Part shown: positions 1 through 64,000 of the stretch, one piece after another
How positions within the stretch are numbered: position 1 is the first letter of the stretch
Layout: each line of letters starts with the position of its first letter
From: an uncultured bacterium
GTDB lineage: Bacteria; Schekmanbacteria; GWA2-38-11; J061
Assembly: GCA_964549305.1 (NCBI GenBank)
Contig: CAZJVM010000001.1
Coordinates: 5,217 to 69,216 of the forward strand
Length of the DNA stretch: 64,000 nucleotides
Direction of reading: 5' to 3'
Notes under the pieces: model-generated
What the model saw: the letters and a program-made list of their open reading frames with translations, nothing else
What the model was told of the DNA's origin: nothing
Database searches by the model: none
Position numbers and translations under genes: made by a program

Positions 1-719
1 CCTATGTCGATGCTTCCGGGGAGTTTCTCGGGCTTTTGAAGGATGTGTCCGACCCCGAGAAGAAAAGAAAAATAATAGGCAATCATTTTATAAAGGTTTT
101 TGAAAGAGAAGCGGAAAAACTCGGAGGCTTTGATTATCTCGCGCAGGGCACTCTCTATCCTGATGTAATTGAAAGCGTATCCTGCAAAGGACCTTCGGCG
201 ACCATAAAAAGTCACCACAATGTGGGAGGTCTTCCGGAGAAATTTGACTTCGAACTGATTGAGCCCTTCAGAGAGCTTTTTAAAGATGAGGTGCGGCTTG
301 TAGGCCAGTCACTTAATATACCGGAGGATATTATTTTTCGTCAGCCCTTTCCCGGTCCCGGGCTTGCAATAAGAATTATAGGTGAGATTACTCACGAAGG
401 GCTCGATGTGCTGAGAGAGGCAGATGCCGTAGTAGTTGAGGAGATAAAGAATGCCGGGCTTTACAGGCAGATATGGCAGTCCTTTGCCGTGCTTCTGCCG
501 GTAAGGACAGTAGGAATAATGGGCGATGAGCGCACATACGAAAATGTCGTTGCCATAAGGGCTGTTGAGAGTTTCGACGGGATGACCGCGGACTGGGTAA
601 AACTTCCCCACGAGCTTCTCGAAAAAATATCAAACAGGATAATCAACGAAGTAAGGGGAGTCAACAGAGTCGTCTACGATATAAGCTCCAAACCGCCCAG
701 CACGATTGAGTGGGAATAG
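1..719 (+). CDS. guaA: GMP synthase (glutamine-hydrolysing), C-terminal portion; 5' end lies outside the window
   Basis: The ORF is open from the window edge. C-terminal GMP synthase dimerisation-domain motifs are present (...[14 protein letters not shown]..., ending IEWE). Confidence 0.9.
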
Positions 720-744
720 CGTATTTGCCGGTTGCAACAAATTT

Positions 745-2868
745 ATGGGGGAAATCTCGCTTATTAAGAAAAAACAAGTTCAGCTGATTGTTTTATTTAT
801 ATTTGGTTTTTTATTGCTTTCCAATTTCAACACTTATTCCGCCGAAATCAATTATTATCAAAAGGCGCAGAATTTCGAAAAATCAGGAAACGAACATCTG
901 GCGTCAGTCTGTTATATAAGGTGCATTTCGGAGTATAAACCGATTTCTGATTATTTTCTTTACAGAATATTTCTCATCGCGCGAGACAAGGGCAATATTT
1001 CGTCTTGCAGGAAAATCACGAAAATCTTCAAAAAAAAATACCGCGAAAGCAGATGGTACGAAGGAGTGCTTTCGGGTATGGCAAATATGCTTCTGTTGCG
1101 TGAAGAATACGGAGAGTGCGTCAAGATTTATTCTGAATGTCTGAATATTTCAAAGGCAACCGACAGAAGGGCAGAGGTGATTTTCAAACTTGCTGAGGCA
1201 TATAAAAAAGAGGGTAAAAAGAGCAGTGCTAAAAAATATTACCTTACGCTTTGGAAAAATTATCCTTTTTCACCTTACGCTAAAACCGCGGAAGATATCC
1301 TTGCAGGTGAATATTACGGCGTCAAAGACGCAAGGGATAAATTCTATCTGTCAATACTGCATAAACGGGCGAAAATCCTTCACCAAAATTTCCTTTATAA
1401 GGCCGAGTTGACAGAACTTGAATATATAATAAGAAAGGCGGGAAACTCGCTGAGTAATTTTGTACTTGATGTAATTATGGATAAAGGCAGGGCGCTTGAA
1501 AGGTTAAAGGATTACCGAAGTGCCGCAAAACTTTATGACAGCATAGGCAACAGGATAAAAAAAAGCGCTTATGCTTCAAAATATCCTTTCTTCCTTTACA
1601 GAGAAACAAACTGTTATCTTCAGTTGTCCGATGAAAAGAATTTCCTCTCTGACGCAAATGAGATGGTCGGAAAATATAAAAACTCTTCTTATTGCGGGCG
1701 CACATACTATCTTCTTTATACCTTTTATAAAAACAGGAATGATTATAAAAATGCGAGATTTTACCTGGACAAGATAGTTGAAGGGGGAAGCAAGTATTTC
1801 GAAAAGGCTGACTTGCTGTGGAAAGCGGGTTTCCTCAGTTACGAAGAAGGGGATTACTCGTCCGCCATAAAATATTTCAGGATGTCTTCGGAATCTGCGG
1901 GAAATGATTCGAAACAATTCAGCAAGGCTTTGTTTTGGACCGGGAAGTCAGCGGAAAAAATAAGGCTTTCCGCCTACGCGCAGACTATGTTTAAAAAAGC
2001 GGAATCTTCGGACAGTTACTACGGTTGGTTGTCCCGGTACAGAGTTGACGGCAGTAAAATGAATTTAATGTCGTTAAACGATATTAAGTGCCGGGATATT
2101 GGTTTAAGCGACGGCACAGACTCAGATGATTTTTCCTGGAATCGTCTTCGTAATATAAAAGATAAAAAGTTTGTCCATTATTTAGAGCGCTCATTTTTGT
2201 TAAATATGCTGGGCGACGACGGAAATTCCGTCTATGAGTTGAACAAAGGGCGAAAACTGCTGAAGAATCCGGACAGGGCAGGTAAAGTTGCATTAGCATC
2301 TCTTCTGGTGCATTTAGGGGGATACAGGGAGGCAATTGATTATTTGAGGAGAGAAAACGATAATACGCTCAATATTCTTTCTCCTTCCGAAGATATTATG
2401 AGAATAGTCTACCCCTTTGCTTATTACGATGAAATCGCCCGTTCTTCAAAGGATGCCTCAATAAATCCGTTTTTCGTAATGGCATTGATTCGTCAGGAGA
2501 GCTTTTTCAATCCGGCAGCATTGTCAACAGCCGGCGCGGTGGGATTAATGCAGGTGATGCCTTCAACTGCGGAGAAAGTTGCCGGATCGGATATATACGG
2601 GGAAATGCTCTATGATTACCGTTTAAATATCAGCATAGGCGTCAAATACCTTTCCGGGTTGATGGGGGAAAACGGCAGGAATCCCTATTTGGTTTTACCT
2701 GCCTATAATGCGGGGGAAAAAAAATTGGCTGAATGGAAGAAAAAGATAGATTATTCCGATCCCGAATATTTTACGGAGAAGATAACCTATGGTGAAACGC
2801 GGGAATACATAAAAAAGGTGATGACGAATTTCTTTAACTATATGAGTATTTACTGCGGGGAGAACTAA
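745..2868 (+). CDS. Soluble lytic murein transglycosylase (TPR/superhelical N-terminal region plus C-terminal SLT domain)
   Basis: SLT catalytic region ALIRQESFFNPAALSTAGAVGLMQVMPSTA with AYNAG. N-terminal signal peptide after the internal Met (MGEISLIKKKQVQLIVLFIFGFLLLS). The start was moved to ATG 745, which precedes the hydrophobic segment. Confidence 0.8.
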   Translation: MGEISLIKKKQVQLIVLFIFGFLLLSNFNTYSAEINYYQKAQNFEKSGNEHLASVCYIRCISEYKPISDYFLYRIFLIARDKGNISSCRKITKIFKKKYRESRWYEGVLSGMANMLLLREEYGECVKIYSECLNISKATDRRAEVIFKLAEAYKKEGKKSSAKKYYLTLWKNYPFSPYAKTAEDILAGEYYGVKDARDKFYLSILHKRAKILHQNFLYKAELTELEYIIRKAGNSLSNFVLDVIMDKGRALERLKDYRSAAKLYDSIGNRIKKSAYASKYPFFLYRETNCYLQLSDEKNFLSDANEMVGKYKNSSYCGRTYYLLYTFYKNRNDYKNARFYLDKIVEGGSKYFEKADLLWKAGFLSYEEGDYSSAIKYFRMSSESAGNDSKQFSKALFWTGKSAEKIRLSAYAQTMFKKAESSDSYYGWLSRYRVDGSKMNLMSLNDIKCRDIGLSDGTDSDDFSWNRLRNIKDKKFVHYLERSFLLNMLGDDGNSVYELNKGRKLLKNPDRAGKVALASLLVHLGGYREAIDYLRRENDNTLNILSPSEDIMRIVYPFAYYDEIARSSKDASINPFFVMALIRQESFFNPAALSTAGAVGLMQVMPSTAEKVAGSDIYGEMLYDYRLNISIGVKYLSGLMGENGRNPYLVLPAYNAGEKKLAEWKKKIDYSDPEYFTEKITYGETREYIKKVMTNFFNYMSIYCGEN

Positions 2869-2874
2869 ATGTAC

Positions 2875-3744
2875 CTAATGAATTTGATTGATGTAATCTT
2901 CAATGAGACTGCGGTTTTCAGGAGATATTCTCGAGATGTTTATCCCGGTTGAGTATTTTATTACATCACCTTCGGGAACCTCTATGCATCTGCACACCTT
3001 TCCGTCAATGTAAATGACTTTGTCGTTAATCATGAGATTTACTCCAACGTGGTCATTGGGTTTCAACGGATAAATATGCCGAAGAAGAAGTCCGCTGAGA
3101 CTTATATCCGTTACTTCCGCTTTTTCCTTGTTTTCTTCCATATTTTCCTTGTTTAGACTGTTGCAGTAAGCAAAGGTATTTACGCTGTAACGGGGATAAC
3201 GTCTTTTTTCGAGATATGAGTGTGTCATGGAAATCAATTCCATAAACCTGTCGGGAGAATTGATGGAAAGAAAACCGTCGATGAATGCACTGTTTTTAAG
3301 AAGATTGTTCCAGTAAAGATTCAGTTTTTCTTTTTCAACATCATTCTTTCCGTCTTTTTGAAAAGCTTCCACCGAGTGAAATAACATTACACAGATAACT
3401 TTAATGCCCGCACTTCCCTCGATACCCAAATCAATCTTTTTCTTTAAACGACCAATGAAAAGAAGTGAGTTAGAAATGTAAAGAAAAGGGCAGTAATTAA
3501 TAGTAAAGGGAAAAACTCCGTTCTTCAGGAAGTCTGACGCGTCCCTGAGAAGCGATTCCTTCATCTTTCCCCATTGTTTGGAAAGAAGCGCGAATTCTCT
3601 TCTCGCTGCCTGAGAGTTGCATACTTTATCAGATGATGAAAGCTTGCCTGATATTTCGAGGAATAAGTCTTTTATATTGTCTGACTCAAGATCAAGGTCG
3701 ACAATATCGGGGAGATACTCTTTGAATTCCTCTTTTATAGCCAT
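2875..3744 (-). CDS. PilZ-domain (c-di-GMP binding) protein with an uncharacterised N-terminal domain
   Basis: The C-terminal region carries both PilZ signature motifs: RxxxR (EKRRYPRYSV) and D/NxSxxG (DISLSGLLL). The N-terminal ~190 aa have no motif I recognise. Confidence 0.55.
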   Translation of the reverse strand: MAIKEEFKEYLPDIVDLDLESDNIKDLFLEISGKLSSSDKVCNSQAARREFALLSKQWGKMKESLLRDASDFLKNGVFPFTINYCPFLYISNSLLFIGRLKKKIDLGIEGSAGIKVICVMLFHSVEAFQKDGKNDVEKEKLNLYWNNLLKNSAFIDGFLSINSPDRFMELISMTHSYLEKRRYPRYSVNTFAYCNSLNKENMEENKEKAEVTDISLSGLLLRHIYPLKPNDHVGVNLMINDKVIYIDGKVCRCIEVPEGDVIKYSTGINISRISPENRSLIEDYINQIH

Positions 3745-3925
3745 AATTTAATTATTAATAAGTTAATTTAAATTATAAGATTTTGTCATTAGTCGTGTCA
3801 ATTTTTTTGTCAAAAATCAATAAGCAATTTTTTAAGCGAAAAACAGTTTCAGTTTCGGTAATAGTCCTTCTAATCTTTAGGGAAATCTTTATTAATTTAT
3901 GATTGGTAATCAAAGAGGGATAAAT

Positions 3926-5110
3926 CTACGTTGATTGTTTGCTCATCTGTTTGAAGTATTTAAAACAGAAGGACGCATAGATTGAAAGGAGGGTGCGGAC
4001 TTTCCTGAAATAATCCTCAGCATGAGACTGCGACGGTTTGTCTTCGGAAAGAAGTTTGTTAATTTGCCTCAGAAGGGTGAGTGTGTCGAGGGAGGACGAT
4101 TTAAGTAGTGAGATGTCGCTGTCTGAAAGTTTTTCATCAAGTATCAATCCGTATTTTTTATCCATTTCAAAGAGTGATTCCGTAAAGGCGCGCACCTTTT
4201 CCGTTTCCCACGCTTTTTTGCCTATTTGCCAGTATATCTGCCTGTTTTCGATTCCTATGGAAAGCAGTCTCATCTCCCTGATATTTTTCCTGAATTCGTA
4301 ATAATCCTTATTACCGATTCTTCCCGAACTCCTTTTTGATTTTTTGCCATTGTAATCAACTTTGGAAGAAATTCTCCTGCCGAATAAGTATTCAAGGAAT
4401 AATTCGTTTGCCGCGGGATAATCGGGATGCTCCATATGGGTGCTGAAAAAAAATATCATTCCTCTGTTTAAATTTCTTTTTCCCGCAAGTATCGCTCCGT
4501 TGCAGGTTTCTTCAGCGAGTTTCTCATTTACCAAAAACATTGTTTTTCCCGTAAAACCGTTGAACAGAGCGAGAGGAGTTATGGATTTGTCGTCTTTAAT
4601 CAGCGGTCCTCCGTAAATAGGCGAAAGCAATTTATTATCTTCCATATTTGTTCCGCCTGAAAGTATTTCCATATTTATTTCCCCGCGCACCGGATGAAAA
4701 ATATAACTGCACCCGTAAGAAGTGCTGTATTTGTATTCCATTGCTTTTGCCTTGGGAAGAGATGAGGAGAGGTTGTTGATTTTTCCAGATGTAAAATTAA
4801 AGTGATGAAGAGGTTTTTTTGATGACCTGAGGACGAGGTATGCTCCCGCGCATATTCCCGCGTAAATTCCGCCTTTTGAAATAAAGTCACTGATGGCGCG
4901 TGCTCCCTCTTCTCCCAACGATTCCGCAACGGCAAAACTGTCGCCGCCTGAAACTATGAGAATATCCGAAGCATCGAGAATGCCATTTCCGATATCTTTG
5001 GAAGATACGAAACTGACTGAGAAAATATTATACTTTTCAAAAAGTTTAATCAGCCAGATAAAAGAGTGTGACGCTCCTTCATCGGTATATATTGAAATTC
5101 TTTTTTCCAT
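3926..5110 (-). CDS. Hypothetical protein with N-terminal class-I glutamine-amidotransferase-like / BPL_N-like fold
   Basis: The N-terminus ILIVSGGDSFAVAESLGEEGARAISDFISKGGIYAGICAGAYL resembles GATase1-like or BPL_N-type domains. I do not recognise the remainder. Confidence 0.35.
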   Translation of the reverse strand: MEKRISIYTDEGASHSFIWLIKLFEKYNIFSVSFVSSKDIGNGILDASDILIVSGGDSFAVAESLGEEGARAISDFISKGGIYAGICAGAYLVLRSSKKPLHHFNFTSGKINNLSSSLPKAKAMEYKYSTSYGCSYIFHPVRGEINMEILSGGTNMEDNKLLSPIYGGPLIKDDKSITPLALFNGFTGKTMFLVNEKLAEETCNGAILAGKRNLNRGMIFFFSTHMEHPDYPAANELFLEYLFGRRISSKVDYNGKKSKRSSGRIGNKDYYEFRKNIREMRLLSIGIENRQIYWQIGKKAWETEKVRAFTESLFEMDKKYGLILDEKLSDSDISLLKSSSLDTLTLLRQINKLLSEDKPSQSHAEDYFRKVRTLLSIYASFCFKYFKQMSKQST

Positions 5111-5227
5111 TTAATCAAGAAAATGCTTTAATCAAAGCCGGATTTATTATATAAATTTGATGAAACAAGGCAATTTTAAAGCAGTTCATTAATTCATTCA
5201 TATAAGAGAAAAAGCTTATATTTCGTT

Positions 5228-6304
5228 ATGGAACTTAAAATCGAAGAACTCAGGAAAAAAATAGATTCCATCGATTCCCGTATTTTGAAGCTTTTAAGCC
5301 AGCGCGGAACGATAGCAAAAAAAATCGGTGAAATAAAGAAAAAGAACGGAACCAAAATTCATGTCCCTCATCGCGAAGAGGAAGTGTTAAAGAAAATAGA
5401 AAGGGAAAACAGCGGGCCTTTTCCTACGGCAGTAATGAAAGGTCTGTTTAAGGAAATAATATCCTCCACGCGCTCACTTGAAGAACCGCTTACCGTATCC
5501 TGTCTCGGACCTTTGGCTTCATTTTCCCATTTGGCTTCAATAAAGCAATTCGGAAAATCAGCCAATGTGCTCACAAAACCTTTTTTCAAGGATGTCTTCG
5601 ATGATGTGGAAAAAGATGTGTCTTCTTATGGCGTTGTGCCCATCGAAAATTCTTATGAGGGTACCGTCAACGAAACTCTGGACCTTTTCCTTGATTACTC
5701 ACTCAAGATTACGGGGGAATTGTTTTTAAGGATAAATCATAATCTTATGAATATTTCAGGCAAGGCAAAGGAAATAAAGACCATAGTAAGTCATCCACAA
5801 GCACTCGGGCAGTGCAGGGAATGGCTTGCCAAGAATATGCCGGGCGTAAATGTGGAGGTAGTTTCGAGTTCCTCAATGGCGGCAAAAATAGCGTCACAGG
5901 ACCGCAGAAAAGCCGCGATAGCGAGCAAAACGGCTATTGATATCTACGGTCTTAAAAGTGTATCGGAGCACATAGAAGACAGCGTCAACAATTTTACCCG
6001 ATTTCTCGTATTGGGGAAAAACAGCAACTCTAAGTCCGGGAAAGATAAAACATCGATTATATTTGCGGTAAATGATAAGGCAGGCGCTCTTCACGATGCT
6101 CTTTCTTTTTTTTCAGAGAGCAGATTAAGCCTTACAAAGATAGAGTCGAGGCCGTCCAAAAAAAAACCGTGGGAGTATATATTCTACATTGATTTTATAG
6201 GCCATGTTGAAGATCGTTCAGCCAAGAAGGCCCTTTCACGCCTTGAAAGCAACTGTCTTTTCCTCAATATTCTCGGCTCATATCCGCGGGGCACTCTTGA
6301 CTAA
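5228..6304 (+). CDS. pheA: Bifunctional chorismate mutase / prephenate dehydratase (P-protein)
   Basis: N-terminal chorismate mutase region (LRKKIDSIDSRILKLLSQR). This is followed by a prephenate dehydratase domain (VSCLGPLASFSHLA...) and a C-terminal ACT domain (IIFAVNDKAGALHDALSFF...ESRPS). Confidence 0.85.
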   Translation: MELKIEELRKKIDSIDSRILKLLSQRGTIAKKIGEIKKKNGTKIHVPHREEEVLKKIERENSGPFPTAVMKGLFKEIISSTRSLEEPLTVSCLGPLASFSHLASIKQFGKSANVLTKPFFKDVFDDVEKDVSSYGVVPIENSYEGTVNETLDLFLDYSLKITGELFLRINHNLMNISGKAKEIKTIVSHPQALGQCREWLAKNMPGVNVEVVSSSSMAAKIASQDRRKAAIASKTAIDIYGLKSVSEHIEDSVNNFTRFLVLGKNSNSKSGKDKTSIIFAVNDKAGALHDALSFFSESRLSLTKIESRPSKKKPWEYIFYIDFIGHVEDRSAKKALSRLESNCLFLNILGSYPRGTLD

Positions 6305-6307
6305 GAA

Positions 6308-6958
6308 ATGAACCTCTCATATTCAATCGTAAGCTATATGGCTTTGCTGCTTTCCATTTCGGTCCACGAATGTTCCCACGCATGGAGCGCCAATTACTTC
6401 GGTGATGAAACTGCAAAAAGAATGGGGCGCCTGACCATCAATCCCATACCGCATATCGACCCCTTCGGGACGCTTTTGTTTCCTATGCTCATGATTTTTT
6501 CGGGCAGCGGGTTTCTTATCGGATGGGCAAAACCGGTTCCGGTTGATTTGAGAAATCTCAAAAATCCGAGAAAAGACAACCTCTGGATATCATTTGCGGG
6601 ACCTTTGAGCAATCTTGCTCTCGCGGGTATATTTGCCCTACTTTTTCATACTATCATAAGATTTACTAATGACCCGTTGTCGTCTGCTCAGACATCGGTT
6701 ATCGAACCTTTCATCATTTTTGTCTATATGAGCATCCGCATCAATGTTATTCTTGCCATATTCAATATGATACCGGTTTTTCCTCTTGACGGAAGCGGAG
6801 TGATTTCAGGGCTTTTACCCTATGACAAAGCGGTCGCTTTTGAGAGGATGAGGCCATACGGTTTTTTGATACTTATGATTCTTCTCTTTACAAATATCCT
6901 TGGTGTTATTATTACGCCTGTGAGCAATGTGATTTTTTCGTTGCTCGGTGTGGGATAA
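6308..6958 (+). CDS. Site-2 protease family (peptidase M50) membrane metalloprotease, short form
   Basis: HExxH zinc motif (VHECSHAW) lies in the first TM helix. The protein is polytopic and hydrophobic. A second-ligand region reads NMIPVFPLDGSGV, as in M50 LDG motifs. Confidence 0.65.
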   Translation: MNLSYSIVSYMALLLSISVHECSHAWSANYFGDETAKRMGRLTINPIPHIDPFGTLLFPMLMIFSGSGFLIGWAKPVPVDLRNLKNPRKDNLWISFAGPLSNLALAGIFALLFHTIIRFTNDPLSSAQTSVIEPFIIFVYMSIRINVILAIFNMIPVFPLDGSGVISGLLPYDKAVAFERMRPYGFLILMILLFTNILGVIITPVSNVIFSLLGVG

Positions 6959-6975
6959 AATAACGGAGCGATTAA

Positions 6976-7971
6976 ATGAGTGGGAAAAAAAGACGGGTAT
7001 TAAGCGGAATGAGGCCAACGGGTCCTCTTCATCTCGGACACTACATAGGCGTCCTTGAAAACTGGAAAGCAATGCAAAGTGAAAACGAGTGTTTTTTCTT
7101 TGTTGCAGACTGGCACGCATTGACAACTGAATATCAGGATGCTTCGAATATAAGAAAATATTCCGAAGATATTGTTATTGACTGGCTCGCTTCGGGAGTA
7201 AATCCGGATGAGTGCACAATATTCGTTCAGTCCGATGTGCTCGAACATTCCGAACTTCATTTGCTTTTATCTATGATTATACCAATTCCATGGCTTGAAA
7301 GGGTTCCATCCTACAAGGAAACCAGAATGAATCTAAAGAACAGGGATCTCTCTACATACGGTTTTTTGGGATATCCTCTTCTACAGTCGGCGGACATTCT
7401 GATGTATTCTGCGGATGTGGTTCCCGTGGGAGTCGACCAGGTTCCTCATATCGAGCTTGCGAGGGAGGTGGCAAGAAGATTCAACCATATATACGGTAAG
7501 GATGTTTTTACCGAGCCTCAGCCGCTATTGACATCTACGCCAAAACTTCCCGGGACTGACGGAAGAAAGATGAGTAAAAGTTTTGACAACTGCATTTACC
7601 TCTCCGATAAAATTGAAACCGTGGAGAAAAAACTGAAGACGATGACAACCGATCCGCAGAGGATAAAAAGGAACGATGCGGGCAACCCTGATGTGTGCCC
7701 TGTTTATGATTATCAAAAGGTATTTTCTTCAAAGGATGAAGTCGAAACTGTTTCACAGGGATGCAGAGGAGCTGATATAGGCTGTGTGGACTGTAAAAAA
7801 ATTCTCACAGGAAATATAAGGGAATTTTTCGTCACATATTCACAGGCGCGGGAAAAAATAGCGAAGCATCGCGATTATGCGATTGACGTTCTTGAAAAGG
7901 GCAGAAAGAAAGCGTCTGAAGAAGCATCTGTTATGATGGAAAAAGTAAGGAAAAGTATGAAGCTGAGGTAA
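6976..7971 (+). CDS. trpS: Tryptophan--tRNA ligase
   Basis: Class I aaRS HIGH motif (GPLHLGHYIG) and KMSKS motif (KMSKS) are both present. Length is 331 aa. Confidence 0.9.
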   Translation: MSGKKRRVLSGMRPTGPLHLGHYIGVLENWKAMQSENECFFFVADWHALTTEYQDASNIRKYSEDIVIDWLASGVNPDECTIFVQSDVLEHSELHLLLSMIIPIPWLERVPSYKETRMNLKNRDLSTYGFLGYPLLQSADILMYSADVVPVGVDQVPHIELAREVARRFNHIYGKDVFTEPQPLLTSTPKLPGTDGRKMSKSFDNCIYLSDKIETVEKKLKTMTTDPQRIKRNDAGNPDVCPVYDYQKVFSSKDEVETVSQGCRGADIGCVDCKKILTGNIREFFVTYSQAREKIAKHRDYAIDVLEKGRKKASEEASVMMEKVRKSMKLR

Positions 7972-7980
7972 CCTTATGCT

Positions 7981-10900
7981 ATGGATAAGATATTTTCAAA
8001 AAAAGTTAAGAGAATCAGAAATATCTTCAATGCAGAGATAGGGGATAATAATGAAATATCAGGATTAACCGGTTCATCCTCAGCATTTCTGCTTTCGCAA
8101 TTTCTAAACCGTGACAGTCAGACCTTTTTTATCGCATCGACTCCCGAGAAGGCCAAAATTCTTTATGGGAACCTGGTTTTTTTCAGGCAAAATTTCAGTA
8201 ATCAAAAAGATTCAGACGAAAGCGAAAATATTTATTACCTTCCTCCGAGAGACACTGCTTTGTATGATGAGCTCTCTCCCGACCATGAAATAACTTCTCA
8301 AAGAATATATTGTCTTCTTAAAATGATGAGTTCTCCCGGGATATTCATAACTGTTCCGGAATGCCTGACGACCTATTTGATGCCTAAAGAATTTCTCGAA
8401 AACAAGCGCAAAGACATAGATTCGGGAGATATGATTGACCGCGAGGAATTCGCCCGTTATCTCTTTGAGTCAGGATATGTGCGCAGTGAATTTGTGGAAC
8501 AGAGAGGGGAATTTAGCGTCAGAGGAGGAATTATAGATTTTTTCCCCGGTTATTATGACCATCCGGTGCGAATAGAACTTTCAGGTGATGAGGTCGTTTC
8601 CATAAGGGAATTTGACCCTTTTTCCCAACGGTCTGTCAAAAAGCTTTTAAGTGCCTCGGTATTTCCCGTGAGAGAAGTAGCGTATGGTGATGACAGAGAA
8701 TCCCTGCTTGAAAAATATTCGGACCGATTTGGCGACCTGACAAAACATCCGAAAGCGAAAAGAATCAGAGAAAAAATCGAGGAGGGGGAATATTTTCCCG
8801 GTATCGAAAACTATCTTCCTCTCTTTTATTCTGAAAAGAGCTCATTGTTCGACTATATGCAGAAGGATGCTCTTATCGTAACAGATGAGAAAGACTCCCT
8901 TTTGGAAAAAATATACGAGGCATACAATGATTATGAAAATATCCGGAAAGAATCCGGCATAGGCGACGCGCCCACATTACCTGTGGAATCTCTTTGTCTT
9001 GACAGTGAAGGGGTAAAGAAACAACTCTCCCGGTTCAGGCAGGCAAATATTTCCTTCCTCGCATCTTCAGATGCGAGTGTTTGTTTGGATATAAAGAGCA
9101 CTGATTATCTTCATATTGATATAAATCTTCGCTCGGACCGTTTTTTTTCCGTTGCCTCTGAATTAAAAAAGAAAAGGGATGAGGGATACCGTGTTTATAT
9201 TGCCGCGGCATCAAAACCGCGCGCGGAAAGACTGATTAAGATGTTTATGGATTATGAACTTTCCACGGGCATTTTTAAAAACAGGGAAGTTGACCTGTTA
9301 GAGGGAATAACGAAATCTCCCACTCCTCCCCGAATTGTAGTAGGCAGTCTTTCGGACGGATTTGTCATTGATGACCTGAAACTCATCTTTGTGACGGAAA
9401 AGGATATTTTTGGAAAAAAATCGGATGTCTACCGTAAAAAGGTGGTTACACGAATCAAGTATTCCTCGACTTTCGAAAGTCTTAAAAGGGGTGATTATGT
9501 TGTTCATACCGATTACGGAATAGGCAAGTTTTCCGGACTTGAAAGTATGGCGTCTGATGGCAGGCAAATTGATTTTCTTGTCGTCACATATCAGGAAGGA
9601 GAGAAGGTTTATGTGCCTTCCGACAGTTTTGGGCTTGTGCAGAGGTATATAGGCGCAAGCGGTTCGAAACCCGTCATTGACAAACTTGGAACGCAGAACT
9701 GGAAAAAAAGGAAGGAAAGGGCGAAAAAAGCTATTGCCACAATAGCGCAGGAACTTGTGGAACTTTATGCCTTGAGGCAAACATCCAGGGGGTATTCTTT
9801 TTCGACTGATGATAACTGGATAAGGGAATTCGAATCAAAATTTGAATATGAGGAAACCCCCCATCAGATTAGGGCAATAGAGGATATAAAAGCGGATATG
9901 GAGTCAGCAAGACCGATGGACAGACTCGTTTGCGGTGATGTGGGATACGGAAAAACAGAGGTGGCAATGCGCTCCGCTTTCAAGGCAATACTGGACACGA
10001 AACAGATTGCCGTACTTGTCCCTACCACTATTCTTGCTCATCAGCATTATAAAACTTTTATGGAAAGATTCTCCGGATTTCCCGTAAGAATCGAAATGCT
10101 TTCAAGGTTCATACCGAAGAGGAAGCAAAAAGAGATTATTGATGATGTAGAGTCCGGGAAAGTGGATATCGTAATAGGTACTCATTCGCTTGTCATTAAT
10201 AAAATGAGGTTCAAAGACCTCGGGCTTCTTGTCATTGACGAAGAGCACCGTTTTGGCGTGAAACATAAGGAGAGACTTAAAAGAATTAAAAAGGATGTCG
10301 ATGTGCTTACGTTGACGGCGACGCCTATTCCGAGAACGCTTCAATTTTCAATGATGGGTATAAGAGATATGAGCGTAATAGAAACTCCTCCCGAAGAGAG
10401 ATTGCCCGTGAAGACATTTGTTTCAACCTTCAGTAAAAATATCATTAAAAAAGCTATACTTGCTGAAAAGGAAAGAGGGGGACAGATTTATTTTGTTCAC
10501 AACCGGGTGCAAAGTATTCCGGCAATTTACCAGTTTCTCGAAAAACTCATTCCGGAAGTGAAAATAGGGATTGCCCACGGACAGATGAAACCCTCGGAGC
10601 TTGAAGAGATAATGATACGCTTTGTAAACAAGGAATATGACCTTCTTCTTTCAACGACCATTATCGAGTCGGGCATAGATATTCCATCGGTAAATACGAT
10701 AATAATCAACAGGGCGGACAAGCTTGGATTGGCGCAGTTGTATCAGCTAAGAGGGAGGGTAGGCAGAAGCAGAGAACAATCATACGCATATATACTCGTT
10801 CCTGCGGATAAATCTCTCACGGAAGTGGCAAGGAAGCGGCTTTCCGTTATAGAAGAATTGTCCGAACTCGGGTCAGGTTTTAAAGTGTCAATGCATGACC

Positions 10901-11463
10901 TTGAAATCAGGGGAGGCGGAAATATACTCGGAGAAGCACAATCGGGACAAATAGCCGCAATCGGATATGAACTTTACTGCAAGCTGATAAAAGAGACAAT
11001 AGGTGAAATAAAGGGGAAGGAACAAAAGACTACTCAGTGCAAAGTGGATTTGAAAACCGATGCCCTTATCCCCGATACATTTATCGATGATTCGATGAAA
11101 AGAATATCAGCATACAGAAGAATATCGGAAGCGACTGAGTTAGATGAGCTTGATGAACTGAGAAATGAATTTACCGATAAATACGGCCCTTTGCCGTTGT
11201 CATTTGAAAAGCTTTTGTTGATATCTCAATTGAGAATAGGAGCTCAGAAAAAATTCATCGAGTCAGTGAGCGAAGCGCCGCAGGGGCTGGTTTTTCGCTT
11301 CGCCGGTAATTTTAAAGCGTCCGAATCGTTTCTCAGTAAACTTCTTTCAACTGACAGATATGAGGTGAAGTTTACGGATGATAATTCTATATTTCTTAAA
11401 TCCGGGGATAAAAGCGCTGATAAAGCTAGTCTTGCTCTGGAGTTTGTGGAGTTTGTGGGTTAG
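7981..11463 (+). CDS. mfd: Transcription-repair coupling factor
   Basis: 1160 aa. A UvrB-homology N-terminal region and a CarD/TRCF domain are followed by superfamily-2 helicase motifs ([26 protein letters not shown]). Confidence 0.9.
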
Positions 11464-11469
11464 AGGATA

Positions 11470-13833
11470 TTATATGGACAAATGATGTCCTGATTCCATG
11501 AAGAAATTATTGACGACTTCAGTAAGGTCCAGGATATTGAAAGGTTTGGGCAGACAAGTGCTCTTTGTCTCTTCTATAAATTTTTTTGTTTTTGGGTCAT
11601 AAGTGTCGCCCGTCGTAAAAATCACCTTTTTCTCGATACCGTTTTTCTTGCTCCGCAGGGTGTTATATAGGGTAAATCCGTCGACTCCGGGCATTCTCAG
11701 GTCTGATATTATCAGGTCGTAAGAGTCATTGTTGATTTTATCAAGGGCAGTTTTTCCGTTGTCTGCCGATTCCACTTGATGATTTTTATTCAATATGGAT
11801 ATCATAAGCTCTCTAATCATTGTATCATCGTCGATAACGAGAATTCTTTTCCTGTCATTCGTTTGATCGGTTGTTTCTTTTCTCGGTGTTTTATCTTCTC
11901 CTGCTTCCGGAACTTCCAAGAGGGGTAACTTGATTGTAAATTCAGTTTTGCTGAAAGGTGTGCTTTCCACGTGTATTGTGCCTTTATGGTTGTTGATGAT
12001 GCCGTAACATACGCTCAAGCCGAGCCCGGTGCCGATAGAAGGCTCTTTCGTGGTAAAAAAAGGATCGAAAATTCTCTTCAGGTTCTTTTCCTGTATGCCC
12101 GGTCCGTTATCGCTTATTGTGAGCAGTACGTGTCCGCCCTTATTTACCGAAGTAACGGATATTGTTCCTTCGCTTCCCATCAATGACTGAAAAGCGTTGT
12201 TAATCATATTGATTATTACCTGTTCGACCTGTGTTTCGTCTGCCATTGTGTTTGGCAGGTTATCACACAAGTCGACTGTAAGATTAATGTCACTTGTGTC
12301 AATCTTGTATTTGAAAAGCTTTGTCACTCTTGTAACTATTTCATTTATATTGACTGATTTAAACTGCGGTTTATTATGCCTCGCGAAACCGAGAAGAGAA
12401 TGAATGATATTTTTCGCCCCTTTTGCGCTCAATTCGATTTTTGAAATCATTTCAGACAAGTCGCCGCTTACGTTCATTTCATTAATAATCTGCGCATATC
12501 CTAAAATAGGAGCAAGTTTATTGTTGAGCTCGTGCGTAATTCCGGAAATCATTCCGCCGAGAGACGCGAGTTTCTCAGAATGTAAAAGCTGTTCTTCAAG
12601 CTTCTTTCTTTCGGTTATATCTTTTATAAGAAGGACATTGCCAATAATAGGATTTCCGCTTTTGTCCCGCGGTACGGAGAGGGAAACGAGCACAGGGAAT
12701 GATTTTCCTTTTTTATTCAAAAGGTTTTCTTCAATGCTTCGAATTGTTATATTGTCATCTCCGGACAACCTTTTTCTGAGTAAGCTTGCTTCGTTTCCGT
12801 TGCTTGCCGATGTGTCCGTGTTTTTTCCGTTTCCCTTTTCGGGGAGTATCATAAAAATACTTTTGCCGATAGCTTCAGCAGAGGAGTAACCGAATATATT
12901 TTCTGCTCCCTTATTCCAGTAAATGATTGAATTGTCGGAATTTGCCGTTACAACGGCATCATCGAGACTTTCTATTGTTGATTCTATATAATCGCGCAGA
13001 TAGTCAATAAGCTCGTCTCTTTGTTGTTGAACTGAAATGTCCTTCAGCATCAGGGCAAATCCCTCTACTTCCGCTGACTTGGAATGGATAATCGAAGATC
13101 TCAATTCAACAGGCACAATATCTCCGCTTCGCACTTTTAGCTTGATTTTAACGGGGAGAGAAACCTCTTTTCTTTTTATGAAAAAGAAGTTTTTTGCGAA
13201 TTCTTCAGGGCTGTCGTTTGTAAGAATGCTCAGGTGTTTTCTCAAAATCTCCGCGGGATTGTATCCCGTAAGATTCTTTGAATAATCGTTTGCAAACTGT
13301 ATAACGCCAGAATTGTCTATAATGAGAAAAGCTTCCGGGAATTTAGAGATGATTTCTTCGTACTTGTCAATATGGTATTCGCCGCCTTCCTCTGCCAAAT
13401 CAGCTTTCTTTGATACTGTTTTTTTCTGTTGATGCCTTGATTTTGGAACACTATTAAGCTCTTTGATTTTTTTAATATTCTTGAGGTCAAAACAGATACT
13501 TGTTTTACCGTCTTTTCCAGATGCTTTTTTTGAATAACAGATAAAGTTAAGCTCTACAAGACTGCCGTCTTCGAGCATTCGCTGACTTTGTATGATTTTC
13601 TCTTCATCTGTTTTTAAAATCGAGTTTTTTGCTTCAATGAAATTATTGAATATTTTTTCCGGAATAAGAGGCAGGTAAGAATAGAGAATATCCTCTTTCT
13701 CATAACCGAAGATGCCTTCCGCTAAATCCGACCATCTGGTTACTTTTCCGGAAATGTCGATTTCAAGAAGAAACTTATTATTCTTTAAATTCTTCTCAAT
13801 TTCATTTATTAATGAAGTTTTCATTGGCGTCAA
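11470..13833 (-). CDS. Hybrid sensor histidine kinase (multiple PAS domains, HisKA, HATPase_c, C-terminal receiver)
   Basis: PAS-like repeats come first. The HisKA H-box is ITHELNNKLAPILGYAQI and the HATPase G-boxes are DNGPGI...GTGLGL. The C-terminal receiver carries conserved Asp residues (LVIDDD...ISDLRMPG). Confidence 0.85.
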   Translation of the reverse strand: MTPMKTSLINEIEKNLKNNKFLLEIDISGKVTRWSDLAEGIFGYEKEDILYSYLPLIPEKIFNNFIEAKNSILKTDEEKIIQSQRMLEDGSLVELNFICYSKKASGKDGKTSICFDLKNIKKIKELNSVPKSRHQQKKTVSKKADLAEEGGEYHIDKYEEIISKFPEAFLIIDNSGVIQFANDYSKNLTGYNPAEILRKHLSILTNDSPEEFAKNFFFIKRKEVSLPVKIKLKVRSGDIVPVELRSSIIHSKSAEVEGFALMLKDISVQQQRDELIDYLRDYIESTIESLDDAVVTANSDNSIIYWNKGAENIFGYSSAEAIGKSIFMILPEKGNGKNTDTSASNGNEASLLRKRLSGDDNITIRSIEENLLNKKGKSFPVLVSLSVPRDKSGNPIIGNVLLIKDITERKKLEEQLLHSEKLASLGGMISGITHELNNKLAPILGYAQIINEMNVSGDLSEMISKIELSAKGAKNIIHSLLGFARHNKPQFKSVNINEIVTRVTKLFKYKIDTSDINLTVDLCDNLPNTMADETQVEQVIINMINNAFQSLMGSEGTISVTSVNKGGHVLLTISDNGPGIQEKNLKRIFDPFFTTKEPSIGTGLGLSVCYGIINNHKGTIHVESTPFSKTEFTIKLPLLEVPEAGEDKTPRKETTDQTNDRKRILVIDDDTMIRELMISILNKNHQVESADNGKTALDKINNDSYDLIISDLRMPGVDGFTLYNTLRSKKNGIEKKVIFTTGDTYDPKTKKFIEETKSTCLPKPFNILDLTEVVNNFFMESGHHLSI

Positions 13834-13921
13834 AAGGTTTTAACTTGCTATAATATATATATTTATTTTACTATGTCCAACGAAAAGTAACAAACAATAT
13901 CCATTCACTAATCGGACAATC

Positions 13922-15304
13922 ATGGAAGAAAAAAAGATTTTAGTTGTCGATGACGAAAAAGATATTCTTTCAATGATGTCAAAATTTCTCACCGAAAAGG
14001 GTTATCTCGTTTTTCAGGCGGATTGCCACAAAAAAGCACTCGAAATTGTCAAAAAAGAAGATATAGACCTTGCAATAATAGACCTCGTTATGCCTCAGAC
14101 AAACGGAATTACCGTGTTGAAGGAGCTACACCAGATAAATAGCAGTCTTATCGGTGTGATTGTGACAGGATTTGCTACAATTGATTCGGCAGTGGAGGCA
14201 ATGAAATCAGGCGCTTTTGATTATCTTCAAAAACCCTTCAACCTTGAAGAACTTTTGATGGTCATAAACAAAGCTCTTAAATTCAGAGAGCTTGAAGGGG
14301 AAAATATCTTTCTGAAATCTCAGCTTAAAAGGAAATACAAATTTGACAACTTTGTGGGGTCAAGCGAACCAATGCTTGAAGTTTTTAAAATTATTGAAAC
14401 AGTCGCAAATACTGACAGTACGGTATTGATTTTTGGTGAAAGCGGAACAGGCAAGGAGGTCGTGGCAAAATCCATACATTACAATTCAGGAAGAAGAAAT
14501 AACTATCTCGTACCTGTCAACTGCGGCGCAATTCCCGAAGACTTGCTTGAAACGGAGTTATTCGGACATGTTAAGGGAGCTTTTACCGGAGCCGTAAATA
14601 CGAGAGTCGGTCGTTTTGAGTTCGCTTCGGGAGGAACTATATTTCTTGATGAAATTGGAGATATGTCATTGAGCCTGCAGGTAAAGTTGCTTCGGGTTCT
14701 TCAGGAGAAAGAATTCACACCGGTGGGAGGATCCGCGCCCGTTAAGGTAGATGTGAGAGTGATTGCCGCAACAAATCAGAACCTTGAAAAGGCAGTGGAA
14801 GAGAAAAAATTTCGTGAAGACCTTTTCTACAGACTCAATGTCATCCCCCTGCAACTTCCTCCTTTGCGCGAAAGGAAAAGTGATATACCCCTGCTCGTGG
14901 ATTATTTTATCAGTCAGATGAAAAAAGAGAAAAAGGTGAGAGTCAAAGAGGTGTCAGATGATGTTATGCAAACCTTTATCGATTATGACTGGCCCGGAAA
15001 TGTGAGGGAATTGGAGAACCTCATAGAGAGAATGATGATATTTAGCGGAGACAAAGACCGTCTCACGGCAATTGATTTACCCGATAAATTCAAAAAAAGA
15101 AAAACCAAATCCCGTTCCTACCAAATTAGGCTTCCACTGGACGGACTTCCCCTAAAAAATGTCATCGGGCAAATAGAAGACGACCTTATTGTGCAGGCAT
15201 TGGAAAGGACTGGAGGTGTCAAGGAAAAGGCGGCAAAACTTTTAAAACTCAACCGCACCACGCTTGTCCAGAAAATAAAAAAAAGAAAAATCTCCGGCGG
15301 TTAA
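13922..15304 (+). CDS. Sigma-54-dependent two-component response regulator (NtrC family: REC + AAA+ + Fis-type HTH)
   Basis: Receiver domain ([10 protein letters not shown]...IDLVMP). AAA+ Walker A (GESGTGKE) and the sigma-54 contact motif GAFTGA ([10 protein letters not shown]). C-terminal HTH ([21 protein letters not shown]). Confidence 0.9.
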
Positions 15305-15492
15305 TATTCTTTTTTGAGTGCTCGTTTAATCCCTGAGCGTTAAAAAAATAACGCTTTCCATTTGAAACGGCAAAAAATTGCCTGTCTATGAGCATATAAT
15401 TCCTCTTGAAGTAGAAAAATACTTTTCTCTATAAAATTTATCTCATTGATTAATAAGAGAAAAATAAAATTTAGATATATTCCCCGCGTCTA

Positions 15493-15508
15493 TGGCATAT
15501 TTCTTGCT
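15493..15508 (+). promoter_or_regulatory. Candidate sigma-54 (-24/-12) promoter upstream of flhG-fliA
   Basis: TGGCATatttcTTGCT matches TGGCAC-N5-TTGCW, with GG and GC at canonical spacing. It lies about 37 nt upstream of the flhG start and immediately downstream of a sigma-54 activator gene. Confidence 0.5.
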
Positions 15509-15544
15509 TAATTCCTGAGAAAAACTTCTTTAACGGAAAAAATT

Positions 15545-16390
15545 TTGCTTAAAAATATGCCATCAAAAAAGATAATCAGTATTACAAGCGGAAAAGGAGG
15601 AGTCGGGAAAAGTACGCTTGTTTTTAACATTGCGTTGTCACTTAATAAACAGGGCGCCAATGTACTTGTTCTTGACGCGGATCTTTCCCTTGGAAATATG
15701 GACCTCTTTGCAGGAGTTAAACCTCTTTTTACGCTAAAAGATGTTTTTGATGGAAACAGAAGTCTTGATGATGTGGTAATAGAGGTTAAAAAGGGGTTGA
15801 AAATTATCCCCACTTCCTCCGGAGATGAAACACTTTGCAATCTTTCGGACAAGCAGGAGATAAATCTTGTTTCCGCTTTTGATAACCTGAAATCATCCTT
15901 TGATATTCTTCTCATAGATACGGATGCGGGTATCTCCGCAAATGTAATATATTTTTCGACAATATCTCAGGAAATTGTTCTTGTCATAACTCCTGATCCG
16001 GCATCGCTTCATGATTCTCTCGCGCTGATTAACCTTCTTTCGAATAAGTACGGAGAAAAATCTTTTAATGTCGTTGTTAACTGTGTGCGCACCAAAGAGG
16101 AGATGGGAAGCGTTTTTTCATCTTTCAGCAATATGGTGGACAAGGAAAACTGCAACGTGCGCCTGAACTATATGGGGGCTGTTCATTTTGACAATAAAAT
16201 GGTCGAGGCCGTCAAAAAACAATCGGCGGTGAGTGAGCTTTATCCCAAGTCCTTGTCGTCAAAAGATATTAAAAAAATCGCCGCAACGATAATGGCAATG
16301 CCTTCACAACCATTTCCAAAGGGAAATGTGCAGATTTTACTCGGAGATTTTTTGGAGCAAAGCAGAAACAAGGAAAAATATAACCTTTAA
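15545..16390 (+). CDS. flhG: MinD/ParA-family ATPase, FlhG (FleN)-like flagellar number regulator
   Basis: Deviant Walker A (SGKGGVGKST). A MinD-like protein immediately upstream of fliA, as in flhF-flhG-fliA loci. Confidence 0.7.
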   Translation: MLKNMPSKKIISITSGKGGVGKSTLVFNIALSLNKQGANVLVLDADLSLGNMDLFAGVKPLFTLKDVFDGNRSLDDVVIEVKKGLKIIPTSSGDETLCNLSDKQEINLVSAFDNLKSSFDILLIDTDAGISANVIYFSTISQEIVLVITPDPASLHDSLALINLLSNKYGEKSFNVVVNCVRTKEEMGSVFSSFSNMVDKENCNVRLNYMGAVHFDNKMVEAVKKQSAVSELYPKSLSSKDIKKIAATIMAMPSQPFPKGNVQILLGDFLEQSRNKEKYNL

Positions 16391-16405
16391 AAAGGGTATG
16401 GTACA

Positions 16406-17218
16406 ATGAAAAAAGTTATTTTAAAAAGGAAGTCGCGACGCAAAACGCTTAACAGTAAATTAGTAAACAGAGAAGAATTAATCGTTCAGTATTTGCCGCT
16501 AACGCGCTCGATTGCGGAAAGAATATCCACGAGACTCCCTAATAATGTTGAAATCGACGAGCTTGTTGCAGCCGGCATAATGGGATTGATGGATGCGGCA
16601 GACAAGTTTGACCCTTCCAAGCAGATTAAATTCAAAACATACGCCGAATTCAGGATAAGGGGCGCCATACTTGACGAACTGCGCGCGATGGACTGGCTTC
16701 CCAGGTCCCTGAGAAGAAAAACTTCCCAAATTGACAATGCCCGTTTCACTTTAGAACAGCAATTGGGGAGACACGCTACGGATAAAGAGGTCGCGGAGCA
16801 TATGAACATAGACATCGAAGAATTATATGATATGATAAACAGCGTAAAAGGAAAATCTCTTCTTTCTCTGGATGAACCGATAGACGGAGATTCAAAAAGC
16901 AGAACACTTCTTGAATGCCTTGTAAGCAAAGATTCTCAGGACCCGCATTCACTTGCAAGCTTAAAAGAAATGAAGGAGATGATAGCAAAGGCAATTGACC
17001 TTCTTCCGGAAAAGGAAAGGCTTGTAATTTCGCTTTACTACTATGAAGAACTGACTATGAAAGAAATAGGGCAGATTATGAATGTTACGGAGTCAAGAGT
17101 GTCACAGATTCACACAAAAGCCGCGATGTCGCTAAAATCGAAGCTTAAAAAAGTATCAAAAGAAAAATCGGTTCCTTCTTTTAAAACAACTGAATCCGCT
17201 TTCGGGAATTCAATATAA
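16406..17218 (+). CDS. fliA: RNA polymerase sigma factor sigma-28 (FliA/WhiG family)
   Basis: Sigma-70 region 2 (YAEFRIRGAILDELR), region 3 and region 4 (ISLYYYEELTMKEIGQIMNVTESRVSQIH) are present. Length is 270 aa. Confidence 0.85.
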   Translation: MKKVILKRKSRRKTLNSKLVNREELIVQYLPLTRSIAERISTRLPNNVEIDELVAAGIMGLMDAADKFDPSKQIKFKTYAEFRIRGAILDELRAMDWLPRSLRRKTSQIDNARFTLEQQLGRHATDKEVAEHMNIDIEELYDMINSVKGKSLLSLDEPIDGDSKSRTLLECLVSKDSQDPHSLASLKEMKEMIAKAIDLLPEKERLVISLYYYEELTMKEIGQIMNVTESRVSQIHTKAAMSLKSKLKKVSKEKSVPSFKTTESAFGNSI

Positions 17219-17224
17219 CAGATT

Positions 17225-17914
17225 ATGAGCGAACAAGATAAAAAAAAGGACATCCTTTTAAACATTCATCATACCTTTCTTTTGGGAAAAATCACAGGAG
17301 ATTTATTCCACGAAATCAATAATATGGTGGGGGCGTCAATTGGTTTTGCGCAACTTGCAAAAATGAGTATGGGCGAAGATGATGTGAATAAACTCATCGA
17401 TGTTGTTTTAAACTCCACGGAAAAAATCAAGGAAATAAGCAAATCCGCGCAGACCTACCTCAGTTATTCAAACAATAACGGGTCGCTTGTGGATATTTCA
17501 GATGTACTCTGCCACTGCGTTACATTGTCAAGAAAAAGCCTGATAAAACGGGGAATTAAAATATCTGATTGTGACAAAAAACTCATAGCTTTTCAAACCG
17601 ATGTAAGGACCTTGAAGCATGCCATTTTAAGTTTTATTTCCTTCATTACGGAGAATAACGAAATCGGCGGCACTCTTGATTTGAAAGCGGAAAAAATTAA
17701 TGAAACCCAGGTTAAGATTGAATTTTTTAAAGATGATTTATGCGTTGAAAAAATTAATGAAATTATACGCGATTTTGACAACCTGGATTTTATGGAAAAT
17801 TTGGAAAATGACTGTTATATGGCATTGTATTTGATTCAAAAAGTATTGGGCGCTTCCACGGAAATTTCAAAGTCAACCTTTTCATTTATCATTGACGAAA
17901 TCGTTTCCCAATAG
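17225..17914 (+). CDS. Degenerate histidine-kinase-like protein (HisKA-like H-box, ATP-binding boxes eroded); hypothetical regulator
   Basis: H-box-like segment (FHEINNMVGASIGFAQLA) and a partial N-box-like stretch (LKHAILSFISFITENN). No DxGxG or GxGxG G-boxes. It sits between fliA and flgM, 6 nt after the fliA stop. Confidence 0.45.
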   Translation: MSEQDKKKDILLNIHHTFLLGKITGDLFHEINNMVGASIGFAQLAKMSMGEDDVNKLIDVVLNSTEKIKEISKSAQTYLSYSNNNGSLVDISDVLCHCVTLSRKSLIKRGIKISDCDKKLIAFQTDVRTLKHAILSFISFITENNEIGGTLDLKAEKINETQVKIEFFKDDLCVEKINEIIRDFDNLDFMENLENDCYMALYLIQKVLGASTEISKSTFSFIIDEIVSQ

Positions 17915-18082
17915 AACCTTTCTTTTTCATTCCCTTATGTTTACTGTTTTGCGATATCCTTATAAATCAAAAGCGTAGCTGAACGCGTCGAGTCACTATG
18001 TCAACGGGATGTTATTCCGTCTAAAGTAGCAGCAAAAATATGACGAGGAATAGCTATTCTTTAAAGAGGTAAATCCTTAAAA

Positions 18083-18310
18083 ATGAAAAAGAATAGAGAT
18101 TCCCTCGAAGCAGTTAAGAAAATGCTTCCCTTTGTTGAAAACGACAGAGAAAGAGAAGAAAGAGTCCTGTATATTAAAAGTCTTGTTGAGAAAGGTAAAT
18201 ACAAATCCAATTCCGGTAAAATTGCCCAAAAAGTTATAAATGACCAGCTTGTTGATGAATATATGATGTTTTTACCCATCCTTATGTATCTCGCAAAAGA
18301 ATGTAAATAA
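18083..18310 (+). CDS. flgM: Anti-sigma-28 factor FlgM-like
   Basis: 75 aa. The C-terminal segment IKSLVEKGKYKSNSGKIAQKVINDQL matches the conserved FlgM sigma-28-binding helix (consensus roughly AIxxGxYxVDxxKIAdKLL). It is adjacent to fliA. Confidence 0.55.
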   Translation: MKKNRDSLEAVKKMLPFVENDREREERVLYIKSLVEKGKYKSNSGKIAQKVINDQLVDEYMMFLPILMYLAKECK

Positions 18311-18370
18311 TCGTTAACCAATCATTTGTGATTTATCAATCTTCCATTTGCAGTTTATTTAAAATCAAAG

Positions 18371-18386
18371 TATTTGCGGGCAAATA
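18371..18386. promoter_or_regulatory. Perfect palindrome TATTTGC-GG-GCAAATA downstream of flgM and upstream of gshA
   Basis: 7-bp inverted arms were seen directly. It could be an operator or a weak stem-loop. No U-tract follows. Confidence 0.25.
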
Positions 18387-18487
18387 CCCCCCTCTGTGAT
18401 TAAAATCCTTGATTTGAACACCAGGAAAAATATATAAGAATTTTAAACATTCATTAATAAAATATACTTTAATAAATTGGGACCATC

Positions 18488-19738
18488 GTGGATTTCATCA
18501 AGGATTTATACAGGATAATTACCGAGCACTCGTCTGATATTAATAAATGGGTTGATGAGGTTTCTCAGGAGAAGTACATCTCCGTGTACTCATCGCACGA
18601 TATCAGAAACAGCGGTTTCAAATCTTCCGCAGTTGACGCGAATGCCTTCCCCGGAGGATTTAGCAACCTCTGTGAAAACAGCATTTCCATATGTTCCCGT
18701 GCCCTTAAAAACTATATTGATGAACACTATGAGGGGACCCGGAATATTATTCTGCTTGTAGAAGAACAAACCCGCAATCCCTATTACCTTGAAAATGCCC
18801 ATGTGCTGAGAAGGATTATAGAAAACGCGGGATTTAACGCGGTTTGCGCGATTCTCGGTGATGAAAAAATAGAAGCGAAGACAGCATCAGGGAAGAAAAT
18901 TGAATTGTTTCCGTCAGTTGCTGATTCAGGCAAATTGTCGGCAGGAGATATAACCCCTGATATTATCATAAGCAATAATGATTTTTCCTCAGGTGAACCA
19001 ACAAAGATAATAAATATTTCCCAACCGATTCTTCCTTTGCCTGAGATGGGATGGTATAGGAGAAGAAAAAGCCAGCATTTTGAAATATATTGCCATCTGG
19101 TAAATCAATTAGGGAAAAAATATTCATTTGACCCGTGGTTACTTTCAGGTTTTTTTGATATTCACGATGATATTGATTTCGCGAAAAAAAAGGGATTTGA
19201 AGAAGCAGGGACAAAAATTGATTCGGTTCTAAAAGATATACAGAAGAAATATAATGAATATGGTATAAAAGATAAACCCTTTGTTTTTGTTAAGAATAAT
19301 TCAGGGACATACGGTATGGCGGTTATGACAGTCGATTCAGGAGAATCTTTCGTATCCATGAACCGCACTACGCGAAATAAGATGTCATACAGCAAAAATA
19401 AAGTCAAAGTTTCAAGCATTATAATTCAGGAAGGAATACCTACTACTGATATGCTTGACGGGAAAGTGGCAGAACCGCTTTTTTATTTTATAGGAAAGAA
19501 TCCCGTAGGAGGTTTTTTCCGTTTTCATTCATCCCGAAGCACTAAGCAGAATCTCAATGTGGTGGGAATGAGTTTTGCCTATGACAGTCTTTGTCCCGAG
19601 GAAACAGGATATTTTTCCGTATCGGGAAAATCAAATGTCACTCTGGAGAAGATTAAAGTATATGAATTTATGGGAATTCTTTCCACTTTGGCTCAATCAA
19701 TTGAAACACAAAAAATCGTGAATAATGGGAAACAATAA
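18488..19738 (+). CDS. gshA: Putative glutamate--cysteine ligase of the rare 'T. ferrooxidans-type' GshA family
   Basis: ~416 aa protein whose stop overlaps the start of a clear gshB by 14 nt. Size and gshB-adjacency match the rare GshA family described from Thiobacillus ferrooxidans, which is typically found next to gshB. The family assignment is recalled from memory, not an alignment I can run. Confidence 0.45.
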   Translation: MDFIKDLYRIITEHSSDINKWVDEVSQEKYISVYSSHDIRNSGFKSSAVDANAFPGGFSNLCENSISICSRALKNYIDEHYEGTRNIILLVEEQTRNPYYLENAHVLRRIIENAGFNAVCAILGDEKIEAKTASGKKIELFPSVADSGKLSAGDITPDIIISNNDFSSGEPTKIINISQPILPLPEMGWYRRRKSQHFEIYCHLVNQLGKKYSFDPWLLSGFFDIHDDIDFAKKKGFEEAGTKIDSVLKDIQKKYNEYGIKDKPFVFVKNNSGTYGMAVMTVDSGESFVSMNRTTRNKMSYSKNKVKVSSIIIQEGIPTTDMLDGKVAEPLFYFIGKNPVGGFFRFHSSRSTKQNLNVVGMSFAYDSLCPEETGYFSVSGKSNVTLEKIKVYEFMGILSTLAQSIETQKIVNNGKQ

Positions 19739-20690
19739 ATTAAGAATCGGAATTATTCTGGATTTCGTCGAATGTCTCGATGTTTTGGACGACACATCCC
19801 TTCTGCTTTTCAATGAGCTAAAGAAAAGAGGTCATGAAGTGTTCTATATTCATCCCGGAGATATATATTCCGTTGACGGAACTCTTATGGCTAAACTCTC
19901 TTATGCAGAATATGACGGTAATTTCGAAATCAAATCTGCAAAGATAACCCACGAAAAGGCAGAGACACTTGATGCCATACTTGTCAGAATCGAACCACCC
20001 TATGATATTAACTACATTTTCCTGAATCAGCTTCTTGATTTGGTGAAAGACAGAGTGTTCATTTTTAACGCGCCGGGAGGACTAAGGGAAGTATCGGAAA
20101 AACTTTTTATTCTCAATTTTCCAGATTATATTCCCAAAACGATTGTCTCAAAAGATATACTAAGATTGAAACATTTTGTCCTTTCAAATAAAAAAACCAT
20201 AATAAAGCAGTTGGACTTATTCGCAAGCAAGAATCTGTTTACGTTAACGTCAGAAACTAAAGAACCGCATCATTATCTTAAAGACGCAACCGCTAATGGG
20301 ATAAAGTATGTAATGGCCCAAAGATACATTGATTCTGTCCACGACGAAGGAGATAAGAGAATAGTTTTCCTGAACGGCAAAATATTGGGATGTTACAGGC
20401 GTGTTCCCGGAAAAGGCGATTTTAGAAGCGATCCGGATTTCGGAGGGAAAAACAGAAGCACAACGCTCACCGAAAAGGAAAGTGAAGTCTGTCTTCATGT
20501 AGCTGATGAATCATTGAAAAAAGGAATCTATCTCGGCGGCATCGATATGATAGGCGGTTACCTTACGGAAATAAATATAACTTGTCCCGCGGGAATTATC
20601 GCTCTTAATGAAATTTATAACGTGAAACTTCACGAAGATATTGCAACTTTTATCGAGTATAAGTGCGACAGTATGCCCGGGTTAAAATGA
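19725..20690 (+). CDS. gshB: Glutathione synthetase (prokaryotic ATP-grasp type)
   Basis: Alignable to E. coli GshB throughout: N-terminal LRIGIILD...GHEVFYIHPGDIY, then DGDKRIVFLNGKILGCYRRVPGKGDFRSD...GGIDMIGGYLTEINITCP. Confidence 0.85.
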   Translation: MGNNKLRIGIILDFVECLDVLDDTSLLLFNELKKRGHEVFYIHPGDIYSVDGTLMAKLSYAEYDGNFEIKSAKITHEKAETLDAILVRIEPPYDINYIFLNQLLDLVKDRVFIFNAPGGLREVSEKLFILNFPDYIPKTIVSKDILRLKHFVLSNKKTIIKQLDLFASKNLFTLTSETKEPHHYLKDATANGIKYVMAQRYIDSVHDEGDKRIVFLNGKILGCYRRVPGKGDFRSDPDFGGKNRSTTLTEKESEVCLHVADESLKKGIYLGGIDMIGGYLTEINITCPAGIIALNEIYNVKLHEDIATFIEYKCDSMPGLK

Positions 20691-20733
20691 ATGTAGGGGC
20701 GAATTCAGGTGACTATTTTTAACAATGCGAAAT

Positions 20734-20750
20734 ATGCACCAAAATGGTGC
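20734..20750. promoter_or_regulatory. Perfect palindrome TGCACCA-AAA-TGGTGCA upstream of the zinc-ribbon gene
   Basis: 7-bp inverted arms, about 95 nt upstream of the ORF at 20844 (about 130 nt upstream of the alternative Met). Confidence 0.3.
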
Positions 20751-20843
20751 AAAGAGGTAAAAGTACTTAAATGGCATTATGTTATTTATAGTTATTAATA
20801 GATTATCCACAGGGTTTTCCAAGTACCTCTGGAAAACTTTTAA

Positions 20844-21158
20844 ATGAATTACGCGGGAGGTATTCTTTTTATGAATGTTCAGTGCCATTTTTGTAAAAAG
20901 AAAATTTCAGTCGAAGGCAGAGTGTCAAGGAGTGAAACCTGTCCGGAATGTGGTTATGATATCCACTGCTGTATGAACTGCCGTTTTTACGATGAGTCAA
21001 AACATAATAAATGCAGTGACCCTCAGGCAGAGTGGGTATCAGACAGGGAGAGGCGGAACTACTGCGATTATTTTGAAATCAATCCTGCATCAGAGGGAGC
21101 GGATAAAGGCGAAAAGGAAAATGCGCGGGAAAAAGCGGAATCGCTTTTTAAAAAATAG
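20844..21158 (+). CDS. Small cysteine-rich zinc-ribbon protein, hypothetical
   Basis: Three CxxC pairs (CHFCKK, CPECGY, CMNCRF) plus CDYF, then an acidic/lysine-rich tail. The start may be the internal Met (MNVQCHFC). Confidence 0.4.
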   Translation: MNYAGGILFMNVQCHFCKKKISVEGRVSRSETCPECGYDIHCCMNCRFYDESKHNKCSDPQAEWVSDRERRNYCDYFEINPASEGADKGEKENAREKAESLFKK

Positions 21159-21277
21159 TATAAGAAAAATTCTTAATTTCATAAAAAAAAGTTCACAAAA
21201 TTTAAACAATGTTATATTTTACAGCGTTAAAAAGATTTAAGAATTGAACTTGTCGAATATTTGCAGGGAGAGGGAAG

Positions 21278-21718
21278 TTGGTTGAAATTTCTAAGGAAGA
21301 AGAAGAAAAGATTCGTCAAAAGATCAGAGCTGAGCTTGAAGAGGAGGAAAAAGAACGCCTCGAAAGACTGAAACATTTAAACTATTTGAATGAAAAGGAA
21401 GATCAGGAAGAAGATAAAGTTGATGAAACGAAACTTTTGGAATTAAAGAAAATTGAAATAATAGAAAATGAGAAAGTCGCGTTCTATAAAGAAAAAGGTT
21501 ATATTCCCGTAAAGACAAGATCAGGAAAAACCAAATGGATATCCAAAGAGGAGTATAACGAAAAGAAACATAAAATCCGCGTAAAGCGAAGGCGCAACGG
21601 CAAGGATTTAAATCCTGTGGAAAAACCCGGCCAAAAGAACCTCAAATCGATTTTTATCATTATTCTTATATTTGTTCTTTTTTCAATATTTATATCTCTT
21701 GTGTCTTCAATATTTTAA
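21278..21718 (+). CDS. Hypothetical tail-anchored protein (highly charged coiled-coil region + C-terminal TM helix)
   Basis: An E/K-rich heptad-like region is followed by SIFIIILIFVLFSIFISLVSSIF as the final ~23 residues. Confidence 0.4.
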   Translation: MVEISKEEEEKIRQKIRAELEEEEKERLERLKHLNYLNEKEDQEEDKVDETKLLELKKIEIIENEKVAFYKEKGYIPVKTRSGKTKWISKEEYNEKKHKIRVKRRRNGKDLNPVEKPGQKNLKSIFIIILIFVLFSIFISLVSSIF

Positions 21719-21764
21719 TTCCGAATATTATTTATAACCCTTTAAAACTTGTGAAGTATTCAAT

Positions 21765-23768
21765 ATGAAAAAGTACCTTCTCAAAGAATTGAAGCATGAA
21801 ATCCGCGAAAATGGCAATAAAATAAACTTCAGAGAAGAGCTCAATGAATCGCAATATGAGGCAGTCAGCCATATTGACGGTCCGGTGCTCGTTATAGCAG
21901 GCGCAGGAAGCGGTAAAACGCGTACACTTGTTTATCGTGTCGCAAAACTTGTCGGGGAAGGCATTCCGCCCGAATCAATTCTTCTTCTCACCTTTACAAG
22001 GAAAGCTTCACAGGAGATGCTTCGCCGTGCCGCAACGATTTTTGACAGCAGATGCGAGAAGGTTTCCGGAGGAACCTTTCATTCTTTTGCGAATATGATT
22101 TTGCGCCGTTATGCGGAATTTGTTGGACTTACGGGCGATTTTACCATTCTTGACCGCACCGACTGTGTGGATGCAGTGGGAATGATTAGAAGCGAGATGG
22201 GATTCAGTGAAAAAGAAAAACTTTTTCCGAGAAAAAGCACCATACACGCAGTTTTGAGTTTAAGCATAAATAACGGAATAAGCATTGAAAATGCCATTGA
22301 AAAGAGTTGTCCCCATTTCATTAAGTGGCATAAGGAGTTCAACGCAATATCCAAAAAGTATAAATCTTACAAACGGGAAAACAATCTCGTTGACTATGAC
22401 GACCTTTTGACTCTTCTCGATAAACTTTTAAAAGAAAACGATGAGATAAGGGAGAAATTATCATCTTATTACCGCTATGTAATGATAGACGAGTATCAGG
22501 ACACTAATGTGATACAGGCAGAAATAGCGTACTCCCTTGCATCGGCACATAACAACATTATGGCGGTAGGTGATGACGCGCAGAGCATATATTCATTCAG
22601 GGGTGCCACATTCAAAAATATAATGGAATTTCCTCAAAGATATCAGGGGACTAAGATAGTAAAGCTCGAGCAGAACTACAGGAGTACGCAGAAAATCCTC
22701 AATTTTACGAATAATGTCATTGAACTGGCAAAACAAAAATATACTAAGCATCTTTTTTCTGAGATTACGGGTGGTGATGTACCGTCCCTTGTAAGAGCAC
22801 CCGATGAATATACTCAGTCAAAATTTATAGTGCAAAAGATATTGGAACTGCACGAAAATGGGGTAAAACTTAATGATATAGCAGTGCTTTTCAGGTCCGG
22901 CGACCTTTCCTTTGATCTTGAACTTGAACTTAACAGAAGGGAAATTGCATATGCAAAATACGGAGGATTCAAGTTTATAGAAACGGCACACGTAAAGGAT
23001 GTTGTAGCACATCTTCGGATAATCGCAAATCGTCTCGATATTATCAGCTGGACAAGGGCACTTCTTTTAGTTGATGGGCTTGGTTCGAAAACAGCTTATA
23101 AAATGCTTGGGATTATAAAAAACAAACCGGAAAACCGTAATGCAATTCTGTCACTTGCAACCAAAAGGAACAAGGAAGGCATAGAAAAGATGTTAAATCT
23201 TCTTGAGTCAGTGGAGAAGACTTCAGATAAACCTTCAGAACAACTGCCGGAAGTTATTGAATATTATACACCTATAATCAAAAGAAAATATGACAACTAT
23301 CCGAAACGAGTCAAAGACCTTGAGCATCTCCTTACAGTCTCGGAAAGATACAAGAGTCTGAGGTCATTTCTTACGGATATGGCAATTGATCCTCCCACAG
23401 AGAAAAAATCCATTGCCGATGTGGAAGCGGAAGAAAAAAGGGATGATCTTCTTGTCCTGTCAACGATTCATTCTGCAAAAGGGCTTGAGTGGCACACTGT
23501 TTTCATTATATGGACGCTGGAAGGGATATTCCCGTCAAGTTATTCACTATGGGATGAAGAAGATGTTGAAGAAGAAAGACGCCTGATGTATGTTGCGGCA
23601 ACAAGAGCGAAAAAAAATCTCTTTCTTTCATACCCTGTAAATATTTATGAGAGAGGGACGGGACAGTTGCTTACAAAACCTTCTCAGTTTGTTGCGGGAA
23701 TAAGTGAATCGCTTCTTGAACATATGGCTGTAGTTGATGAGGAAAACGATTTTCCTGAATGGGAATAG
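21765..23768 (+). CDS. ATP-dependent DNA helicase, UvrD/PcrA/Rep family
   Basis: SF1 helicase motifs are present: Q-motif LNESQYEAV, Walker A AGAGSGKT, motif Ia TFTRKASQEM, then GTFHSFA, DEYQDTN and C-terminal VAATRAKKNL. Confidence 0.85.
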   Translation: MKKYLLKELKHEIRENGNKINFREELNESQYEAVSHIDGPVLVIAGAGSGKTRTLVYRVAKLVGEGIPPESILLLTFTRKASQEMLRRAATIFDSRCEKVSGGTFHSFANMILRRYAEFVGLTGDFTILDRTDCVDAVGMIRSEMGFSEKEKLFPRKSTIHAVLSLSINNGISIENAIEKSCPHFIKWHKEFNAISKKYKSYKRENNLVDYDDLLTLLDKLLKENDEIREKLSSYYRYVMIDEYQDTNVIQAEIAYSLASAHNNIMAVGDDAQSIYSFRGATFKNIMEFPQRYQGTKIVKLEQNYRSTQKILNFTNNVIELAKQKYTKHLFSEITGGDVPSLVRAPDEYTQSKFIVQKILELHENGVKLNDIAVLFRSGDLSFDLELELNRREIAYAKYGGFKFIETAHVKDVVAHLRIIANRLDIISWTRALLLVDGLGSKTAYKMLGIIKNKPENRNAILSLATKRNKEGIEKMLNLLESVEKTSDKPSEQLPEVIEYYTPIIKRKYDNYPKRVKDLEHLLTVSERYKSLRSFLTDMAIDPPTEKKSIADVEAEEKRDDLLVLSTIHSAKGLEWHTVFIIWTLEGIFPSSYSLWDEEDVEEERRLMYVAATRAKKNLFLSYPVNIYERGTGQLLTKPSQFVAGISESLLEHMAVVDEENDFPEWE

Positions 23769-23774
23769 ACTATA

Positions 23775-25190
23775 ATGAAAAAAGAAAAAATTCCCTTTTA
23801 TGAAGGCGCGGCGGTTTTTGCCGACCCAATCCATAATTATATACCTTTTACGTTACCTGTTACATCTACTGAATCTTCCGAAAAAGACCTTATAGATTCT
23901 GTATGGATTCAGAGACTTAGAAAGATTTATCAACTGCAGAGTCTGAGATGGGTTTTCCCTTCTGCTGAACACAGCAGGTTTCAGCATTCAATCGGAGCGA
24001 TGCATCTTTCGGGAAGAATGGCAAAACAGCTATATCCCACTTTAATCAAAAACTGCCGGCAATGTCCTTCTCAAAATTTCATCGAAGAACTGTTGCGCGT
24101 AACGGGTCTCCTTCACGACATTGGTCACGGGCCTTTCGGACATTTTTTTGATGAAAACTTTCTCGATAAATACCGTATTACCCACGAAGATCTCGGACAG
24201 GAAATCATAAAGAAGGAATTGTCGGGCATTATCGAAAAAATACGGCGCAGTCCTTCGGGAAAATTCAAAAAAGGAGAGGTTATAAATCCTGAATACCCCG
24301 CATTTCTCATTAAAAAACAGAATCTTAAAAAAAATAAAAAATATCCCAAGTGGCTGAGAATGCTCTCACCCCTTTTCAACGGCATTTTTACCGTTGATAA
24401 TATGGATTATGTTCTGAGAGATTCCTATATGTGCGGAGTGAAAATAGGCCCTGTGGATATCGAAAGACTGATTCATTACACCTTTTATTCGTCAATGGGG
24501 TTTACTATACATAAATCAGGCACTTCCGCGCTTACTATGTTTCTCAATGCCCGCCTTTATCTCTATTCCAATGTTTATTATCACAGGACGACGCGCGCGA
24601 TTGACCATCATTTGAGGGAGATATTCAGAAAGACGATCACATTGATATTGAGAGATGACAATCCGTTGCAGAACCTCAGGGAATATGAAAAACTTACCGA
24701 CTGGTCTCTTTCTGAAACCGTTACCGCGTGGAAGGATTCTCCCCATGCTGAAAAGAGGGAACTTTCATCTGAGTGGTCTGCCATACTTCTGAGAAAACCA
24801 AAATGGAAGCTTGCTTTTGATTATACACGCACTGCGGATCTCATGAAAGCGGGGATACCTGTTATAAGCGAAAAAGAATGGAGTGAAAGGATAAGAGAAC
24901 AACTCCCTGAGAAGCTGAAAGAACTTCCTTTTTCAGTGGATGTGCAGGAACAGGACCCTCGTCCCGAAAATCCCATGTCTATGGGCAATCAGCAAATATT
25001 CGTTTATGACCCTAATTCCGGAAAAATATCAAAGGAAGCGCTCCTTAAACTTTTTGAATTCATTCCATCTAAGGTGTTTCACTACAGGGTTTTTGCGCTT
25101 GACCATAAAAACGACAAAATCCTCGGGAAAATTGCTATGTCTTCCCTCGGTTACTCGGGAAAAATCCAGAAAACGGAAACCAATATTTAA
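23775..25190 (+). CDS. HD-domain phosphohydrolase, dGTP triphosphohydrolase-like
   Basis: HD motifs RFQHSIGAMHL...LLHDIGHGPFGH...DNMDYVLRD. It starts 7 nt after the helicase stop. Confidence 0.75.
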   Translation: MKKEKIPFYEGAAVFADPIHNYIPFTLPVTSTESSEKDLIDSVWIQRLRKIYQLQSLRWVFPSAEHSRFQHSIGAMHLSGRMAKQLYPTLIKNCRQCPSQNFIEELLRVTGLLHDIGHGPFGHFFDENFLDKYRITHEDLGQEIIKKELSGIIEKIRRSPSGKFKKGEVINPEYPAFLIKKQNLKKNKKYPKWLRMLSPLFNGIFTVDNMDYVLRDSYMCGVKIGPVDIERLIHYTFYSSMGFTIHKSGTSALTMFLNARLYLYSNVYYHRTTRAIDHHLREIFRKTITLILRDDNPLQNLREYEKLTDWSLSETVTAWKDSPHAEKRELSSEWSAILLRKPKWKLAFDYTRTADLMKAGIPVISEKEWSERIREQLPEKLKELPFSVDVQEQDPRPENPMSMGNQQIFVYDPNSGKISKEALLKLFEFIPSKVFHYRVFALDHKNDKILGKIAMSSLGYSGKIQKTETNI

Positions 25191-25193
25191 TAT

Positions 25194-26114
25194 ATGCCTA
25201 TCCCGGAGACTAAGAATATCAGGGCATCGATAGATTTAGGTACAAATTCCGCGCTTCTTCTAATTGCGAGAGTGGAAGGAAAAAATATCGAAACCATTCG
25301 CGAAGAATTGAGAATATGCAGAATAGGCGAAGGAGTCGATGCCTCGGGTATTCTCAGCGCAAAAGCAATTCAAAGAACAATCAGAGTACTTCGGGAGTAT
25401 AAAAATATTGCGATCGAATATGGCGTCTCAGATATAATAATAGGCGCAACAAGCGCTGTAAGAGATGGAAGTAATTCAATTACTTTTATCAATAAAGTTA
25501 AAGCGGAACTTGATCTTGATATAGAGGTGATTTCAGGGCAGAGGGAAGCCGAATTATGTTTTCTCGCTTCATCGGGCACTATTCCGGAATCTTGCCAAAG
25601 TGCCCTTGTAACAGATATAGGGGGAGGAAGTACCGAATTTATATCCGGAATAAGAGGGGAAATTAAAAATCTTGTGAGCTGCCAGTTCGGGTCCGTTCGC
25701 CTTACGGAAGAATATATTCATCATAATCCTCCGAAAAAAAATGAAATTTCAGACATGAAGAAACATATAGAAAATGAGCTTTCTTCAATGAAAAGAGAGA
25801 AGTGGAGAGCGGAATGTCTTATAGGTGTGGCAGGCACAGTAACTACCATTGCTCAGATGATACAGGAGAGCCCTGAATACAGGCGTGATGAAATCGAAGG
25901 TTTTAGGATAAGCTCAGAGAGTCTTTCATCACTTATTGATAGAATTTCTTTCGTTACGACACAAGAGAGAAAAAAATTTGCCGGTCTTCATCCCGCCCGA
26001 GCAGATGTAATTGTAAGCGGAGCGGTGATATTAAAGGAAATTATGGATTATTTCGGCTATAACGAAACGATTACGAGCACAAGAGGACTGCGCTACGGGC
26101 TTTTAATGAAATAA
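25194..26114 (+). CDS. Ppx/GppA family phosphatase (exopolyphosphatase / guanosine pentaphosphate phosphohydrolase)
   Basis: ASKHA-fold motifs (IDLGTNSALLLIA, DIGGGSTEF). Length is 306 aa. Confidence 0.8.
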   Translation: MPIPETKNIRASIDLGTNSALLLIARVEGKNIETIREELRICRIGEGVDASGILSAKAIQRTIRVLREYKNIAIEYGVSDIIIGATSAVRDGSNSITFINKVKAELDLDIEVISGQREAELCFLASSGTIPESCQSALVTDIGGGSTEFISGIRGEIKNLVSCQFGSVRLTEEYIHHNPPKKNEISDMKKHIENELSSMKREKWRAECLIGVAGTVTTIAQMIQESPEYRRDEIEGFRISSESLSSLIDRISFVTTQERKKFAGLHPARADVIVSGAVILKEIMDYFGYNETITSTRGLRYGLLMK

Positions 26115-26223
26115 GAGGAATGTTATCAATGTTCATTTATTTTACAATATAGTGAAAGTAATTTTACAAAATGATTTTAATAAACGCCCTAAACACTTAA
26201 CCTTTTTATGGAGGGTCGCACAG

Positions 26224-27270
26224 ATGAGAAAACAGATTTTCACAATGCTTTGCTGTATGCTTGTTCTAACATTGGTATTTGCCTGCGCGCCGGCAAAAAA
26301 AACGGAGGACGCGAAGGTCGTCAAAAGCGCCGAAGATTATACATTTGAAAATGAATTTCCTGTGACGCATATTCCCAATTTTCCCCGTGCCGCGGAATCA
26401 TATTTTTCACCTGACGGAAAGAGCATAATATGTCAGGCGAAGATGGACGGAGATACTTCCTACCATGCCTATACGGGAACTATAACAGGCGAAAACATAA
26501 AGAAAATCAATGACAAAGGGGAAGATGCCTGTAACTTTTATTTTCCCGACGGGACGAAAATCGCGTGGACATCCACACGTGACAACCTTGATATGCCCAA
26601 AGGCGATTGGTCGGATTCGACACAGTATCCCGAAGGCGCGGAATTATATATATCCGACCTTGACGGCAATAATATAACGAGAATTACTGACAATAAATAT
26701 TATGATGCGGAAGTTTCCGTTTCTCCAGATGGCAAATGGATTCTCTTTGGAAGGCAGATTAACGGTGAAATGGATTTATGGCGGATGAAATCCGACGGCA
26801 CCGAAGAGATGCAGGTGACGCACACACCGGTTTGGCAGGAAGGCGGAGCTTTTTATATGCCCGATTCGGAGACTATACTTTATCGTGCGTGGAAGAAGGA
26901 ATATGATTCACAAAGAAGAAAACCGATGACAATTTTCACTATAAAGCACGACGGAACGGGCCATAAACAGATAACTCACGATGACGAAACCAATTGGGCG
27001 CCTTATCCCCATCCGGACGGAGTGCATTTCGCTTTTGTAAAGGTTTTACCTCCTTCGGATCCCGCGATTCCTATGCCAAATTTTGAAATCTATATGATGA
27101 ATCTTGAAACAGGGAAGCAGACAAGGATGACCTATGACGATGGATTCGACGGTTTCCCCTCAATTTCTCCAGACGGTAAAACACTGATGTTTTCATCGAG
27201 CAGGGCAGCGACTTCAACTGAAAGAGCTCTGAAACTTTTCCTTATGGATATAAGCAATTTCAAGGACTGA
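26224..27270 (+). CDS. TolB-like beta-propeller lipoprotein
   Basis: Lipoprotein signal (MRKQIFTMLCCMLVLTLVFAC). Repeated PDGK/SPDG beta-propeller blades (FSPDGKSI, VSPDGKWI, ISPDGKTL). The start was moved to the internal Met preceding the signal peptide. Confidence 0.55.
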   Translation: MRKQIFTMLCCMLVLTLVFACAPAKKTEDAKVVKSAEDYTFENEFPVTHIPNFPRAAESYFSPDGKSIICQAKMDGDTSYHAYTGTITGENIKKINDKGEDACNFYFPDGTKIAWTSTRDNLDMPKGDWSDSTQYPEGAELYISDLDGNNITRITDNKYYDAEVSVSPDGKWILFGRQINGEMDLWRMKSDGTEEMQVTHTPVWQEGGAFYMPDSETILYRAWKKEYDSQRRKPMTIFTIKHDGTGHKQITHDDETNWAPYPHPDGVHFAFVKVLPPSDPAIPMPNFEIYMMNLETGKQTRMTYDDGFDGFPSISPDGKTLMFSSSRAATSTERALKLFLMDISNFKD

Positions 27271-27292
27271 TTTCAGTTCAAGAAAACGACGT

Positions 27293-27332
27293 ATAAAAAA
27301 ATAGGGGACATAGCTGTCCCCCATTTTTTTTG
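27293..27332. terminator. Bidirectional rho-independent terminator between convergent genes
   Basis: AAAAAAATA-GGGGACA-tagc-TGTCCCC-CATTTTTTTTGG: a GC stem flanked by an A-run and a T-run, between the TolB-like gene (+) and fbp (-). Confidence 0.65.
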
Positions 27333-27343
27333 GTGACAATAGG

Positions 27344-28321
27344 TTACGTAAGGCACTTCAATATTTCCTCTACAAGGGGTTTACTCCCCACATAGAGGGC
27401 AGTGCGTTGATGATGTTTTTCCGGTACTATATCGAGAATAGGCATGCCGTTTTCATCGATTGCCGTACCACCTGCCTCTCTGCACATAAATGAAACTACT
27501 GATGCCTCGTACATTAATCTGAGTTTTCCCTGCGGTCTGTTTTTTTCAGGATTGAGATGATTGACGATGGCGGGATACATAAACATTCCGCCGTTTCCAA
27601 GCAAGCGGTGAAAGTCTCCCGCTAAAGCGCCAAGATAACGAAAAGCGTATTTCTTTTCATTCTCGCTAATCCAATTTTGAACGGACTCTTTAAATGTATA
27701 ACGGTTTGCCGCGTTAAAGGAAAGTTCCCATTTCTTTCTGTCATCAGGAAGAAATACGCGTACCGGTTTTACAAATGTCATTGTTTCGTCAATATGAAAA
27801 CGCCAGCACCCCGCATCCCTGAGGGCAATGGTAAATGTTCCAGTCGGTATTACGAACATTCCAGAAGCGATATAGTCATTTCCCGCTCTCAGATGACCGT
27901 CTTCAGCGCCTTCAAGATTGCGTTTTGCTATTCCGAACATAAATCCCACGGGCAGCATATGTGATACATTCGATGAACCGTCCAGTGGGTCGAAATAAAT
28001 AAAGTACCTTCCGCTTCCCGTATCCATCGGGATGATGTTCTCCGCTTCTTCGCTGACCGCGTGAATGACTCTTTTGGATGATTTGAGATAGTGGATTACT
28101 ATTTCGTGGGCAATCTGGTCCATTCTGAGTACATTTTCACCTTGAACGTTTATTGTGCCCGCACCGCCGAGATTTCCCCTCAGCGCGCCTGTTACATAGT
28201 AGTGCTGAATATGTTTTGCCGCGCTTAAGATGGCATCCATAAGAATGAGAAAGTGATATGTGCGATTGTATTTTTCCTGATGGTGGTAAAGAAAATTCAT
28301 AAATGTTTGTTCGAATTCCAT
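27344..28321 (-). CDS. fbp: Fructose-1,6-bisphosphatase class 1
   Basis: FBPase motifs DPLDGSSN and GKLRLMYEA are present. Length is 325 aa. Confidence 0.85.
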   Translation of the reverse strand: MEFEQTFMNFLYHHQEKYNRTYHFLILMDAILSAAKHIQHYYVTGALRGNLGGAGTINVQGENVLRMDQIAHEIVIHYLKSSKRVIHAVSEEAENIIPMDTGSGRYFIYFDPLDGSSNVSHMLPVGFMFGIAKRNLEGAEDGHLRAGNDYIASGMFVIPTGTFTIALRDAGCWRFHIDETMTFVKPVRVFLPDDRKKWELSFNAANRYTFKESVQNWISENEKKYAFRYLGALAGDFHRLLGNGGMFMYPAIVNHLNPEKNRPQGKLRLMYEASVVSFMCREAGGTAIDENGMPILDIVPEKHHQRTALYVGSKPLVEEILKCLT

Positions 28322-28577
28322 CGCGTCTCTCCCCTCAATTTAGATTTTCTCGGATTGTTTTGAATGAATAATATTAACAATTAAAAAAAAATTATAATCG
28401 GAAAATCCGGATAAAAATACAGTAATAATTGCCTTTTTGTAAAACAACGCCTATCAAAAATCAACCTGTTAAATGATTTTGCCGCCACATACGTTTCCGA
28501 TTTAAATTGACATAATTACTTGATGAAATTTAAAGGCGGTTCTGTTAGAATACAGCTAATTAATTAACGGGGTATAT

Positions 28578-29687
28578 ATGCGCATTATAGACAGGTATGT
28601 AGTAAGAGAATTTCTAAAGTATCTTGCCACGACACTTTTCGCGTTCGTTGCAATCTATTTCATAATAGACATTTTCGAAAGAGTGGACGATATAATAGAG
28701 CACAGCGTGCCATTATCCGTTGCTCTCAAGTATTATGTCTATAAATTTCCATATATGTGTTTCAATGTTTTTCCCTTTACGCTCTTGTTTGCGTCTCTTC
28801 TGACTGTGCGTCAGTTTGTGGCAAATAATGAAGTTGTCGCCATAACGGCAAGCGCAATAAGTCCATACCGTTTTCTCTTTCCCATTGTAATAATAGGTGT
28901 TGTTTTTGCCGTTTTCATCTTTGCCGTAAACGAGATGATACTACCCTATACGAACGAAAAGTATGAAGAATACGGCTATACCATAAGAGGTAAAATGGAC
29001 CCCGCATACCGTCCCTCAAATGATAAAGTGCAGGAGAGATGGTACAGGGGAGACAAGAATACCTTTTATAATATGGATATTCTTATCAAATCCACTCAGG
29101 AGGTGCAGAAACTTACCATTTATAAGGTTGGTGAAAATTTTGAGCTGAAAGAAAGAATCGATGCCGACAGAGCAAGATACAGAAATGACAAATGGATTTT
29201 CAAGAACGGTATTTCGCGAAAATTCAGAAAGGATAACTGGGTCGTGAAGGATGAGTTTGAAAAGGAAGCAAAGGAAATTCCCCAAAAGTTCGAAGATTTT
29301 CTTAAGACGGAAAAAGACCCGGAATCTATGTCGTATCTGGAGCTTAAAAGATATCTCGAAAGAATCAAAAAGGGCGGTATAGCGCCCAATCAGTCAATAA
29401 AGTATCTTGTGGATTTATACAGCAAGTTTTCAATTCCGGCATCCGCGGCGGTTATGACCCTTCTCGGCATTCCTTTTGCCATAAGAAGCAGGCGTTTCAG
29501 GGGGGCAATGTCGGGTATCGCTTTAAGCATAGGAATAGGGTTTTCCTACTGGATAATCTTCTATCTTTTCGTCTCTCTCGGACACGGGGGAAAACTTCCC
29601 GCCATACTTGCCGCATTCGGTCCCGTTTTTATTTTTTTGGGACTGGGGTTCTATATGTTTTCAGACCTTAACCGCAGAATTATCTGA
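28578..29687 (+). CDS. LPS export ABC transporter permease, LptF/LptG (YjgP/YjgQ) family
   Basis: N-terminal MRIIDRYVVREFL with TM helices, a large periplasmic beta-jellyroll insert and C-terminal TM helices, which is the typical LptF/G architecture. This implies an outer membrane. Confidence 0.75.
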   Translation: MRIIDRYVVREFLKYLATTLFAFVAIYFIIDIFERVDDIIEHSVPLSVALKYYVYKFPYMCFNVFPFTLLFASLLTVRQFVANNEVVAITASAISPYRFLFPIVIIGVVFAVFIFAVNEMILPYTNEKYEEYGYTIRGKMDPAYRPSNDKVQERWYRGDKNTFYNMDILIKSTQEVQKLTIYKVGENFELKERIDADRARYRNDKWIFKNGISRKFRKDNWVVKDEFEKEAKEIPQKFEDFLKTEKDPESMSYLELKRYLERIKKGGIAPNQSIKYLVDLYSKFSIPASAAVMTLLGIPFAIRSRRFRGAMSGIALSIGIGFSYWIIFYLFVSLGHGGKLPAILAAFGPVFIFLGLGFYMFSDLNRRII

Positions 29688-29688
29688 C

Positions 29689-30198
29689 CTATATGTAATC
29701 CTTTATCAGGTTTACATAGTTTTTCGCTCCCTGAAGAATTGCCTTTATTTCGTCGTCAGACAGTTTCCTTTTAGCTTTTGCGGGTATTCCCACAAGGAGT
29801 GTGCCCGGTTCGATTCTGCTATGTTCCGGCACTACTGCGCCTGCGCCTATTATGCACCCCTCTGCTATGTGGGCATCGTCGAGGATTATGGCGCCCATTC
29901 CGATTAAACAATTGTTTCCTATTTTGCACCCGTGCAAAATGGCACCGTGTCCCACTGTCACATTGTCTCCCACAATCAGAGGATATGTGTCGGTAGTTAC
30001 GTGAAGAAGGCATCCATCCTGAATATTGGTCATATCACCGATTTTTATGTAATTTACATCTCCGCGCGCTACGGTTTTATACCAGATGCTCGATTTTTTC
30101 CCGACGGTAACATCGCCGATTATGTCGGCGCTTTCGGCAATGAAAGCCGATGAATCTATCGAAGGTTTTATATCCTTATAGGAAAGAATCATATTCAT
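29689..30198 (-). CDS. Gamma-class carbonic anhydrase family / hexapeptide-repeat protein (YrdA/PaaY-like)
   Basis: Left-handed beta-helix hexapeptide repeats. Conserved His ligands (HGCKIG, GAILHG). Length is 169 aa. Confidence 0.75.
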   Translation of the reverse strand: MNMILSYKDIKPSIDSSAFIAESADIIGDVTVGKKSSIWYKTVARGDVNYIKIGDMTNIQDGCLLHVTTDTYPLIVGDNVTVGHGAILHGCKIGNNCLIGMGAIILDDAHIAEGCIIGAGAVVPEHSRIEPGTLLVGIPAKAKRKLSDDEIKAILQGAKNYVNLIKDYI

Positions 30199-30356
30199 TT
30201 CTCCTCTGTCATTTTACGGAATCATTGAATTATAATAATTGCATAATAGACGTCAGTTTTTATCACGGTATTGCAAATTTACGAAGATATTTTTTTGACG
30301 CCGACGCCTGATTAAGGATATGAAATTAAATCTCTGTTGTCTTTAATGAGGGAATT

Positions 30357-31271
30357 TTGCTAATTTACGGTATGACAAATGTTATGAAATATATATCCGA
30401 CTATATGGAATTCCTCGATGTTGAAAAAGGGCTTTCCGCAAATACCATTGCTTCCTACAAAAACGACCTTAACGGGTTTGTATTGTCGATAGAAAAAAAG
30501 AGAAGGAATAATGTCAGAGCGATCACTTCGTCGGATATAAGATTATATATAGCATCCCTGAGAGAAAGGGAACTTGCCGTTACGTCGATTACGAGAAAGG
30601 TTGTATCTTTAAGGAACTTTTTTAAATATCTCGTCAAGGAGAAGGCAATCGACAATGACCCGGCATCTAAAATAGAAAATCCCAGACCCTGGAGAAAACT
30701 TCCGGATGTACTCAGTATTGAAGAGGTTGAATCGATATTGGCAATTCCCGATGAAAGCTCAATTCTGGGGTTGAGAGACAGAGCAATACTGGAACTTCTT
30801 TATTCCTGTGGACTGAGAGTTTCCGAACTTACTTTTCTGCTCGTAAACGATATAGACCTTGAATCCGGTCTTTTGAAAGCTACGGGGAAGGGGAATAAAG
30901 AGCGTCTTGTACCCGTTGGCGAAGAGGCACTTGAAATGGTTTCGAAATATCTTTCAACTGCGAGACATTCTCTTCAAAAAAATGATATAACATCCAGAAA
31001 AATATTTTTAAACAGGTCGGGCAGAGGTCTTACAAGGCAGGCAGTATGGAAACTGTTGAAAAAGTACTGCCTTTTAGCCGACGTAAGGAAAAAAGTTACT
31101 CCTCACACCTTAAGACATTCCTTTGCGACGCATATGATAGAAAGAGGCGCTGATTTGCGTTCCGTGCAGATGCTTCTGGGACATTCCGATATATCCACGA
31201 CCCAGATATACACACATATATCACTGACTAGAATGAAGGAAGTTTACAAGAAGTTTCATCCAAGATCCTGA
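30357..31271 (+). CDS. xerD: Tyrosine recombinase XerD/XerC
   Basis: C-terminal catalytic region HTLRHSFATHMIERGADLRSVQMLLGHSDISTTQIYTH with the catalytic Tyr. The N-terminal core-binding domain is ANTIASYKNDL. There is no phage context. Confidence 0.8.
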   Translation: MLIYGMTNVMKYISDYMEFLDVEKGLSANTIASYKNDLNGFVLSIEKKRRNNVRAITSSDIRLYIASLRERELAVTSITRKVVSLRNFFKYLVKEKAIDNDPASKIENPRPWRKLPDVLSIEEVESILAIPDESSILGLRDRAILELLYSCGLRVSELTFLLVNDIDLESGLLKATGKGNKERLVPVGEEALEMVSKYLSTARHSLQKNDITSRKIFLNRSGRGLTRQAVWKLLKKYCLLADVRKKVTPHTLRHSFATHMIERGADLRSVQMLLGHSDISTTQIYTHISLTRMKEVYKKFHPRS

Positions 31272-31280
31272 AGAGCACAG

Positions 31281-32486
31281 ATGAAGAAAAATTTATTAAA
31301 AAAAATAAGAAGATATATTGTTTACGTTGCTGTCCTAATCTTCAGGTGTGCAGTTTCTCCTTTATCCTTCGGAGCAAAAAGCGGGTTGGGCGCGATTTTA
31401 GGATTCCTTTCATATTTGTTTCTTAAAAAGTCGCGAAATATCGCCATGAATAATGTGAGAAGGGCATTCCCCGGAATTGATGGGAGAAAAGCGGAAAGCA
31501 TTGTAAGGGAGTCCTTTAAAAATATGGGAAGAAACATCCTTGAAGCGATTCATTTGGAGGGGATGTCTCCGGCGGAAGTAAAAAATATGACGGAATATGA
31601 GGGGCTTGAAAAAATTAATGAAGCGATGAAAGAAGGGAAAGGAGTAATCGTAATAACGGGACACATCGGGAACTGGGAATTTTTTCAATCTGCTATGTCG
31701 TCTCTCGGATATTCCTCGACAGTGTTAGCGCAAAGATATTCAAATCCCTATATAGACAAGATGATAACAAAAATCAGAAATGCTTCAGGCACAAAGGTAA
31801 TTATTAGAAGAAGGGGAAAGGAAAGGGAGTTGATGAAGGGAGTCTTAAGCGCGTTATCAGAAGGCGATGCCCTTGGGATTCTTATGGACCATTACACGAA
31901 GAAAGGCGGGATTGCGGTGCCTTTCCTTAAGGGGGAAACAAGCGCGCCGGCAGGTCCCGCGCTTTTTGCCATGCGTACAGGCGCACCGGTAATATTCGGA
32001 TATGCAATGAGGATGAGAGAAGGTAAGTTTAAAGTTAAATTCACGAACCCCCTTAAAATTGTAAAAGGAAAAAACCGCGATGTGGCACTCGCCGTCAACA
32101 CCTCGAAGTTTATTCAGGCAATTGAAGAGGAGATACTTAACTATCCGCGCCAATGGGCATGGATGCATAAATTTGCGAGAAAGCACAGAAAAAGCGTAAA
32201 GCGTGTTGATTACGGGAAATTGCCTAAAGTGGTAATATACTCAAAAAAGGAGTGTTGCCTTTGTGACGAAGCAAAAGATATTATTAAGGAAATATCCCGT
32301 AGATTTCCTTTGAACGTTGAAGAGGTGAATATTTCAGATGATGAAGAAAAAATGGAAAAATACGGAAGAGAAGTCCCCGTTGTTTTTATAGAAGGGAAAA
32401 AATTATTTAAATTAAAGGTTGAGAAGAATCGTTTCCAGGATAGAATTGCCGAGTGCCTTTATAATTTGAATTCCGAAAATGCCTAA
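31281..32486 (+). CDS. Lipid A (Kdo2-lipid IVA) lauroyl/myristoyl acyltransferase family protein (LpxL/HtrB-like) fused to a C-terminal glutaredoxin-like (DUF836) domain
   Basis: N-terminal TM helix, then the acyltransferase HX4D region (ITGHIGNWEF). The C-terminal ~90 aa are VVIYSKKECCLCDEAKDIIKEI...VPVVFIEGKKLF, a thioredoxin-fold CxxC segment. Confidence 0.65.
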   Translation: MKKNLLKKIRRYIVYVAVLIFRCAVSPLSFGAKSGLGAILGFLSYLFLKKSRNIAMNNVRRAFPGIDGRKAESIVRESFKNMGRNILEAIHLEGMSPAEVKNMTEYEGLEKINEAMKEGKGVIVITGHIGNWEFFQSAMSSLGYSSTVLAQRYSNPYIDKMITKIRNASGTKVIIRRRGKERELMKGVLSALSEGDALGILMDHYTKKGGIAVPFLKGETSAPAGPALFAMRTGAPVIFGYAMRMREGKFKVKFTNPLKIVKGKNRDVALAVNTSKFIQAIEEEILNYPRQWAWMHKFARKHRKSVKRVDYGKLPKVVIYSKKECCLCDEAKDIIKEISRRFPLNVEEVNISDDEEKMEKYGREVPVVFIEGKKLFKLKVEKNRFQDRIAECLYNLNSENA

Positions 32487-33213
32487 TTACAAATTAAAGA
32501 TACAATATGACGGGACCGTTTATGCCGGATGGCAGATTCAACCCCATGAAATGACTATCGAAAAAGTGATTGCCGATGTCATTGAAGAAATATTTCACGA
32601 GAAGATAAAGCTCATAGGGGCATCCCGAACCGATGCAGGAGTCCATTCAAGGGGGCAAACCGCGAATTTTCACATTTCAAAAGAGATTGATTTATTTACA
32701 CTGAAGAAAGGTGTCAACGCGCTTCTTCCCGATGACATATCAATACAAAGCGCGGAAAGGGTTGATGATAATTTTCACGCACGATTCAGCTCGAAAGGTA
32801 AGATATATAAATACTATATTTGGAACAGAGATTATAAAACTCCTTTTTATTCACTATACTCGTGGCATATTTTAAAGCGCCTCGATATGGAGGCGATGAA
32901 AGCGGCATCTCGTTTTTTAAAAGGTGAGAAAGATTTTTCGTCTTTCAAGGCGTCAGGTTGCGATGCTAAATCTCCCGTAAGGCGGATAGATTCTTTTGAC
33001 ATCAGGAGTGAAGATGGTTTTGTCGTGTGTACCATAGAAGGAAGCGGTTTTTTAAAACAGATGGTAAGAAATATCGTGGGTACATTGGTTGAAATCGGTA
33101 CAGGAAGGATGACTCCCGTGGATATGGTGCACATTCTCGAAGTCCGCGACAGAAAAGCAGCAGGTCCCACTGCCCCTGGACGGGGACTGGTGCTTGTCAA
33201 GGTAAAGTATTAG
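32479..33213 (+). CDS. truA: tRNA pseudouridine(38-40) synthase
   Basis: The catalytic Asp motif GASRTDAGVHSRGQ is present. Length is 244 aa. Confidence 0.9.
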   Translation: MPNYKLKIQYDGTVYAGWQIQPHEMTIEKVIADVIEEIFHEKIKLIGASRTDAGVHSRGQTANFHISKEIDLFTLKKGVNALLPDDISIQSAERVDDNFHARFSSKGKIYKYYIWNRDYKTPFYSLYSWHILKRLDMEAMKAASRFLKGEKDFSSFKASGCDAKSPVRRIDSFDIRSEDGFVVCTIEGSGFLKQMVRNIVGTLVEIGTGRMTPVDMVHILEVRDRKAAGPTAPGRGLVLVKVKY

Positions 33214-33342
33214 TATGCACTGTCTGTAAAAGGAAAAACTTTTTCCGAAGGGAAATGCACATATAAAACGGTATGGAAATACAATTCCAAAAAATATTAT
33301 GGACAACGCCTGTCTTCTTTAGTATATATGAAAACTTGACTA

Positions 33343-33414
33343 AGGCACGTAGCTCAGCGGGAGAGCGCTGCCCTGACGCGGCAGAGGTCAGGGGTTCGAA
33401 ACCCCTCGTGCCTA
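33343..33414 (+). tRNA. tRNA-Val (anticodon GAC)
   Basis: Manual fold gives a cloverleaf. Acceptor AGGCACG/CGTGCCT, U8, D-stem GCTC/GAGC. Anticodon stem CTGCC/GGCAG with loop CTGACGC. T-arm AGGGG-TTCGAAA-CCCCT. Discriminator A, no encoded CCA. Confidence 0.8.
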
Positions 33415-33468
33415 AGATGCGAGTTATTTCGGGGGGACTATGGGAGATATTAAAACGGTAGTTAATGT

Positions 33469-35391
33469 ATGAGCGAAATTGAAATTTCTTTTGTTGACGG
33501 TGAGACACTGAAAGTTCCCTCAGGCAAGACTGTAGAAGAAATCCTTTCACAGAATAAATCCCCACTAAGGAAAAATGCCGTTGCCTGCAAGTTGGACGGT
33601 AATCTTTATGATTTGTCTTGCGTGCCCGGGAACGGCTCTGTCATAGATGTTATAGTTTCTGAGTCGGAAGAGGGAACCGAGATTTTGCGTCATAGCACAT
33701 CGCACATTATGGCGCAGGCGGTGACAGAATTATTTCCCGGAACGAAAGTAGCTATAGGTCCGGCAATCGATAAAGGCTTTTACTATGATTTTGAACGCGA
33801 GGAAAGTTTTACGCCTGAAGACCTCAAAAAAATAGAAAAGAGGATGAAAAAAATAGTCTCCTCAAACTCTTCCTTTTCAAGAAAGGTTATATCGAGGGAG
33901 GACGCTATCAGACTTTTCAGCGATAAGGGTGAAAAATATAAAGTGGAACTTCTCGAGGCATTGGAGGATGAAGAGGTTACAATGTATGAGCAGGGCACTT
34001 TTACCGACCTTTGCAGGGGACCTCATATCCCCAATACATCCAAAGTAAGGCACTTCAAGCTTCTCAATACGGCAGGTGCCTATTGGAGAGGTGATGAAAA
34101 GAACCCTATGCTTCAAAGAATTTACGGCACTGTATTCCCTACAAAAGAAGGTCTTGAGGGATACATCACATTTCTCGAGGAAGCAAAGAAGCGCGATCAC
34201 AGGAAATTGGGAAAAGACCTTGAACTTTTCACAATCAGCGACGAAATCGGGGCGGGCCTGGTAATATATCTTCCAAAGGGTGCGCTTTTGAGAACTCTTC
34301 TCGAGGATTTTGAAAAAAAGGAACATCTCAGGAGAGGATATGACATTGTAATCGGTCCGCAAATTCTTAAAAAAGACGTTTGGGTAAAATCCGGACATTT
34401 CGACAACTACCGGGAAATGATGTATTTTACAAAAGTGGATGAGCAGGAATACGGTATCAAGCCGATGAACTGCATTTCACATATGTTTGTATACAAGTCA
34501 AAGCTGAGAAGCTACAGAGATTTGCCAATGCGTCTTTTTGAGCTTGGCACTGTGCATCGGCACGAACGCTCGGGGGTCCTTCACGGTCTTATGCGCGTAA
34601 GGGGATTTACACAGGATGACGCCCATATACTTTGCATGCCGGAACAGCTTCAGGATGAAATACTATCCATAATTGATTTTGTGGATTATGTAATGAATAT
34701 ATTCGGTTTTGAATATGAAATAGAATTGAGTACGAGGCCTGAAAAATCAATAGGTTCAGACGAAGCATGGGATAGGGCTACACAGGCTCTCGAAGGCGCG
34801 TTAAAATCAAGAAATCTTCCCTATGATATCAACGAGGGCGACGGTGCCTTTTACGGGCCTAAAATAGACATAAAACTGAAGGATGCCATAGGAAGGTCCT
34901 GGCAGTGCGCGACTATACAATGTGATTTTACCCTTCCCGAGCGATTCGACCTCACTTATGTTGACAGCGATGGTCAGCAAAAACGTCCGGCGATGCTTCA
35001 CAGGGTGATTTTGGGAGCAATGGAGAGGTTTATGGGCGTTCTCATAGAACATTTTGCTGGAGCTTTTCCCACATGGCTTTCACCGGTACAGGTAATAGTA
35101 ATGACTATTACCGAGGCAGTTGACGGTTATGCCCGAAAAATTGAAGAATCTCTTAAATCTCAGGGAATAAGATGTAAGCTCGATGTAAGAAACGAAAAAA
35201 TATCTTATAAAATCAGGGAAGCTCAGCTTGCAAAGGTGCCTTATATGCTGATTATAGGCAAAAAGGAGATGGGAGATAATTTAGTTTCACTGAGATTGAG
35301 GGGAGGAAGTACGCCCGGTTCGATGACCGTTGAAGACTTTCTCAAAAAAATAAATGACGATATAAACAATAAAATGTTAAAACCCCTATGA
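33469..35391 (+). CDS. thrS: Threonine--tRNA ligase
   Basis: 640 aa. TGS N-terminal domain, editing domain, class II core (motif 2 [12 protein letters not shown]) and the anticodon-binding C-terminal domain. Confidence 0.9.
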
Positions 35392-35395
35392 GGAG

Positions 35396-35959
35396 GTGAA
35401 TGTTATAAAAAAGTTTGATCGCCGAATTCCAAAAAGAAAACAGTCAAATATAAATGAAATGATAACAGCTAAGGAAGTCAGGCTTATTTCTTCAACTGGC
35501 GAACAGGTGGGAGTTATTTCCACAGAAGAAGCGAGAAAAATGGCTGAAGAGGACGGACTTGACCTTGTTGAAGTTTCTTCCAATTCCAGTCCTCCCGTAT
35601 GCAAAATTATCGATTACGGGAAACATTCCTTTCAGCAGAAAAAAAAGCAACAGGAAGCGAAAAAGAAACAGAAAGTAATTCAAGTCAAAGAAATCAAGTT
35701 TAAGTTAAAAACGGAAAAGCATGATATCGATTTTAAGGAAAAACATCTTGAAAGATTCTTAAATGACGGAAATAAAGCAAAAGTGAGACTAATGCTCTAC
35801 GGGAGGGAAATGACATTGGTTGGCAGAGCGATTGACATGCTTAACCGCATTGCGCAAGACCTCAGTGAAATAGCCGTTGTTGACCAACCGCCCAAGCAGG
35901 AAGGAAGAAATGTCATAATGATTCTTGCTCCCTTAAGCGCGTCCAAGAAAAAGAGCTGA
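35396..35959 (+). CDS. infC: Translation initiation factor IF-3
   Basis: [13 protein letters not shown]...GEQVGV aligns to the IF3 N-terminal domain. The C-terminal domain is also present. An AGGAGG Shine-Dalgarno abuts the GTG at 35396, so a non-canonical in-frame ATA at 35405 is the likelier start. Confidence 0.85.
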
Positions 35960-36023
35960 ATTTGTTCTTGACTTTTTCACTGAAATACATCATAAAGCCA
36001 ATTTTTATTGGAGAAGAATTACA

Positions 36024-36221
36024 ATGCCCAAGATTAAAACAAATAGATCGGCAGCTAAAAGATTTAAGATAACCGGCTCCGGTAAGGTTAAGAGGAACAA
36101 AGCATTTAAAAGCCATCAGCTTAGTTGCAAGACGACAAAACAGAAAAGAAACCTTAGAAAGAGCAGTATTGTTTCAAAATCTGATGCAAAAAAAATTAAA
36201 ATGCAGTTGCCCTACAGTTAA
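36024..36221 (+). CDS. rpmI: 50S ribosomal protein L35
   Basis: [24 protein letters not shown] is the canonical L35 N-terminus. Confidence 0.85.
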
Positions 36222-36235
36222 GGGAGAATGAGGAA

Positions 36236-36592
36236 ATGCCAAGAGCAAAAGGTGGTTTTAAAACCAGACGCAGAAGAAACAGGTTGCTGAAGCAAACTAA
36301 AGGATACTGGAATACAAAAAGCAGTTCCTACCACGTTGCGGCAGAACAGTTGTTAAGAAGTCTTCAGTTTTCATACAGGGACAGAAAAAGGAAAAAGCGT
36401 GATTTTAGAAGTCTTTGGATAATAAGAATCAATGCTGCAGCACGACAAAACGGCACTACCTATGGCAGGCTTATTTGCGGACTTAAAAAAGCGAACATTG
36501 ACATAAACAGAAAGATGCTTGCACATATAGCCGCGACCGATCCTGAAAGTTTCAGCAAAATCGCAGAAACTGCAAAAGCTTCGTTTCAATAA
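36236..36592 (+). CDS. rplT: 50S ribosomal protein L20
   Basis: MPRAKGGFKTRRRR... is the canonical L20 N-terminus. Length is 118 aa. Confidence 0.9.
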   Translation: MPRAKGGFKTRRRRNRLLKQTKGYWNTKSSSYHVAAEQLLRSLQFSYRDRKRKKRDFRSLWIIRINAAARQNGTTYGRLICGLKKANIDINRKMLAHIAATDPESFSKIAETAKASFQ

Positions 36593-36677
36593 GAGCTAAG
36601 AAACATTGTTTTTTTATCTTTCCTTTTGATACGATATGTATTGTCTTTCCATTAAAATCTTTTCAGGTGTATAATAG

Positions 36678-37709
36678 ATGAAAGATAAGCTGACGCACAT
36701 TCGCAATGATTTTACAAAGTCCTTAAAGTCCGCTAAAAATCAAGAAGACCTCGAATCTCTGCGTGTAAAGTATCTGGGGAGAAAGGGAGTCCTTACGGAT
36801 GTTCTTAAATCCCTGAAAGAGCTTTCAGTTGATGAGAAAAAAACCATAGGCAAGCTCGCAAATGAATTAAAAAACTCCTTTGCGGGATTAATCAGTGAGA
36901 AGCAGTCTTCTATTAAAAAGATGCAATCGGGAGAAAAGGGAAACACATTATCGATTGACATCACACTTCCCGGAAGGTCTTTCCCAAAAGGGTCTTTACA
37001 TCCCATAACAATTATAATGGGAGAAATTATAGATGTTTTTTCCACAATGGGATTTGAAATAGAAGACGGACCGGAGATAGAGGAGGATTACTACAACTTT
37101 GAAGCGCTGAATATCCCCCCTGACCATCCTGCCCGGGATATGCAGGACACATTTTATATAAGCGATGATGTCCTTTTGAGAACACATACTTCTCCCGTGC
37201 AAGTCAGGACATATCTCAAAAAACAGCCGCCTATAAAGATATTGGCACCGGGTAAAGTGTTCAGGCGCGATGCCGACATTTCGCACACTCCTATGTTTCA
37301 TCAGATTGAAGGCTTTTATGTTGACGAGGGGGTTTCCTTTGCTGATTTGAAAGGTACCCTCGAAATATTCATTCATAAACTTTTCGGAAAAAACGCGAAC
37401 ATAAGGTTTCGTCCAAGTTTTTTTCCGTTCACGGAACCGAGTGCGGAGGTAGATGTGGAATGCGTTATTTGCGGAGGCAAGGGTTGCAGGGTTTGCAAGA
37501 ATTCCGGTTGGATTGAAATAATGGGTTGCGGAATGGTTCATCCCAATGTTTTCGAAGCGGTTAAATACGATGCCGAAAAATATACGGGCTTTGCCTTCGG
37601 AATGGGAATCGAGCGAATCGCAATGATTAAGTTCGGCATCGATGATATTCGGCTCTTTTATGAAAATGATATCCGTTTCCTTAAACAGTTCAGGGCAGAA
37701 GCAAAATGA
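36678..37709 (+). CDS. pheS: Phenylalanine--tRNA ligase alpha subunit
   Basis: Class II motifs are present (FRRDADISHTPMFHQIEG; GMGIERIAMI). Length is 343 aa. Confidence 0.9.
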   Translation: MKDKLTHIRNDFTKSLKSAKNQEDLESLRVKYLGRKGVLTDVLKSLKELSVDEKKTIGKLANELKNSFAGLISEKQSSIKKMQSGEKGNTLSIDITLPGRSFPKGSLHPITIIMGEIIDVFSTMGFEIEDGPEIEEDYYNFEALNIPPDHPARDMQDTFYISDDVLLRTHTSPVQVRTYLKKQPPIKILAPGKVFRRDADISHTPMFHQIEGFYVDEGVSFADLKGTLEIFIHKLFGKNANIRFRPSFFPFTEPSAEVDVECVICGGKGCRVCKNSGWIEIMGCGMVHPNVFEAVKYDAEKYTGFAFGMGIERIAMIKFGIDDIRLFYENDIRFLKQFRAEAK

Positions 37710-40105
37710 AAATATCGTGGAAATGGCTGAAAGAATATATTGATATCCCCTGTTCCCTGAATGAAATAGCCGACAGGCTTACAATGTCGGGGCTTGAAGT
37801 TGAGGATATCATCCTTTTTCGCGACAACATTCCCCGGGAAGTGGTGACCGCGCAGATTACATCCTTAAAGAAACACCCCGATTCGGATAATCTTCAGATA
37901 GTTGAAGTCAATATCGGTTCAGAAACGGTTGCTGTTGTTTCAGGCGCGCCCGGACTTGAAAAAGGAAAGCGAGTCGCATTTGCTCCCCATGGTGTAAAAC
38001 TGCCGGCGGGAAAAGTGGAAAAAAGAAAGATAAGGGGCATTGTTTCGTCGGGACTTCTATGCTGTGATGCGGACTTTGATTTGACTGAGCAATCAGAAGG
38101 CATTATTTACTTTCCCGAGGACTGTGAAATAGGCGAATATGCCGGTAAATATATCGAAACAGAGGAAGCGGTCATAGAATTGGGAGTTACGCCCAACAGA
38201 CCGGACTGTTTGAATGTAATGGGAATCGCAAGGGAAGTCTCTGCGCTTACCGGGAACGGAATAAAACAGCAAAAATCGAAATTCAACGAAATTAAAACTC
38301 CTTCATCGCATCTCATATCGCTGGTTATAGACGCGCCGGATCTTTGTCCCGCATATACCGCAAGAGTGATAGAAGATGTGGAGATTAAGACATCTCCCGT
38401 ATGGATTCAGAAACGCCTCAGGGCATCGGGAATACGCGCTATCAATAATGTAGTGGATATAACTAATTATGTTCTGATTGAAACGGGACATCCCCTGCAC
38501 GCATTTGATTACGACCTTATAGAAGGAAAAAAGATTATTGTACGAAAGGCTCGTAAAGGTGAGAAAATAACTACTCTTGATTCCGAAGAAAGAACACTTA
38601 CCGATGATATGCTTCTGATTGCTGATGAAAAAAACGGGATAGCCGTTGCCGGTGTTATGGGGGGGAAGGATTCGGAAGTTACGGAAAAGACAACAAAACT
38701 CGTTATCGAAAGCGCTTACTTCACTGCAGCGGGAATCAGGAAGACATCAAAAAAACTCGGACTCAGCACGGAAGCGTCATACAGGTTCGAGAGGGGAAGC
38801 GATCCGGGTATTCTTTTCTATGCTTCCGACAGGGTTTCCGCTCTTGTTTCTCAGATTGCAAACGGAAAAGTTTGCAAGGGTATGGTGAGTGAATCGTTTT
38901 TAAGGAATCAACCGCCGCTGATCCCCTTGAGAAAGAATGTTATGAAAAAGGTTCTTGGAACTGAAATTTCCATGGAGAAAGCTGCAAACATATGTGAAAA
39001 CCTCGGCATGACAATAAAATCAAGGGATGAGGAAGGGGTAAGCATAAATCCTCCGTCGTACAGGGGCGATATTAAAAAAGAGATTGACCTTATTGAAGAA
39101 GTGGCAAGGATATCGGGATATGAAAATATTCCCCTGAAGTATCCGGTTTCTCAGGCAGGTGGTAACGGAAATTTTCCCGGCAGATTAAAAACTATAAGCA
39201 ATATGAGATCGGAACTGGTCCGCATAGGTTTCAGTGAAGTAATTAATTACAGTTTTGTAGACTCCAGGGTACTGGCAAAAATATCAGATAAGACGCCAAA
39301 TGCTGTTTCGATTTGTAATCCTTTATCGGAAGAGCAGGATATAATGAGAACTTCTCTTATACAGGGGATTCTCAACTCTCTTTCCTTTAACGTTAAAAGA
39401 TATTTGCCTGATTTAAAGATATTTGAAATCGGAAGGGTATATCTGCCGGTAAAAGACAAATTTACGGCAGATGAGCGTGTGTTTCTTACAGGGCTTGTAA
39501 GCGGAAATATATCCCATCCGAGTTGGTATGAGAAAGAGAGAAAATCGGATTTTTTTGATATAAAAGGAGTGCTCGAGTCGCTTTGCGACGTTTCCGGATT
39601 GAAACTCAACTTAAAGTCCATATCGGTAGAGAAAGTGTTTCTCGATTCCTCTGAGTCCGCCGACATTTTTATAAATGATAAAAAATGCGGATATGTGGGG
39701 AAAATATCTGACATCATAGTGGATGATTTTGAACTTAAAACACCTGTTTATGTATTTGAAATCGATATTGATTCCATAGATTTCAAAAAAACTGTTGTAA
39801 CGTCATTTAAACGGCTTTCAAAAATTCCACCGTCATACAGAGACCTTGCCATAATAGTAAATGACAGTTTCAGTGCAGAGGAAATACTTAATTGTGTGAA
39901 AAAATCATCAGGAGAAATTCTCGAAGATGTGGTGCTTTTTGACATTTACAAGGGAAAACCGGTGCGAACGGGGTTTAAAAGCGTTGCCTTGTCTCTTACT
40001 TTCAGAGGTATTGAATCCACTCTTACCGATGAAGAGATTAATACCGTAACGGGTAGTATACTCGAATCCCTTAAAAAAGAGCTTTCCGCTGAAATAAGAA
40101 ACTGA
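37706..40105 (+). CDS. pheT: Phenylalanine--tRNA ligase beta subunit
   Basis: 799 aa. tRNA-binding N-terminal domain, B3/B4 and B5 domains, C-terminal FDX-ACB domain. It overlaps the pheS stop (ATGA). Confidence 0.9.
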   Translation: MKISWKWLKEYIDIPCSLNEIADRLTMSGLEVEDIILFRDNIPREVVTAQITSLKKHPDSDNLQIVEVNIGSETVAVVSGAPGLEKGKRVAFAPHGVKLPAGKVEKRKIRGIVSSGLLCCDADFDLTEQSEGIIYFPEDCEIGEYAGKYIETEEAVIELGVTPNRPDCLNVMGIAREVSALTGNGIKQQKSKFNEIKTPSSHLISLVIDAPDLCPAYTARVIEDVEIKTSPVWIQKRLRASGIRAINNVVDITNYVLIETGHPLHAFDYDLIEGKKIIVRKARKGEKITTLDSEERTLTDDMLLIADEKNGIAVAGVMGGKDSEVTEKTTKLVIESAYFTAAGIRKTSKKLGLSTEASYRFERGSDPGILFYASDRVSALVSQIANGKVCKGMVSESFLRNQPPLIPLRKNVMKKVLGTEISMEKAANICENLGMTIKSRDEEGVSINPPSYRGDIKKEIDLIEEVARISGYENIPLKYPVSQAGGNGNFPGRLKTISNMRSELVRIGFSEVINYSFVDSRVLAKISDKTPNAVSICNPLSEEQDIMRTSLIQGILNSLSFNVKRYLPDLKIFEIGRVYLPVKDKFTADERVFLTGLVSGNISHPSWYEKERKSDFFDIKGVLESLCDVSGLKLNLKSISVEKVFLDSSESADIFINDKKCGYVGKISDIIVDDFELKTPVYVFEIDIDSIDFKKTVVTSFKRLSKIPPSYRDLAIIVNDSFSAEEILNCVKKSSGEILEDVVLFDIYKGKPVRTGFKSVALSLTFRGIESTLTDEEINTVTGSILESLKKELSAEIRN

Positions 40106-40246
40106 AAGGGTTATATCCCGGTAAACACTCTCTTTTTTTATCAATCGCCTGCAATTACTATTCTTGACTTTTATTGCTTCTTGGCTAATATTTGAGTTGT
40201 CCTACAGATATATTATATAATCTTTAACAGGGGGAGTATTCTTAAA

Positions 40247-40513
40247 ATGCAGCAGATTGAATTATTGGAAGAAAAAATACGAAAGATGATTGATGTCATT
40301 AAAGGTTTCAGGGAAGAAAACGGCAAACTTTCTGCGCAAATTGAAGAGTTTAAGAGCAAAATTTCCGATTTTGAAAAAGAATTATCTGACAAAAACGGAA
40401 TTAAAGAAAAATATTCCGAGCTTTTGAAAGAAAAAGAAAATTTACAGAGTGAAAAGGATATGGTAAAATCTTCTGTGGAAAAACTGATTCAGGATATAGA
40501 AAGCATTGTTTAA
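40247..40513 (+). CDS. Coiled-coil cell-division protein, ZapB-like
   Basis: 88 aa, entirely a heptad coiled coil, immediately upstream of zapA. Confidence 0.45.
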   Translation: MQQIELLEEKIRKMIDVIKGFREENGKLSAQIEEFKSKISDFEKELSDKNGIKEKYSELLKEKENLQSEKDMVKSSVEKLIQDIESIV

Positions 40514-40529
40514 TTAACTTTCTAAGTTT

Positions 40530-40844
40530 ATGAATAAAGCTAATAGGGCTAAAAAAGAAACAAAAGTTGATATTTTCGGAAAAACCTATAACCTTGTGTT
40601 TGACGGTGACGAAAACCATTTTAATGAAGTGACCACTTACCTTAACGAAAAGATGGAGGAAATTCACAACAGTACAAGAATGGTTGATTCAATTAAAGTA
40701 GCTGTATTGGCGGCATTGAAAATAACCGATGAGTTGTTAACTTTAAAAAAAGAAATGGACAGTGTGGTTAATCTTGACAATGAGAAAACAGAGATGTTGA
40801 TAAATCTCATTGACAGCAATATAGAAGAAGTAAGAAATGCTTAA
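40530..40844 (+). CDS. zapA: Cell division protein ZapA
   Basis: 104 aa. The N-terminal beta region VDIFGKTYNLVFDGDENHF is followed by a C-terminal coiled coil. Confidence 0.7.
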   Translation: MNKANRAKKETKVDIFGKTYNLVFDGDENHFNEVTTYLNEKMEEIHNSTRMVDSIKVAVLAALKITDELLTLKKEMDSVVNLDNEKTEMLINLIDSNIEEVRNA

Positions 40845-40849
40845 AAGTC

Positions 40850-41139
40850 GCATGGTGGGAAATTTAAAATGGGAATTATTTAAATTTCCTATGGGGAAAA
40901 GAAAGAGAAAAAGAGTTTTTGAATAAAAGGTGAATGAATTACAAAATGAAAAAAAGTTTTAAAAATATATGGTTGTCGGTTTTGAAACAATATACACGGA
41001 TTATAAAATCCGATTTGTTCACCTTGAATAAGTCATACGATTGCGAAGAATTTGCTTTCTAACAGTCATATGAATAACTGATTATTTTCTTTTTCTAACT
41101 TAGTTTAGGCACTTATACGGTGTCCGGTTTCCCACCTGC
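40850..41139 (+). ncRNA. ssrS: Candidate 6S RNA (ssrS) between zapA and the 5-formyltetrahydrofolate cyclo-ligase gene
   Basis: A 345-nt non-coding gap separates the zapA stop (40844) from the likely ygfA start (41189), in the conserved zapA-ssrS-ygfA arrangement known from E. coli. A 12-bp long-range pairing (GCA-t-GGTGGGAAA at 40850-40862 with TTTCCCACC-TGC at 41128-41139) could form a closing stem. Internal hairpins GGAAATTTAA/TTAAATTTCC and CGGAT-tataaa-ATCCG are present. At ~290 nt this is longer than typical 6S RNA. Confidence 0.3.
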
Positions 41140-41188
41140 ATTACTTCCGAGAAGGTTAATTTTGAACAAAAAAAGCGTCAGGAAAAAA

Positions 41189-41755
41189 ATGCAGGCATTG
41201 AGGAAAAAACTGAATGTAGAAAGAGCTAAGACATATTCTGATATTGCCTGTAATAAACTTCTTTCATTTGCCCCTCTTTTAAGATCCGGCACGGTTTCCT
41301 GCTATTCCTCAAAACCTGAAGAATTACAGACAGACAAGCTCATTATCCGCCTTGTTGAAATAGGCAAAAAAGTTGCATTGCCTAAGGTTGACCAAAAAAA
41401 TAATAAAATGGACTTTTATTATATAAATTCTCCTGAAAAAGACCTGGAGACCGGTTTTATGGGAATAATGGAACCTAAAACGGGTTTGAAAAAGGTAGAA
41501 GATGTTACCGAAATTGATTTTACAATCATTCCCGCGCTTTCAGTTGATGTTGAAGGAAATCGAATCGGTTTCGGAGGCGGTTTTTTTGACAGATATTTTA
41601 AAAGCCGGGAGAAAAGAAATATATTGTGCGGATTGGTTTTCGATTTTCAAATTTTAGAATGTATCCCGTATGATTCCCGAGATGTAAAACTTGATTTTGT
41701 TATTTCTGAAAAAAGAATCATCTCTTGCGGGAAAGAAATAAGCAGAGTTCATTAA
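41189..41755 (+). CDS. ygfA: 5-formyltetrahydrofolate cyclo-ligase
   Basis: GFGGGFFDR motif and an N-terminal [11 protein letters not shown] region similar to B. subtilis YqgN. The start was moved to the internal ATG; the upstream GTG extension has no homology. Confidence 0.75.
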
Positions 41756-41775
41756 ACATAAAAGGAGGAATTTCG

Positions 41776-43347
41776 TTGGATAATATTAACATATATATTT
41801 TTTTAGTCATAGGTATTGTAGCAGGTGCTATCGTTACATACCTTCTGACTTATACAAACAGAAAGAAAGCGGCGCAAGATATAGAATCAACAAAGAAGGA
41901 AGCGGACAGGATAATTAGAGATTCAAAGAAGGAAGCGGAAACATTTACTAAAGAAAGCCGTATCGAGGCGAAAGAAACAATTCTGAAAGCAAGGACTGAT
42001 TTTGAAAAGGATACAAAAGAACAGAAAAAAGAACTTCAGCAACTGGAAAAACGTCTTGCGCAGAAAGAAGAAAATATAGACAGAAAAATTGATTTTCTTT
42101 CCAAGAAAGATCTCGACATACAGAATAAAGAAAAAGAGATGTCACAGAAAAACGATGACCTGAGAAAGTCGGAAGAGCACCTGAATGAACTAACATTCGA
42201 GTGCAAGAGACGCCTTGAAAAAATTTCCGGAATGAGCGGCGATGAAGCTAAAAAGATATTGATAGACAGCATCAGAGAAGAGGCAGATCACGAAGCGATG
42301 AAGTTTATCAGAAAAATCGAAGAAGGGGCAAAGGATACAGCACTGAGAAAAGCGCGTGAGATAGTCGCCACGGCAATCCAGAAAACGGCGTCAGATTATG
42401 TTGCGGAAACAACTGTGTCGGTTGTAGATCTGCCTTCAGATGAAATGAAAGGCAGAATAATAGGAAGAGAAGGCAGAAATATTCGTGCTTTTGAAATAGC
42501 GACCGGTGTAGACCTTATCATTGACGATACTCCGGAAGCGGTTATTCTTTCAGCGCACGATCCCGTAAAGAGGGAAATCGCGAAACGCACTCTTGAAAAA
42601 CTTATAAGCGACGGAAGAATTCACCCCGGGAAGATAGAAGAAGTATTGAATAAAATGGCGACTGAAGTTGAAGAGGATATCAGAGAGGAAGGAAATCAGT
42701 GCTGTCTTCTTCTTGGAATTCACGGGCTTCATTCCGAACTCGTTAAACATTTAGGTCGTCTTAAATTTCGCACGAGCTATGCTCAAAATGTTCTCGAACA
42801 CTCAAAGGAAGTGGCTTATTTGTGTTCGATTATGGCATCTGAACTCGGTGTTGACCCCGTGCTGGCTAAAAGGGCCGGACTTCTTCACGATATCGGAAAG
42901 GCAGTCGACCATCAGGTTGAAGGTTCTCATGCGGTTATTGGCGCCGATATAGCGCAGAAATTCGGCGAAAAACCAAATGTGGTAAACGCTATCAAAGCTC
43001 ATCACGAAGAAGAAAGCCCCCTTAGCGTAGAAGCGGTTTTACTTCAGGCGGGAGACGCGCTTTCAGCGGCAAGACCCGGGGCGAGAAGAGAAATGCTTGA
43101 ATCCTACATCAAGCGTCTGGAAAAGCTCGAACAGCTTGCCGATTCATTTAACGGAGTTGATAAATCCTTCGCGATTCAGGCAGGAAGAGAGATTCGGATT
43201 ATCGTGAATAACGATGATTTGTCAGATGACCAGACATATTCTCTTGCAAGGGATATTGCCAAAAAAATTGAAAAGGAGCTTTCATATCCGGGGCAGATTA
43301 AAGTAACTGCCATAAGGGAAACGAGAGCCGTTGAATACGCAAAATAA
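41776..43347 (+). CDS. rny: Ribonuclease Y
   Basis: Alignable to B. subtilis RNase Y along its length: N-terminal TM, coiled coil, KH domain ([27 protein letters not shown]) and HD domain ([11 protein letters not shown]), ending [13 protein letters not shown] start at 41776 with an AAAGGAGG Shine-Dalgarno. Confidence 0.9.
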
Positions 43348-43376
43348 TTGAATACGCCTGCGCGGGGAAGATGATT

Positions 43377-44183
43377 TTAATCGTTCAGACCGGTAATCTT
43401 TTCTTCAATATCTGTCAACGCCCTTGAAAGGTTGTTGAGCGTTCTTCTCGCGTCCAGTATCTTGTCTTCAAGGTCTGCAATTGACTTTGTAATATATTTG
43501 TTGTTGCTGTTTCCATTGCCGTTACCGTTTGCGGGAATGACTTTTGTAGATTTGTTTGCAGTCGTCTCATAGGCTCGACTTTTGTTTACAATCGGTTTTT
43601 TCGACAATTGAACCTGTTCGATTGTTTTTTTGGAGATACATTTCAAGGTTTCAAATACGCCTTCTCCCCTGATTGCCGAAGACGCGAATGAATCAAGTCC
43701 CATAGGGTTTATAATCGCATTCAGCTCATCGATTGACGAAATTTCCTCGAGGTCTCTCTTGTTGTATTGAAAAACTATGGGGATGCTGTCTATGCTCAGT
43801 CCGCTTTCCTGTAAATTGATTTTCAGGTCTTCAAAACTTTCAAGGTTTGCCTCAACCTGATCCTTCTGAGAGTCTGCGACAAATACAACGGCATCAACGC
43901 CTTTAAGGACAAGCTTTCTCGTAGAAGTCAACTGTACCTGACCGGGAGTTGTGTAAAGTTGAATTTTTATGTTCATCCCTCTGATTTTTCCAAGATTCAT
44001 CGGCAGCAAATCAAAGAAAAGGGTGCGGTCGGTTTCAGTGCGCATCGATAAGAGTTTTCCTCTCGTCTCGGGGTCGCTTTTGTTGTAAATAAATTCGAGA
44101 TTGGTGGTTTTTCCGCCCCTCGCGGGACCGTAGTACACGATTTTTATTATTGCTTCATCTAAAGCAACATTGAATATAGCCAT
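43377..44183 (-). CDS. mglA: MglA-like Ras-family small GTPase with ~70-aa C-terminal low-complexity/coiled-coil extension
   Basis: N-terminal 195 aa align closely with Myxococcus MglA: KIVYYGPARGGKTTNLEFIYNK, TETDRTLFFDLLP, LYTTPGQV, LKGVDAVVFVADSQ, QYNKRDL. The extension contains NGNGNGNSNN and a predicted coiled coil. No mglB gene is adjacent. Confidence 0.8.
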   Translation of the reverse strand: MAIFNVALDEAIIKIVYYGPARGGKTTNLEFIYNKSDPETRGKLLSMRTETDRTLFFDLLPMNLGKIRGMNIKIQLYTTPGQVQLTSTRKLVLKGVDAVVFVADSQKDQVEANLESFEDLKINLQESGLSIDSIPIVFQYNKRDLEEISSIDELNAIINPMGLDSFASSAIRGEGVFETLKCISKKTIEQVQLSKKPIVNKSRAYETTANKSTKVIPANGNGNGNSNNKYITKSIADLEDKILDARRTLNNLSRALTDIEEKITGLND

Positions 44184-44519
44184 ACTCGTAAATGGGAAAA
44201 GTGTTATATATCAGTTGGTTATATTTTGATTTCGGATTCTCTTATTTTGCCTGTTAAGTAGATAATTCTATCGGACAAAATTTGAAAAATAAGAAACATT
44301 TTTTAAAAAAACACTTGTTTTGGAATTCATTTTTACGCTTTGGGAAAATCCTCGTCGAATTACCGCAACGCTTTTTCAAATATATCGGCAATGGGAGAAA
44401 AATAAGAAAAAATTCAGGGAGAATCTTGTATTTCGTGAAGAAGAATTACACTGTGGAAACGATATTAATACTGCAGGTTTCCTATTAAAGAAACGGTGTA
44501 ACAGCGATATTGAAAAACA

Positions 44520-44546
44520 TTGACAAATAGTGATTATTTGTATAAT
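44520..44546 (+). promoter_or_regulatory. Candidate sigma-70 promoter for truB-rpsO-pnp
   Basis: TTGACA-15 nt-TATAAT (TTGACAaatagtgattatttgTATAATtatact), about 85 nt upstream of the probable truB start. Confidence 0.4.
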
Positions 44547-44630
44547 TATACTCTCCTTTAAATGAAAGTATTAGCATATACCCATTTCACTGAAGCTGAT
44601 TCGGCGGAAGATGATTTAAGAAGACATCAT

Positions 44631-45557
44631 ATGGATGGTGCAATAACCCTTTTTAAACCTTCGGGCATCACATCCTTTAAGGCGACGGAACAGGTTAAAC
44701 GGATTACAGGGGTAAAGAAATGCGGTCATGGCGGGACTCTTGACCCTGTAGCGGAAGGAGTGCTTCCCATATTCCTCGGAAAAGCCACAAAAGTCATTCC
44801 CTTTATAAAAAATAATGACAAAGCTTATTCCGCGACCATTAAACTCGGAGTTGAAACGGATACGATGGACTGCGAAGGGAAGGTTGTTTCGGAAAACCCG
44901 GCAATAGTGCCTTCCTTTGATGAAGTGGAAAAGGCGGTTTCCTGTTTTGAGGGAGAGATTAGCCAGAGACCTCCCATCTATTCAGCGCTGAGATACAAGG
45001 GGAAACGACTATACGAGTATGCAAGGAAGAATATAGAGATCGAGGTAAAGAAACGCAAAGTAATTATTGATAAGATTGAAATAGTGTTCTATAAGTATCC
45101 TCTTTTAAAAATTAATGTTTACTGTTCTTCCGGCACATATATAAGAAGCCTTGCCCACGATATCGGGGAAGTGCTTGGATGCGGAGGACACATAGTCGGG
45201 TTGCTGAGAACGAAAAGCGGTGATTTCCATATAAAGGAAGCCGTAAATATTGATTCCCTGAAGTCAGAATCGTCGCGAAAGGCGCTGAAAAGCCATATAA
45301 AGGGAATCGATGAGATACTCGCAGGATACGGAGAAGTGAAAGTTTCAGATGAAGTGAAACAAAAGGTACTCTGCGGTTCGCCTGTCGAAATGGATGATGT
45401 AACTGCAATCGGAGACTGCATTGCCGTCACAAGATTGTTGAAAGTTAAGGATTCGGACAATAACCTTTTGGCTATTGCCGAGATTGTTTCAGTTAAAGCC
45501 GACACTACCGGTTCTGAAAAGAATTTAATTTTAAAAATGAAAAGAGTATTTAATTGA
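44631..45557 (+). CDS. truB: tRNA pseudouridine(55) synthase
   Basis: The catalytic Asp motif GHGGTLDPVAEGVLPIFLGKATK and a C-terminal PUA domain are present. The start was moved to the internal ATG (MDGAITLFKPSG), matching the TruB N-terminus. Confidence 0.85.
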   Translation: MDGAITLFKPSGITSFKATEQVKRITGVKKCGHGGTLDPVAEGVLPIFLGKATKVIPFIKNNDKAYSATIKLGVETDTMDCEGKVVSENPAIVPSFDEVEKAVSCFEGEISQRPPIYSALRYKGKRLYEYARKNIEIEVKKRKVIIDKIEIVFYKYPLLKINVYCSSGTYIRSLAHDIGEVLGCGGHIVGLLRTKSGDFHIKEAVNIDSLKSESSRKALKSHIKGIDEILAGYGEVKVSDEVKQKVLCGSPVEMDDVTAIGDCIAVTRLLKVKDSDNNLLAIAEIVSVKADTTGSEKNLILKMKRVFN

Positions 45558-45570
45558 AGGAGGTTGAATA

Positions 45571-45840
45571 GTGGTATTGACAAAAGAAAAAAAGGCGGAA
45601 GTGAAGGACAAATTCAAACTTCACGAAAAGGATACGGGTTCTCCTGAAGTGCAGATTGCGCTTCTTACCGAGAGGATTATATACCTCACGGAACATTTCA
45701 GAACCCACAAGAAAGACCATCATTCCAGGCGCGGACTTCTCAAGCTCGTAAGCAGAAGAAGAAAGCTTCTCGAATATTTGAAGAGGCGCAACTATGAAGG
45801 ATATACGACGATTATTCGCGAACTTGGTTTGAGAAGGTAA
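45571..45840 (+). CDS. rpsO: 30S ribosomal protein S15
   Basis: 89 aa. The segments [41 protein letters not shown] are canonical S15. Confidence 0.9.
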
Positions 45841-45869
45841 CCTGAGACATTACAAAGGAACAAAATTAA

Positions 45870-47957
45870 ATGGTAAAGAAGCAGATTGATTTAGGGGGCA
45901 GCACTTTTTCCATAGAGACAGGAAAAGTCGCAAAACAGGCAAACGGTTCGGTGGTTGTTTCTCAGGGTGACGTTGTTGTCCTTGTTACTGCCGTAAACTC
46001 AAAGAAGGACAGAGAGGGAATTGATTTTCTTCCCTTTATGGTTGAATACAGAGAAAAGACATATGCAGCAGGAAAGATTCCCGGTGGTTTTTTCAAAAGG
46101 GAAGGAAGACCCAGTGAAAAGGAAATTTTGACATCACGTATAATTGACCGCCCTTTAAGGCCTTTGTTTCCCGACGGTTACCACAAGGATATTCAGGTAA
46201 TCGCCAATGTACTTTCCACTGATAAGGAATATGATACTGATATAGCGGCGATGAACGGCGCGTCCGCGGCGCTTCTTATATCGGATATTCCCTTCAGCAC
46301 ACCGGTGGGTGCAGTAAGGGTCGGGCTTATCGATGGTGAGATGGTAATCAATCCAAAATTCAGCGAACTTGAAAACAGCGACATTGATATAGTTATCGCA
46401 GGCACGAGAGATGCCGTGCTAATGGTTGAAGGCGAAAGCAGGGAAGTATCGGAAGAGCAGATGCGTGACGCGATCTTCTTCGGTCACGAGAATCTCATAA
46501 AGATGATAGAAATTCAGGAAGAACTTCAGAAGGAAGCGGGAAAGAAGAAGCAGGAAGTGTCAGTGCCTGAAGTGTCGGAGATTTACACTGCGCTCAAGGA
46601 AAAAGCGGCAGGCAAGCTCGCCGAAGCAATTGCAATAAAGGAAAAGATGGCGCGTCAGGATGCTGTTGAAAAAGTCTTCGCCGAGGCGTTAGAGGAAATT
46701 GCCCCTGATGAGGAAAAGACAGGTGAATTTAAAAGTGCCTTCGAAAAGATAGAGAAGGAATGCGTCAGAAATATGATACTTGAGAAATCAGTAAGGGCTG
46801 ACGGCAGGGGCTTAGAGGATATAAGGCCTATTACCTGCGAAGTATCGGTGCTTCCGAGGCCTCACGGTTCGGCGCTTTTTACGAGAGGCGAAACGCAATC
46901 GCTCAGCGTGGTTACTTTGGGTTCGGGAGACGACGAGCAGAGAATTGACGCTCTCGAAGGCGAATTCAAAAAATCCTTTATGCTTCACTATAATTTTCCT
47001 CCTTTTTCAGTGGGCGAGACCAGTAACCGTCTTGCAACGGGAAGAAGGGAAATAGGACACGGAAATCTTGCAGAAAGGGCGTTGAAAGCGGTAATGCCTG
47101 ATTCCGAAGAATATCCATACACGGTGAGAGTAGTTTCGGAGATACTTGAATCGAACGGCTCATCTTCAATGGCGACTGTTTGCGCGGGTTCTCTTGCTCT
47201 GATGGATGCCGGCGTTCCCACAAAAAGCCCTGTTGCGGGAATTGCAATGGGACTTGTTAAGGCAGACGACAATGTTGCCATATTATCGGATATTCTCGGG
47301 CTTGAAGACCATTGCGGAGATATGGATTTCAAAGTTGCCGGAACGCAGAAAGGTATTACGGCTTTTCAGATGGATGTGAAGATATCGGGAGTTACCAAAG
47401 ATATTGTTCAGAATGCGCTTACTCAGGCACACAAAGGAAGAATGCACATTCTCGGAATAATGAACTCTGCTCTTTCGGAACCAAAAGCAGAGATGTCGCA
47501 GTATGCTCCAAGGATAATAACCATCCATATCAATCCTTCAAAAATAGGCGAGGTTATCGGACCGGGCGGAAAGAATATCAGAGGCATTATAGAAACTACG
47601 GGTGCTAAAATAGATATAGATGACAGCGGAAGAGTCAATGTCTCAGCAGTGGAATCTGCCGCGGCAGACAAGGCGGTTGAGATAATCAAAGCTATGACGG
47701 AAGAGCCTGAAGTGGGAAAGATTTATAACGGAAAAGTTAAAAAAATAATGGACTTCGGAGCTTTTGTTGAAATTATCCCCGGCACGGAAGGGCTTGTGCA
47801 TATCTCAGAGCTTTGCGAAGAGCGTGTCAAAGCCGTGCGGGATATTTTGAATGAGGGAGACGAGGTTCCTGTCAAGCTTATAGATATAGACAGGGAAAAA
47901 AGACTCAGACTTAGCCGTAAGGAAGCTCTCCGCGCAATTGAAAAAGAAAAAAAATGA
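45870..47957 (+). CDS. pnp: Polyribonucleotide nucleotidyltransferase (PNPase)
   Basis: 695 aa. Two RNase PH domains, then KH (IGEVIGPGGKNIRGI) and S1 domains. Confidence 0.95.
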   Translation: MVKKQIDLGGSTFSIETGKVAKQANGSVVVSQGDVVVLVTAVNSKKDREGIDFLPFMVEYREKTYAAGKIPGGFFKREGRPSEKEILTSRIIDRPLRPLFPDGYHKDIQVIANVLSTDKEYDTDIAAMNGASAALLISDIPFSTPVGAVRVGLIDGEMVINPKFSELENSDIDIVIAGTRDAVLMVEGESREVSEEQMRDAIFFGHENLIKMIEIQEELQKEAGKKKQEVSVPEVSEIYTALKEKAAGKLAEAIAIKEKMARQDAVEKVFAEALEEIAPDEEKTGEFKSAFEKIEKECVRNMILEKSVRADGRGLEDIRPITCEVSVLPRPHGSALFTRGETQSLSVVTLGSGDDEQRIDALEGEFKKSFMLHYNFPPFSVGETSNRLATGRREIGHGNLAERALKAVMPDSEEYPYTVRVVSEILESNGSSSMATVCAGSLALMDAGVPTKSPVAGIAMGLVKADDNVAILSDILGLEDHCGDMDFKVAGTQKGITAFQMDVKISGVTKDIVQNALTQAHKGRMHILGIMNSALSEPKAEMSQYAPRIITIHINPSKIGEVIGPGGKNIRGIIETTGAKIDIDDSGRVNVSAVESAAADKAVEIIKAMTEEPEVGKIYNGKVKKIMDFGAFVEIIPGTEGLVHISELCEERVKAVRDILNEGDEVPVKLIDIDREKRLRLSRKEALRAIEKEKK

Positions 47958-47970
47958 TCTCCGCCATGAA

Positions 47971-49236
47971 ATGTTTTTGAAAAAATCCCTTTCCGGGGGA
48001 GCGACTCTTGTAGCCGAATATGTTCCGCACGTAAGGTCAGTGTCAGTGGGCGTGTGGATTAATTTTGGTTCAAGGGACGAACCGCGGGAATTCAACGGAG
48101 TTTCTCATTTTATAGAGCATCTGCTTTTCAAGGGCACAGGTAGGCGCACGGCAAAGGATATTGCCACTGTCATCGACAGAATAGGCGGATACTGCGATGC
48201 CTTTACGAGCAGGGAATATACCTGTGTTTATATTCAGGCAATGGATTCCCAGCTTGAAACCATTTTTGACCTTCTTTCGGATATTGTCATTCATTCCTCA
48301 TTCGACCCAGTGGAGTTCAAAAGGGAAAAGGATGTTATATTCGAAGAGATCAGAATGACTGCCGACATTCCTGACGATGAACTTTTTGACATTTTTTTCA
48401 GTTCAATTTACAAAAATCATCCTTTGGGAAATCCCATTCAGGGCACTATGAGTTCAGTTAGAAAAATGGATGACGTCAACATAAGAAAAATTTTCAGGAA
48501 ATATTATACGCCTTCGCTGATGACCCTTTCGGTTGCGGGGAATTTCGATAAAAAAAATCTTAATGAATTGTCGGAAAAATATTTTGGATTTGACGGCAAA
48601 AAGCCACGCCGAAATCCTCTGAAAAGGCAAACGCCAGTTTTTTCATCTGAGAACATTTTAAAAAACAGAAAGCTCGAACAAGCGCATCTATGCGTAGCGT
48701 TTCCGGGAATAAAGCAGAAAAGCAAATACAGGTATGCCAAATATCTTCTCAACCTCATATTGGGCGGAACTATAAGTTCGAGATTGTTTCAGAAGGTGCG
48801 GGAAGAAAGAGGTCTCGCGTACAATATTTACTCCTATTATTTTTCCTTTGAAGACACGGGCATTACGGGAATATATGCCGCGTCAAATGCTTCCAACATC
48901 TCTGAAATAATAAAACTGTCCATTGCCGAATGCGAGAATATAGTGGCAAAGGGCGTCGGGGAAGAGGAGTTGTCAATTGCCAAGGAAAACCTCAAGGGGA
49001 ATTATATGCTTTCCCTTGAAAGTATGAACAGCAGAATGATTAAGCTTGCAAAGCAGGAGATGTTTTTCGGGAAATTTTACGGACTAGACAATATTCTGAA
49101 CGAAATCGACTCCGTTACCTCTGAAGATTTGCAGAAATTGATGAAACTGATGTATAAGGCGGAAAAACTTTCCGCAGTGGTACTCGGACCCGTAGCAGGG
49201 GTGCTTAAAAAGAAGGATTTGATGATAAGCCGTTAA
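47971..49236 (+). CDS. Peptidase M16 family zinc protease (insulinase-like)
   Basis: Inverted zinc motif HxxEH (GVSHFIEHLLFKG). The start was moved to the ATG after the pnp stop. Confidence 0.75.
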   Translation: MFLKKSLSGGATLVAEYVPHVRSVSVGVWINFGSRDEPREFNGVSHFIEHLLFKGTGRRTAKDIATVIDRIGGYCDAFTSREYTCVYIQAMDSQLETIFDLLSDIVIHSSFDPVEFKREKDVIFEEIRMTADIPDDELFDIFFSSIYKNHPLGNPIQGTMSSVRKMDDVNIRKIFRKYYTPSLMTLSVAGNFDKKNLNELSEKYFGFDGKKPRRNPLKRQTPVFSSENILKNRKLEQAHLCVAFPGIKQKSKYRYAKYLLNLILGGTISSRLFQKVREERGLAYNIYSYYFSFEDTGITGIYAASNASNISEIIKLSIAECENIVAKGVGEEELSIAKENLKGNYMLSLESMNSRMIKLAKQEMFFGKFYGLDNILNEIDSVTSEDLQKLMKLMYKAEKLSAVVLGPVAGVLKKKDLMISR

Positions 49237-49257
49237 AAGATATTAAGGAGAAATAAG

Positions 49258-50550
49258 GTGATTCCAAGATATTCAAGACCTGAAATGGCGAAGATATGGA
49301 CAGAAGAGAACAAGTTCAGAAAATTTCTCGATGTGGAAATTATGGTCTGCGAAGCACTTTGCAAAAAGGGGGAGATTCCGGAAGCATCTTTGAAGGTTAT
49401 TAAAAAGAAGGCGGCATTTGATGTAACCCGCATCGAGGAAATTGAGAAAGTAACGAAACACGATGTCATCGCGTTTCTCACCAATGTAGCTGAAAATGTG
49501 GGAAAGGATTCACGCTTCATTCATATGGGATTGACTTCGTCGGATATTCTCGACACGGGTCTTTCACTTCAGATTAAGGAAGCTTCCGATATAATAATCA
49601 GGGATATAAAGGAAGTGATGAAGTCTATCAAGAAACTTGCCCTGAAACATAAGAGAAGCATTATGGCAGGGCGCTCTCACGGAATGCACGCGGAACCTGT
49701 TACATTCGGACTTAAGATGGCGGTTTGGTACGATGAGATGAAAAGAAACCTGAAACGGGTGAAGCAGGCCAGGGAGGTTATATCCTATGGAAAGATATCA
49801 GGCGCTGTGGGGACATTCGCTAACATAAGTCCCGATGTGGAGAAATATGTATGCAAGGGACTTGGGCTGAAAAACGCTCCTGCCTCGACGCAGATTCTTC
49901 AGAGAGACCGTCACGCGGAGTTTCTCACCGCGCTTGCGCTTACGGCATCGTCGCTCGAAAAGTTTGCCGTTGAAATAAGGCATCTTCAGAGGACTGAAGT
50001 TGCCGAAGCGGAAGAGTTTTTTTCCAAGGGACAGAAGGGTTCTTCGGCAATGCCTCACAAGAGAAATCCGATAACCTGTGAAAGAATAACCGGACTTGCC
50101 CGCCTCATAAGGGGTAACGCGATGGCGGCAATGGAGAATGTAGCGCTCTGGCACGAAAGAGATATCAGCCATTCGTCTGTTGAGCGCATCATAATGCCTG
50201 ACAGCACAATACTCCTCGATTATATGCTCGATAAGATGGCAAAGCTTCTTGCGAACCTTGTGGTTAAGCCGGAAAATATGAAGAAAAATCTCGAGCTTAA
50301 CGGCGGAGTTATTTTCTCGCAGGCGGTTCTTCTGCGTCTTGTGGACTGCGGTATAACCAGAGAAGCGGCATATGAAATTGTTCAGAGAAACGCGATGAAA
50401 GCCCTCAAAAGTTCCTCTGATTTTAAAAGCTGTCTTCTTTCTGATAATGAGATGTTGAAGCATCTCCCGGCTTCTGATATACGGAAAATCTTTGATTACA
50501 AATATCACACCAAAAACATAGATAAAATTTTCAGGCGCGTGTTTAAATAG
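49258..50550 (+). CDS. purB: Adenylosuccinate lyase
   Basis: The fumarate-lyase signature GSSAMPHKRNP is present. Length is 430 aa. Confidence 0.9.
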   Translation: MIPRYSRPEMAKIWTEENKFRKFLDVEIMVCEALCKKGEIPEASLKVIKKKAAFDVTRIEEIEKVTKHDVIAFLTNVAENVGKDSRFIHMGLTSSDILDTGLSLQIKEASDIIIRDIKEVMKSIKKLALKHKRSIMAGRSHGMHAEPVTFGLKMAVWYDEMKRNLKRVKQAREVISYGKISGAVGTFANISPDVEKYVCKGLGLKNAPASTQILQRDRHAEFLTALALTASSLEKFAVEIRHLQRTEVAEAEEFFSKGQKGSSAMPHKRNPITCERITGLARLIRGNAMAAMENVALWHERDISHSSVERIIMPDSTILLDYMLDKMAKLLANLVVKPENMKKNLELNGGVIFSQAVLLRLVDCGITREAAYEIVQRNAMKALKSSSDFKSCLLSDNEMLKHLPASDIRKIFDYKYHTKNIDKIFRRVFK

Positions 50551-50577
50551 TCTGCCGCTTTAACAGGGAAACGGAAA

Positions 50578-50820
50578 ATGAAAAAAGTAAAAGTTTTTGT
50601 AAAATTAAAGGAAGGTGTCCTTGACCCTCAGGGGAAAGCCGTAAAAAACTCTCTCGCATCGCTGGGATTTAATTCGGTGACAGATGTTCGAGTAGGAAAG
50701 TATATTGAACTAAATATAGACGAAGATGACAGCGGGAGTGTGAAGGAAGAAGTTGACAAGATGTGTAAAAAACTTCTCGCAAATCCCGTAATAGAAACCT
50801 TTGAAGTCAAGATTGACTGA
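50578..50820 (+). CDS. purS: Phosphoribosylformylglycinamidine synthase subunit PurS
   Basis: 80 aa, [22 protein letters not shown]..., typical PurS. It precedes purC, purQ and purL. Confidence 0.85.
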
Positions 50821-50821
50821 T

Positions 50822-51736
50822 ATGAATACCTCTAAAGAATTGTCGACTGGCGATGTAGTGCTTGAAACAAATCTTCCCGGCCTTAATCTTGTAAGACAGG
50901 GCAAGGTGCGCGATATTTACGACCTTGACGACAAACTTCTCATTGTGGCGACGGACAGGTTATCGGCATTCGATGTCATAATGGCGGAGGGGATTCCATA
51001 CAAGGGAAAGGTACTTACTCAGATTTCAAAATTCTGGTTCAGACAGATAGGAGATATCGTTCCGAATCATATAATAAGTTTTGACACTGCCGACTTTCCG
51101 AGGGAATGCGCTGAATACAGCCATATACTTGAAGGAAGAAGCATGCTCGTGGAAAAAACCGAGGTTGTGCCTGTTGAGTGTGTCGTGCGGGGATATCTTT
51201 CAGGTTCGGCATACGAGGAATATTTAAAAACCGGAGGAGTGGTCTCGGGGATAAACCTCGGCAAGGGACTTCTTGAATCATCAAAACTCGAAAGGCCTAT
51301 TTTTACTCCTTCCACAAAAGCCGAAAGCGGACACGACGAGAATATCACATTCGAAGAGATGGAAAAAAATGTTGGCAGTGAATTGTCCCGCTCGCTGAGA
51401 AAATACAGTATTTCCGTATATGAGAGAGCAAGGTCTGTTGCAGACAAAAAGGGAATAATAGTTGCCGATACTAAGTTTGAATTCGGACGGAAAAACGGCG
51501 AAATAATTCTCATAGACGAGGTGCTGACACCGGATTCTTCCAGATTCTGGCCCAAAGACGAATATTCTCCGGGGCGTCCGCAGAGCAGTTTTGACAAACA
51601 GTTTGTCAGGGATTATCTAAAAAGCACCGGTTGGGACAAGACACCCCCTCCGCCCGCATTGCCCGATGATATCATTATCAAGACCAGCAATAAATATCTT
51701 GACGCTCTTCAAAAACTCACAGGCGTAACAAATTAA
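50822..51736 (+). CDS. purC: Phosphoribosylaminoimidazole-succinocarboxamide synthase (long form)
   Basis: SAICAR synthetase motifs ([27 protein letters not shown]). The start was moved to the ATG just after the purS stop. Confidence 0.85.
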
Positions 51737-51751
51737 TGAGGTTTTCTTTCA

Positions 51752-52447
51752 ATGAAATTTGGAATTGTAGTTTTCCCCGGTTCTAATTGCGACAGAGACT
51801 GTTTCAGGGTGGTAAAAGATGTGCTTAAGGAAGAAGCAATCTATATATGGCACAAGGACAAGGATTTGTCGGGAGTTGACTGTATAATCCTTCCCGGAGG
51901 TTTTTCATACGGCGATTATTTGCGCACCGGTTCCATTGCAAGCTATTCGCCCGTAATGGAGAATGTCGTGAAATTTGCCTCCAACGGAGGGTATATTATC
52001 GGCATTTGCAACGGATTTCAGATTTTGCTCGAATCGGGACTGCTTCCCGGCGCAATGATAAAGAACAAGTCATTGAAGTTTATCTGCAGAAATGTGAATA
52101 TCAAAGTGGAAAACACAGGCACTCCCTTTACCCTTAAATACAATTCGGGCGATGTTCTCACGATACCGATTGCGCATTCCGACGGAAATTACTTCGCTGA
52201 GGAAGACACGCTTAAAAATCTTGAAGAAAACGGACAGATAGTTTTCAAATATTGTTCTTCCGAAGGATCGGTTTCTGAAGATTTTAACCCGAACGGGTCA
52301 CGCAATAATATCGCGGGAATATGCAGTGAAAATGGCAGGGTGCTCGGTATGATGCCTCACCCCGAAAGAGTTTCCGAAAGCATTCTCGGAAGCGACGACG
52401 GAGTCGGAATCTTTAAATCAATAACAGAAAGCGTTTTGAAAAAATGA
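51752..52447 (+). CDS. purQ: Phosphoribosylformylglycinamidine synthase subunit PurQ (glutaminase)
   Basis: GATase1 catalytic Cys (GICNGFQIL) and a His/Glu pair (HPER) are present. Length is 231 aa. Confidence 0.9.
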
Positions 52448-54675
52448 AAGAACCTGAAATAACCGATGAGCTTATAGAAAGTCACGGGCTTTCAAAGGAA
52501 GACTATTCAAGAATATGTGAAATACTTGGAAGAAAACCCGGTTATACGGAGCTTGGAATATTTTCCGTAATGTGGAGTGAGCATTGCAGTTATAAAAGCT
52601 CAAAGCCCTATCTCAGAAACTTTCCCACTCAGGCGCCTTGGGTTGTTCAGGGACCGGGAGAAAATGCGGGAATAATAGACATAGGTGACGGACTGGTTGC
52701 CGTATTTAAAATTGAAAGCCATAATCATCCTTCCTTTATAGAGCCATATCAGGGTGCCGCAACGGGAGTAGGAGGAATTTTAAGAGATATTTTCACAATG
52801 GGCGCCAGACCGGTGGCTAATCTCAATTCCCTGCGCTTCGGAAATGTAAATAACCCAAGAACAAAATATATAATAGAGGAAGTCGTGGCGGGAATTGCCG
52901 GATACGGCAATTGCATGGGAATACCAACTGTTGGAGGAGAGGTCTATTTTGATGATTGTTACGACAGCAATCCGCTCGTGAATGCTTTTACTCTTGGCAT
53001 AGCGAAGAAGGACAATATTTTTTACGGTGTAGCAACGGGAGTCGGTAATCCCGTAATCTACATTGGTTCAAAAACAGGGCGCGATGGAATACACGGTGCC
53101 ACGATGGCATCGGAGGAGTTTGACGAGGGTTCTGAAGAGAGAAGACCTACGGTGCAGGTGGGTGACCCCTTTACTGAAAAACTTCTTCTCGAAGCGTGCC
53201 TTGAATTAATGTCGAAGAATTGCATTCTCGGTATACAGGATATGGGTGCAGCGGGATTGACCTGCTCTACGGCGGAAATGGCGGCGCGCGCGGATACAGG
53301 GATAGAGATTGAGCTGAACAAAGTGCCTTTGAGAGAAGAGGGAATGATTCCCTATGAAATAATGCTTTCCGAATCACAGGAGAGAATGCTTCTTGTGACG
53401 GACAAGGGTAGGGAAGGCGAAGTGCTCGAAGTACTCAAAAAATGGGACCTCGATGCGGCAGTTATCGGCGAAGTTACGGATACAGGGAAATTTACCGTAA
53501 AGCAAAACGGAAAAGTCGTTTCCGATATCCCCGTAAAATCACTGACCGATGACATTTCCTCGGGAAAAAGAGATGTTGAAAGACCGAAATGGATAGACGA
53601 GATGGAGTTGAAAGAGACGGAATATACCTTGAATCCGTCAGACGCGGAGAGGGTATTTGAAGAGATAATTCTATCACCGGATATTTTGAGCAGGGAATGG
53701 ATTTATGACCAATATGACCATATGGTTGGAATAAATACAGTCGAGCTTCCGGGTTCGGATTCCGCAGTCATTCGTGTTGAAGAATCAGGCAAAGGGCTTG
53801 CAATCGCTCTTGACGGTAACGGCAGGTATTGCTTTATGAATCCCTATGAGGGGGGGAAATCATCAGTCGCGGAATGTGCGAGAAATATATCCTGCACGGG
53901 TGCGCAACCTCTTGCCATCACAAATTGCCTTAATTTCGGAAACCCCGAAAGATCCGATGTGATGTGGCAGTTTTCAGAAGCAGTGCGCGGAATCATAGAC
54001 GCCTGCAACAAGCTGAATACTCCTGTTACAGGCGGGAATGTGAGTTTTTACAATGAAACCATAGGCAAGGGAGTTTATCCCACTCCCGTTATAGGCATGG
54101 TTGGGGTTATAGACAATACTGAGAACAGATGCACTCAGGGTTTCAAAAACGAAGGAGATATTATTTTCCTTTTAGGTGAGAACCAAAGGGAAATGGGCGG
54201 AAGTCTCTATCAGAAATTTATTTGCAATGAAACGGCAGGTAAACTTCCTGTATGCAATCTTGATAAAGAAGTATCTCTTCATAACGTCTTAAGAGAGGCA
54301 ATTTCGTCAAAGTTGATAAATGCCGCGCACGATTGTTCTGACGGAGGGTTGGCGACAACGCTTGCCGAAATGTGTTTTGCTTCTAAAAAAGGTCTTGGCG
54401 CGGAAATTAATATTGCGGAAGATATTCCACCCATTGCCGTACTTTTCGGCGAGGCGCAGTCGCGCGCCGTTGTGACCTGCCATGAAAATAATATGGAACA
54501 GCTCAAGGAATTGCTAAGTAAATTCCCGGTTAAAACGACAATAATCGGAAAGGTAGCGCGGGATGATTTAAAAATCAGAGTCTCATCTAAAGGAACTGAT
54601 ATCTCAATTGAAAAAAATGTTTCGAAACTCAGGGACAAATGGAAAGGCGGAGTTAAGAATCTTGTGGCAAAGTGA
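52444..54675 (+). CDS. purL: Phosphoribosylformylglycinamidine synthase subunit PurL
   Basis: 743 aa, with duplicated AIR-synthase-related domains ([15 protein letters not shown]). It overlaps the purQ stop. Confidence 0.9.
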
Positions 54676-56071
54676 CAATAAAAAAGATGTCTTTCAGGAA
54701 AATTGCGGAGTATTCGGGATCTATAATCATTCCGAAGCGGCAAACCTCACATACCTTGGACTTTACGCGCTTCAGCACCGCGGTCAGGAAGGCGCCGGAA
54801 TCTGCACATTCGACGAAACGGGACTTCATCATTCAAAGGCGCGTGGACTTGTCGCCGAAATATTTACGGCTGAAAAATTGAGACGCCTCAGAGGCAATAA
54901 AGCGATAGGGCACAACCGCTACTCCACAACTGGACAGAGCAAGCTTAAAAACGTTCAGCCCTTTTACGCTAATTATTCATTCGGCAGCATAGCGATAGGG
55001 CACAACGGTAATATAGTAAACGCAAAATTGCTGCGGGAAAAACTTCAGGACAAAGGCGCTATCTTTCTTTCTTCAACTGACACCGAGGTTATCATTCATC
55101 TGATTGCGCAGTCATCGCAAAACAATATAATCGACCGTATCATAGATTCTTTAAATCAGGTTACGGGAGCATATTCCCTCGTTATACTTACAAAAAACGA
55201 ACTTATCGGTGTAAGAGATCCGCGTGGTTTCAGGCCTCTCGTAACCGGTGTCGTTGACGGCGCTCCTGTGCTTGCTTCGGAAACATGCGCGCTTGATTTG
55301 ATAGGCGCGCAGGATGTAAGGGAAGTGGAAGCAGGAGAGATGATTATTATCAATGACGAGGGTGTTCGCAGTATAAAGCCCTTTGAAAAGCTTAAAAGCT
55401 CGTTGTGCATATTCGAATTTATCTATTTTGCCAGACCCGACAGCAAAATCTTCGGTCGAAGCGTCTATGATGTGCGAAAAGAATTCGGACGCCAGCTTGC
55501 CAGGGTAAATAAAGTGGCTGCGGATGTGGTAATTCCGGTGCCGGATTCCGGCGTAGTAGCGGCACTCGGTTATTCCGAGGAATCGGGAATCCCTTTTGAT
55601 ACGGGGTTGATACGCAATCACTATGTGGGAAGAACATTTATTGAACCTAAACAGGCAATAAGGCATTTCGGTGTCAAAATAAAATTAAATCCCGTGGAAA
55701 GTGTTATAAGGGGAAAGAGAGTTGTAATAATCGATGACAGCATCGTGCGCGGAACGACGAGTAAAAAAATTGTCAAGATGATACGTGACGCGGGAGCAAA
55801 GGAAGTGCATATGCGCATAAGTTCGCCTCCAACGGAATATCCCTGTTTTTACGGAATCGATACACCTACGAGGGGAGAATTAATCGCGTCCTTTAATGAT
55901 ATTGACCATATCAGGGATTTTATAAAAGCCGACTCACTTTCATATCTCGATATGAATGCCATGCAGAATACCGTACAAGATAACGGCGGACAATTCTGCA
56001 AGGCGTGTTTTACGGGAAAATATCCCGTTGAGCCGGTTAACGGTGAGAACAATCAGCTGAGACTGCTTTAA
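54662..56071 (+). CDS. purF: Amidophosphoribosyltransferase (start uncertain; predicted N-terminal propeptide before the catalytic Cys)
   Basis: N-terminal-nucleophile Cys in CGVFGIY, followed by a PRTase domain ([13 protein letters not shown]). No ATG lies immediately before the Cys codon. The start is therefore either TTG 54662 (14-residue propeptide) or an ATG at 54608/54617 overlapping purL. B. subtilis PurF likewise has a propeptide. Confidence 0.85.
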
Positions 56072-56081
56072 CCTTCTTCAA

Positions 56082-56978
56082 CTACGAATGCATTTTTCTT
56101 GAATACTCCGAGCAAAACTCCGCCCCGATAATGATGATTGCGCAGGATATGTAAATCCATCCCATAGTTGCAATCAAGGTCGCGACCGGTCCGAAAAGAA
56201 GCTGATAGTCGGTGAAATAGGTTGTTACGAAGACTATATAGCAGTAAAGAAAAAATACCCAGATTACAGTTGTGATTATGGTAGTTGTCAGTATTTCCCG
56301 GAATGTGACAAAGGTGTTCGGAAGAAATTTATAGAAAGAAAGAAAAAGAAGAAAAGCTGTTGTGGAAGTAAGTATGATATTGGTCACATCCTGCATTGGA
56401 ATAATCTTGTAAAGATTGTCTGGCAGAAGAGGAAGCTTGCTTATAAATAGAAGTAGCGAAGTTGAAGAAATCGAGACAAGCATTATCACCCCTGTAATAA
56501 ACATAAGCACCACGGAAAGAAACTTTTTCCGGATGAAATGCCTTTCTGATTTCACTTTCCACGCTTTATTTACCGCTTCCTCAAGGGCAGTAAAAAAATA
56601 AACCGCCGGCCAGATTAAAATTACGAGTCCGATGATTCCGAGCTTTTGTTTTAATTCCACTGTGTAATCTATGGTTTTAATTATAGATGGCTTTATTGTG
56701 GGAAAAACGTCCTGAAAGAAATTCTGGGCATTATTTTTGATTTCCGGTGAATCGATGATAAACCCCAGTACGGAAAAGAAGATAAGGATTAAGGGGAAAA
56801 GTGAAAAAAAAGCGTAAAATGCAAGCGCTGCCGCCCTTGTCGCTCCTTCATTTTCTATGGTGTTTTTTATTGCAGTTCTATAGATGGATAGAATATTTAA
56901 AATCTTTTTGAGCATAATAAAATAGATTATGAAATAAAAATAAAAACCGGTTTCTGAAACTGTAAAAGCATATATCAA
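56082..56978 (-). CDS. YihY/BrkB (virulence factor BrkB, formerly 'RNase BN') family inner-membrane protein
   Basis: 298 aa polytopic protein. The N-terminal region RAAALAFYAFFSLFPLILIF is characteristic of the YihY family. Confidence 0.7.
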   Translation of the reverse strand: MIYAFTVSETGFYFYFIIYFIMLKKILNILSIYRTAIKNTIENEGATRAAALAFYAFFSLFPLILIFFSVLGFIIDSPEIKNNAQNFFQDVFPTIKPSIIKTIDYTVELKQKLGIIGLVILIWPAVYFFTALEEAVNKAWKVKSERHFIRKKFLSVVLMFITGVIMLVSISSTSLLLFISKLPLLPDNLYKIIPMQDVTNIILTSTTAFLLFLSFYKFLPNTFVTFREILTTTIITTVIWVFFLYCYIVFVTTYFTDYQLLFGPVATLIATMGWIYISCAIIIIGAEFCSEYSRKMHS

Positions 56979-57341
56979 AAAGAATGAAGTTTATGGCAAC
57001 AGAGTATAATGACTGAAAGTGCAAGTTGTCAATAATCATAAAAATAAAAACCGGGCAAACAATTTGTAGCTTATAAAAGCATCAGAGGGTGTCAGGAAGA
57101 AAGCATATTCTATATCAATCATTTGTTGCTCACAGCGACGATAAATGGTTTGTAAATACAGCAGGTTAGCTATCATTGCTATGTCCTTTAAATGATTGTT
57201 TGCTATGCTATCTAATTGATTTATCAATAAATAAATTGTTTTTTCGCGGTAAAAAAAATATTTTATTGGATATGAGATTAAAGGTTTTTAAGGAAAGTGG
57301 CGACAATATATGGTATAAATGCTGCTAATGGGGGAGGTGGC

Positions 57342-57788
57342 ATGAAAAAAATATCGCTTAAAAAATCTGAAGACGCGTTTACACTTGTAGAAATTCTTGT
57401 TGCCATAGTAATCCTTTCTGTAGGACTTCTCTCAATAGCAAGTTTGGTTACAACTGTTATCAGGGGTAACGCAAAGAGCAGGCGAATGACTACGGCAATA
57501 ACTCTTGCGCAAACGAAAATAGAAGAGTTGAAAAATCTGGATTATGACGATAGCAAACTCGAAGATTCAAATACGGGCAACAATTCAAGCCTTACAAGCA
57601 CATCATCCACTGACCACAGCGAAGCGGATATAGACGCGGAAGGGGGAACAGGGGGAATTTATACGAGAATATGGAATGTTGCCGATGACACTCCTTCAAC
57701 GAATATGAAAACTATTACGGTTATCATAAAGTGGGAAGAAAAGGGCAAGGAAAGAAAGACTGCGTTTACAACTATAATATCGGAATGA
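57342..57788 (+). CDS. pilV: Type IV pilus minor pilin, PilV-like (prepilin-type N-terminal domain)
   Basis: MKKISLKKSEDA|FTLVEILVAIVILSVGLLSIASL: class III signal with Glu at +5, PilV-like (compare Pseudomonas PilV ...GFSMIEVLVALLVLAIGVLGLASL). A strong GGGGGAGG Shine-Dalgarno lies upstream. Ala rather than Gly at -1 is atypical. Confidence 0.6.
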   Translation: MKKISLKKSEDAFTLVEILVAIVILSVGLLSIASLVTTVIRGNAKSRRMTTAITLAQTKIEELKNLDYDDSKLEDSNTGNNSSLTSTSSTDHSEADIDAEGGTGGIYTRIWNVADDTPSTNMKTITVIIKWEEKGKERKTAFTTIISE

Positions 57789-57797
57789 GGATGAAAA

Positions 57798-58703
57798 GTG
57801 CGCGTGAAAAATAACAGGAATGGATTTACGCTTATAGAGTTGATGGTGTCGATACTTCTCGCATCTATACTTATGGTTACATTTTATACTCTTCTTACCA
57901 GTCAGCAGAGAACATACAACAGTCAGGATTTGATTGTTGAAATGCAGCAAAATGTGAGGACGGCAATGGATACTTTGACGAGGGAATTCAGGTCAATCGG
58001 ATACGGAGTGCCTACTGCCGACACCCCTTCGGAAATTGCCGTTATAAGCAGCGCGACGGAAAACACCATAACCTTTCTCGTTGACCTTGATAATGTGAAG
58101 GCGACACTTACTGCCGACTACACGGCAGGAAATACTACTCTTTCCGTTGACACGGTGTCGGAGACATCTTCCGACAGTTATTATGGCAATTTTTCCGCAG
58201 GTGATACAATATATATAACTGACGGAAGCAAGTGGGAAGCCACTGACGTGTCATCTACTTCCCAGGGGAGTTTGGGTATCGGGGCTTTAACCAATGATTT
58301 TTCCCAGGGGTCGGTGCTTCACGTAATCAACACAATTACGTATGCCCAGAATCCATCCGACCACAAACATTCGACTGATGCGCCAACCATTAAATTGACG
58401 CGGTCTGTTGACGGAAGCACGGCACAACCGGTAGTCGATGACATTGATTATCTTGAATTCAAATACTATGATGATTCGGACAGTCAGGTCGGTTCAGCGA
58501 CTCCATACAAGAGTGTAAGTTTATCTTCCGGTGATGTAGGCGACGTAAGGAAAATAAAAGTTCTTTTTATCGCGCGAACATCGAGAGAAGATCCAAGCTA
58601 CTCGAGTTCCGGGGTCTATAACTGCGGCGACAAATACAGCGACCAATATCACAGATTAACACTGGAATCGGAAATAAAATTAAGAAATGCAGGATTGGAA
58701 TGA
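57798..58703 (+). CDS. pilW: Type IV pilus minor pilin, PilW-like
   Basis: MRVKNNRNG|FTLIELMVSILLASILMV is a canonical prepilin leader and methylation motif. PilW-like length (301 aa) and position after pilV. GTG start. Confidence 0.65.
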   Translation: MRVKNNRNGFTLIELMVSILLASILMVTFYTLLTSQQRTYNSQDLIVEMQQNVRTAMDTLTREFRSIGYGVPTADTPSEIAVISSATENTITFLVDLDNVKATLTADYTAGNTTLSVDTVSETSSDSYYGNFSAGDTIYITDGSKWEATDVSSTSQGSLGIGALTNDFSQGSVLHVINTITYAQNPSDHKHSTDAPTIKLTRSVDGSTAQPVVDDIDYLEFKYYDDSDSQVGSATPYKSVSLSSGDVGDVRKIKVLFIARTSREDPSYSSSGVYNCGDKYSDQYHRLTLESEIKLRNAGLE

Positions 58704-58704
58704 T

Positions 58705-59766
58705 ATGAAAAATAACAAAATGTTAAGCAATGAGTCGGGATTTGTCCTTGCACTTGCAATGTTTCTTCTTGCTATTCTCACTGTGATCGGTCTCGGCGCG
58801 ATTTTGATTACATCGACAGAGCTTAAGATATCGGGGAATCTCAGAACTGCTACCGATGCCCTGTATGTGGCAGAGGGAGGTATGGAAATTACTGAAGGAA
58901 AATTGAAGGCAAACGCAGTGAGCAATTTTGCAGGAACAAGCGGGACAACAAGCAATACGCAGATTTATGTCGTAGGAAAATCACCTAAAAACACCATTAA
59001 AAATCCTTTAAACTGGGTTGACACAAGCTGGTATATAGATTCGGATATGACCACGCCCCTGTCCGAGGGCAATGCGGAAACCGTGACTGCTCTTTATAAC
59101 AAATATACTATTGGTTCCGGGGAAGCCAATATTACACTGCCAAGACCTCAGTGGTTGTGGGTAAATCCCACGATTGTGGCGTTCAGAAACGTCAGGTCCA
59201 CATTCTCGGGAACAAATGCCAAAAAAGTGGAAGCGGATATTGAAATAAGATTTGAAAATAATCTCCTTTCCTTTCAGGTGTTCAAAGACCCTTCTGACGG
59301 TGTATCCGATGTTGACAATATTTCCAACAACAATGTTATAATAGGAGGTACAGGTTATGATTTTGGAATCGATCCTGCATTAAGCAAGATTACGGGAATT
59401 TGCACGAACGATAACAGTACGAAAGCTATTATAATTTATAGGGATGGGGACAACAATTTAGCGACTTCAGACTGGACAATAGTCGGAGAACCGGAGATTA
59501 ACACGACTAACAGTACATTTTGCCTCAGCAATGCGAGAGGTTACAGATATACAGCTTTGGGTGGTGCCGGGTCAAAAGAACCGGTAGCGGTTTTAAGCGC
59601 AAGCGAATATATTCCCGATACTACGGGCGCGCCTGTTTTGTCAATCAGTAACGGGGAAATTTACAAGGTTGAACTTGTCGATATATCTATGCTTTCACGA
59701 AGTGCCGGAAATCCGGCGGGTTCATCGGCAGGAAGCTGGGTGTCGAATACTTATAATCAATGGTAA
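58705..59766 (+). CDS. pilX: Type IV pilus minor pilin, PilX-like (PilX_N domain)
   Basis: ESGFVLALAMFLLAILTVIGLGAILITSTELKISGN matches the PilX N-terminal domain consensus (QRGxALxVALxxLLxLTLLGxxAxxxxxLxExMAGN). The start was moved to the ATG after the pilW stop. Confidence 0.6.
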   Translation: MKNNKMLSNESGFVLALAMFLLAILTVIGLGAILITSTELKISGNLRTATDALYVAEGGMEITEGKLKANAVSNFAGTSGTTSNTQIYVVGKSPKNTIKNPLNWVDTSWYIDSDMTTPLSEGNAETVTALYNKYTIGSGEANITLPRPQWLWVNPTIVAFRNVRSTFSGTNAKKVEADIEIRFENNLLSFQVFKDPSDGVSDVDNISNNNVIIGGTGYDFGIDPALSKITGICTNDNSTKAIIIYRDGDNNLATSDWTIVGEPEINTTNSTFCLSNARGYRYTALGGAGSKEPVAVLSASEYIPDTTGAPVLSISNGEIYKVELVDISMLSRSAGNPAGSSAGSWVSNTYNQW

Positions 59767-59790
59767 ACAAAAATATTAAAGGAGAATAAA

Positions 59791-59988
59791 ATGTTTAAAA
59801 ATCTGATTTGGGTTTTAATGACTTTTCTGGCATTAGCGGTTGTAATAACCTTTTCAACAGTGACAACGCGTGCCGATTCTGATACAAATTCAGCGAGTAA
59901 TATGAATGCTCCGGTAAACGGCGCGCAGGGGACAGGCACCAATGCCGAGCCGAACTCGACAATAAAAAACTGGCACGAAGTAAATTAA
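59791..59988 (+). CDS. Small secreted peptide precursor, paralog A (signal peptide, N/S/T/G-rich core, conserved C-terminal STIKNWHEVN)
   Basis: 65 aa. AAAGGAG Shine-Dalgarno 6 nt upstream. Sec-type signal peptide (MFKNLIWVLMTFLALAVVITFSTVTTRA). The mature part is ~37 aa. Confidence 0.6.
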   Translation: MFKNLIWVLMTFLALAVVITFSTVTTRADSDTNSASNMNAPVNGAQGTGTNAEPNSTIKNWHEVN

Positions 59989-60031
59989 TGATGTATTTGT
60001 ATAAATAAGATATATAAGAACGGAGGTTAAA

Positions 60032-60214
60032 ATGGCAAAAATAGTTAAAATGGTTTTGATATTACTCGTGTCAGGATTGATGAGCGCAACATTTACATTT
60101 GCAGTTACCACAAATTCAGACAGCAACTCAAACGCGAATGTTAATGGAGGAGGCGGACAGACTCAGCCATTTACGCCTTCTACTACAATAAAGAACTGGC
60201 ACGAAGTCAAATAA
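60032..60214 (+). CDS. Small secreted peptide precursor, paralog B (conserved C-terminal TTIKNWHEVK)
   Basis: 60 aa. GGAGG Shine-Dalgarno 5 nt upstream. Signal peptide (MAKIVKMVLILLVSGLMSATFTFAVTT). It shares with paralog A the pattern TF(S/T)xAVTTx(A/S)DSxxN...(S/T)TIKNWHEV(N/K). Confidence 0.6.
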   Translation: MAKIVKMVLILLVSGLMSATFTFAVTTNSDSNSNANVNGGGGQTQPFTPSTTIKNWHEVK

Positions 60215-60317
60215 TTCAAATATTCCTGCATACATATAAGTAAATTTTACGTTGCGGACTGTCACTATAGTTGATTATCCCAACCGTTCACTTATTGTTC
60301 AGGCAGAGAGTCTAATA

Positions 60318-61238
60318 TTGAAGAAATTCCTTTTTCTTTTATTTCTTGTCATAGTCACGGCATTTTCAGGGTGTCACCGCATAAGCGATAATGAGCTTAG
60401 TGACGTGGAGTCCGCAATAGAGTCAAAAGATTACAATCGTGCTTTGACAACTCTTTCACAACTCGCGGAAAAATATAAGGGAGATGCAATTGTCCATTAT
60501 CTTTCGGGATACTGCTTTTTAAAAAAAGAAGACAACGAAGCGGCACTCAAAGCATTCAAAAGGACTTTTGATATAAGAAAAAATTACTCCGCAATGGTAG
60601 GTGATGTTGATGTGGCGAATTTTCTCGCCGGAAACAGTTTGTCGGCGGAAAACCCTTTCTTCAAGGGAGCGATGAGAGAACTCGATACGATTATAAGCAA
60701 AAACAGCGGGGGCGAAACGGAAGAAAGAATTCGCTATCACAAGGCATCGCTTCTTCTTTTAAAAGACAAATATGATAAAGCAATCGATGAACTTGAAAAG
60801 ATAATTGAAAATAAAGTAGTGTCTCCTTATGATGCAAAAGCATATTTGAAAATTGGAGAAATCACCGCTCAATATTTACAAAATGAAGATAAGGGACTTA
60901 GTATTATCAGCGCGCTTATTGACAAATATCCCAATGACAGGGAAACTTTGGCAGAGTCAATGATTTGGATTGCAGAATATAAGATTAAACGCGCGAATAT
61001 GCTTAAAAAGAGGATCGAATCCCTCGAAGATTTTATCGAGTCATGGAAAGGGATAAAAGGGTTTCAGGAGGATATCAAAGAGGCAGTTGTGCAGATAGGG
61101 TCCGATAGTAAAAGCAGAAACAAATGTATTGCTGAAGCAAAGGAATATATTGATAAAATCAACAGGGAATATGCGGGAAGCAATTTTGCCGAAAGGACAA
61201 AAATGCTTTTAAGTGGCCTAAATGCAGTTAACCGGTAA
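60318..61238 (+). CDS. TPR-repeat lipoprotein
   Basis: TTG start, then LKKFLFLLFLVIVTAFSGC, a lipobox with Cys. TPR-like helical repeats fill the rest of the protein. Confidence 0.5.
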   Translation: MKKFLFLLFLVIVTAFSGCHRISDNELSDVESAIESKDYNRALTTLSQLAEKYKGDAIVHYLSGYCFLKKEDNEAALKAFKRTFDIRKNYSAMVGDVDVANFLAGNSLSAENPFFKGAMRELDTIISKNSGGETEERIRYHKASLLLLKDKYDKAIDELEKIIENKVVSPYDAKAYLKIGEITAQYLQNEDKGLSIISALIDKYPNDRETLAESMIWIAEYKIKRANMLKKRIESLEDFIESWKGIKGFQEDIKEAVVQIGSDSKSRNKCIAEAKEYIDKINREYAGSNFAERTKMLLSGLNAVNR

Positions 61239-62739
61239 AGGGTTCACTGTGAAAGATGCAAATCTGAAAACAAAAATCACAAAATACCTCCTTGTGGCAA
61301 TGACACTTCTTTTTCTTTTCTTTCTCCTGTTCAACATTCAGTATTCATATGAGGGGATAGTAGGTTACGACGGTTATTACCACATTAAAATAGCAAAAAA
61401 TATGGGAGAGAAAGGAGTTCTATCTCCCGATGCGTCGCTGATGTATCTTCCGGGAGGTGAGCAATTTGTTGACCATCACTACCTCTATCACATACTGCTT
61501 ATACCATTCACCTTTTCCAATCTCATTGACGGTGCCAAGAATTCGGCTATATTTTTTGATATGCTTCTGCTGATGGTTTTATCGTATATTTTGATAAAGC
61601 TTGATGTTAAAAATCCATATCTCTGGATTCTTGTACTCTTCTCTTTGTCTGAAACGTTTATCTTCAGGTTGTCTCTTCCGCGCGCAACTATACCTTCGCT
61701 AATAATCCTCATTTTAGCCTGGTATTTTATGATAAAGGAAAAATATATTCCTCTGGCAGGATTATCCTTACTTTTCCCGAGTTTCTACGGAGGATATACG
61801 GCGATTTTTATACCTCTCTCTGCTGTCATATGTTCTGTATATATAAGGAATAAACGATTTAATTACAAAGTGGTTATTGCTGTTATATCAGGTGTTACAT
61901 TAGGTAATATAATTAATCCTTTTTTTCCCGACAACCTGAAATTTATCTATCTTCAGACTACTTCTGCGGGACTTTTCAGAGTGGCAAGAGGTGGTTCGGA
62001 GTGGATGTCATTTGCGCCGGAAGAATTTATAAGGACGCAGTTTGCTTTTATCTTTCTTTTTTTGGTTACGCTTTATATTGCGGCAATTGACGACAAAAAG
62101 ATGAATAAGGAGGCATTGTCCCTTTTCTTTATCTCCCTTCCTTTGATTGCAATCAGTTTTTTCTGGCGAAGATTTATAGAATTGTCGGTGCCCTTTTCAT
62201 TGCTCTTTTCGGCAACGGTTTTCAGAGATTGCACTTTGGATAATATTACGGGATTTAGTAAGGGGGGTAAAAAAATATCGTCTGCTCTCGTGATATTCCT
62301 CACGGTCTTTTTCAGCGCGGGGAGTTATTATACGGCAAAATCGGCAACCGAGGAGATTAAATCGGATTTTCGTTCTCCCGGAAGGTACAGTCAGGGAGCA
62401 AAATGGATTTACGAAAATGCTCCGGGAATACCTGTGTATCTTACCGATTGGGATGACTATCCGGAACTCTATTTTTATAATTCCTTTAATAGGTATCTTA
62501 TAGGTCTTGACCCCGCGTTTCTCTATATTTATGATAAAGAAATGTATAAAATATGGATAGAAATTAATGCCGGAAAATATAAGGGCGATTTAAAGAAGGC
62601 GTTTACTGAAGTATTTAAAACCCCGCTAATATTTACTGACAATACTCACGGTGATTTTGTAAGATATAGTTCCGGATATGATTGGATTAAATTGCGATAC
62701 AGCGATTCCTATTGTAAAATATACAGCATTATTCCCTGA
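61222..62739 (+). CDS. Polytopic membrane protein with GT-C-like architecture (~11-12 TM helices plus ~130-aa C-terminal extracytoplasmic domain); putative glycosyltransferase
   Basis: The first loop after TM1 carries an acidic/aromatic motif (EGIVGYDGYYH). Many TM helices follow. The C-terminal soluble domain begins LTDWDDYPELYFY, reminiscent of the WWDYG motif position in STT3/PglB-type transferases. This was judged by eye only. Confidence 0.4.
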   Translation: MQLTGKGFTVKDANLKTKITKYLLVAMTLLFLFFLLFNIQYSYEGIVGYDGYYHIKIAKNMGEKGVLSPDASLMYLPGGEQFVDHHYLYHILLIPFTFSNLIDGAKNSAIFFDMLLLMVLSYILIKLDVKNPYLWILVLFSLSETFIFRLSLPRATIPSLIILILAWYFMIKEKYIPLAGLSLLFPSFYGGYTAIFIPLSAVICSVYIRNKRFNYKVVIAVISGVTLGNIINPFFPDNLKFIYLQTTSAGLFRVARGGSEWMSFAPEEFIRTQFAFIFLFLVTLYIAAIDDKKMNKEALSLFFISLPLIAISFFWRRFIELSVPFSLLFSATVFRDCTLDNITGFSKGGKKISSALVIFLTVFFSAGSYYTAKSATEEIKSDFRSPGRYSQGAKWIYENAPGIPVYLTDWDDYPELYFYNSFNRYLIGLDPAFLYIYDKEMYKIWIEINAGKYKGDLKKAFTEVFKTPLIFTDNTHGDFVRYSSGYDWIKLRYSDSYCKIYSIIP

Positions 62740-62763
62740 CTATGCCGTTACGGAGGAAATGAA

Positions 62764-63504
62764 ATGAGAAAGTGTCTTCTTTTAATTCTTGTGTTTGTAT
62801 TTATAAGCACTCTTCCCGCATTTGCCATTTATAAATGGACCGATTCAAATGGTGTCGTGCATTTTACGGATTATCCTCCCAAAAACAGCGACAAAGAATA
62901 CGAAGACGTGGATTTTAACAAAAACCTTTCTGATATGAACGATTCCTTCGGAGACGGACTCATAGGCAAAGGATGGATTCGTTTTAATATTGACAACTCC
63001 GATATTCTCGATGAATCAGGGGATTCGCTAACGATTAACGCTCCCGGGGACAGCGACATATGGTATGACAGGTTTGATGCTCCGGTTCTTTTCAAAAAAA
63101 TCAAGAAGGCAGACAAGAATTTTACGGTGGAAGTTAAGCTTCATTTTGAGACAAACGGTTCAGACAAGGGAGGGGTTGTCATCTGGACTGATAAAAGCGG
63201 CAAGGGAGATGTGGTACTTATCTGTAAATCAAAGGATGAGGATATCAATTTCAGAAGAATAATCGGTTCCGATTCGCAGAAGGGGACCGAACCTACCTAC
63301 GACAAGGAAAACGTGATATTCAGGTTAAGCAGGGAAGAGGATAGAATCAAAGGGTCATACAGCGAGGACGGAGGCGACTGGACTGACCTTGGCGAAGTCG
63401 ACTTCCCGATGGAAGGTCCTCTCAATATAGGTATTTTCGGTTGTTCGTGGAAATCCAATCCAGCGAAGATAATATTCGATTACTTTTCAGTGAGTGAGCA
63501 ATAG
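62764..63504 (+). CDS. Secreted DUF4124-domain protein with C-terminal concanavalin/LamG-like beta-sandwich region
   Basis: Signal peptide (MRKCLLLILVFVFISTLPAFA), then YKWTDSNGVVHFTDYPP, the DUF4124 signature. The C-terminal ~170 aa are beta-rich. Confidence 0.5.
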   Translation: MRKCLLLILVFVFISTLPAFAIYKWTDSNGVVHFTDYPPKNSDKEYEDVDFNKNLSDMNDSFGDGLIGKGWIRFNIDNSDILDESGDSLTINAPGDSDIWYDRFDAPVLFKKIKKADKNFTVEVKLHFETNGSDKGGVVIWTDKSGKGDVVLICKSKDEDINFRRIIGSDSQKGTEPTYDKENVIFRLSREEDRIKGSYSEDGGDWTDLGEVDFPMEGPLNIGIFGCSWKSNPAKIIFDYFSVSEQ

Positions 63505-63511
63505 AAAAGAA

Positions 63512-63976
63512 TCATTGCTCGTTTTGAACCTTTTTCGCAATTACAGCAAAAAATGGTTTTTGACTCTCATTACTTTCATACATACCTTCCGCTATATGAT
63601 ATCCTTTTCCGAGGACAACTGTTGTTTTAATATACTTCTTTTTCTTCGATAAACTTTTTGAAATTATTCTGCCGTCAACGGAAAGAGTGAAATTCCCCCT
63701 GGAAAAAATATAGAGGCGATAAGCGCCTTTTTCAGTTGTACGAATAATCGAATTGAACGTTGCCTGAGAAAAATCACCGATGCTTGCAATTAGCGGGAAT
63801 ATATTATTTCCAGTTTTCTCTTTTTCCGCGAAGGGGTTAAAAGATATTACAGTATTCTTCCAAATATCTTTTTGCTTACCGAAGAGGATAAAATCATTTT
63901 CCGTTGATTTGTCCAGACTTTTATAAATAGACAGAAGAGGGACACCGTTATGATTATTTGAAAAAACCGGTATCAT
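63512..63976 (-). CDS. Hypothetical protein (N-terminus may extend beyond the window end)
   Basis: 154-aa ORF from the first Met. The reading frame may continue upstream past position 64000. No motifs I recognise. Confidence 0.35.
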   Translation of the reverse strand: MIPVFSNNHNGVPLLSIYKSLDKSTENDFILFGKQKDIWKNTVISFNPFAEKEKTGNNIFPLIASIGDFSQATFNSIIRTTEKGAYRLYIFSRGNFTLSVDGRIISKSLSKKKKYIKTTVVLGKGYHIAEGMYESNESQKPFFAVIAKKVQNEQ

Positions 63977-64000
63977 CTGCTCCGTATAAAATTCCTCTTC

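Follow-up and report, generated by a model that had tools for sequence, protein, structure and literature searches.

A candidate accessory sigma-28 module under signal control in Candidatus Schekmanbacteria

What does a set of flagellar regulatory genes control when it lies among housekeeping genes? A 64-kb stretch of DNA (hereafter, the window) from uncultivated Candidatus Schekmanbacteria raises this question, as it encodes a hybrid histidine kinase, a sigma-54 activator, FlhG, FliA, a kinase-like protein (hereafter, X) and FlgM. The original prediction offered two answers: a classical FlrBC/FleSR-like tier of a flagellar hierarchy located away from the structural genes, or a sigma-28/FlgM pair recruited to control something else. 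We favour, with a probability of roughly 0.6, an accessory, lineage-specific and signal-controlled sigma-28 module in a lineage that appears to be flagellated; relatives also own a standard flhF-flhG-fliA cluster, so that the locus looks like an add-on input to flagellar control.

The locus and its sigma-54 promoter

Pfam and NCBIfam profile scans, together with the translations, confirm all six genes under the identities first assigned to them. The order mfd, kinase (minus strand), activator, promoter, fliA2, X, gshAB is conserved across all loci compared, and in every lineage the locus adjoins gshAB and is surrounded by housekeeping genes. The more distant relative L007 has the kinase, activator, sigma-54 promoter, fliA2 and X, but neither flhG2 nor flgM, both of which are therefore dispensable for the core module. 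Flagellar structural genes, earlier noted as missing downstream, were found nowhere in the window by Pfam scans of nearly all open reading frames of at least 100 amino acids, with a few (infC, rplT, pheS and purQ) identified by eye. The scans did recover the predicted minor pilins (N_methyl, PilW and PilX_N; 57297–59766) and MglA-like GTPase, which is a small Ras/Arf-like protein (43377–44183).

The hybrid sensor kinase (11470–13833, minus strand) comprises PAS domains, HisKA, HATPase_c and a receiver. Its H-box, THELNN, contains His434, and its receiver has Asp711 and an invariant segment, IFTTGDTYD. L001, L002 and L007 have orthologues in the corresponding place, 42–70% identical and with every kinase box intact. 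A divergent intergenic region (13834–13921, no strand assigned) with sigma-70-like −35/−10 matches on both strands, which are consensus matches only, separates the kinase from the NtrC-family activator (13922–15304, plus strand). This activator consists of a receiver with phospho-acceptor D54, an AAA+ domain with GAFTGA at residues 219–224 (nt 14576–14593) and a Fis-type helix-turn-helix (HTH_8), and has orthologues in L001, L002, L005 and L007; a 14-residue helix-turn-helix segment is identical in the window and L007. In the NCBIfam scan, it scores below the curated cut-offs for both FlgR and FlbD.

Downstream of the activator lies the predicted sigma-54 promoter TGGCATATTTCTTGCT (15493–15508, plus strand), with the −24 GG at 15494–15495, the −12 GC at 15506–15507 and a transcription start inferred near 15519. 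It is the sole exact match to TGGCAY-N5-TTGCW in the window; 0.14 would be expected, and 13 of 100 shuffles contain at least one, so the count alone carries no significance. What speaks for the promoter is its conservation: L001, L002 and L005 share the 15-nt core unchanged, except for one spacer base in L005, while the flanking intergenic DNA has diverged among these loci and the window, and L007 has a matching promoter, TGGCATACTATTTGCT, before fliA. The promoter is thus near-invariant over five loci despite X identities of 28–69%, and the original call of TGGCAT-N5-TTGCT at this position holds both as an exact match and by its near-invariance in four other loci.

Further upstream, the palindrome CGTTAAAAAAATAACG (15338–15353, no strand), centred approximately 173 bp before the inferred start, is a candidate activator site. 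Its form CGTTAAA-N4-TAACG is common to the window, L001, L002 and L005 amid otherwise diverged DNA and, even with one mismatch allowed, recurs in no other intergenic promoter context of the window. A second palindrome, GGCAAAAAATTGCC (15369–15382, no strand; approximately 143 bp upstream), follows at a centre-to-centre spacing of 30 bp; it is the sole exact match in the window and is conserved in L002 and partly in L001 and L005. In L007, a pair of GTTAAC palindromes is found about as far upstream as CGTTAAAAAAATAACG. An AT-rich box, TTGATTAATAA (15446–15456, no strand; approximately 68 bp upstream), consists of invariant alignment columns and is possibly a DNA-bending site, although it fits the IHF consensus poorly.

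We infer from these features that a signal sensed by the cytoplasmic PAS hybrid kinase would lead to phosphorylation of the adjacent activator, which would then bind the two palindromes at approximately −173 and −143 and open the promoter to transcribe flhG2-fliA2-X and probably flgM too. The earlier idea that the neighbouring kinase/activator pair drives flhG-fliA and the genes behind it is thus probably right, as judged from the DNA. The arrangement resembles FlrBC, FleSR and FlgSR, which likewise pair a cytoplasmic PAS kinase with an NtrC-type sigma-54 activator in association with flagellar regulatory genes. However, unlike in the window, those kinases have no receiver domain, and those pairs are encoded in flagellar clusters and act on hook-basal-body genes, not on fliA.

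Protein X and the path of phosphate

Directly 3′ of fliA2 in all loci, including those without flgM, lies X (17225–17914, plus strand), a 229-residue protein that hits no Pfam family at E ≤ 0.001 and matches the kinase DHp region only weakly. Its predicted fold (pLDDT 76.6), Foldseek comparison and alignment identify it as a stand-alone DHp domain with a degenerate CA domain; the model matches ZraS, RetS, HK853 and DivL at E of approximately 1e-9. The H-box His29 (nt 17309–17311) sits within an invariant motif, HE(I/V/L)NN, of which His29, E30 and N33 are invariant across the family. By contrast, all four ATP-binding boxes (N, G1, F and G2) are lost: HisKA is matched by six of seven family members and HATPase_c by none, making the ‘pseudo-HK’ label given to the gene originally a fair one. 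At 50% identity, the family falls into just three clusters among 1.84 billion proteins.

The hybrid kinase offers a possible role for such a protein. Its receiver domain is complete, yet no HPt domain was found by Pfam/NCBIfam scans, translation or orthologue comparison, and a receiver-bearing kinase without HPt would suit a pseudo-HK as phosphotransferase. Pseudo-HKs can act in this way in hybrid-kinase relays, as ChpT does in CckA-ChpT-CtrA/CpdR (PMC9981736). That system, too, combines a PAS hybrid kinase bearing a C-terminal receiver with a small DHp/degenerate-CA protein that keeps its His, and ends in a response regulator that is a transcription factor, here a sigma-54 activator. X differs from ChpT in that it falls outside PF10090 by sequence, derives from HE(F/L/I)NN-type HisKA kinases and is encoded in the target operon, and its phosphotransfer is our proposal. 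Phosphate could pass from kinase to activator directly or through a His-Asp-His-Asp relay. Most likely, X mediates phosphotransfer or feedback between the two in the manner of ChpT, probably carrying phosphate from the kinase receiver to the activator as positive feedback; alternatively, it may dephosphorylate the activator as negative feedback. A phosphotransferase encoded solely behind the promoter that it helps to activate would require basal expression.

A tentative alternative, to which we give clearly less weight, is that X regulates output rather than relaying phosphate, as a dedicated activator phosphatase, as a protein that inhibits the kinase by forming a heterodimer with it (compare RetS and GacS) or as an anti- or anti-anti-sigma partner of FliA2. 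H-E-x-x-N is the phosphatase motif of HisKA kinases, and in X it is intact and invariant; the constant position after fliA2, even where flgM is missing, and the presence of the non-canonical kinases RetS and DivL among the best Foldseek matches point the same way. A pure binding role, however, needs no invariant His with flanking catalytic residues, identity to the DHp domain of the neighbouring kinase is only 22%, and the GHKL-type anti-sigma factors that are known still bind ATP and have no DHp domain. In any case, the hybrid kinase would still require some His-phosphotransfer partner.

FlhG2, FliA2 and their flagellar counterparts

A Schekmanbacteria MAG, GCA_003695725.1, holds both a window-type cluster (L005) and a canonical flagellar cluster (L008) with the order flgE-fliLMNOPQR-flhB-flhA-flhF-flhG1-fliA1 and its own sigma-54 promoter; promoters of this class lie upstream of fliL in L008 and of flhG1-fliA1 in L012. 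Because the same MAG carries a canonical flhF-flhG-fliA, the window genes are a second, paralogous set, FlhG2/FliA2, and not the main flagellar tier, with the co-residence of L005 and L008 based on MAG binning, composition and coverage. The canonical cluster was seen in relatives (X identity 63–69%) rather than in the window's own genome.

FlhG2 (15557–16390, plus strand) belongs to the FlhG clade of MinD/ParA-family ATPases; its reading frame is open from TTG 15545, and its start is likely ATG 15557. Its closest non-orthologues (42–46% identity) are FlhGs within flagellar fliQR-flhBAF-flhG-fliA clusters. FlhG1 has the N-terminal DQAxxLR motif, which activates FlhF (bioRxiv 10.1101/2022.03.19.484964), whereas FlhG2 lacks it. 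FleN is an anti-activator of FleQ (PMC8528422), and FlhG2 is more likely a FleN-like brake on a sigma-54 activator than an FlhF regulator. In Pseudomonas putida, FleN represses the flhAF-fleN-fliA operon, which depends on sigma-N and FleQ (PMC6424431). The FleQ(FlrA)-dependent flhF-fleN-fliA operons of Pseudomonas and Vibrio share with the window an AAA+-driven sigma-54 promoter, flhG followed by fliA, an FlhG-type ATPase that could feed back on the activator and restraint of sigma-28 by FlgM. Unlike them, the window operon lacks flhA and flhF, includes a kinase-dead HK-like gene and lies outside the flagellar cluster as a second copy; instead of a FleQ-type master regulator, it has an activator of the NtrC response-regulator type, which can be phosphorylated and has a hybrid PAS kinase as its partner.

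FliA2 (16406–17218, plus strand) is a FliA/WhiG-family sigma-28 paralogue (TIGR02479, 273 bits; cut-off 189.6), 85–90% identical among close relatives, 57% to that of L007 and only 47% to FliA1, the canonical factor of L008. In the segments that recognise DNA, however, FliA2 and FliA1 hardly differ, with an identical region 4.2 helix, TESRVSQIH(T/S)KA, and overlapping promoter specificity is therefore predicted. By reading the same kind of promoter as FliA1, FliA2 would bring an environmental signal to the late flagellar/chemotaxis regulon, with the FlgM-like anti-sigma factor as a restraint. The latter (18083–18310, plus strand; 75 residues) scores 27.4 bits against PF04316 (cut-off 25) and 24 bits against TIGR03824, under the cut-off of 40.75; its hydrophobic C-terminal tail is conserved, and the orthologue in L002 and L004 retains IKxLVxKGxYxxxxxKIAxKI. 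It may also have its own sigma-28-type promoter, TAAAGT-N-GACGAGGA (18022–18049, plus strand), a weak candidate: ‘GTCTAAAGTA-N15-CGA’ occurs at the same spacing before flgM in two lineages only, the window and L002, and its spacer is one base over consensus.

Less likely still than an output role for X is that FliA2 with X, joined by FlgM in the lineages that have it, serves a non-flagellar regulon, for example type IV pili, surface behaviour or stress/glutathione, and leaves the flagellum to FliA1. The setting beside gshAB, the retention of fliA2-X in L007 after loss of flhG2 and flgM, the missing FlhF-activating motif, the low identity to FliA1 and a basic N-terminal extension peculiar to FliA2 would all suit this reading. 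The recruitment originally suggested, however, has no positive support and sits poorly with a lineage that appears to be flagellated, with the shared recognition segments, with a frequency of sigma-28-like motifs in the window that does not exceed chance, with the lack of a convincing one upstream of the pilin genes, and with an FlgM-type factor, which suggests coupling to flagellar export.

The accessory-module reading depends on L005 and L008 sharing a genome. That L008 and L012 come from another low-GC organism, and that the lineage with the cluster is non-flagellated, is improbable. MAGs may hold contaminants, and the similar coverage of a canonical flhG1 contig (2.73) and a fliA2-X contig (2.63) found together in ERZ17912254 is a match at low depth. 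However, L005 and L008 are close in GC (34.7% and 35.7%), and their tetranucleotide correlation (r = 0.90) makes L008 the best partner of L005, above true orthologous loci (0.65–0.76) and the GC-rich L010 (0.39). The pairing recurs in two independent datasets, and an FlgM-type factor and FlhG-clade ATPase are themselves flagellum-linked.

Least probable, and largely refuted if L005 and L008 do share one genome, is that kinase and activator are FlrBC/FleSR/FlgSR equivalents and flhG-fliA-flgM the genome's only set, merely placed apart: flagellar regulation typically involves such a gene set, there are precedents for sigma-54-dependent flhF/flhG/fliA operons (PMC6424431) and sigma-54 promoters precede flagellar genes in the lineage, but flhF-flhG1-fliA1 lies inside the canonical cluster of the same MAG, FlhG2 lacks DQAxxLR, the kinase has a receiver, the activator falls under the FlgR and FlbD cut-offs and its putative palindrome is missing from the fliL (L008) and flhG1 (L012) promoters. 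The classical tier originally proposed therefore does not fit as stated, and, with that palindrome missing there, the tie of the accessory module to the flagellar hierarchy comes from the nature of its genes.

Two sigma-28 paralogues in one genome are also a feature of dual flagellar systems with a second FliA, such as the lateral-flagella LafS of Vibrio parahaemolyticus and the secondary system of Shewanella. In those systems, a full second set of structural genes surrounds the second fliA, whereas fliA2 is accompanied by regulators only, amid housekeeping genes.

A conserved, predicted sigma-54 promoter between the activator gene and flhG2

ORF listing combined with Pfam and NCBIfam scans recovered every gene named in the original prediction. 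A hybrid sensor kinase on the reverse strand (11470-13833; tandem PAS domains, HisKA, HATPase_c and a C-terminal receiver) adjoins forward-strand genes for an NtrC-family activator (13922-15304; receiver, Sigma54_activat and HTH_8 domains), the MinD/ParA-type ATPase FlhG2 (15545/15557-16390), the FliA/WhiG sigma factor FliA2 (16406-17218; TIGR02479, 273.2 bits against a cut-off of 189.6), the 229-residue protein X, which has no significant Pfam match (17225-17914), and a 75-residue FlgM-like protein (18083-18310). The locus is flanked by mfd upstream and gshA-gshB downstream, and an Rfam scan across it returned zero RNA families.

The activator has the make-up of an NtrC-family enhancer-binding protein, with matches to PF00072, PF00158 (241.6 bits) and PF02954, a GAFTGA motif at residues 219-224 and D54 as phospho-acceptor. 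Unlike flagellar activators of the FlgR, FlbD and FlrC type, it is not a member of such a family by its curated FlgR and FlbD scores (335 and 340 bits, against 750), and its best-scoring families, AtoC and NtrC, also stay under their cut-offs.

Pointing to flhG2, 48 nt before the ATG at 15557, is the sigma-54 promoter TGGCATATTTCTTGCT (15493-15508), with the -24 GG and -12 GC at the correct spacing (TGGCAC-N5-TTGCW type). It is the sole exact TGGCAY-N5-TTGCW in the window, where 0.14 are expected by chance; this single match is not significant on its own, and its support comes from comparison with related loci. Relatives of X number a handful among 5.8 billion proteins, and their contigs keep the same gene order: L001 (Logan), L002 and L004 (ENA and JGI), L005 (NCBI MAG GCA_003695725.1, labelled Candidatus Schekmanbacteria), L006 (ENA) and L007 (ENA), the most distant locus, with an X that is 28% identical. 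When the activator-flhG intergenic regions are aligned, most columns are scrambled and four blocks are invariant or nearly so: the palindrome CGTTAAA-N4-TAACG (15338-15353), a second palindrome GGCAAAAAATTGCC (15369-15382), TTGATTAATAA (15446-15456) and the promoter itself, TGGCATAtTTCTTGC. The promoter core does not vary among the window, L001, L002 and L005, and L007 also has it, while the flanking DNA has diverged.

The two palindromes, with 30 bp between their centres, lie about 173 and 143 bp ahead of the inferred start, which is the usual geometry for NtrC-type activators, and neither has a comparable copy elsewhere in the window. In L007, TGGCATACTATTTGCT stands before fliA and two GTTAAC palindromes lie upstream at a comparable distance; the HTH segment of its activator is identical to that of the window activator. 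On the strength of the conserved blocks, the match in L007 and the activator-type geometry, we regard a functional activator-dependent sigma-54 promoter before flhG2 as well supported by phylogenetic footprinting, and the site originally predicted at 15493-15508 thus stands, both as an exact match and by its conservation in L001, L002, L005 and L007. A second sigma-54-like site inside the 3′ end of X (17820-17835) has one mismatch, TTGAT replacing TTGC at -12, and was counted as chance. An IHF site at the -68 box was rejected because the box does not fit WATCAANNNNTTR. We know of no cultured member of this candidate phylum, for which a defined promoter is now at hand, together with two candidate sites for the activator; all could be tested in a heterologous host.

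L007 contains neither flhG2 nor flgM, and tblastn finds no remnants of them there; going by gene content, the conserved core therefore consists of kinase, activator, sigma-54 promoter, fliA2 and X. X is inseparable from the kinase/activator pair, occurring together with it in every locus. Among close relatives, FliA2 is 85-90% conserved versus 63-69% for X. On the JGI contig L004 (584-1211), two ORFs of 112 and 102 aa take the place of an intact X gene; apart from this there is no difference from L002. The break is due to a misassembly or belongs to a frameshifted allele. With the X profile, the GTDB genome contigs yielded nothing but an unrelated full-length kinase from a Desulfovibrionales MAG (19% identity), and the metagenome scan only one short contig, a duplicate of L002.

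A pseudo-histidine kinase encoded after fliA2

The X profile matches a solved kinase, ThkA, weakly, and HisKA is matched by six of the seven X family members (best E 2.6e-9); none of the seven matches HATPase_c or the ChpT family PF10090 (HPTransfase), even at E<=1. Among 1.84 billion representatives searched exhaustively, only three 50%-identity clusters (E<1e-30) belong to the X family; ordinary longer kinases come next, starting at E of about 1e-25, with alignments that cover the His-bearing DHp domain and the first half of the ATP-binding CA domain. The AlphaFold2 model (pLDDT 76.6, pTM 0.74) shows a long helical hairpin and then an alpha/beta domain, and Foldseek pairs it with the DHp-CA modules of ZraS, RetS, HK853 and DivL at E of about 1e-9. 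Aligned to the neighbouring kinase and to the closest database kinases, X keeps the H-box (F-H-E-(I/V)-N-N versus T-H-E-L-N-N; HE(I/V/L)NN across the family, with His29, Glu30 and Asn33 invariant) and has lost the N (NxxxNA to SFISFI), G1 (DxGxG), F and G2 (GxGxG) boxes. This pattern argues that X is a kinase-dead DHp-CA protein that has retained the chemistry around the phospho-acceptor His, and it bears out the earlier description of a degenerate histidine-kinase-like gene: HisKA and the H-box are kept, and all four ATP-binding boxes are gone. The idea that X arose from the neighbouring kinase by recent duplication was rejected: identity over the DHp is only 22%, and other database kinases score higher.

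Multi-step relays that start from hybrid kinases require a His-phosphotransfer protein, either an HPt protein or a pseudo-histidine kinase such as ChpT (PMC9981736). The window kinase has a complete receiver (Asp711, Thr and Lys, with an invariant IFTTGDTYD) and no HPt domain. As modelled, X resembles ChpT in consisting of a His-bearing DHp and a degenerate CA-like domain, about 230 aa in all, with no sensor domain; it differs in not belonging to PF10090. The receiver segment FTTGDTY is not counted as a true FATGUY motif: it merely resembles PFxFATGY/FxSGY, with two residues extra, and is a hint only.

Taken together, a kinase with a receiver and no HPt domain, the pseudo-kinase architecture of X and its constant association with the pair lead us to prefer a phosphotransfer role for X, to which we give a probability of about 0.35-0.4. 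Phosphate would pass in a His-Asp-His-Asp relay from kinase His434 to receiver Asp711, then to His29 of X and on to D54 of the activator, with the sigma-54 promoter as output; X is encoded in the target operon, so such a relay would feed back positively on itself. X may then represent a second, independently evolved ChpT-like phosphotransferase, one that serves a sigma-54 activator and whose gene lies within the operon that it targets.

Regulatory roles for X other than the relay seem to us somewhat unlikely, although the evidence leaves them room. The intact H-E-x-x-N is equally compatible with X acting only as a phosphatase, which would make the feedback negative, and its constant adjacency to fliA2 leaves space for a direct role on sigma-28. 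Much less probable is a more specific proposal, that FliA2 and X form a sigma-28 control unit in which X, possibly as a phosphorylation-dependent anti-sigma or anti-anti-sigma factor, ties phosphorylation in the hybrid-kinase/sigma-54-activator system directly to sigma-28; in lineages such as L007, it would take the place of the FlgM/flagellar-export checkpoint, perhaps with a non-flagellar regulon as its output.

Three short, sensor-less kinase-like proteins of 240-270 aa from other organisms (P0139, P0151 and P0152) have an AHE(F/V)NN H-box and partly degenerate ATP-binding boxes, and may belong to a wider, undescribed class of stand-alone pseudo-histidine kinases.

An apparent additional FlhG/FliA set, separate from the canonical flagellar cluster

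A search with FlhG2 gives four orthologues (61-99% identity) and then falls to 42-46%, a level occupied by annotated FlhG proteins in canonical fliQR-flhB-flhA-flhF-flhG-fliA clusters (contigs L010/L011 and L014); these are its closest non-orthologues, and MinD models score under their cut-offs. One of them, P0033, belongs to the assembly that also contains L005. Its contig, RFHX01000202 (L008), carries flgE, fliL, fliM, fliN, fliO, fliP, fliQ, fliR, flhB, flhA, flhF and flhG (309 aa), followed by a 59-aa membrane ORF, fliA (255 aa), an HDOD protein and an MCP. The two contigs have similar GC contents (34.7% for L005, 35.7% for L008) and their tetranucleotide correlation (r=0.90) is above that of L005 with its own orthologous loci. 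In an independent sample, ERZ17912254, a canonical FlhG contig (P0042, 81% identical to P0033; coverage 2.73) occurs alongside the fliA2-X contig L006 (coverage 2.63). Binning, composition and coverage thus support the assignment of L005 and L008 to one genome. A conserved hydrophobic ORF of 55-59 aa (MDR(I/V)P...), without a Pfam match, lies between flhG1 and fliA1 in two species (L008 10945-11124; L013 1398-1565).

Sigma-54 promoters also precede fliL in L008 (TTGGCATAGGCTTTGCA) and flhG1-fliA1 in L012 (TTGGCACATTAATTGCT), a further contig with canonical context. Both have TTGAC-type direct repeats before them (L012 200-330, L008 1120-1316; for example, TTGACGC-N13-TTGACGC), which are probably the site of a different, flagellar activator; the window-type palindrome CGTTAAA-N4-TAACG is absent from these two promoter regions, the only ones available. 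In this lineage, a flagellar hierarchy based on sigma-54 appears to operate with its own flhG1-fliA1, the canonical cluster being seen in relatives rather than in the window's own genome. With that cluster supplied with its own pair, under promoters with different repeats, the window cluster appears from these comparisons to be a further set, FlhG2/FliA2, that answers to another activator. This speaks against one alternative of the original prediction, in which the locus is a flagellar tier merely located away from its structural genes.

FlhG2 has the deviant Walker A motif SGKGGVGKS and intact ATPase motifs. The DQAxxLR motif by which FlhG stimulates the FlhF GTPase (bioRxiv 10.1101/2022.03.19.484964) is found at the N terminus of FlhG1, as MDQ(A/E)TSL(R/K) in P0033, P0042 and P0025. 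It is absent from FlhG2 and its four orthologues, which start a few residues before the P-loop, and no SRP54-type gene that could be flhF occurs in the window, L001, L002, L005 or L007. The FlhG homologue FleN is an allosteric anti-activator of the sigma-54 activator FleQ (PMC8528422), and transcription of flhF-fleN-fliA is sigma-N-dependent and FleN-repressed (PMC6424431). Given these precedents and the missing FlhF-activating motif, the most economical guess is that FlhG2 would act as a feedback brake on a sigma-54 activator.

FliA2 matches PF04542, PF04539 and PF04545 (regions 2, 3 and 4). It is 47% identical to FliA1 and equally far from an unrelated FliA, which makes it an old paralogue or an acquired copy rather than a recent duplicate. 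Both proteins have essentially the same region 2.4/3.0 segment, F(K/R)TYAE(F/Y)RIRGA(I/M)LDELR..DW(L/V)PRS, and region 4.2 helix, TESRVSQIH(T/S)KA, so FliA2 and FliA1 should read the same promoter type. A search of the window with the sigma-28 consensus TAAA-N15-GCCGATAA, allowing up to three mismatches, gave 102 matches against 89 expected, equal to chance, and relaxed TAAAG-N-CGA scans gave no convincing site except one weak candidate before flgM. FliA2 also has a strongly basic N-terminal extension, MKKVILKRKSRRKTLNS (16406-16460, residues 1-18), that FliA1 lacks, and its closest relatives also have a C-terminal tail in common.

A sigma-54 activator driving flhG-fliA, with FlgM restraining sigma-28, is well known from Pseudomonas and Vibrio. 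Here, in contrast, the set lies outside the flagellar cluster as a second copy, next to a hybrid-kinase/NtrC-type pair of its own; FlhG2 no longer carries the motif that activates FlhF; the operon includes a pseudo-kinase that is restricted to the lineage and has a conserved His; and in one lineage the module has shrunk to fliA2-X. Control of sigma-28 normally comes from inside the flagellar assembly hierarchy. The locus would add a second, independent entry, running from a PAS sensor through a sigma-54 activator to a duplicate sigma-28, and accompanied by an FlhG duplicate without the FlhF-activating motif. A full-text literature search found nothing on motility or flagella in Schekmanbacteria.

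The FlgM-like protein and the remainder of the window

The FlgM-like protein matches PF04316 marginally (27.4 bits against a cut-off of 25; its L002 orthologue also matches) and scores 24 bits with TIGR03824, under the cut-off of 40.75; the typical C-terminal binding motif of FlgM, IKSLVEKGKYKSNSGKIAQKVI, is present. The candidate site before its gene, GTCTAAAGTA-N15-CGA, is common to the window and L002 at identical spacing, in these two lineages only, and flgM may thus have its own sigma-28-type promoter. After the sigma-28-binding motif comes a conserved hydrophobic tail (DEYMMFLPILMYLAKECK, residues 55-75, 18245-18307; NEYLLFYPLFLYVNQKTNH in L002, 11015-11239), which, like the short N-terminal part, is unusual for FlgM; the protein could be membrane-associated instead of exported.

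Elsewhere, the window encodes housekeeping functions (aminoacyl-tRNA synthetases, purine synthesis, pnp, RNase Y and others), and no flagellar structural genes were found in its 64 kb, as originally noted for the 45 kb downstream of the locus. The MglA-like GTPase and minor pilins of that account are there: a small Arf/Ras-like GTPase of 268 aa (43377-44183, reverse strand) and three prepilin-type genes (N_methyl, PilW and PilX_N; 57297-59766, forward strand). No sigma-54 or sigma-28 promoter was found before the GTPase gene or the pilin genes. A 289-aa protein (2875-3744, reverse strand) with PilZ at residues 179-287 and no family match in its N-terminal half could be a motility-relevant c-di-GMP effector. 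Long non-coding gaps surround zapA (40530-40844) in an AT-rich stretch (40106-41119; 33% GC across 40-42 kb), followed by a gene for 5-formyltetrahydrofolate cyclo-ligase (41120-41755). In E. coli, this arrangement holds 6S RNA (ssrS); the zapA region of the window has no Rfam match to it, even at E<=1. Between flgM and gshA lies a perfect 8+8 palindrome, GTATTTGC-GG-GCAAATAC (18370-18387), which has no T-run after it and could be a terminator or a binding site.

Follow-up and report, generated by a model that had tools for sequence, protein, structure and literature searches.

The gene directly downstream of the sigma-28 gene fliA in the stretch of DNA analysed here (64 kb, hereafter the window) encodes a 229-residue protein, X, which on sequence grounds is clearly a homologue of class I histidine kinases (HisKA + HATPase_c) and has kept its H-box while the motifs of the ATP-binding site are gone. 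Our preferred, still tentative reading is that X is a histidine phosphotransferase of the ChpT/Spo0B/PhyT kind, which would link the receiver (REC) domain of a nearby hybrid kinase to a sigma-54 regulator. The features of the locus, in coordinates of the window, are as follows.

11470..13833, minus strand: hybrid sensor kinase with, by Pfam, PAS repeats, HisKA, HATPase_c and a C-terminal REC, and no HPt
13922..15304, plus strand: sigma-54-dependent response regulator (REC, AAA+ sigma-54 activator, Fis-type HTH)
15493..15507, plus strand: sigma-54 promoter-like element TGGCATATTTCTTGC (-24/-12), which lies 38 nt upstream of the flhG-like ORF
15545..16390, plus strand: MinD/FlhG-like P-loop ATPase (Pfam ParA/AAA_31/CbiA; NCBIfam MinD models below cut-off)
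16406..17218, plus strand: FliA/WhiG-family sigma-28 factor (TIGR02479 FliA_WhiG, 273 bits, cut-off 189.6)
17225..17914, plus strand: X, degenerate histidine kinase, soluble, 229 aa, ATG start
17225..17464, plus strand: DHp-like helical hairpin of X (residues 1-80; AF2 helices 3-48 and 51-80)
17483..17896, plus strand: CA-like alpha/beta (Bergerat-fold) domain of X (residues 87-224)
18021..18046, plus strand: sigma-28-type promoter-like element CTAAAGT-N16-CGA, which lies 37 nt upstream of flgM
18083..18310, plus strand: FlgM-like anti-sigma-28 factor, 75 aa (27.4 bits with Pfam FlgM, whose gathering cut-off is 25)

The ORF of X is real: it is conserved, and no transmembrane segment was found in its product, for which the top 19-residue Kyte-Doolittle mean is 0.98, in agreement with the cytoplasmic 229-aa protein proposed by the initial annotation of this DNA. 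Six nucleotides separate the end of the fliA ORF (17218) from the start of X (17225) and 168 nt lie between X and the FlgM-like ORF at 18083-18310, so that the spacing first reported, X at 6 nt from the fliA stop with flgM as the next gene, is correct by the ORF coordinates. The H-box that had been claimed is present as well, at residues 28-45 (FHEINNMVGASIGFAQLA), with an invariant His29 encoded by CAC at 17309-17311. Proline is absent from the whole X sequence.

Descent from kinases was recovered by several kinds of comparison. On X, the Pfam HisKA model stays sub-threshold at 14.3 bits (E = 0.043, cut-off 26.9), and the family member P0008 exceeds the same cut-off (29.4 vs 26.9 bits). A profile built from five members of the X family retrieved 2176 proteins at E<=1e-3, with E-values down to 1e-17, among 1.84 billion representatives; the matches are nearly all ordinary sensor histidine kinases, aligned at profile positions ~5-170. 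When the seven-member X family was compared by hhalign with 40 active kinases, those of the 'HEFNNL..GYAQLA' subfamily, a probability of 100% and an E-value of 1.6e-41 were obtained over 228 columns, and a profile search of the PDB with X matched ThkA (3a0r). In the PDB-profile, MAFFT and hhalign alignments His29 of X is aligned with the phospho-acceptor His of the kinases. The likeness of X to kinases is thus far beyond chance, and X is an independent degeneration within a HisKA subfamily that is rich in active kinases and also holds several other motif-poor lineages. The other motif-poor matches offered no gene context of use: P0009 and P0033 lie on contigs of ~1.3-1.7 kb and P0119 adjoins a cytochrome oxidase subunit gene.

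The same alignments were used to examine the nucleotide-binding site. The G1 box 'DxGxGI' of the kinases aligns with 'FFKDD--L' in X, where two residues are deleted and no Gly is conserved, and the G2 box 'GTGLGL' aligns with 'LENDCY'; a regular-expression screen for the G2 box was negative. The ATP lid is ~11 residues shorter in 4 of 5 X-family sequences when aligned by MAFFT with the neighbouring kinases. Concerning the N box, the first N of the kinases aligns with Ser136 of X, and the Asn of 'NA', which serves Mg-ATP, falls in a variable F/S/C/A/D column of the X family (MAFFT, hhalign). Hence the 'partial N-box' of the initial annotation stands as regards the homologous helix and falls as regards the catalytic Asn, which is absent in both alignments. 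The sensitive alignment for hidden G boxes, which had been named as a check that could overturn the pseudo-enzyme claim, found no intact G box, and hhalign and MAFFT alike bear out the description of X as a pseudo-enzyme derived from a kinase, in which the H-box is intact and the ATP-lid motifs are missing. X is probably unable to bind ATP, and kinase activity is unlikely since the ATP-binding motifs are lost. In the H-box region H29, E30, N32, N33, G36, A37, G40, F41, A42, Q43 and A45 are invariant in the family, as scored on an alignment of 7 sequences with one member only 26% identical; conservation statistics are thin, the X family comprising about 8 sequences only.

Structure prediction with AF2 gave, for full-length X, a two-helix hairpin followed by an alpha/beta domain at a pLDDT of 76.6; in this monomer model the DHp part has a pLDDT of only 55-67. 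Modelled alone, the C-terminal domain scored a pLDDT of 86.8 and a pTM of 0.85, and in Foldseek it superimposed on the CA domain of ThkA with a TM-score of 0.72-0.74. The Foldseek matches of the X models comprise the kinase cores ZraS, HK853 and ThkA together with the pseudokinases RetS and DivL; neither ChpT nor Spo0B was among the best 50. According to these models the C-terminal domain keeps the Bergerat alpha/beta fold.

The X family, which comes from Schekmanbacteria-like MAGs, is very small, with five clusters at 90% identity (5.8 billion searched) and about four at 50% identity (1.84 billion); one homologue, from a Candidatus Schekmanbacteria MAG, carries the NCBI label 'sensor histidine kinase'. 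A scan of metagenomes for X added two loci only, L016, a metagenome contig on which the X copy is split, and L017, from a contig of 158 kb. The sole match of a genome-contig scan, L004, was rejected as an orthologue, being a distant ordinary REC-GAF kinase with its boxes intact. Origin of X as a recent duplicate of the neighbouring hybrid kinase was likewise rejected, as the X profile misses those kinases at database-scale thresholds.

fliA and X are adjacent in six loci (the window, L001, L002, L003, L005 and L017). In L001-L003 the common gene order is mfd, the hybrid PAS kinase on the opposite strand, the sigma-54 regulator, the MinD/FlhG-like ATPase, fliA, X, flgM and gshA, and flgM is present in L002 and also in L016. 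A branch of X at 26-30% identity is formed by P0008 (L005) and L017, and in both X lies directly 3' of fliA. L017 retains mfd, the hybrid kinase, the regulator, fliA, X and gshAB; no flhG-like gene and no flgM ORF were found at this locus. A 75-76-aa protein at the loci of the second clade was considered as a candidate FlgM and rejected by Pfam. Since fliA-X is kept in L017 without flgM, adjacency to flgM is not essential. Each of the four loci with enough upstream sequence, L017 among them, carries the hybrid kinase, the sigma-54 regulator, fliA and X. The invariant core is therefore made of these four genes, and not of fliA-X-flgM.

Between the window and L017 the identity is 42% for the kinase, 62% for the regulator, 55% for FliA, 50% for GshA and 30% for X, which makes X the fastest-evolving member of the cluster in this comparison. 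Within X the divergence is uneven, with 52% identity in helix 1 as against 26% in the CA-like domain, a difference which argues for selection on the His-bearing, REC-docking helix. Furthermore, a strongly conserved helix 1 together with an intact ORF across 26-69% identity points to purifying selection on X.

The hybrid kinase is transcribed divergently and is syntenic in L001, L002 and L017. Its DHp-CA-REC part aligns end to end with the NCBIfam CckA models at 189-200 bits, below cut-off, and beta4 of its REC reads 'IFTTGDTYD'. The scanned ORFs, namely all those of at least 100-110 aa together with the ORFs around the locus, yielded no HPt domain. The sigma-54 regulator, syntenic in L001-L003 and L017, scores 241.6 bits with Pfam Sigma54_activat and 97.1 bits with Response_reg; with NCBIfam all matches are below cut-off, the best being of NtrC/AtoC type, and the FlbD, FlgR and LuxO models match as well. 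The FliA/WhiG-family ORF carries Pfam sigma-70 r2, r3 and r4, and the FlgM-like ORF stays below the cut-off of TIGR03824. Flagellar structural genes were not found within the 64-kb window, and control of flagella by its FliA/WhiG-type sigma factor is putative. Type IV pilin-like genes and a gene for a PilZ protein are also present in the window.

Two promoter-like elements were located in the cluster. The exact motif TGGCAY-N5-TTGC occurs at a sole site in the window (expected 0.11), upstream of the flhG-like ORF, and the element has been conserved at all five loci compared (the window, L001, L002, L003 and L017), where it is the sole conserved block in these diverged spacers; in L017 it lies directly upstream of fliA. 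The second element, CTAAAGT-N16-CGA, is likewise unique within the window (expected 0.07) and is found with identical spacing in otherwise unalignable spacers of L002, upstream of flgM, and of L003, downstream of X. The element at 18021-18046 resembles the sigma-28 consensus TAAA-N15-GCCGATAA. Judged from these elements, the regulator would act on a sigma-54 promoter of (flhG)-fliA-X and FliA would act on flgM. The initial annotation's description of X as inserted between fliA and flgM is imprecise: X would rather close a (flhG)-fliA-X unit driven by sigma-54, with flgM behind a conserved sigma-28-type element of its own.

In the mechanism that we tentatively favour, X would be a class I kinase descendant, dimeric and ATP-blind, composed of a DHp hairpin with the phospho-acceptor His29 and of a pseudo-catalytic domain behind it. 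The PAS hybrid kinase would autophosphorylate and hand the phosphoryl group on to the REC at its own C terminus, from which it would pass to His29 of X and then to the REC of the adjacent sigma-54 regulator. The activated regulator would fire the conserved sigma-54 promoter before (flhG)-fliA-X, and the sigma-28 made in this way would in turn act on the sigma-28-type flgM promoter and presumably also on a late regulon. The circuit would contain positive feedback because X sits within the operon that it helps to activate. The dimerisation of X, the direction of phosphate flow and the identities of the partners are what we infer for this scheme.

Several observations favour such a shuttle. The constant partner is a hybrid kinase with a REC and without an HPt, and no HPt was found in the scanned ORFs; the kinase aligns with the CckA models; and selection on X is focused on the helix bearing the His and docking the REC. 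In Vibrio, HPt-less hybrid kinases feed a small phosphotransfer protein encoded next to the regulator, LuxU, which passes the phosphate to the NtrC-type sigma-54 regulator LuxO, and this system provides a precedent for a relay ending on a sigma-54 regulator. Against the relay reading, many HPt-less hybrid kinases phosphorylate a regulator directly and use their REC for self-regulation. The Asn at His+4 (HExxN), which is the phosphatase-determining position in HisKA kinases, suits a phosphatase equally well in X, and a relay component encoded within its own target operon needs basal expression; these two points also count against a relay. Of the roles that the initial annotation had offered for X, that of a phosphatase or phosphotransfer protein fits the ChpT/Spo0B/PhyT precedent and the linkage to an HPt-less hybrid kinase and a sigma-54 regulator.

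How X compares with systems already described bears on this reading. LuxU is a monomeric four-helix-bundle HPt, whereas X is a degenerate kinase, modelled as a hairpin of two helices with an alpha/beta domain. The two-component systems FlrB/FleS/FlgS with FlrC/FleR/FlgR place a sigma-54 regulator above fliA in the flagellar hierarchy, a position that would be shared by the locus described here, whose regulator is matched by the FlgR and FlbD models below cut-off; the kinases FlrB, FleS and FlgS are active and non-hybrid, and need no shuttle. For the fliA operons of these systems, the literature searched yielded no account of a kinase-like gene blind to ATP. Degenerate kinases which work as phosphotransferases are documented in PhyT, Spo0B and ChpT (PMC5898713). 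ChpT of Caulobacter/Brucella is a soluble protein of about 225 aa with a DHp carrying His33 and an atypical Bergerat domain, in which autophosphorylation and bound ATP/ADP are absent (PMC3433190), and it supplies terminal regulators with phosphate taken from the REC of CckA, a PAS hybrid kinase (PMC3433190, PMC9981736). X is ChpT-like in its size, in its DHp with a His, in its Bergerat domain without ATP motifs and in having an HPt-less hybrid kinase nearby; moreover, the beta4 stretch of the hybrid-kinase REC given above loosely resembles the CckA motif 'FxSGY' (PMC9981736). X differs from ChpT in lying outside PF10090, in a CA-like domain that is nearest to genuine CA domains such as that of ThkA, in its derivation from the 'HEFNNL..GYAQLA' HisKA subfamily, in the position of its gene in a fliA operon and in its presumed acceptor, a sigma-54 activator where the ChpT system has the OmpR-type CtrA. 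Indeed, the Pfam families PF10090 (ChpT), SPOB_a and SPOB_ab (Spo0B), PF01627 (HPt) and HATPase_c_2 gave no match on X at E<=1. PF10090 gives 22.9 bits on P0016, an unrelated short kinase-like protein. As for Spo0B, the sporulation phosphotransferase of Bacillus, its donor is the stand-alone REC Spo0F, whereas the donor REC of X would be fused to a kinase. The likeness of X to ChpT and Spo0B is architectural only.

PhyT (formerly PhyP) of Sphingomonas melonis possesses a conserved His, passes phosphate to the regulator of an alternative sigma factor and is encoded at the locus of this regulator and sigma factor (PMC5898713). X resembles PhyT as a degenerate kinase with a conserved His, and departs from it in being soluble and of HisKA type, whereas PhyT is membrane-anchored, of HWE/HisKA_2 type (HRxxN), and feeds the partner switching of PhyR-NepR-EcfG. 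RetS and DivL share with X a kinase fold with impaired catalysis and regulate other kinases; they are large multi-domain sensors, whereas X is reduced to the minimal DHp-plus-CA core, in which the His is invariant. In the literature searched, no ATP-blind kinase-like regulator was found described at fliA loci, which agrees, as an absence of match, with the earlier remark that no regulator of this type is described at fliA-flgM loci.

The documented uses of ATP-blind, kinase-derived DHp domains are phosphate shuttle, phosphatase and pseudokinase modulator, and the two uses other than the shuttle have to be weighed for X. As a dedicated phosphatase, X would act through its DHp HExxN on the sigma-54 regulator, or on the kinase REC, and would exert negative feedback once fliA is expressed, with a logic analogous to that of the antiactivator FleN/FlhG. 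H29, E30 and N33 are invariant in the family, the lost ATP-binding motifs make kinase activity unlikely, and X lies in the regulator's own target operon, behind the conserved sigma-54 element with flhG-fliA, all of which this reading accommodates, so that it is nearly as consistent with the data as the shuttle. PhyT, too, was first read as a phosphatase, yet phosphatase activity was not seen with it in vitro (PMC5898713). The HE-x-N-N box of X is inherited unchanged from active 'HEFNNL...GYAQLA' kinases and hence does not indicate specialisation, and the constant HPt-less hybrid partner is left unexplained; taken together, we regard a dedicated phosphatase as doubtful. Less likely still is a pseudokinase modulator carrying no phosphate, which would either form a DHp heterodimer, as RetS does with GacS, or read the state of a REC, as DivL does with DivK~P and CckA, and would thereby adjust the balance between kinase and phosphatase. 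In structure, RetS and DivL rank among the closest matches of both full-length X and its C-terminal domain, and pairwise the H-box region of X shows 22% identity to the neighbouring kinase over 101 aa (E = 8e-5). The failure of the X profile to reach the neighbouring hybrid kinases at database-scale thresholds speaks against a special relationship, however, and a pure scaffold has no need of a strictly invariant His29; DivL carries a Tyr at the phospho-acceptor position.

A further alternative places X in the sigma-28 module itself, binding FliA or FlgM, perhaps in a phosphorylation-dependent manner and in an anti-sigma or anti-anti-sigma-like role. A phospho-His state set by the hybrid kinase would then gate the binding of FliA or FlgM, and X may replace FlgM in L017-like lineages; sensory input would in this case gate sigma-28 activity post-translationally. 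The invariant adjacency of fliA and X in six loci is in line with it, and the lack of flgM at L017 leaves room for another sigma-28 regulator. Anti-sigma factors of the GHKL fold are known (SpoIIAB, RsbW), and in Pseudomonas a phosphorelay is joined to FlgM through HptB, HsbR and HsbA. On the other hand, no match of X to HATPase_c_2 or to other anti-sigma families was found at E<=1, the domain that would have to contact the sigma factor shows the lowest conservation in the cluster (26% as against 55% for FliA), and conservation is focused on the REC-docking helix, which leaves a direct role in the sigma-28 module improbable. For the partner switching between sigma-28 and anti-sigma factor which the initial annotation had also raised, nothing indicates that X takes part: the HATPase_c_2 match is absent, the CA-like domain evolves fast and fliA-X persists in the flgM-less L017. 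That X is an ordinary, active kinase whose nucleotide site is non-canonical, or else the functionless product of a decaying pseudogene, is very improbable. The NCBI label on the homologue and the split copy in L016 would suit these views, respectively; the N-box Asn, G1 and G2 are nonetheless all missing and the lid is shortened, and members 26-69% identical all keep the ORF intact and helix 1 strongly conserved.

As a phosphotransferase, X would not represent a new class of mechanism; ATP-blind kinase relics acting on REC domains are already known. Only a few systems are known in which a degenerate histidine kinase has been reused to shuttle phosphate (Spo0B, ChpT and PhyT), and if X is a shuttle it would be one of independent origin, from another HisKA subfamily and in a poorly studied candidate phylum, wired to a sigma-54 activator and encoded in a fliA operon. 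For the X family, the present result corrects the automatic annotation 'sensor histidine kinase'. If the phosphotransferase reading is confirmed, X would place one more checkpoint between sensory input and the cascade that leads from sigma-54 to sigma-28, and a hybrid kinase combined with an ATP-blind kinase relic would appear as a recurrent phosphorelay solution.

The spacers upstream of (flhG)-fliA-X, where X is the soluble degenerate histidine kinase encoded directly after fliA, have diverged among the five syntenic loci except for a single conserved block. This block, TGGCATAnTnnTTGC, is a sigma-54 promoter-like element located 5' of (flhG)-fliA-X and is kept in all five loci at the following positions:

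Window 15493-15507, + strand: sigma-54 promoter-like element TGGCATAnTnnTTGC
L001 6242-6256; L002 6234-6248; L003 1763-1777; L017 6988-7002: the same element in the other loci

The distant locus L017, on a 158-kb metagenome contig (regions 6677-7090 and 8693-8933), is devoid of the flhG-like gene and of any flgM ORF; it retains the hybrid kinase, the sigma-54 regulator, fliA, X and gshAB. On another metagenome contig, L016, an X copy of the P0005 type (584-1211) is broken into ORFs of 112 and 102 aa by an internal deletion or frameshift, which may reflect either faulty assembly or a disrupted allele, and the database "protein" P0007 is the 3' piece of this split copy.

X (window 17225-17914) contains no proline at all. 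The Pro customarily found past the H-box His is absent and Gly36 occupies position His+7; the neighbouring kinase displays HELNNKLAP. In the REC domain of the hybrid kinase (window 11470-11850, - strand), β4 reads IFTTGDTYD, which is conserved in L017 and reminiscent of the intermediary-REC motif of CckA (FxSGY/FATGUY), but is one residue longer.

Another clade of kinase-like proteins, short and soluble and with weak or absent N, G1 and G2 boxes (P0016, P0018 and P0031), is found in flagellar loci (L006 8001-10577; L009 1042-3668; L010 2638-5264; L007) together with flagellin, CsrA-FliW, FlaG, FliD, FliS, FlgN and two sugar epimerases. The kinase-like gene is always followed in 3' by a DUF8042/TP0873_N protein and a conserved 75-76-aa protein with the N-terminus MSI[ST]..QIQNIIQTY and no Pfam match. 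Wherever the contig is long enough (L006, L009, L010), a REC-SHOCT and a REC-GAF-HD regulator come next. In L013 (2-145), an ORF fragment consisting of a near-pure poly-Asp run lies 5' of the motif-poor kinase-like P0009.

Two ORFs of the window show no Pfam match:

20844-21158, + strand: 104-aa protein rich in Cys, including several CxxC pairs
21278-21718, + strand: 146-aa highly charged protein with a hydrophobic C-terminal tail

No flagellar structural genes are present in window 1-64000. Housekeeping genes (mfd, gshA/gshB and a UvrD-like helicase) lie on either side of the regulator cluster, and the window further carries:

57297-59766: type IV pilin-like genes
2875-3744, - strand: PilZ-domain protein

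Given this gene content, the target regulon of the FliA/WhiG-type sigma factor is uncertain. Shortly 5' of flgM itself, a sigma-28-type element, CTAAAGT-N16-CGA, is conserved:

Window 18021-18046, + strand; L002 8937-8962; L003 4281-4306: sigma-28-type element

This element points to a separate transcription of flgM by FliA.

What the first reader, a model, noticed from the sequence alone, without database searches (positions are those of the whole stretch)
43377..44183. Orphan MglA-like polarity GTPase with a C-terminal NG-repeat/coiled-coil extension and no adjacent mglB
The first ~195 aa are strikingly similar to Myxococcus MglA, including the Ras-like motifs and characteristic insertions. 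In myxobacteria and most other carriers, mglA is paired with its GAP gene mglB. Here the gene stands alone between rny and truB. It also carries a ~70-aa tail with (NG)n low complexity and a predicted coiled coil. The tail could substitute for partner or effector binding. It may be linked to the type IV pilus genes in this window (polarity control of twitching).
Basis: partly seen in the sequence, partly recalled or inferred. Interest (0 to 1): 0.55.

Follow-up and report, generated by a model that had tools for sequence, protein, structure and literature searches.

The report
Lone MglA GTPase with coiled-coil tail
This is a real MglA-type polarity GTPase from an uncultured Schekmanbacteria genome that has no nearby partner gene mglB, a natural change at the GTP-hydrolysis glycine and a conserved coiled-coil tail, making it a modest new variant of an already described "MglB-less" MglA type.

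Summary
Window 43377-44183 (minus strand) encodes a 268-aa protein. Residues 1-193 are an MglA G domain: 52% identical to M. xanthus MglA with no gaps, and TM 0.94 to PDB 6izw_A. No Roadblock/MglB gene was found in the 64-kb window or next to orthologs in five other Schekmanbacteria lineages.

The P-loop reads GPARGGKTT, so Gly21 (the Ras Gly12 equivalent) is Ala, and this is fixed in all 20 clade members. MglB-less MglAs with A/S21, such as Bdellovibrio's, are already described.

The tail has two parts. The linker, including the NG run, is disordered, variable and not conserved. The last ~38 residues form an unbroken five-heptad coiled coil that is kept in every ortholog.

The suggested link to type IV pili is not supported by synteny. 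The minor-pilin genes lie 13 kb away behind housekeeping genes, and only the rny side of the locus is conserved.

Best reading: a GAP-independent, mostly GTP-bound MglA that is tethered or dimerised through its own coiled coil.

I could not test whether mglB is absent from the whole genome.

Extended MglAs are common in this protein's sequence neighbourhood and rarely sit next to mglB.

Verdict: new variant of a known kind, moderate-to-low interest.

The parts
43377..44183 (-). Complete mglA-like gene (268 aa plus stop codon), apparently monocistronic
   Evidence: ORF list. Identical protein P0001 is in NCBI on a 110-kb contig. MglA matches.
43605..44183 (-). MglA-type Ras-like G domain (residues 1-193)
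   Evidence: 52% identity to M. xanthus MglA with no gaps. Foldseek TM 0.94 to 6izw_A. AF2 pLDDT is mostly 80-92 outside the switch loops.
44103..44129 (-). P-loop GPARGGKTT (residues 19-27). Codon 21 (44121-44123, GCG) encodes Ala where canonical MglA has Gly (the Ras Gly12 equivalent).
   Evidence: Read directly from the sequence. A21 is found in 20/20 clade members, against G21 in 109/109 other homologs compared.
44025..44027 (-). Codon for Arg53, the intrinsic arginine finger in switch I (TETDRTLFFD), retained
   Evidence: Invariant column R53 in alignment A1. Its role is taken from PMC6876712.
43938..43952 (-). G3/switch II motif T78-T-P-G-Q82: the MglA-specific Thr78 and the catalytic Gln82 are retained. 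The motif is followed by V83 and Q84, where canonical MglA has Phe84.
   Evidence: F84->Q/K is fixed in the clade but is not diagnostic of MglB loss.
43500..43604 (-). Variable, disordered linker (residues 194-228), including the NG-rich run ANGNGNGNSNN (residues 218-228, 43500-43532)
   Evidence: AF2 pLDDT is ~33 over residues 196-225. Identity to orthologs is 3-31% and linker length ranges from 11 to 43 aa. The NG run is present only here, with remnants in P0002 and P0003.
43386..43499 (-). Conserved C-terminal coiled-coil helix (residues 229-266, five heptads; a = I,I,L,L,I and d = I,L,A,L,I,L)
   Evidence: In the window protein all a/d positions are hydrophobic, against 14% of the other positions. 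None of 20000 shuffles reaches this contrast. The same register is found in all orthologs. AF2 predicts a single helix at 226-266 with pLDDT 78-85. Identity in the near clade is 47-63%, against 14-31% for the linker.
41725..43347 (+). rny (RNase Y), convergent neighbour. It is the only neighbour conserved across Schekmanbacteria, as part of the block zapB-zapA-5-FTHF cyclo-ligase-rny. This is context, not a functional part.
   Evidence: Pfam RNase_Y_N/KH/HD. Synteny in L001, L003, L005 and L089.
44184..44561 (.). 378-bp non-coding spacer between the mglA-like start codon and the divergent truB. It presumably holds both promoters and contains no mglB-like ORF.
   Evidence: The promoter scan is no better than shuffled sequence.

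Best explanation
The gene is the Schekmanbacteria ortholog of the polarity GTPase MglA (Group 1 of the MglA family) in a GAP-independent form. Three things are shown. First, it has an intact MglA fold and catalytic set (Arg53, Thr78, Gln82, NKxD). Second, there is a phylum-wide Gly21->Ala change at the Ras-Gly12 position. Third, no mglB lies at the locus in any lineage examined. Three steps are inferred. (a) A side chain at position 21 hinders placement of the intrinsic arginine finger, as in Ras G12 mutants and MglA G21V. Hydrolysis would then be slow and insensitive to a GAP, and the protein would sit mainly in the GTP-bound 'on' state. This has been proposed for Bdellovibrio MglA (Ser21, no MglB). 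(b) Without a GAP-driven cycle to place the protein in the cell, the appended module takes over placement: a flexible linker of variable length, then a five-heptad coiled coil. The module either dimerises the GTPase or tethers it to a coiled-coil or polar scaffold. (c) The G domain stays free to bind effectors such as type IV pilus regulators. The NG-rich run is just linker.
For: Identity as MglA. A21 is fixed in 20/20 clade sequences, against G21 in 109/109 other homologs. No MglB was found in the 64-kb window or within +-10 kb of orthologs in L001, L003, L005, L089 and L090, using Pfam, phmmer, tblastn and a converged MglB profile that does detect 43 MglBs in 19 other loci. Literature: of 9 MglA-bearing species lacking MglB, 5 have A/S21, and Bdellovibrio MglA S21 is argued to be GTP-locked (PMC3983030). 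G21V lowers kcat about 7-fold in Thermus MglA (PMC3000849). Tail: the heptad pattern is kept in all orthologs although helix identity falls to ~21-32% in the distant Schekmanbacteria lineages. The linker is free to vary from 11 to 43 aa. AF2 predicts a disordered linker followed by a confident helix. Family-wide, extended MglAs had MglB within 5 kb in 0 of 38 loci, against 11 of 19 for short MglAs. This fits the idea that built-in C-terminal modules and a trans-acting MglB are alternative designs.
Against: Ala is the smallest possible substitution, and its effect on MglA hydrolysis has never been measured. One A21 MglA (L049, Caldisericota) does have an adjacent mglB, so A21 alone does not exclude GAP coupling. 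Genome-wide absence of mglB, romR and romX in the source genome was not testable. The oligomeric state and the partner of the coiled coil are unknown, since AF2 was run on a monomer only. The allosteric pocket residues L64, I67, K181 and K185, which receive the MglB/RomR acidic helix in M. xanthus, are all conserved here, which might mean a trans regulator still exists. The 0/38 versus 11/19 contrast is inflated by relatedness, because 10 of the coupled loci are Gemmatimonadota. Two extended MglAs on short contigs (L012, L019) do have an adjacent mglB.
Confidence: 0.5

Rival explanations
1. It is an ordinary cycling MglA whose GAP (MglB) and GEF (RomR/RomX-like) are encoded elsewhere in the genome. 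A21 only tunes the hydrolysis rate, and the coiled coil is an extra effector-docking element.
For: A21 coexists with an adjacent mglB in L049. K84 coexists with mglB in L082. The allosteric pocket residues L64, I67, K181 and K185 that bind the MglB/RomR acidic helix are intact. Arg53 and Gln82 are retained, so the hydrolysis machinery is still under selection. In Wuichet 2014, 'orphan' only means not within four genes.
Against: Coupled mglA-mglB pairs are normally adjacent: 390 of 449 in Wuichet 2014, and 0-25 bp apart in my loci. None of six Schekmanbacteria loci shows one. A21 is fixed across the phylum and matches the published A/S21 and no-MglB association.
Confidence: 0.27
2. It is an accessory paralog (SofG-like in role) that coexists with a separate canonical MglA/MglB pair in the same genome and does a specialised job.
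For: M. xanthus has such an arrangement, with the orphan SofG alongside MglA/MglB. Only part of the genome is visible here.
Against: Its identity to M. xanthus MglA is high (52%, no gaps), and it has no N-terminal extension. All Schekmanbacteria-labelled MglA homologs retrieved are of this A21 plus coiled-coil type and occupy one syntenic slot, which indicates a single orthologous lineage. No G21 MglA labelled Schekmanbacteria appeared among the top 120 hits.
Confidence: 0.1
3. The whole tail is non-functional: a low-complexity expansion, a read-through, or an assembly or fusion artefact.
For: The linker and NG run are poorly conserved and predicted to be disordered. No Pfam family matches the tail.
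Against: The terminal helix keeps an unbroken heptad register in every ortholog from independent assemblies (NCBI MAGs, ENA, Logan), across about 50% overall divergence. It is 2-4 times better conserved than the linker. The heptad contrast was reached by none of 20000 shuffles.
Confidence: 0.04

Closest known systems
Myxococcus xanthus / Thermus thermophilus MglA (MglA family Group 1; PDB 6izw, 6h17, 3t12)
   Same: Same fold (TM 0.94) and 52% identity without gaps. It shares the intrinsic Arg53 finger, Thr78 in G3, the catalytic Gln82 and the NKxD motif. The allosteric pocket residues L64, I67, K181 and K185 are conserved.
   Different: Gly21 is Ala. There is no adjacent mglB. Switch II Phe84 is Gln. 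It has a 75-aa C-terminal addition (linker plus coiled coil) that the 195-aa proteins lack.
Bdellovibrio bacteriovorus MglA (Bd3734): Ser21, no MglB in the genome, controls pilus-dependent prey invasion at one pole (Milner et al. 2014, PMC3983030)
   Same: It has a non-glycine residue at position 21 and no mglB at the locus. It belongs to the published 'A/S21 with no MglB' class.
   Different: The residue is Ala rather than Ser. Bdellovibrio MglA is a single-domain protein without a coiled-coil tail. Genome-wide absence of MglB, and the presence of RomR or a TPR partner, are not established here.
SofG of M. xanthus (orphan MglA-family GTPase with terminal extensions; Bulyha et al. 2013, cited in PMC4316618)
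   Same: It is an orphan MglA-family GTPase that carries extra sequence beyond the G domain and has been linked to type IV pilus ATPase positioning.
   Different: From my own knowledge, SofG is much more divergent from MglA and has an N-terminal extension. The window protein has none and is a close MglA ortholog.
Undescribed 'long MglA' proteins in metagenomes (320-800 aa): G21 forms with an unannotated C-terminal domain, and A21 forms fused to GAF-HisKA-HATPase_c
   Same: They have an MglA G domain followed by a C-terminal extension and usually no adjacent mglB: 0 of 38 loci with adequate flanks. A few others combine A21 with a coiled-coil-like end (P0248), or G21 with a similar coiled coil (P0017, P0033).
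   Different: Their extensions are longer (median ~234 aa) and unrelated in sequence. The Schekmanbacteria form has only a linker plus one 38-aa coiled coil, and only P0004 aligns through the tail in the exhaustive search.

Membership tests
MglA family, Group 1 (Wuichet & Sogaard-Andersen 2014) | Ras-like G domain with end-to-end similarity to characterised MglA proteins | tested here: met
   E 2e-61 to 6hjh/6h17/5ymx. 52% identity with 0 gaps. Foldseek TM 0.94 and rmsd 1.6 A to 6izw_A.
MglA family, Group 1 (Wuichet & Sogaard-Andersen 2014) | Intrinsic arginine finger (Arg53) and Thr54 in switch I | tested here: met
   TETDRTLFFD is retained. R53 and T54 are invariant columns in A1. Their role is taken from PMC6876712.
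MglA family, Group 1 (Wuichet & Sogaard-Andersen 2014) | Thr78 in place of the Ras-type Asp in G3 (TxxGQ), with the catalytic Gln82 | tested here: met
   YTTPGQ at residues 77-82. The Thr78 hallmark is described in PMC3000849 (abstract listed; paper read).
MglA family, Group 1 (Wuichet & Sogaard-Andersen 2014) | Canonical G4 motif [NT]KxD | tested here: met
   N141-K-R-D144. The Group 1 consensus is taken.
MglA family, Group 1 (Wuichet & Sogaard-Andersen 2014) | P-loop GxxxxGKT with Gly at position 21 | tested here: not met
   The P-loop is GPARGGKTT, with A21 (codon GCG at 44121-44123). A21 occurs in 20/20 clade members, against G in 109/109 other homologs.
Coupled MglA/MglB GTPase-GAP module | A Roadblock/LC7 (MglB) gene within four genes of mglA | tested here: not met
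   None was found in the 64-kb window or in the Schekmanbacteria loci L001-L006, L089 and L090. Methods: Pfam, precomputed Pfam on neighbouring genes, phmmer/tblastn and a converged MglB profile.
Coupled MglA/MglB GTPase-GAP module | An MglB encoded anywhere in the genome | not testable with these tools
   Only the window and +-10 kb around orthologs can be read. The source genome was not returned by the genome-contig scan, and its proteins are not indexed by position.
MglB-independent A/S21 MglA (Bdellovibrio type, Milner et al. 2014) | A non-glycine residue (Ala or Ser) at position 21 | tested here: met
   Ala21. The class is described in PMC3983030.
MglB-independent A/S21 MglA (Bdellovibrio type, Milner et al. 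2014) | A slow-hydrolysing, GAP-insensitive GTPase that is locked in the GTP-bound state | not testable with these tools
   This needs GTPase assays on wild-type and A21G protein. The only evidence is by analogy with G21V and Ras G12 substitutions.
MglB-independent A/S21 MglA (Bdellovibrio type, Milner et al. 2014) | Works with RomR and a TPR partner to control type IV pili at one pole | not tested
   The window ORFs scanned include no RomR-like protein (receiver domain plus disordered Glu-rich tail). The receiver-domain proteins present are a hybrid kinase and an NtrC-type activator. The rest of the genome could not be examined.
Canonical left-handed coiled coil | An unbroken heptad repeat with hydrophobic a/d positions over at least 4 heptads, predicted to be helical | tested here: met
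   In the window protein a/d positions are 100% hydrophobic, against 14% elsewhere. Across the ten sequences scored (eight Schekmanbacteria orthologs plus P0017 and P0033) the a/d figure is 0.82-1.0. None of 20000 shuffles reaches the observed contrast. AF2 predicts a helix at 226-266 with pLDDT 78-85.
Canonical left-handed coiled coil | Forms a homo- or hetero-oligomeric helical bundle | not testable with these tools
   Only monomer prediction is available. There are no multimer models and no biophysical data.

The most novel reading that the evidence does not exclude
The coiled-coil tail may be a built-in substitute for the trans-acting MglB/RomR positioning system. On this reading, MglA-family GTPases come in two mutually exclusive designs. 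One is the short form, cycled by an adjacent Roadblock GAP. The other is the C-terminally extended form, which carries its own targeting or regulatory module and has dispensed with MglB. The Schekmanbacteria protein would be the minimal version of the second design: an A21 'always-on' G domain, a flexible tether and one dimerising or anchoring coiled coil. A sharper variant is that the acidic N-terminal half of the helix (ADLEDKILD) docks in cis into the conserved allosteric pocket (L64, I67, K181, K185) that normally receives the acidic C-terminal helix of MglB or RomR, and so autoregulates nucleotide exchange.
Probability: 0.15. Interest if true: 0.6.

Novelty: new variant of a known kind. 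Interest (0 to 1): 0.35.

Why it matters
If the reading is right, it extends the 'residue-21 substitution goes with loss of MglB' rule from Bdellovibrio to a whole uncultured phylum. It also offers a very compact natural example of a Ras-like polarity GTPase that is positioned by its own coiled coil rather than by a GAP/GEF cycle.

The comparison set suggests a wider point. C-terminally extended MglAs make up the bulk of this protein's sequence neighbourhood in metagenomes and are almost never next to mglB. The literature I searched does not describe this class. Testing that either/or pattern systematically would say something general about how bacterial small GTPases are regulated.

For this single gene the gain is incremental. 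The organism is uncultured and no phenotype can be attached.

Tried and rejected
1. Type IV pilus linkage by gene order: rejected. The pilin-like genes are 13 kb away behind truB, rpsO, pnp, an M16 peptidase and purB/C/L, and that side of the locus is not conserved in orthologs.

2. The co-oriented partial ORF 44 bp upstream of the closest ortholog (L089) as a hidden mglB: rejected. It has no Pfam or MglB-profile match, it is a singleton among 5.8 billion proteins, and it is absent from the window and from L090.

3. Switch II Phe84->Gln/Lys as a marker of a lost MglB interface: not informative. K84 occurs in an MglB-coupled MglA (L082), and residue 84 varies widely.

4. A 6S RNA in the zapA to 5-FTHF-ligase gap, as in E. 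coli: Rfam found nothing credible.

5. Promoter and terminator scan around the gene: no better than shuffled sequence.

6. Locating the source genome: the exact-protein position look-up failed, and the genome-contig scan returned no Schekmanbacteria. Genome-wide searches for mglB, romR and romX were therefore impossible.

7. Literature search for a described MglA with a C-terminal coiled coil, or for a GTDB-wide MglA/MglB survey: nothing found.

8. Pfam and NCBIfam on the tail: only insignificant coiled-coil noise.

9. I ran no further search on MglB. Only 120 top hits are listed, so a Schekmanbacteria MglB would almost certainly not surface, and a negative result would carry no information.
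Full report

Yes. Window 43377..44183 holds a 268-aa ORF on the minus strand. An identical protein (P0001) exists in NCBI on a 110-kb contig.

Residues 2-190 match the crystal-structure sequences of M. xanthus MglA at E ~2e-61 and T. thermophilus MglA at 3e-52. The next best PDB hits (Arl and Rab proteins) are at 1e-4. BLASTP against M. xanthus MglA gives 52% identity, 71% positives and no gaps over 191 residues.

An AlphaFold2 model built on a 23-sequence alignment superposes on 6izw_A (MglA-GTPgammaS) with TM 0.94 and rmsd 1.6 A. Fourteen MglA chains rank ahead of any Rab.

Pfam and NCBIfam have no MglA-specific model and report only weak Arf, Ras or small_GTP matches.

The flanking genes are as stated, verified by Pfam. 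rny lies at 41725-43347, convergent, with its stop codon 29 bp from the mglA-like stop codon. truB lies at 44562-45557, divergent, beyond a 378-bp spacer.

**2.

The P-loop reads GPARGGKTT, where M. xanthus has GPGLCGKTT. Position 21, the equivalent of Ras Gly12, is therefore Ala (codon GCG, 44121-44123).

All 20 members of the clade that I could retrieve have Ala21. All 109 other MglA homologs in the same comparison have Gly21.

The rest of the catalytic set is intact: the intrinsic arginine finger Arg53, Thr54, the MglA-specific Thr78, Gln82 and the NKRD motif.

Other changes fixed in the clade are C23G/S, F84Q/K (in switch II) and G98A. I tested whether residue 84 tracks MglB coupling and it does not: K84 occurs in an MglB-coupled protein.

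**3. Whose gene is it, and is the arrangement conserved?**

The closest homologs are labelled Candidatus Schekmanbacteria:
- P0002, 76% identity, 261 aa
- P0004, 62% identity, 269 aa, on a 650-kb contig of GCA_016219965.1
- P0016 and P0121, 275 aa
- P0124, 247 aa

In four independent lineages the gene occupies the same slot, convergent with rny at the end of the block thrS-infC-rpmI-rplT-pheS-pheT-zapB-zapA-5-FTHF cyclo-ligase-rny. These are therefore orthologs.

The other side of the gene varies. It is truB in the window, birA in L001, L003 and L005, ETF genes in L090, and an orphan partial ORF in L089.

**4. Is mglB there?**

Not locally.

- Pfam scans of 30 window ORFs, including every small or unannotated one, found no Robl_LC7 domain.
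- I recalled the M. xanthus MglB sequence from memory and verified it as identical to PDB 6h5b chain B.
- phmmer and tblastn with that sequence against all six frames of the window and of the related loci found nothing better than E 1.3.
- An MglB profile, iterated to convergence on 89 sequences (the window plus 88 fetched loci), recovered 43 MglBs in 19 loci. It found none in the window or in any Schekmanbacteria locus.

The co-oriented ORF 44 bp upstream of P0002's gene sits where mglB sits in M. xanthus. It matches neither Pfam nor the MglB profile. It is a singleton in a 5.8-billion-protein database, so it is not a conserved partner.

I could not test genome-wide absence. The source genome is not retrievable with these tools.

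**5. The tail**

Alignment of the orthologs shows two parts.

*Linker, residues 194-228.*
- It is 11-43 aa long in different lineages.
- It is 3-31% identical to the window sequence.
- AF2 predicts it to be disordered, with pLDDT ~33.
- The run ANGNGNGNSNN (residues 218-228) is present only here. Remnants (KNGNG, KNGNSNN) occur in the two closest relatives.
- Its codons are mixed (GGT/GGC/GGA, AAC/AAT), so it is not a fresh slippage product.

*Helix, residues ~229-266.*
- It shows an unbroken 3-4 hydrophobic spacing over five heptads.
- In the window protein all a/d positions are hydrophobic, against 14% of the other positions. None of 20000 shuffles of the same residues reaches that contrast.
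- The same register is present in every Schekmanbacteria ortholog (a/d hydrophobic 0.82-1.0). This holds even though helix identity falls to 21-32% in the distant Schekmanbacteria lineages.
- Within the near clade the helix is 47-63% identical, against 14-31% for the linker.
- AF2 predicts one continuous helix at 226-266 with pLDDT 78-85.

So the coiled coil is under selection and the NG run is not. That condition is not met, because the tail helix is conserved.

**6. How unusual is this?**

*Orphan status.* It is less unusual than the finding implies. Orphan MglAs made up 59 of 449 family members in the 2014 survey (PMC4316618). Milner et al. noted that of 9 MglA-bearing species lacking MglB, 5 have Ala or Ser at position 21. 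They argued that Bdellovibrio MglA (Ser21) is permanently GTP-bound and no longer needs a GAP (PMC3983030). G21V lowers kcat about 7-fold in Thermus MglA (quoted in PMC3000849). The window gene fits this known class.

*C-terminal extension.* Extensions are also common.
- Among the best 120 database hits, most are 320-460 aa.
- In an exhaustive HMMER search of 1.84 billion cluster representatives, 1,922 clusters match at E<=1e-30. All 150 top representatives carry tails of 41-618 aa, with a median of 234.
- In 57 loci with at least 1.5 kb of flank on both sides, extended MglAs had an MglB within 5 kb in 0 of 38 cases, against 11 of 19 for short MglAs (Fisher p ~4e-7).

Three caveats apply to that contrast. 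The sample was seeded from this protein. Ten of the coupled loci are Gemmatimonadota. Two extended proteins on short contigs (L012, L019) do have an adjacent mglB.

*What is specific here.* The minimal form of the extension (a linker plus one coiled coil) combined with A21 is fixed across a phylum. Only P0004 aligns through the tail in the exhaustive search. I found no paper describing an MglA with a C-terminal coiled coil.

**7. Mechanism**

*Shown.*
- An intact MglA fold and catalytic residues.
- Ala21.
- No local mglB.
- A conserved coiled coil on a flexible tether.

*Inferred.* The Ala side chain impedes insertion of Arg53 next to the gamma-phosphate. Hydrolysis is then slow and GAP-insensitive, and the protein is mostly GTP-bound. 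Position in the cell would be set by the coiled coil rather than by a GAP/GEF cycle, either through homodimerisation or through attachment to a coiled-coil or polar scaffold. The a = Ile/Leu and d = Leu/Ile/Ala pattern would suit a parallel dimer, which is my reading and untested. Effectors would be expected to be type IV pilus or other polar machinery, by homology to M. xanthus and Bdellovibrio only.

*A more speculative option.* The allosteric pocket that binds the acidic C-terminal helix of MglB or RomR in M. xanthus is formed by L64, I67, K181 and K185 (PMC6785124). All four residues are conserved here. The first half of the tail helix is acidic (ADLEDKILD), so docking in cis is conceivable. 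The tool returns no contacts or PAE, so I could not test it.

*Points against the main reading.*
- Ala is the mildest substitution, and its effect on MglA has never been measured.
- L049 (Caldisericota) combines A21 with an adjacent mglB.
- The intact pocket could equally mean that a trans regulator still exists.

**8. The link to type IV pili**

The window does encode pilin-like proteins at 57297-59766 on the plus strand (N_methyl, PilW, PilX_N), and a PilZ-domain protein at 2875-3744.

The pilin genes are 13 kb from the GTPase gene. They lie on the other strand and beyond truB, rpsO, pnp, an M16 peptidase, purB, purC and purL. That flank is not conserved in the orthologous loci. Proximity therefore gives no support. 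Any connection to pili rests on homology alone.

**9. Verdict**

The gene is a bona fide MglA ortholog of the published 'A/S21 without MglB' kind, here fixed in Candidatus Schekmanbacteria. It carries a conserved C-terminal coiled coil, which I did not find described.

I rate it a new variant of a known kind, with interest 0.35. The most useful follow-ups are a whole-genome search for mglB, romR and romX in the Schekmanbacteria MAGs, GTPase assays on wild-type and A21G protein, and a test of the oligomeric state with and without residues 229-268.

Noticed in passing
L021, L023, L024, L026 (Ca. Sulfomarinibacteraceae) and L072, L076 (Thermoanaerobaculia/Acidobacteria); e.g. L024:9920-12145 (+): Proteins of 724-731 aa have an MglA-like G domain with Ala21 (GPAVGGKTT or GPALGGKTT) fused to GAF, HisKA and HATPase_c, i.e. 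a small-GTPase domain fused to a histidine kinase. No MglB lies within 5 kb. Pfam on the L024 protein: HATPase_c E 3e-23, GAF_2 1.5e-10, HisKA 6e-07.
   Followed up: partly
P0006-P0120, P0133-P0280; loci L007, L009-L088: Most MglA homologs nearest to this protein are 'long MglAs' (320-800 aa) with canonical G21 and C-terminal extensions that match no Pfam family. Several subfamilies end in a conserved small domain (e.g. ...RIEDEDRQVVEAIRDLPIEIQDAKTLERVLLQLNVALKSKD). All 150 top representatives in the exhaustive search are extended. In loci with adequate flanks, 0 of 38 extended MglAs against 11 of 19 short ones have MglB within 5 kb.
   Followed up: partly
L049:9992-10576 (Caldisericota MAG): A short (192 aa) MglA with Ala21 (GPAMSGKTT) has an adjacent MglB gene 11 bp away. 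This is a counter-example to the 'A/S21 means no MglB' rule.
   Followed up: no
L008:517-3101 (GCA_964443105.1): A G21 MglA (P0017, 323 aa) has a coiled-coil segment similar to the Schekmanbacteria tail. It sits between a TPR-repeat protein and a Ser/Thr protein kinase, all co-oriented, which makes them possible partners.
   Followed up: no
L089:3-380 (+), upstream of the P0002 mglA-like gene: A partial 125-aa ORF lies 44 bp upstream and is co-oriented with the mglA-like gene. It has no Pfam match and no homolog other than itself among 5.8 billion proteins. It is absent from the window.
   Followed up: yes
window 40845-41119: A 275-bp non-coding gap lies between zapA and the 5-FTHF cyclo-ligase gene, which is where E. 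coli carries the 6S RNA gene ssrS. Rfam finds no 6S RNA at gathering or relaxed thresholds, only chance snoRNA-model hits. A comparable gap is present in the orthologous loci.
   Followed up: partly
window 11470-17914: This is a regulatory cluster. It contains a PAS-PAS hybrid histidine kinase with a receiver domain (11470-13833, minus strand), an NtrC-type sigma-54 activator (13922-15304), a ParA/MinD-like ATPase (15545-16390), a sigma-70-family factor with regions 2, 3 and 4 (16406-17218, FliA-like in layout), and an unannotated 229-aa protein (17225-17914).
   Followed up: partly
window 57297-62739 and 2875-3744: Pilin-like genes (N_methyl; PilW; PilX_N) are followed by a TPR protein (60252-61238) and an unannotated 505-aa protein (61222-62739). 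A PilZ-domain protein lies at 2875-3744 on the minus strand. None is syntenic with the mglA-like gene in other genomes.
   Followed up: partly
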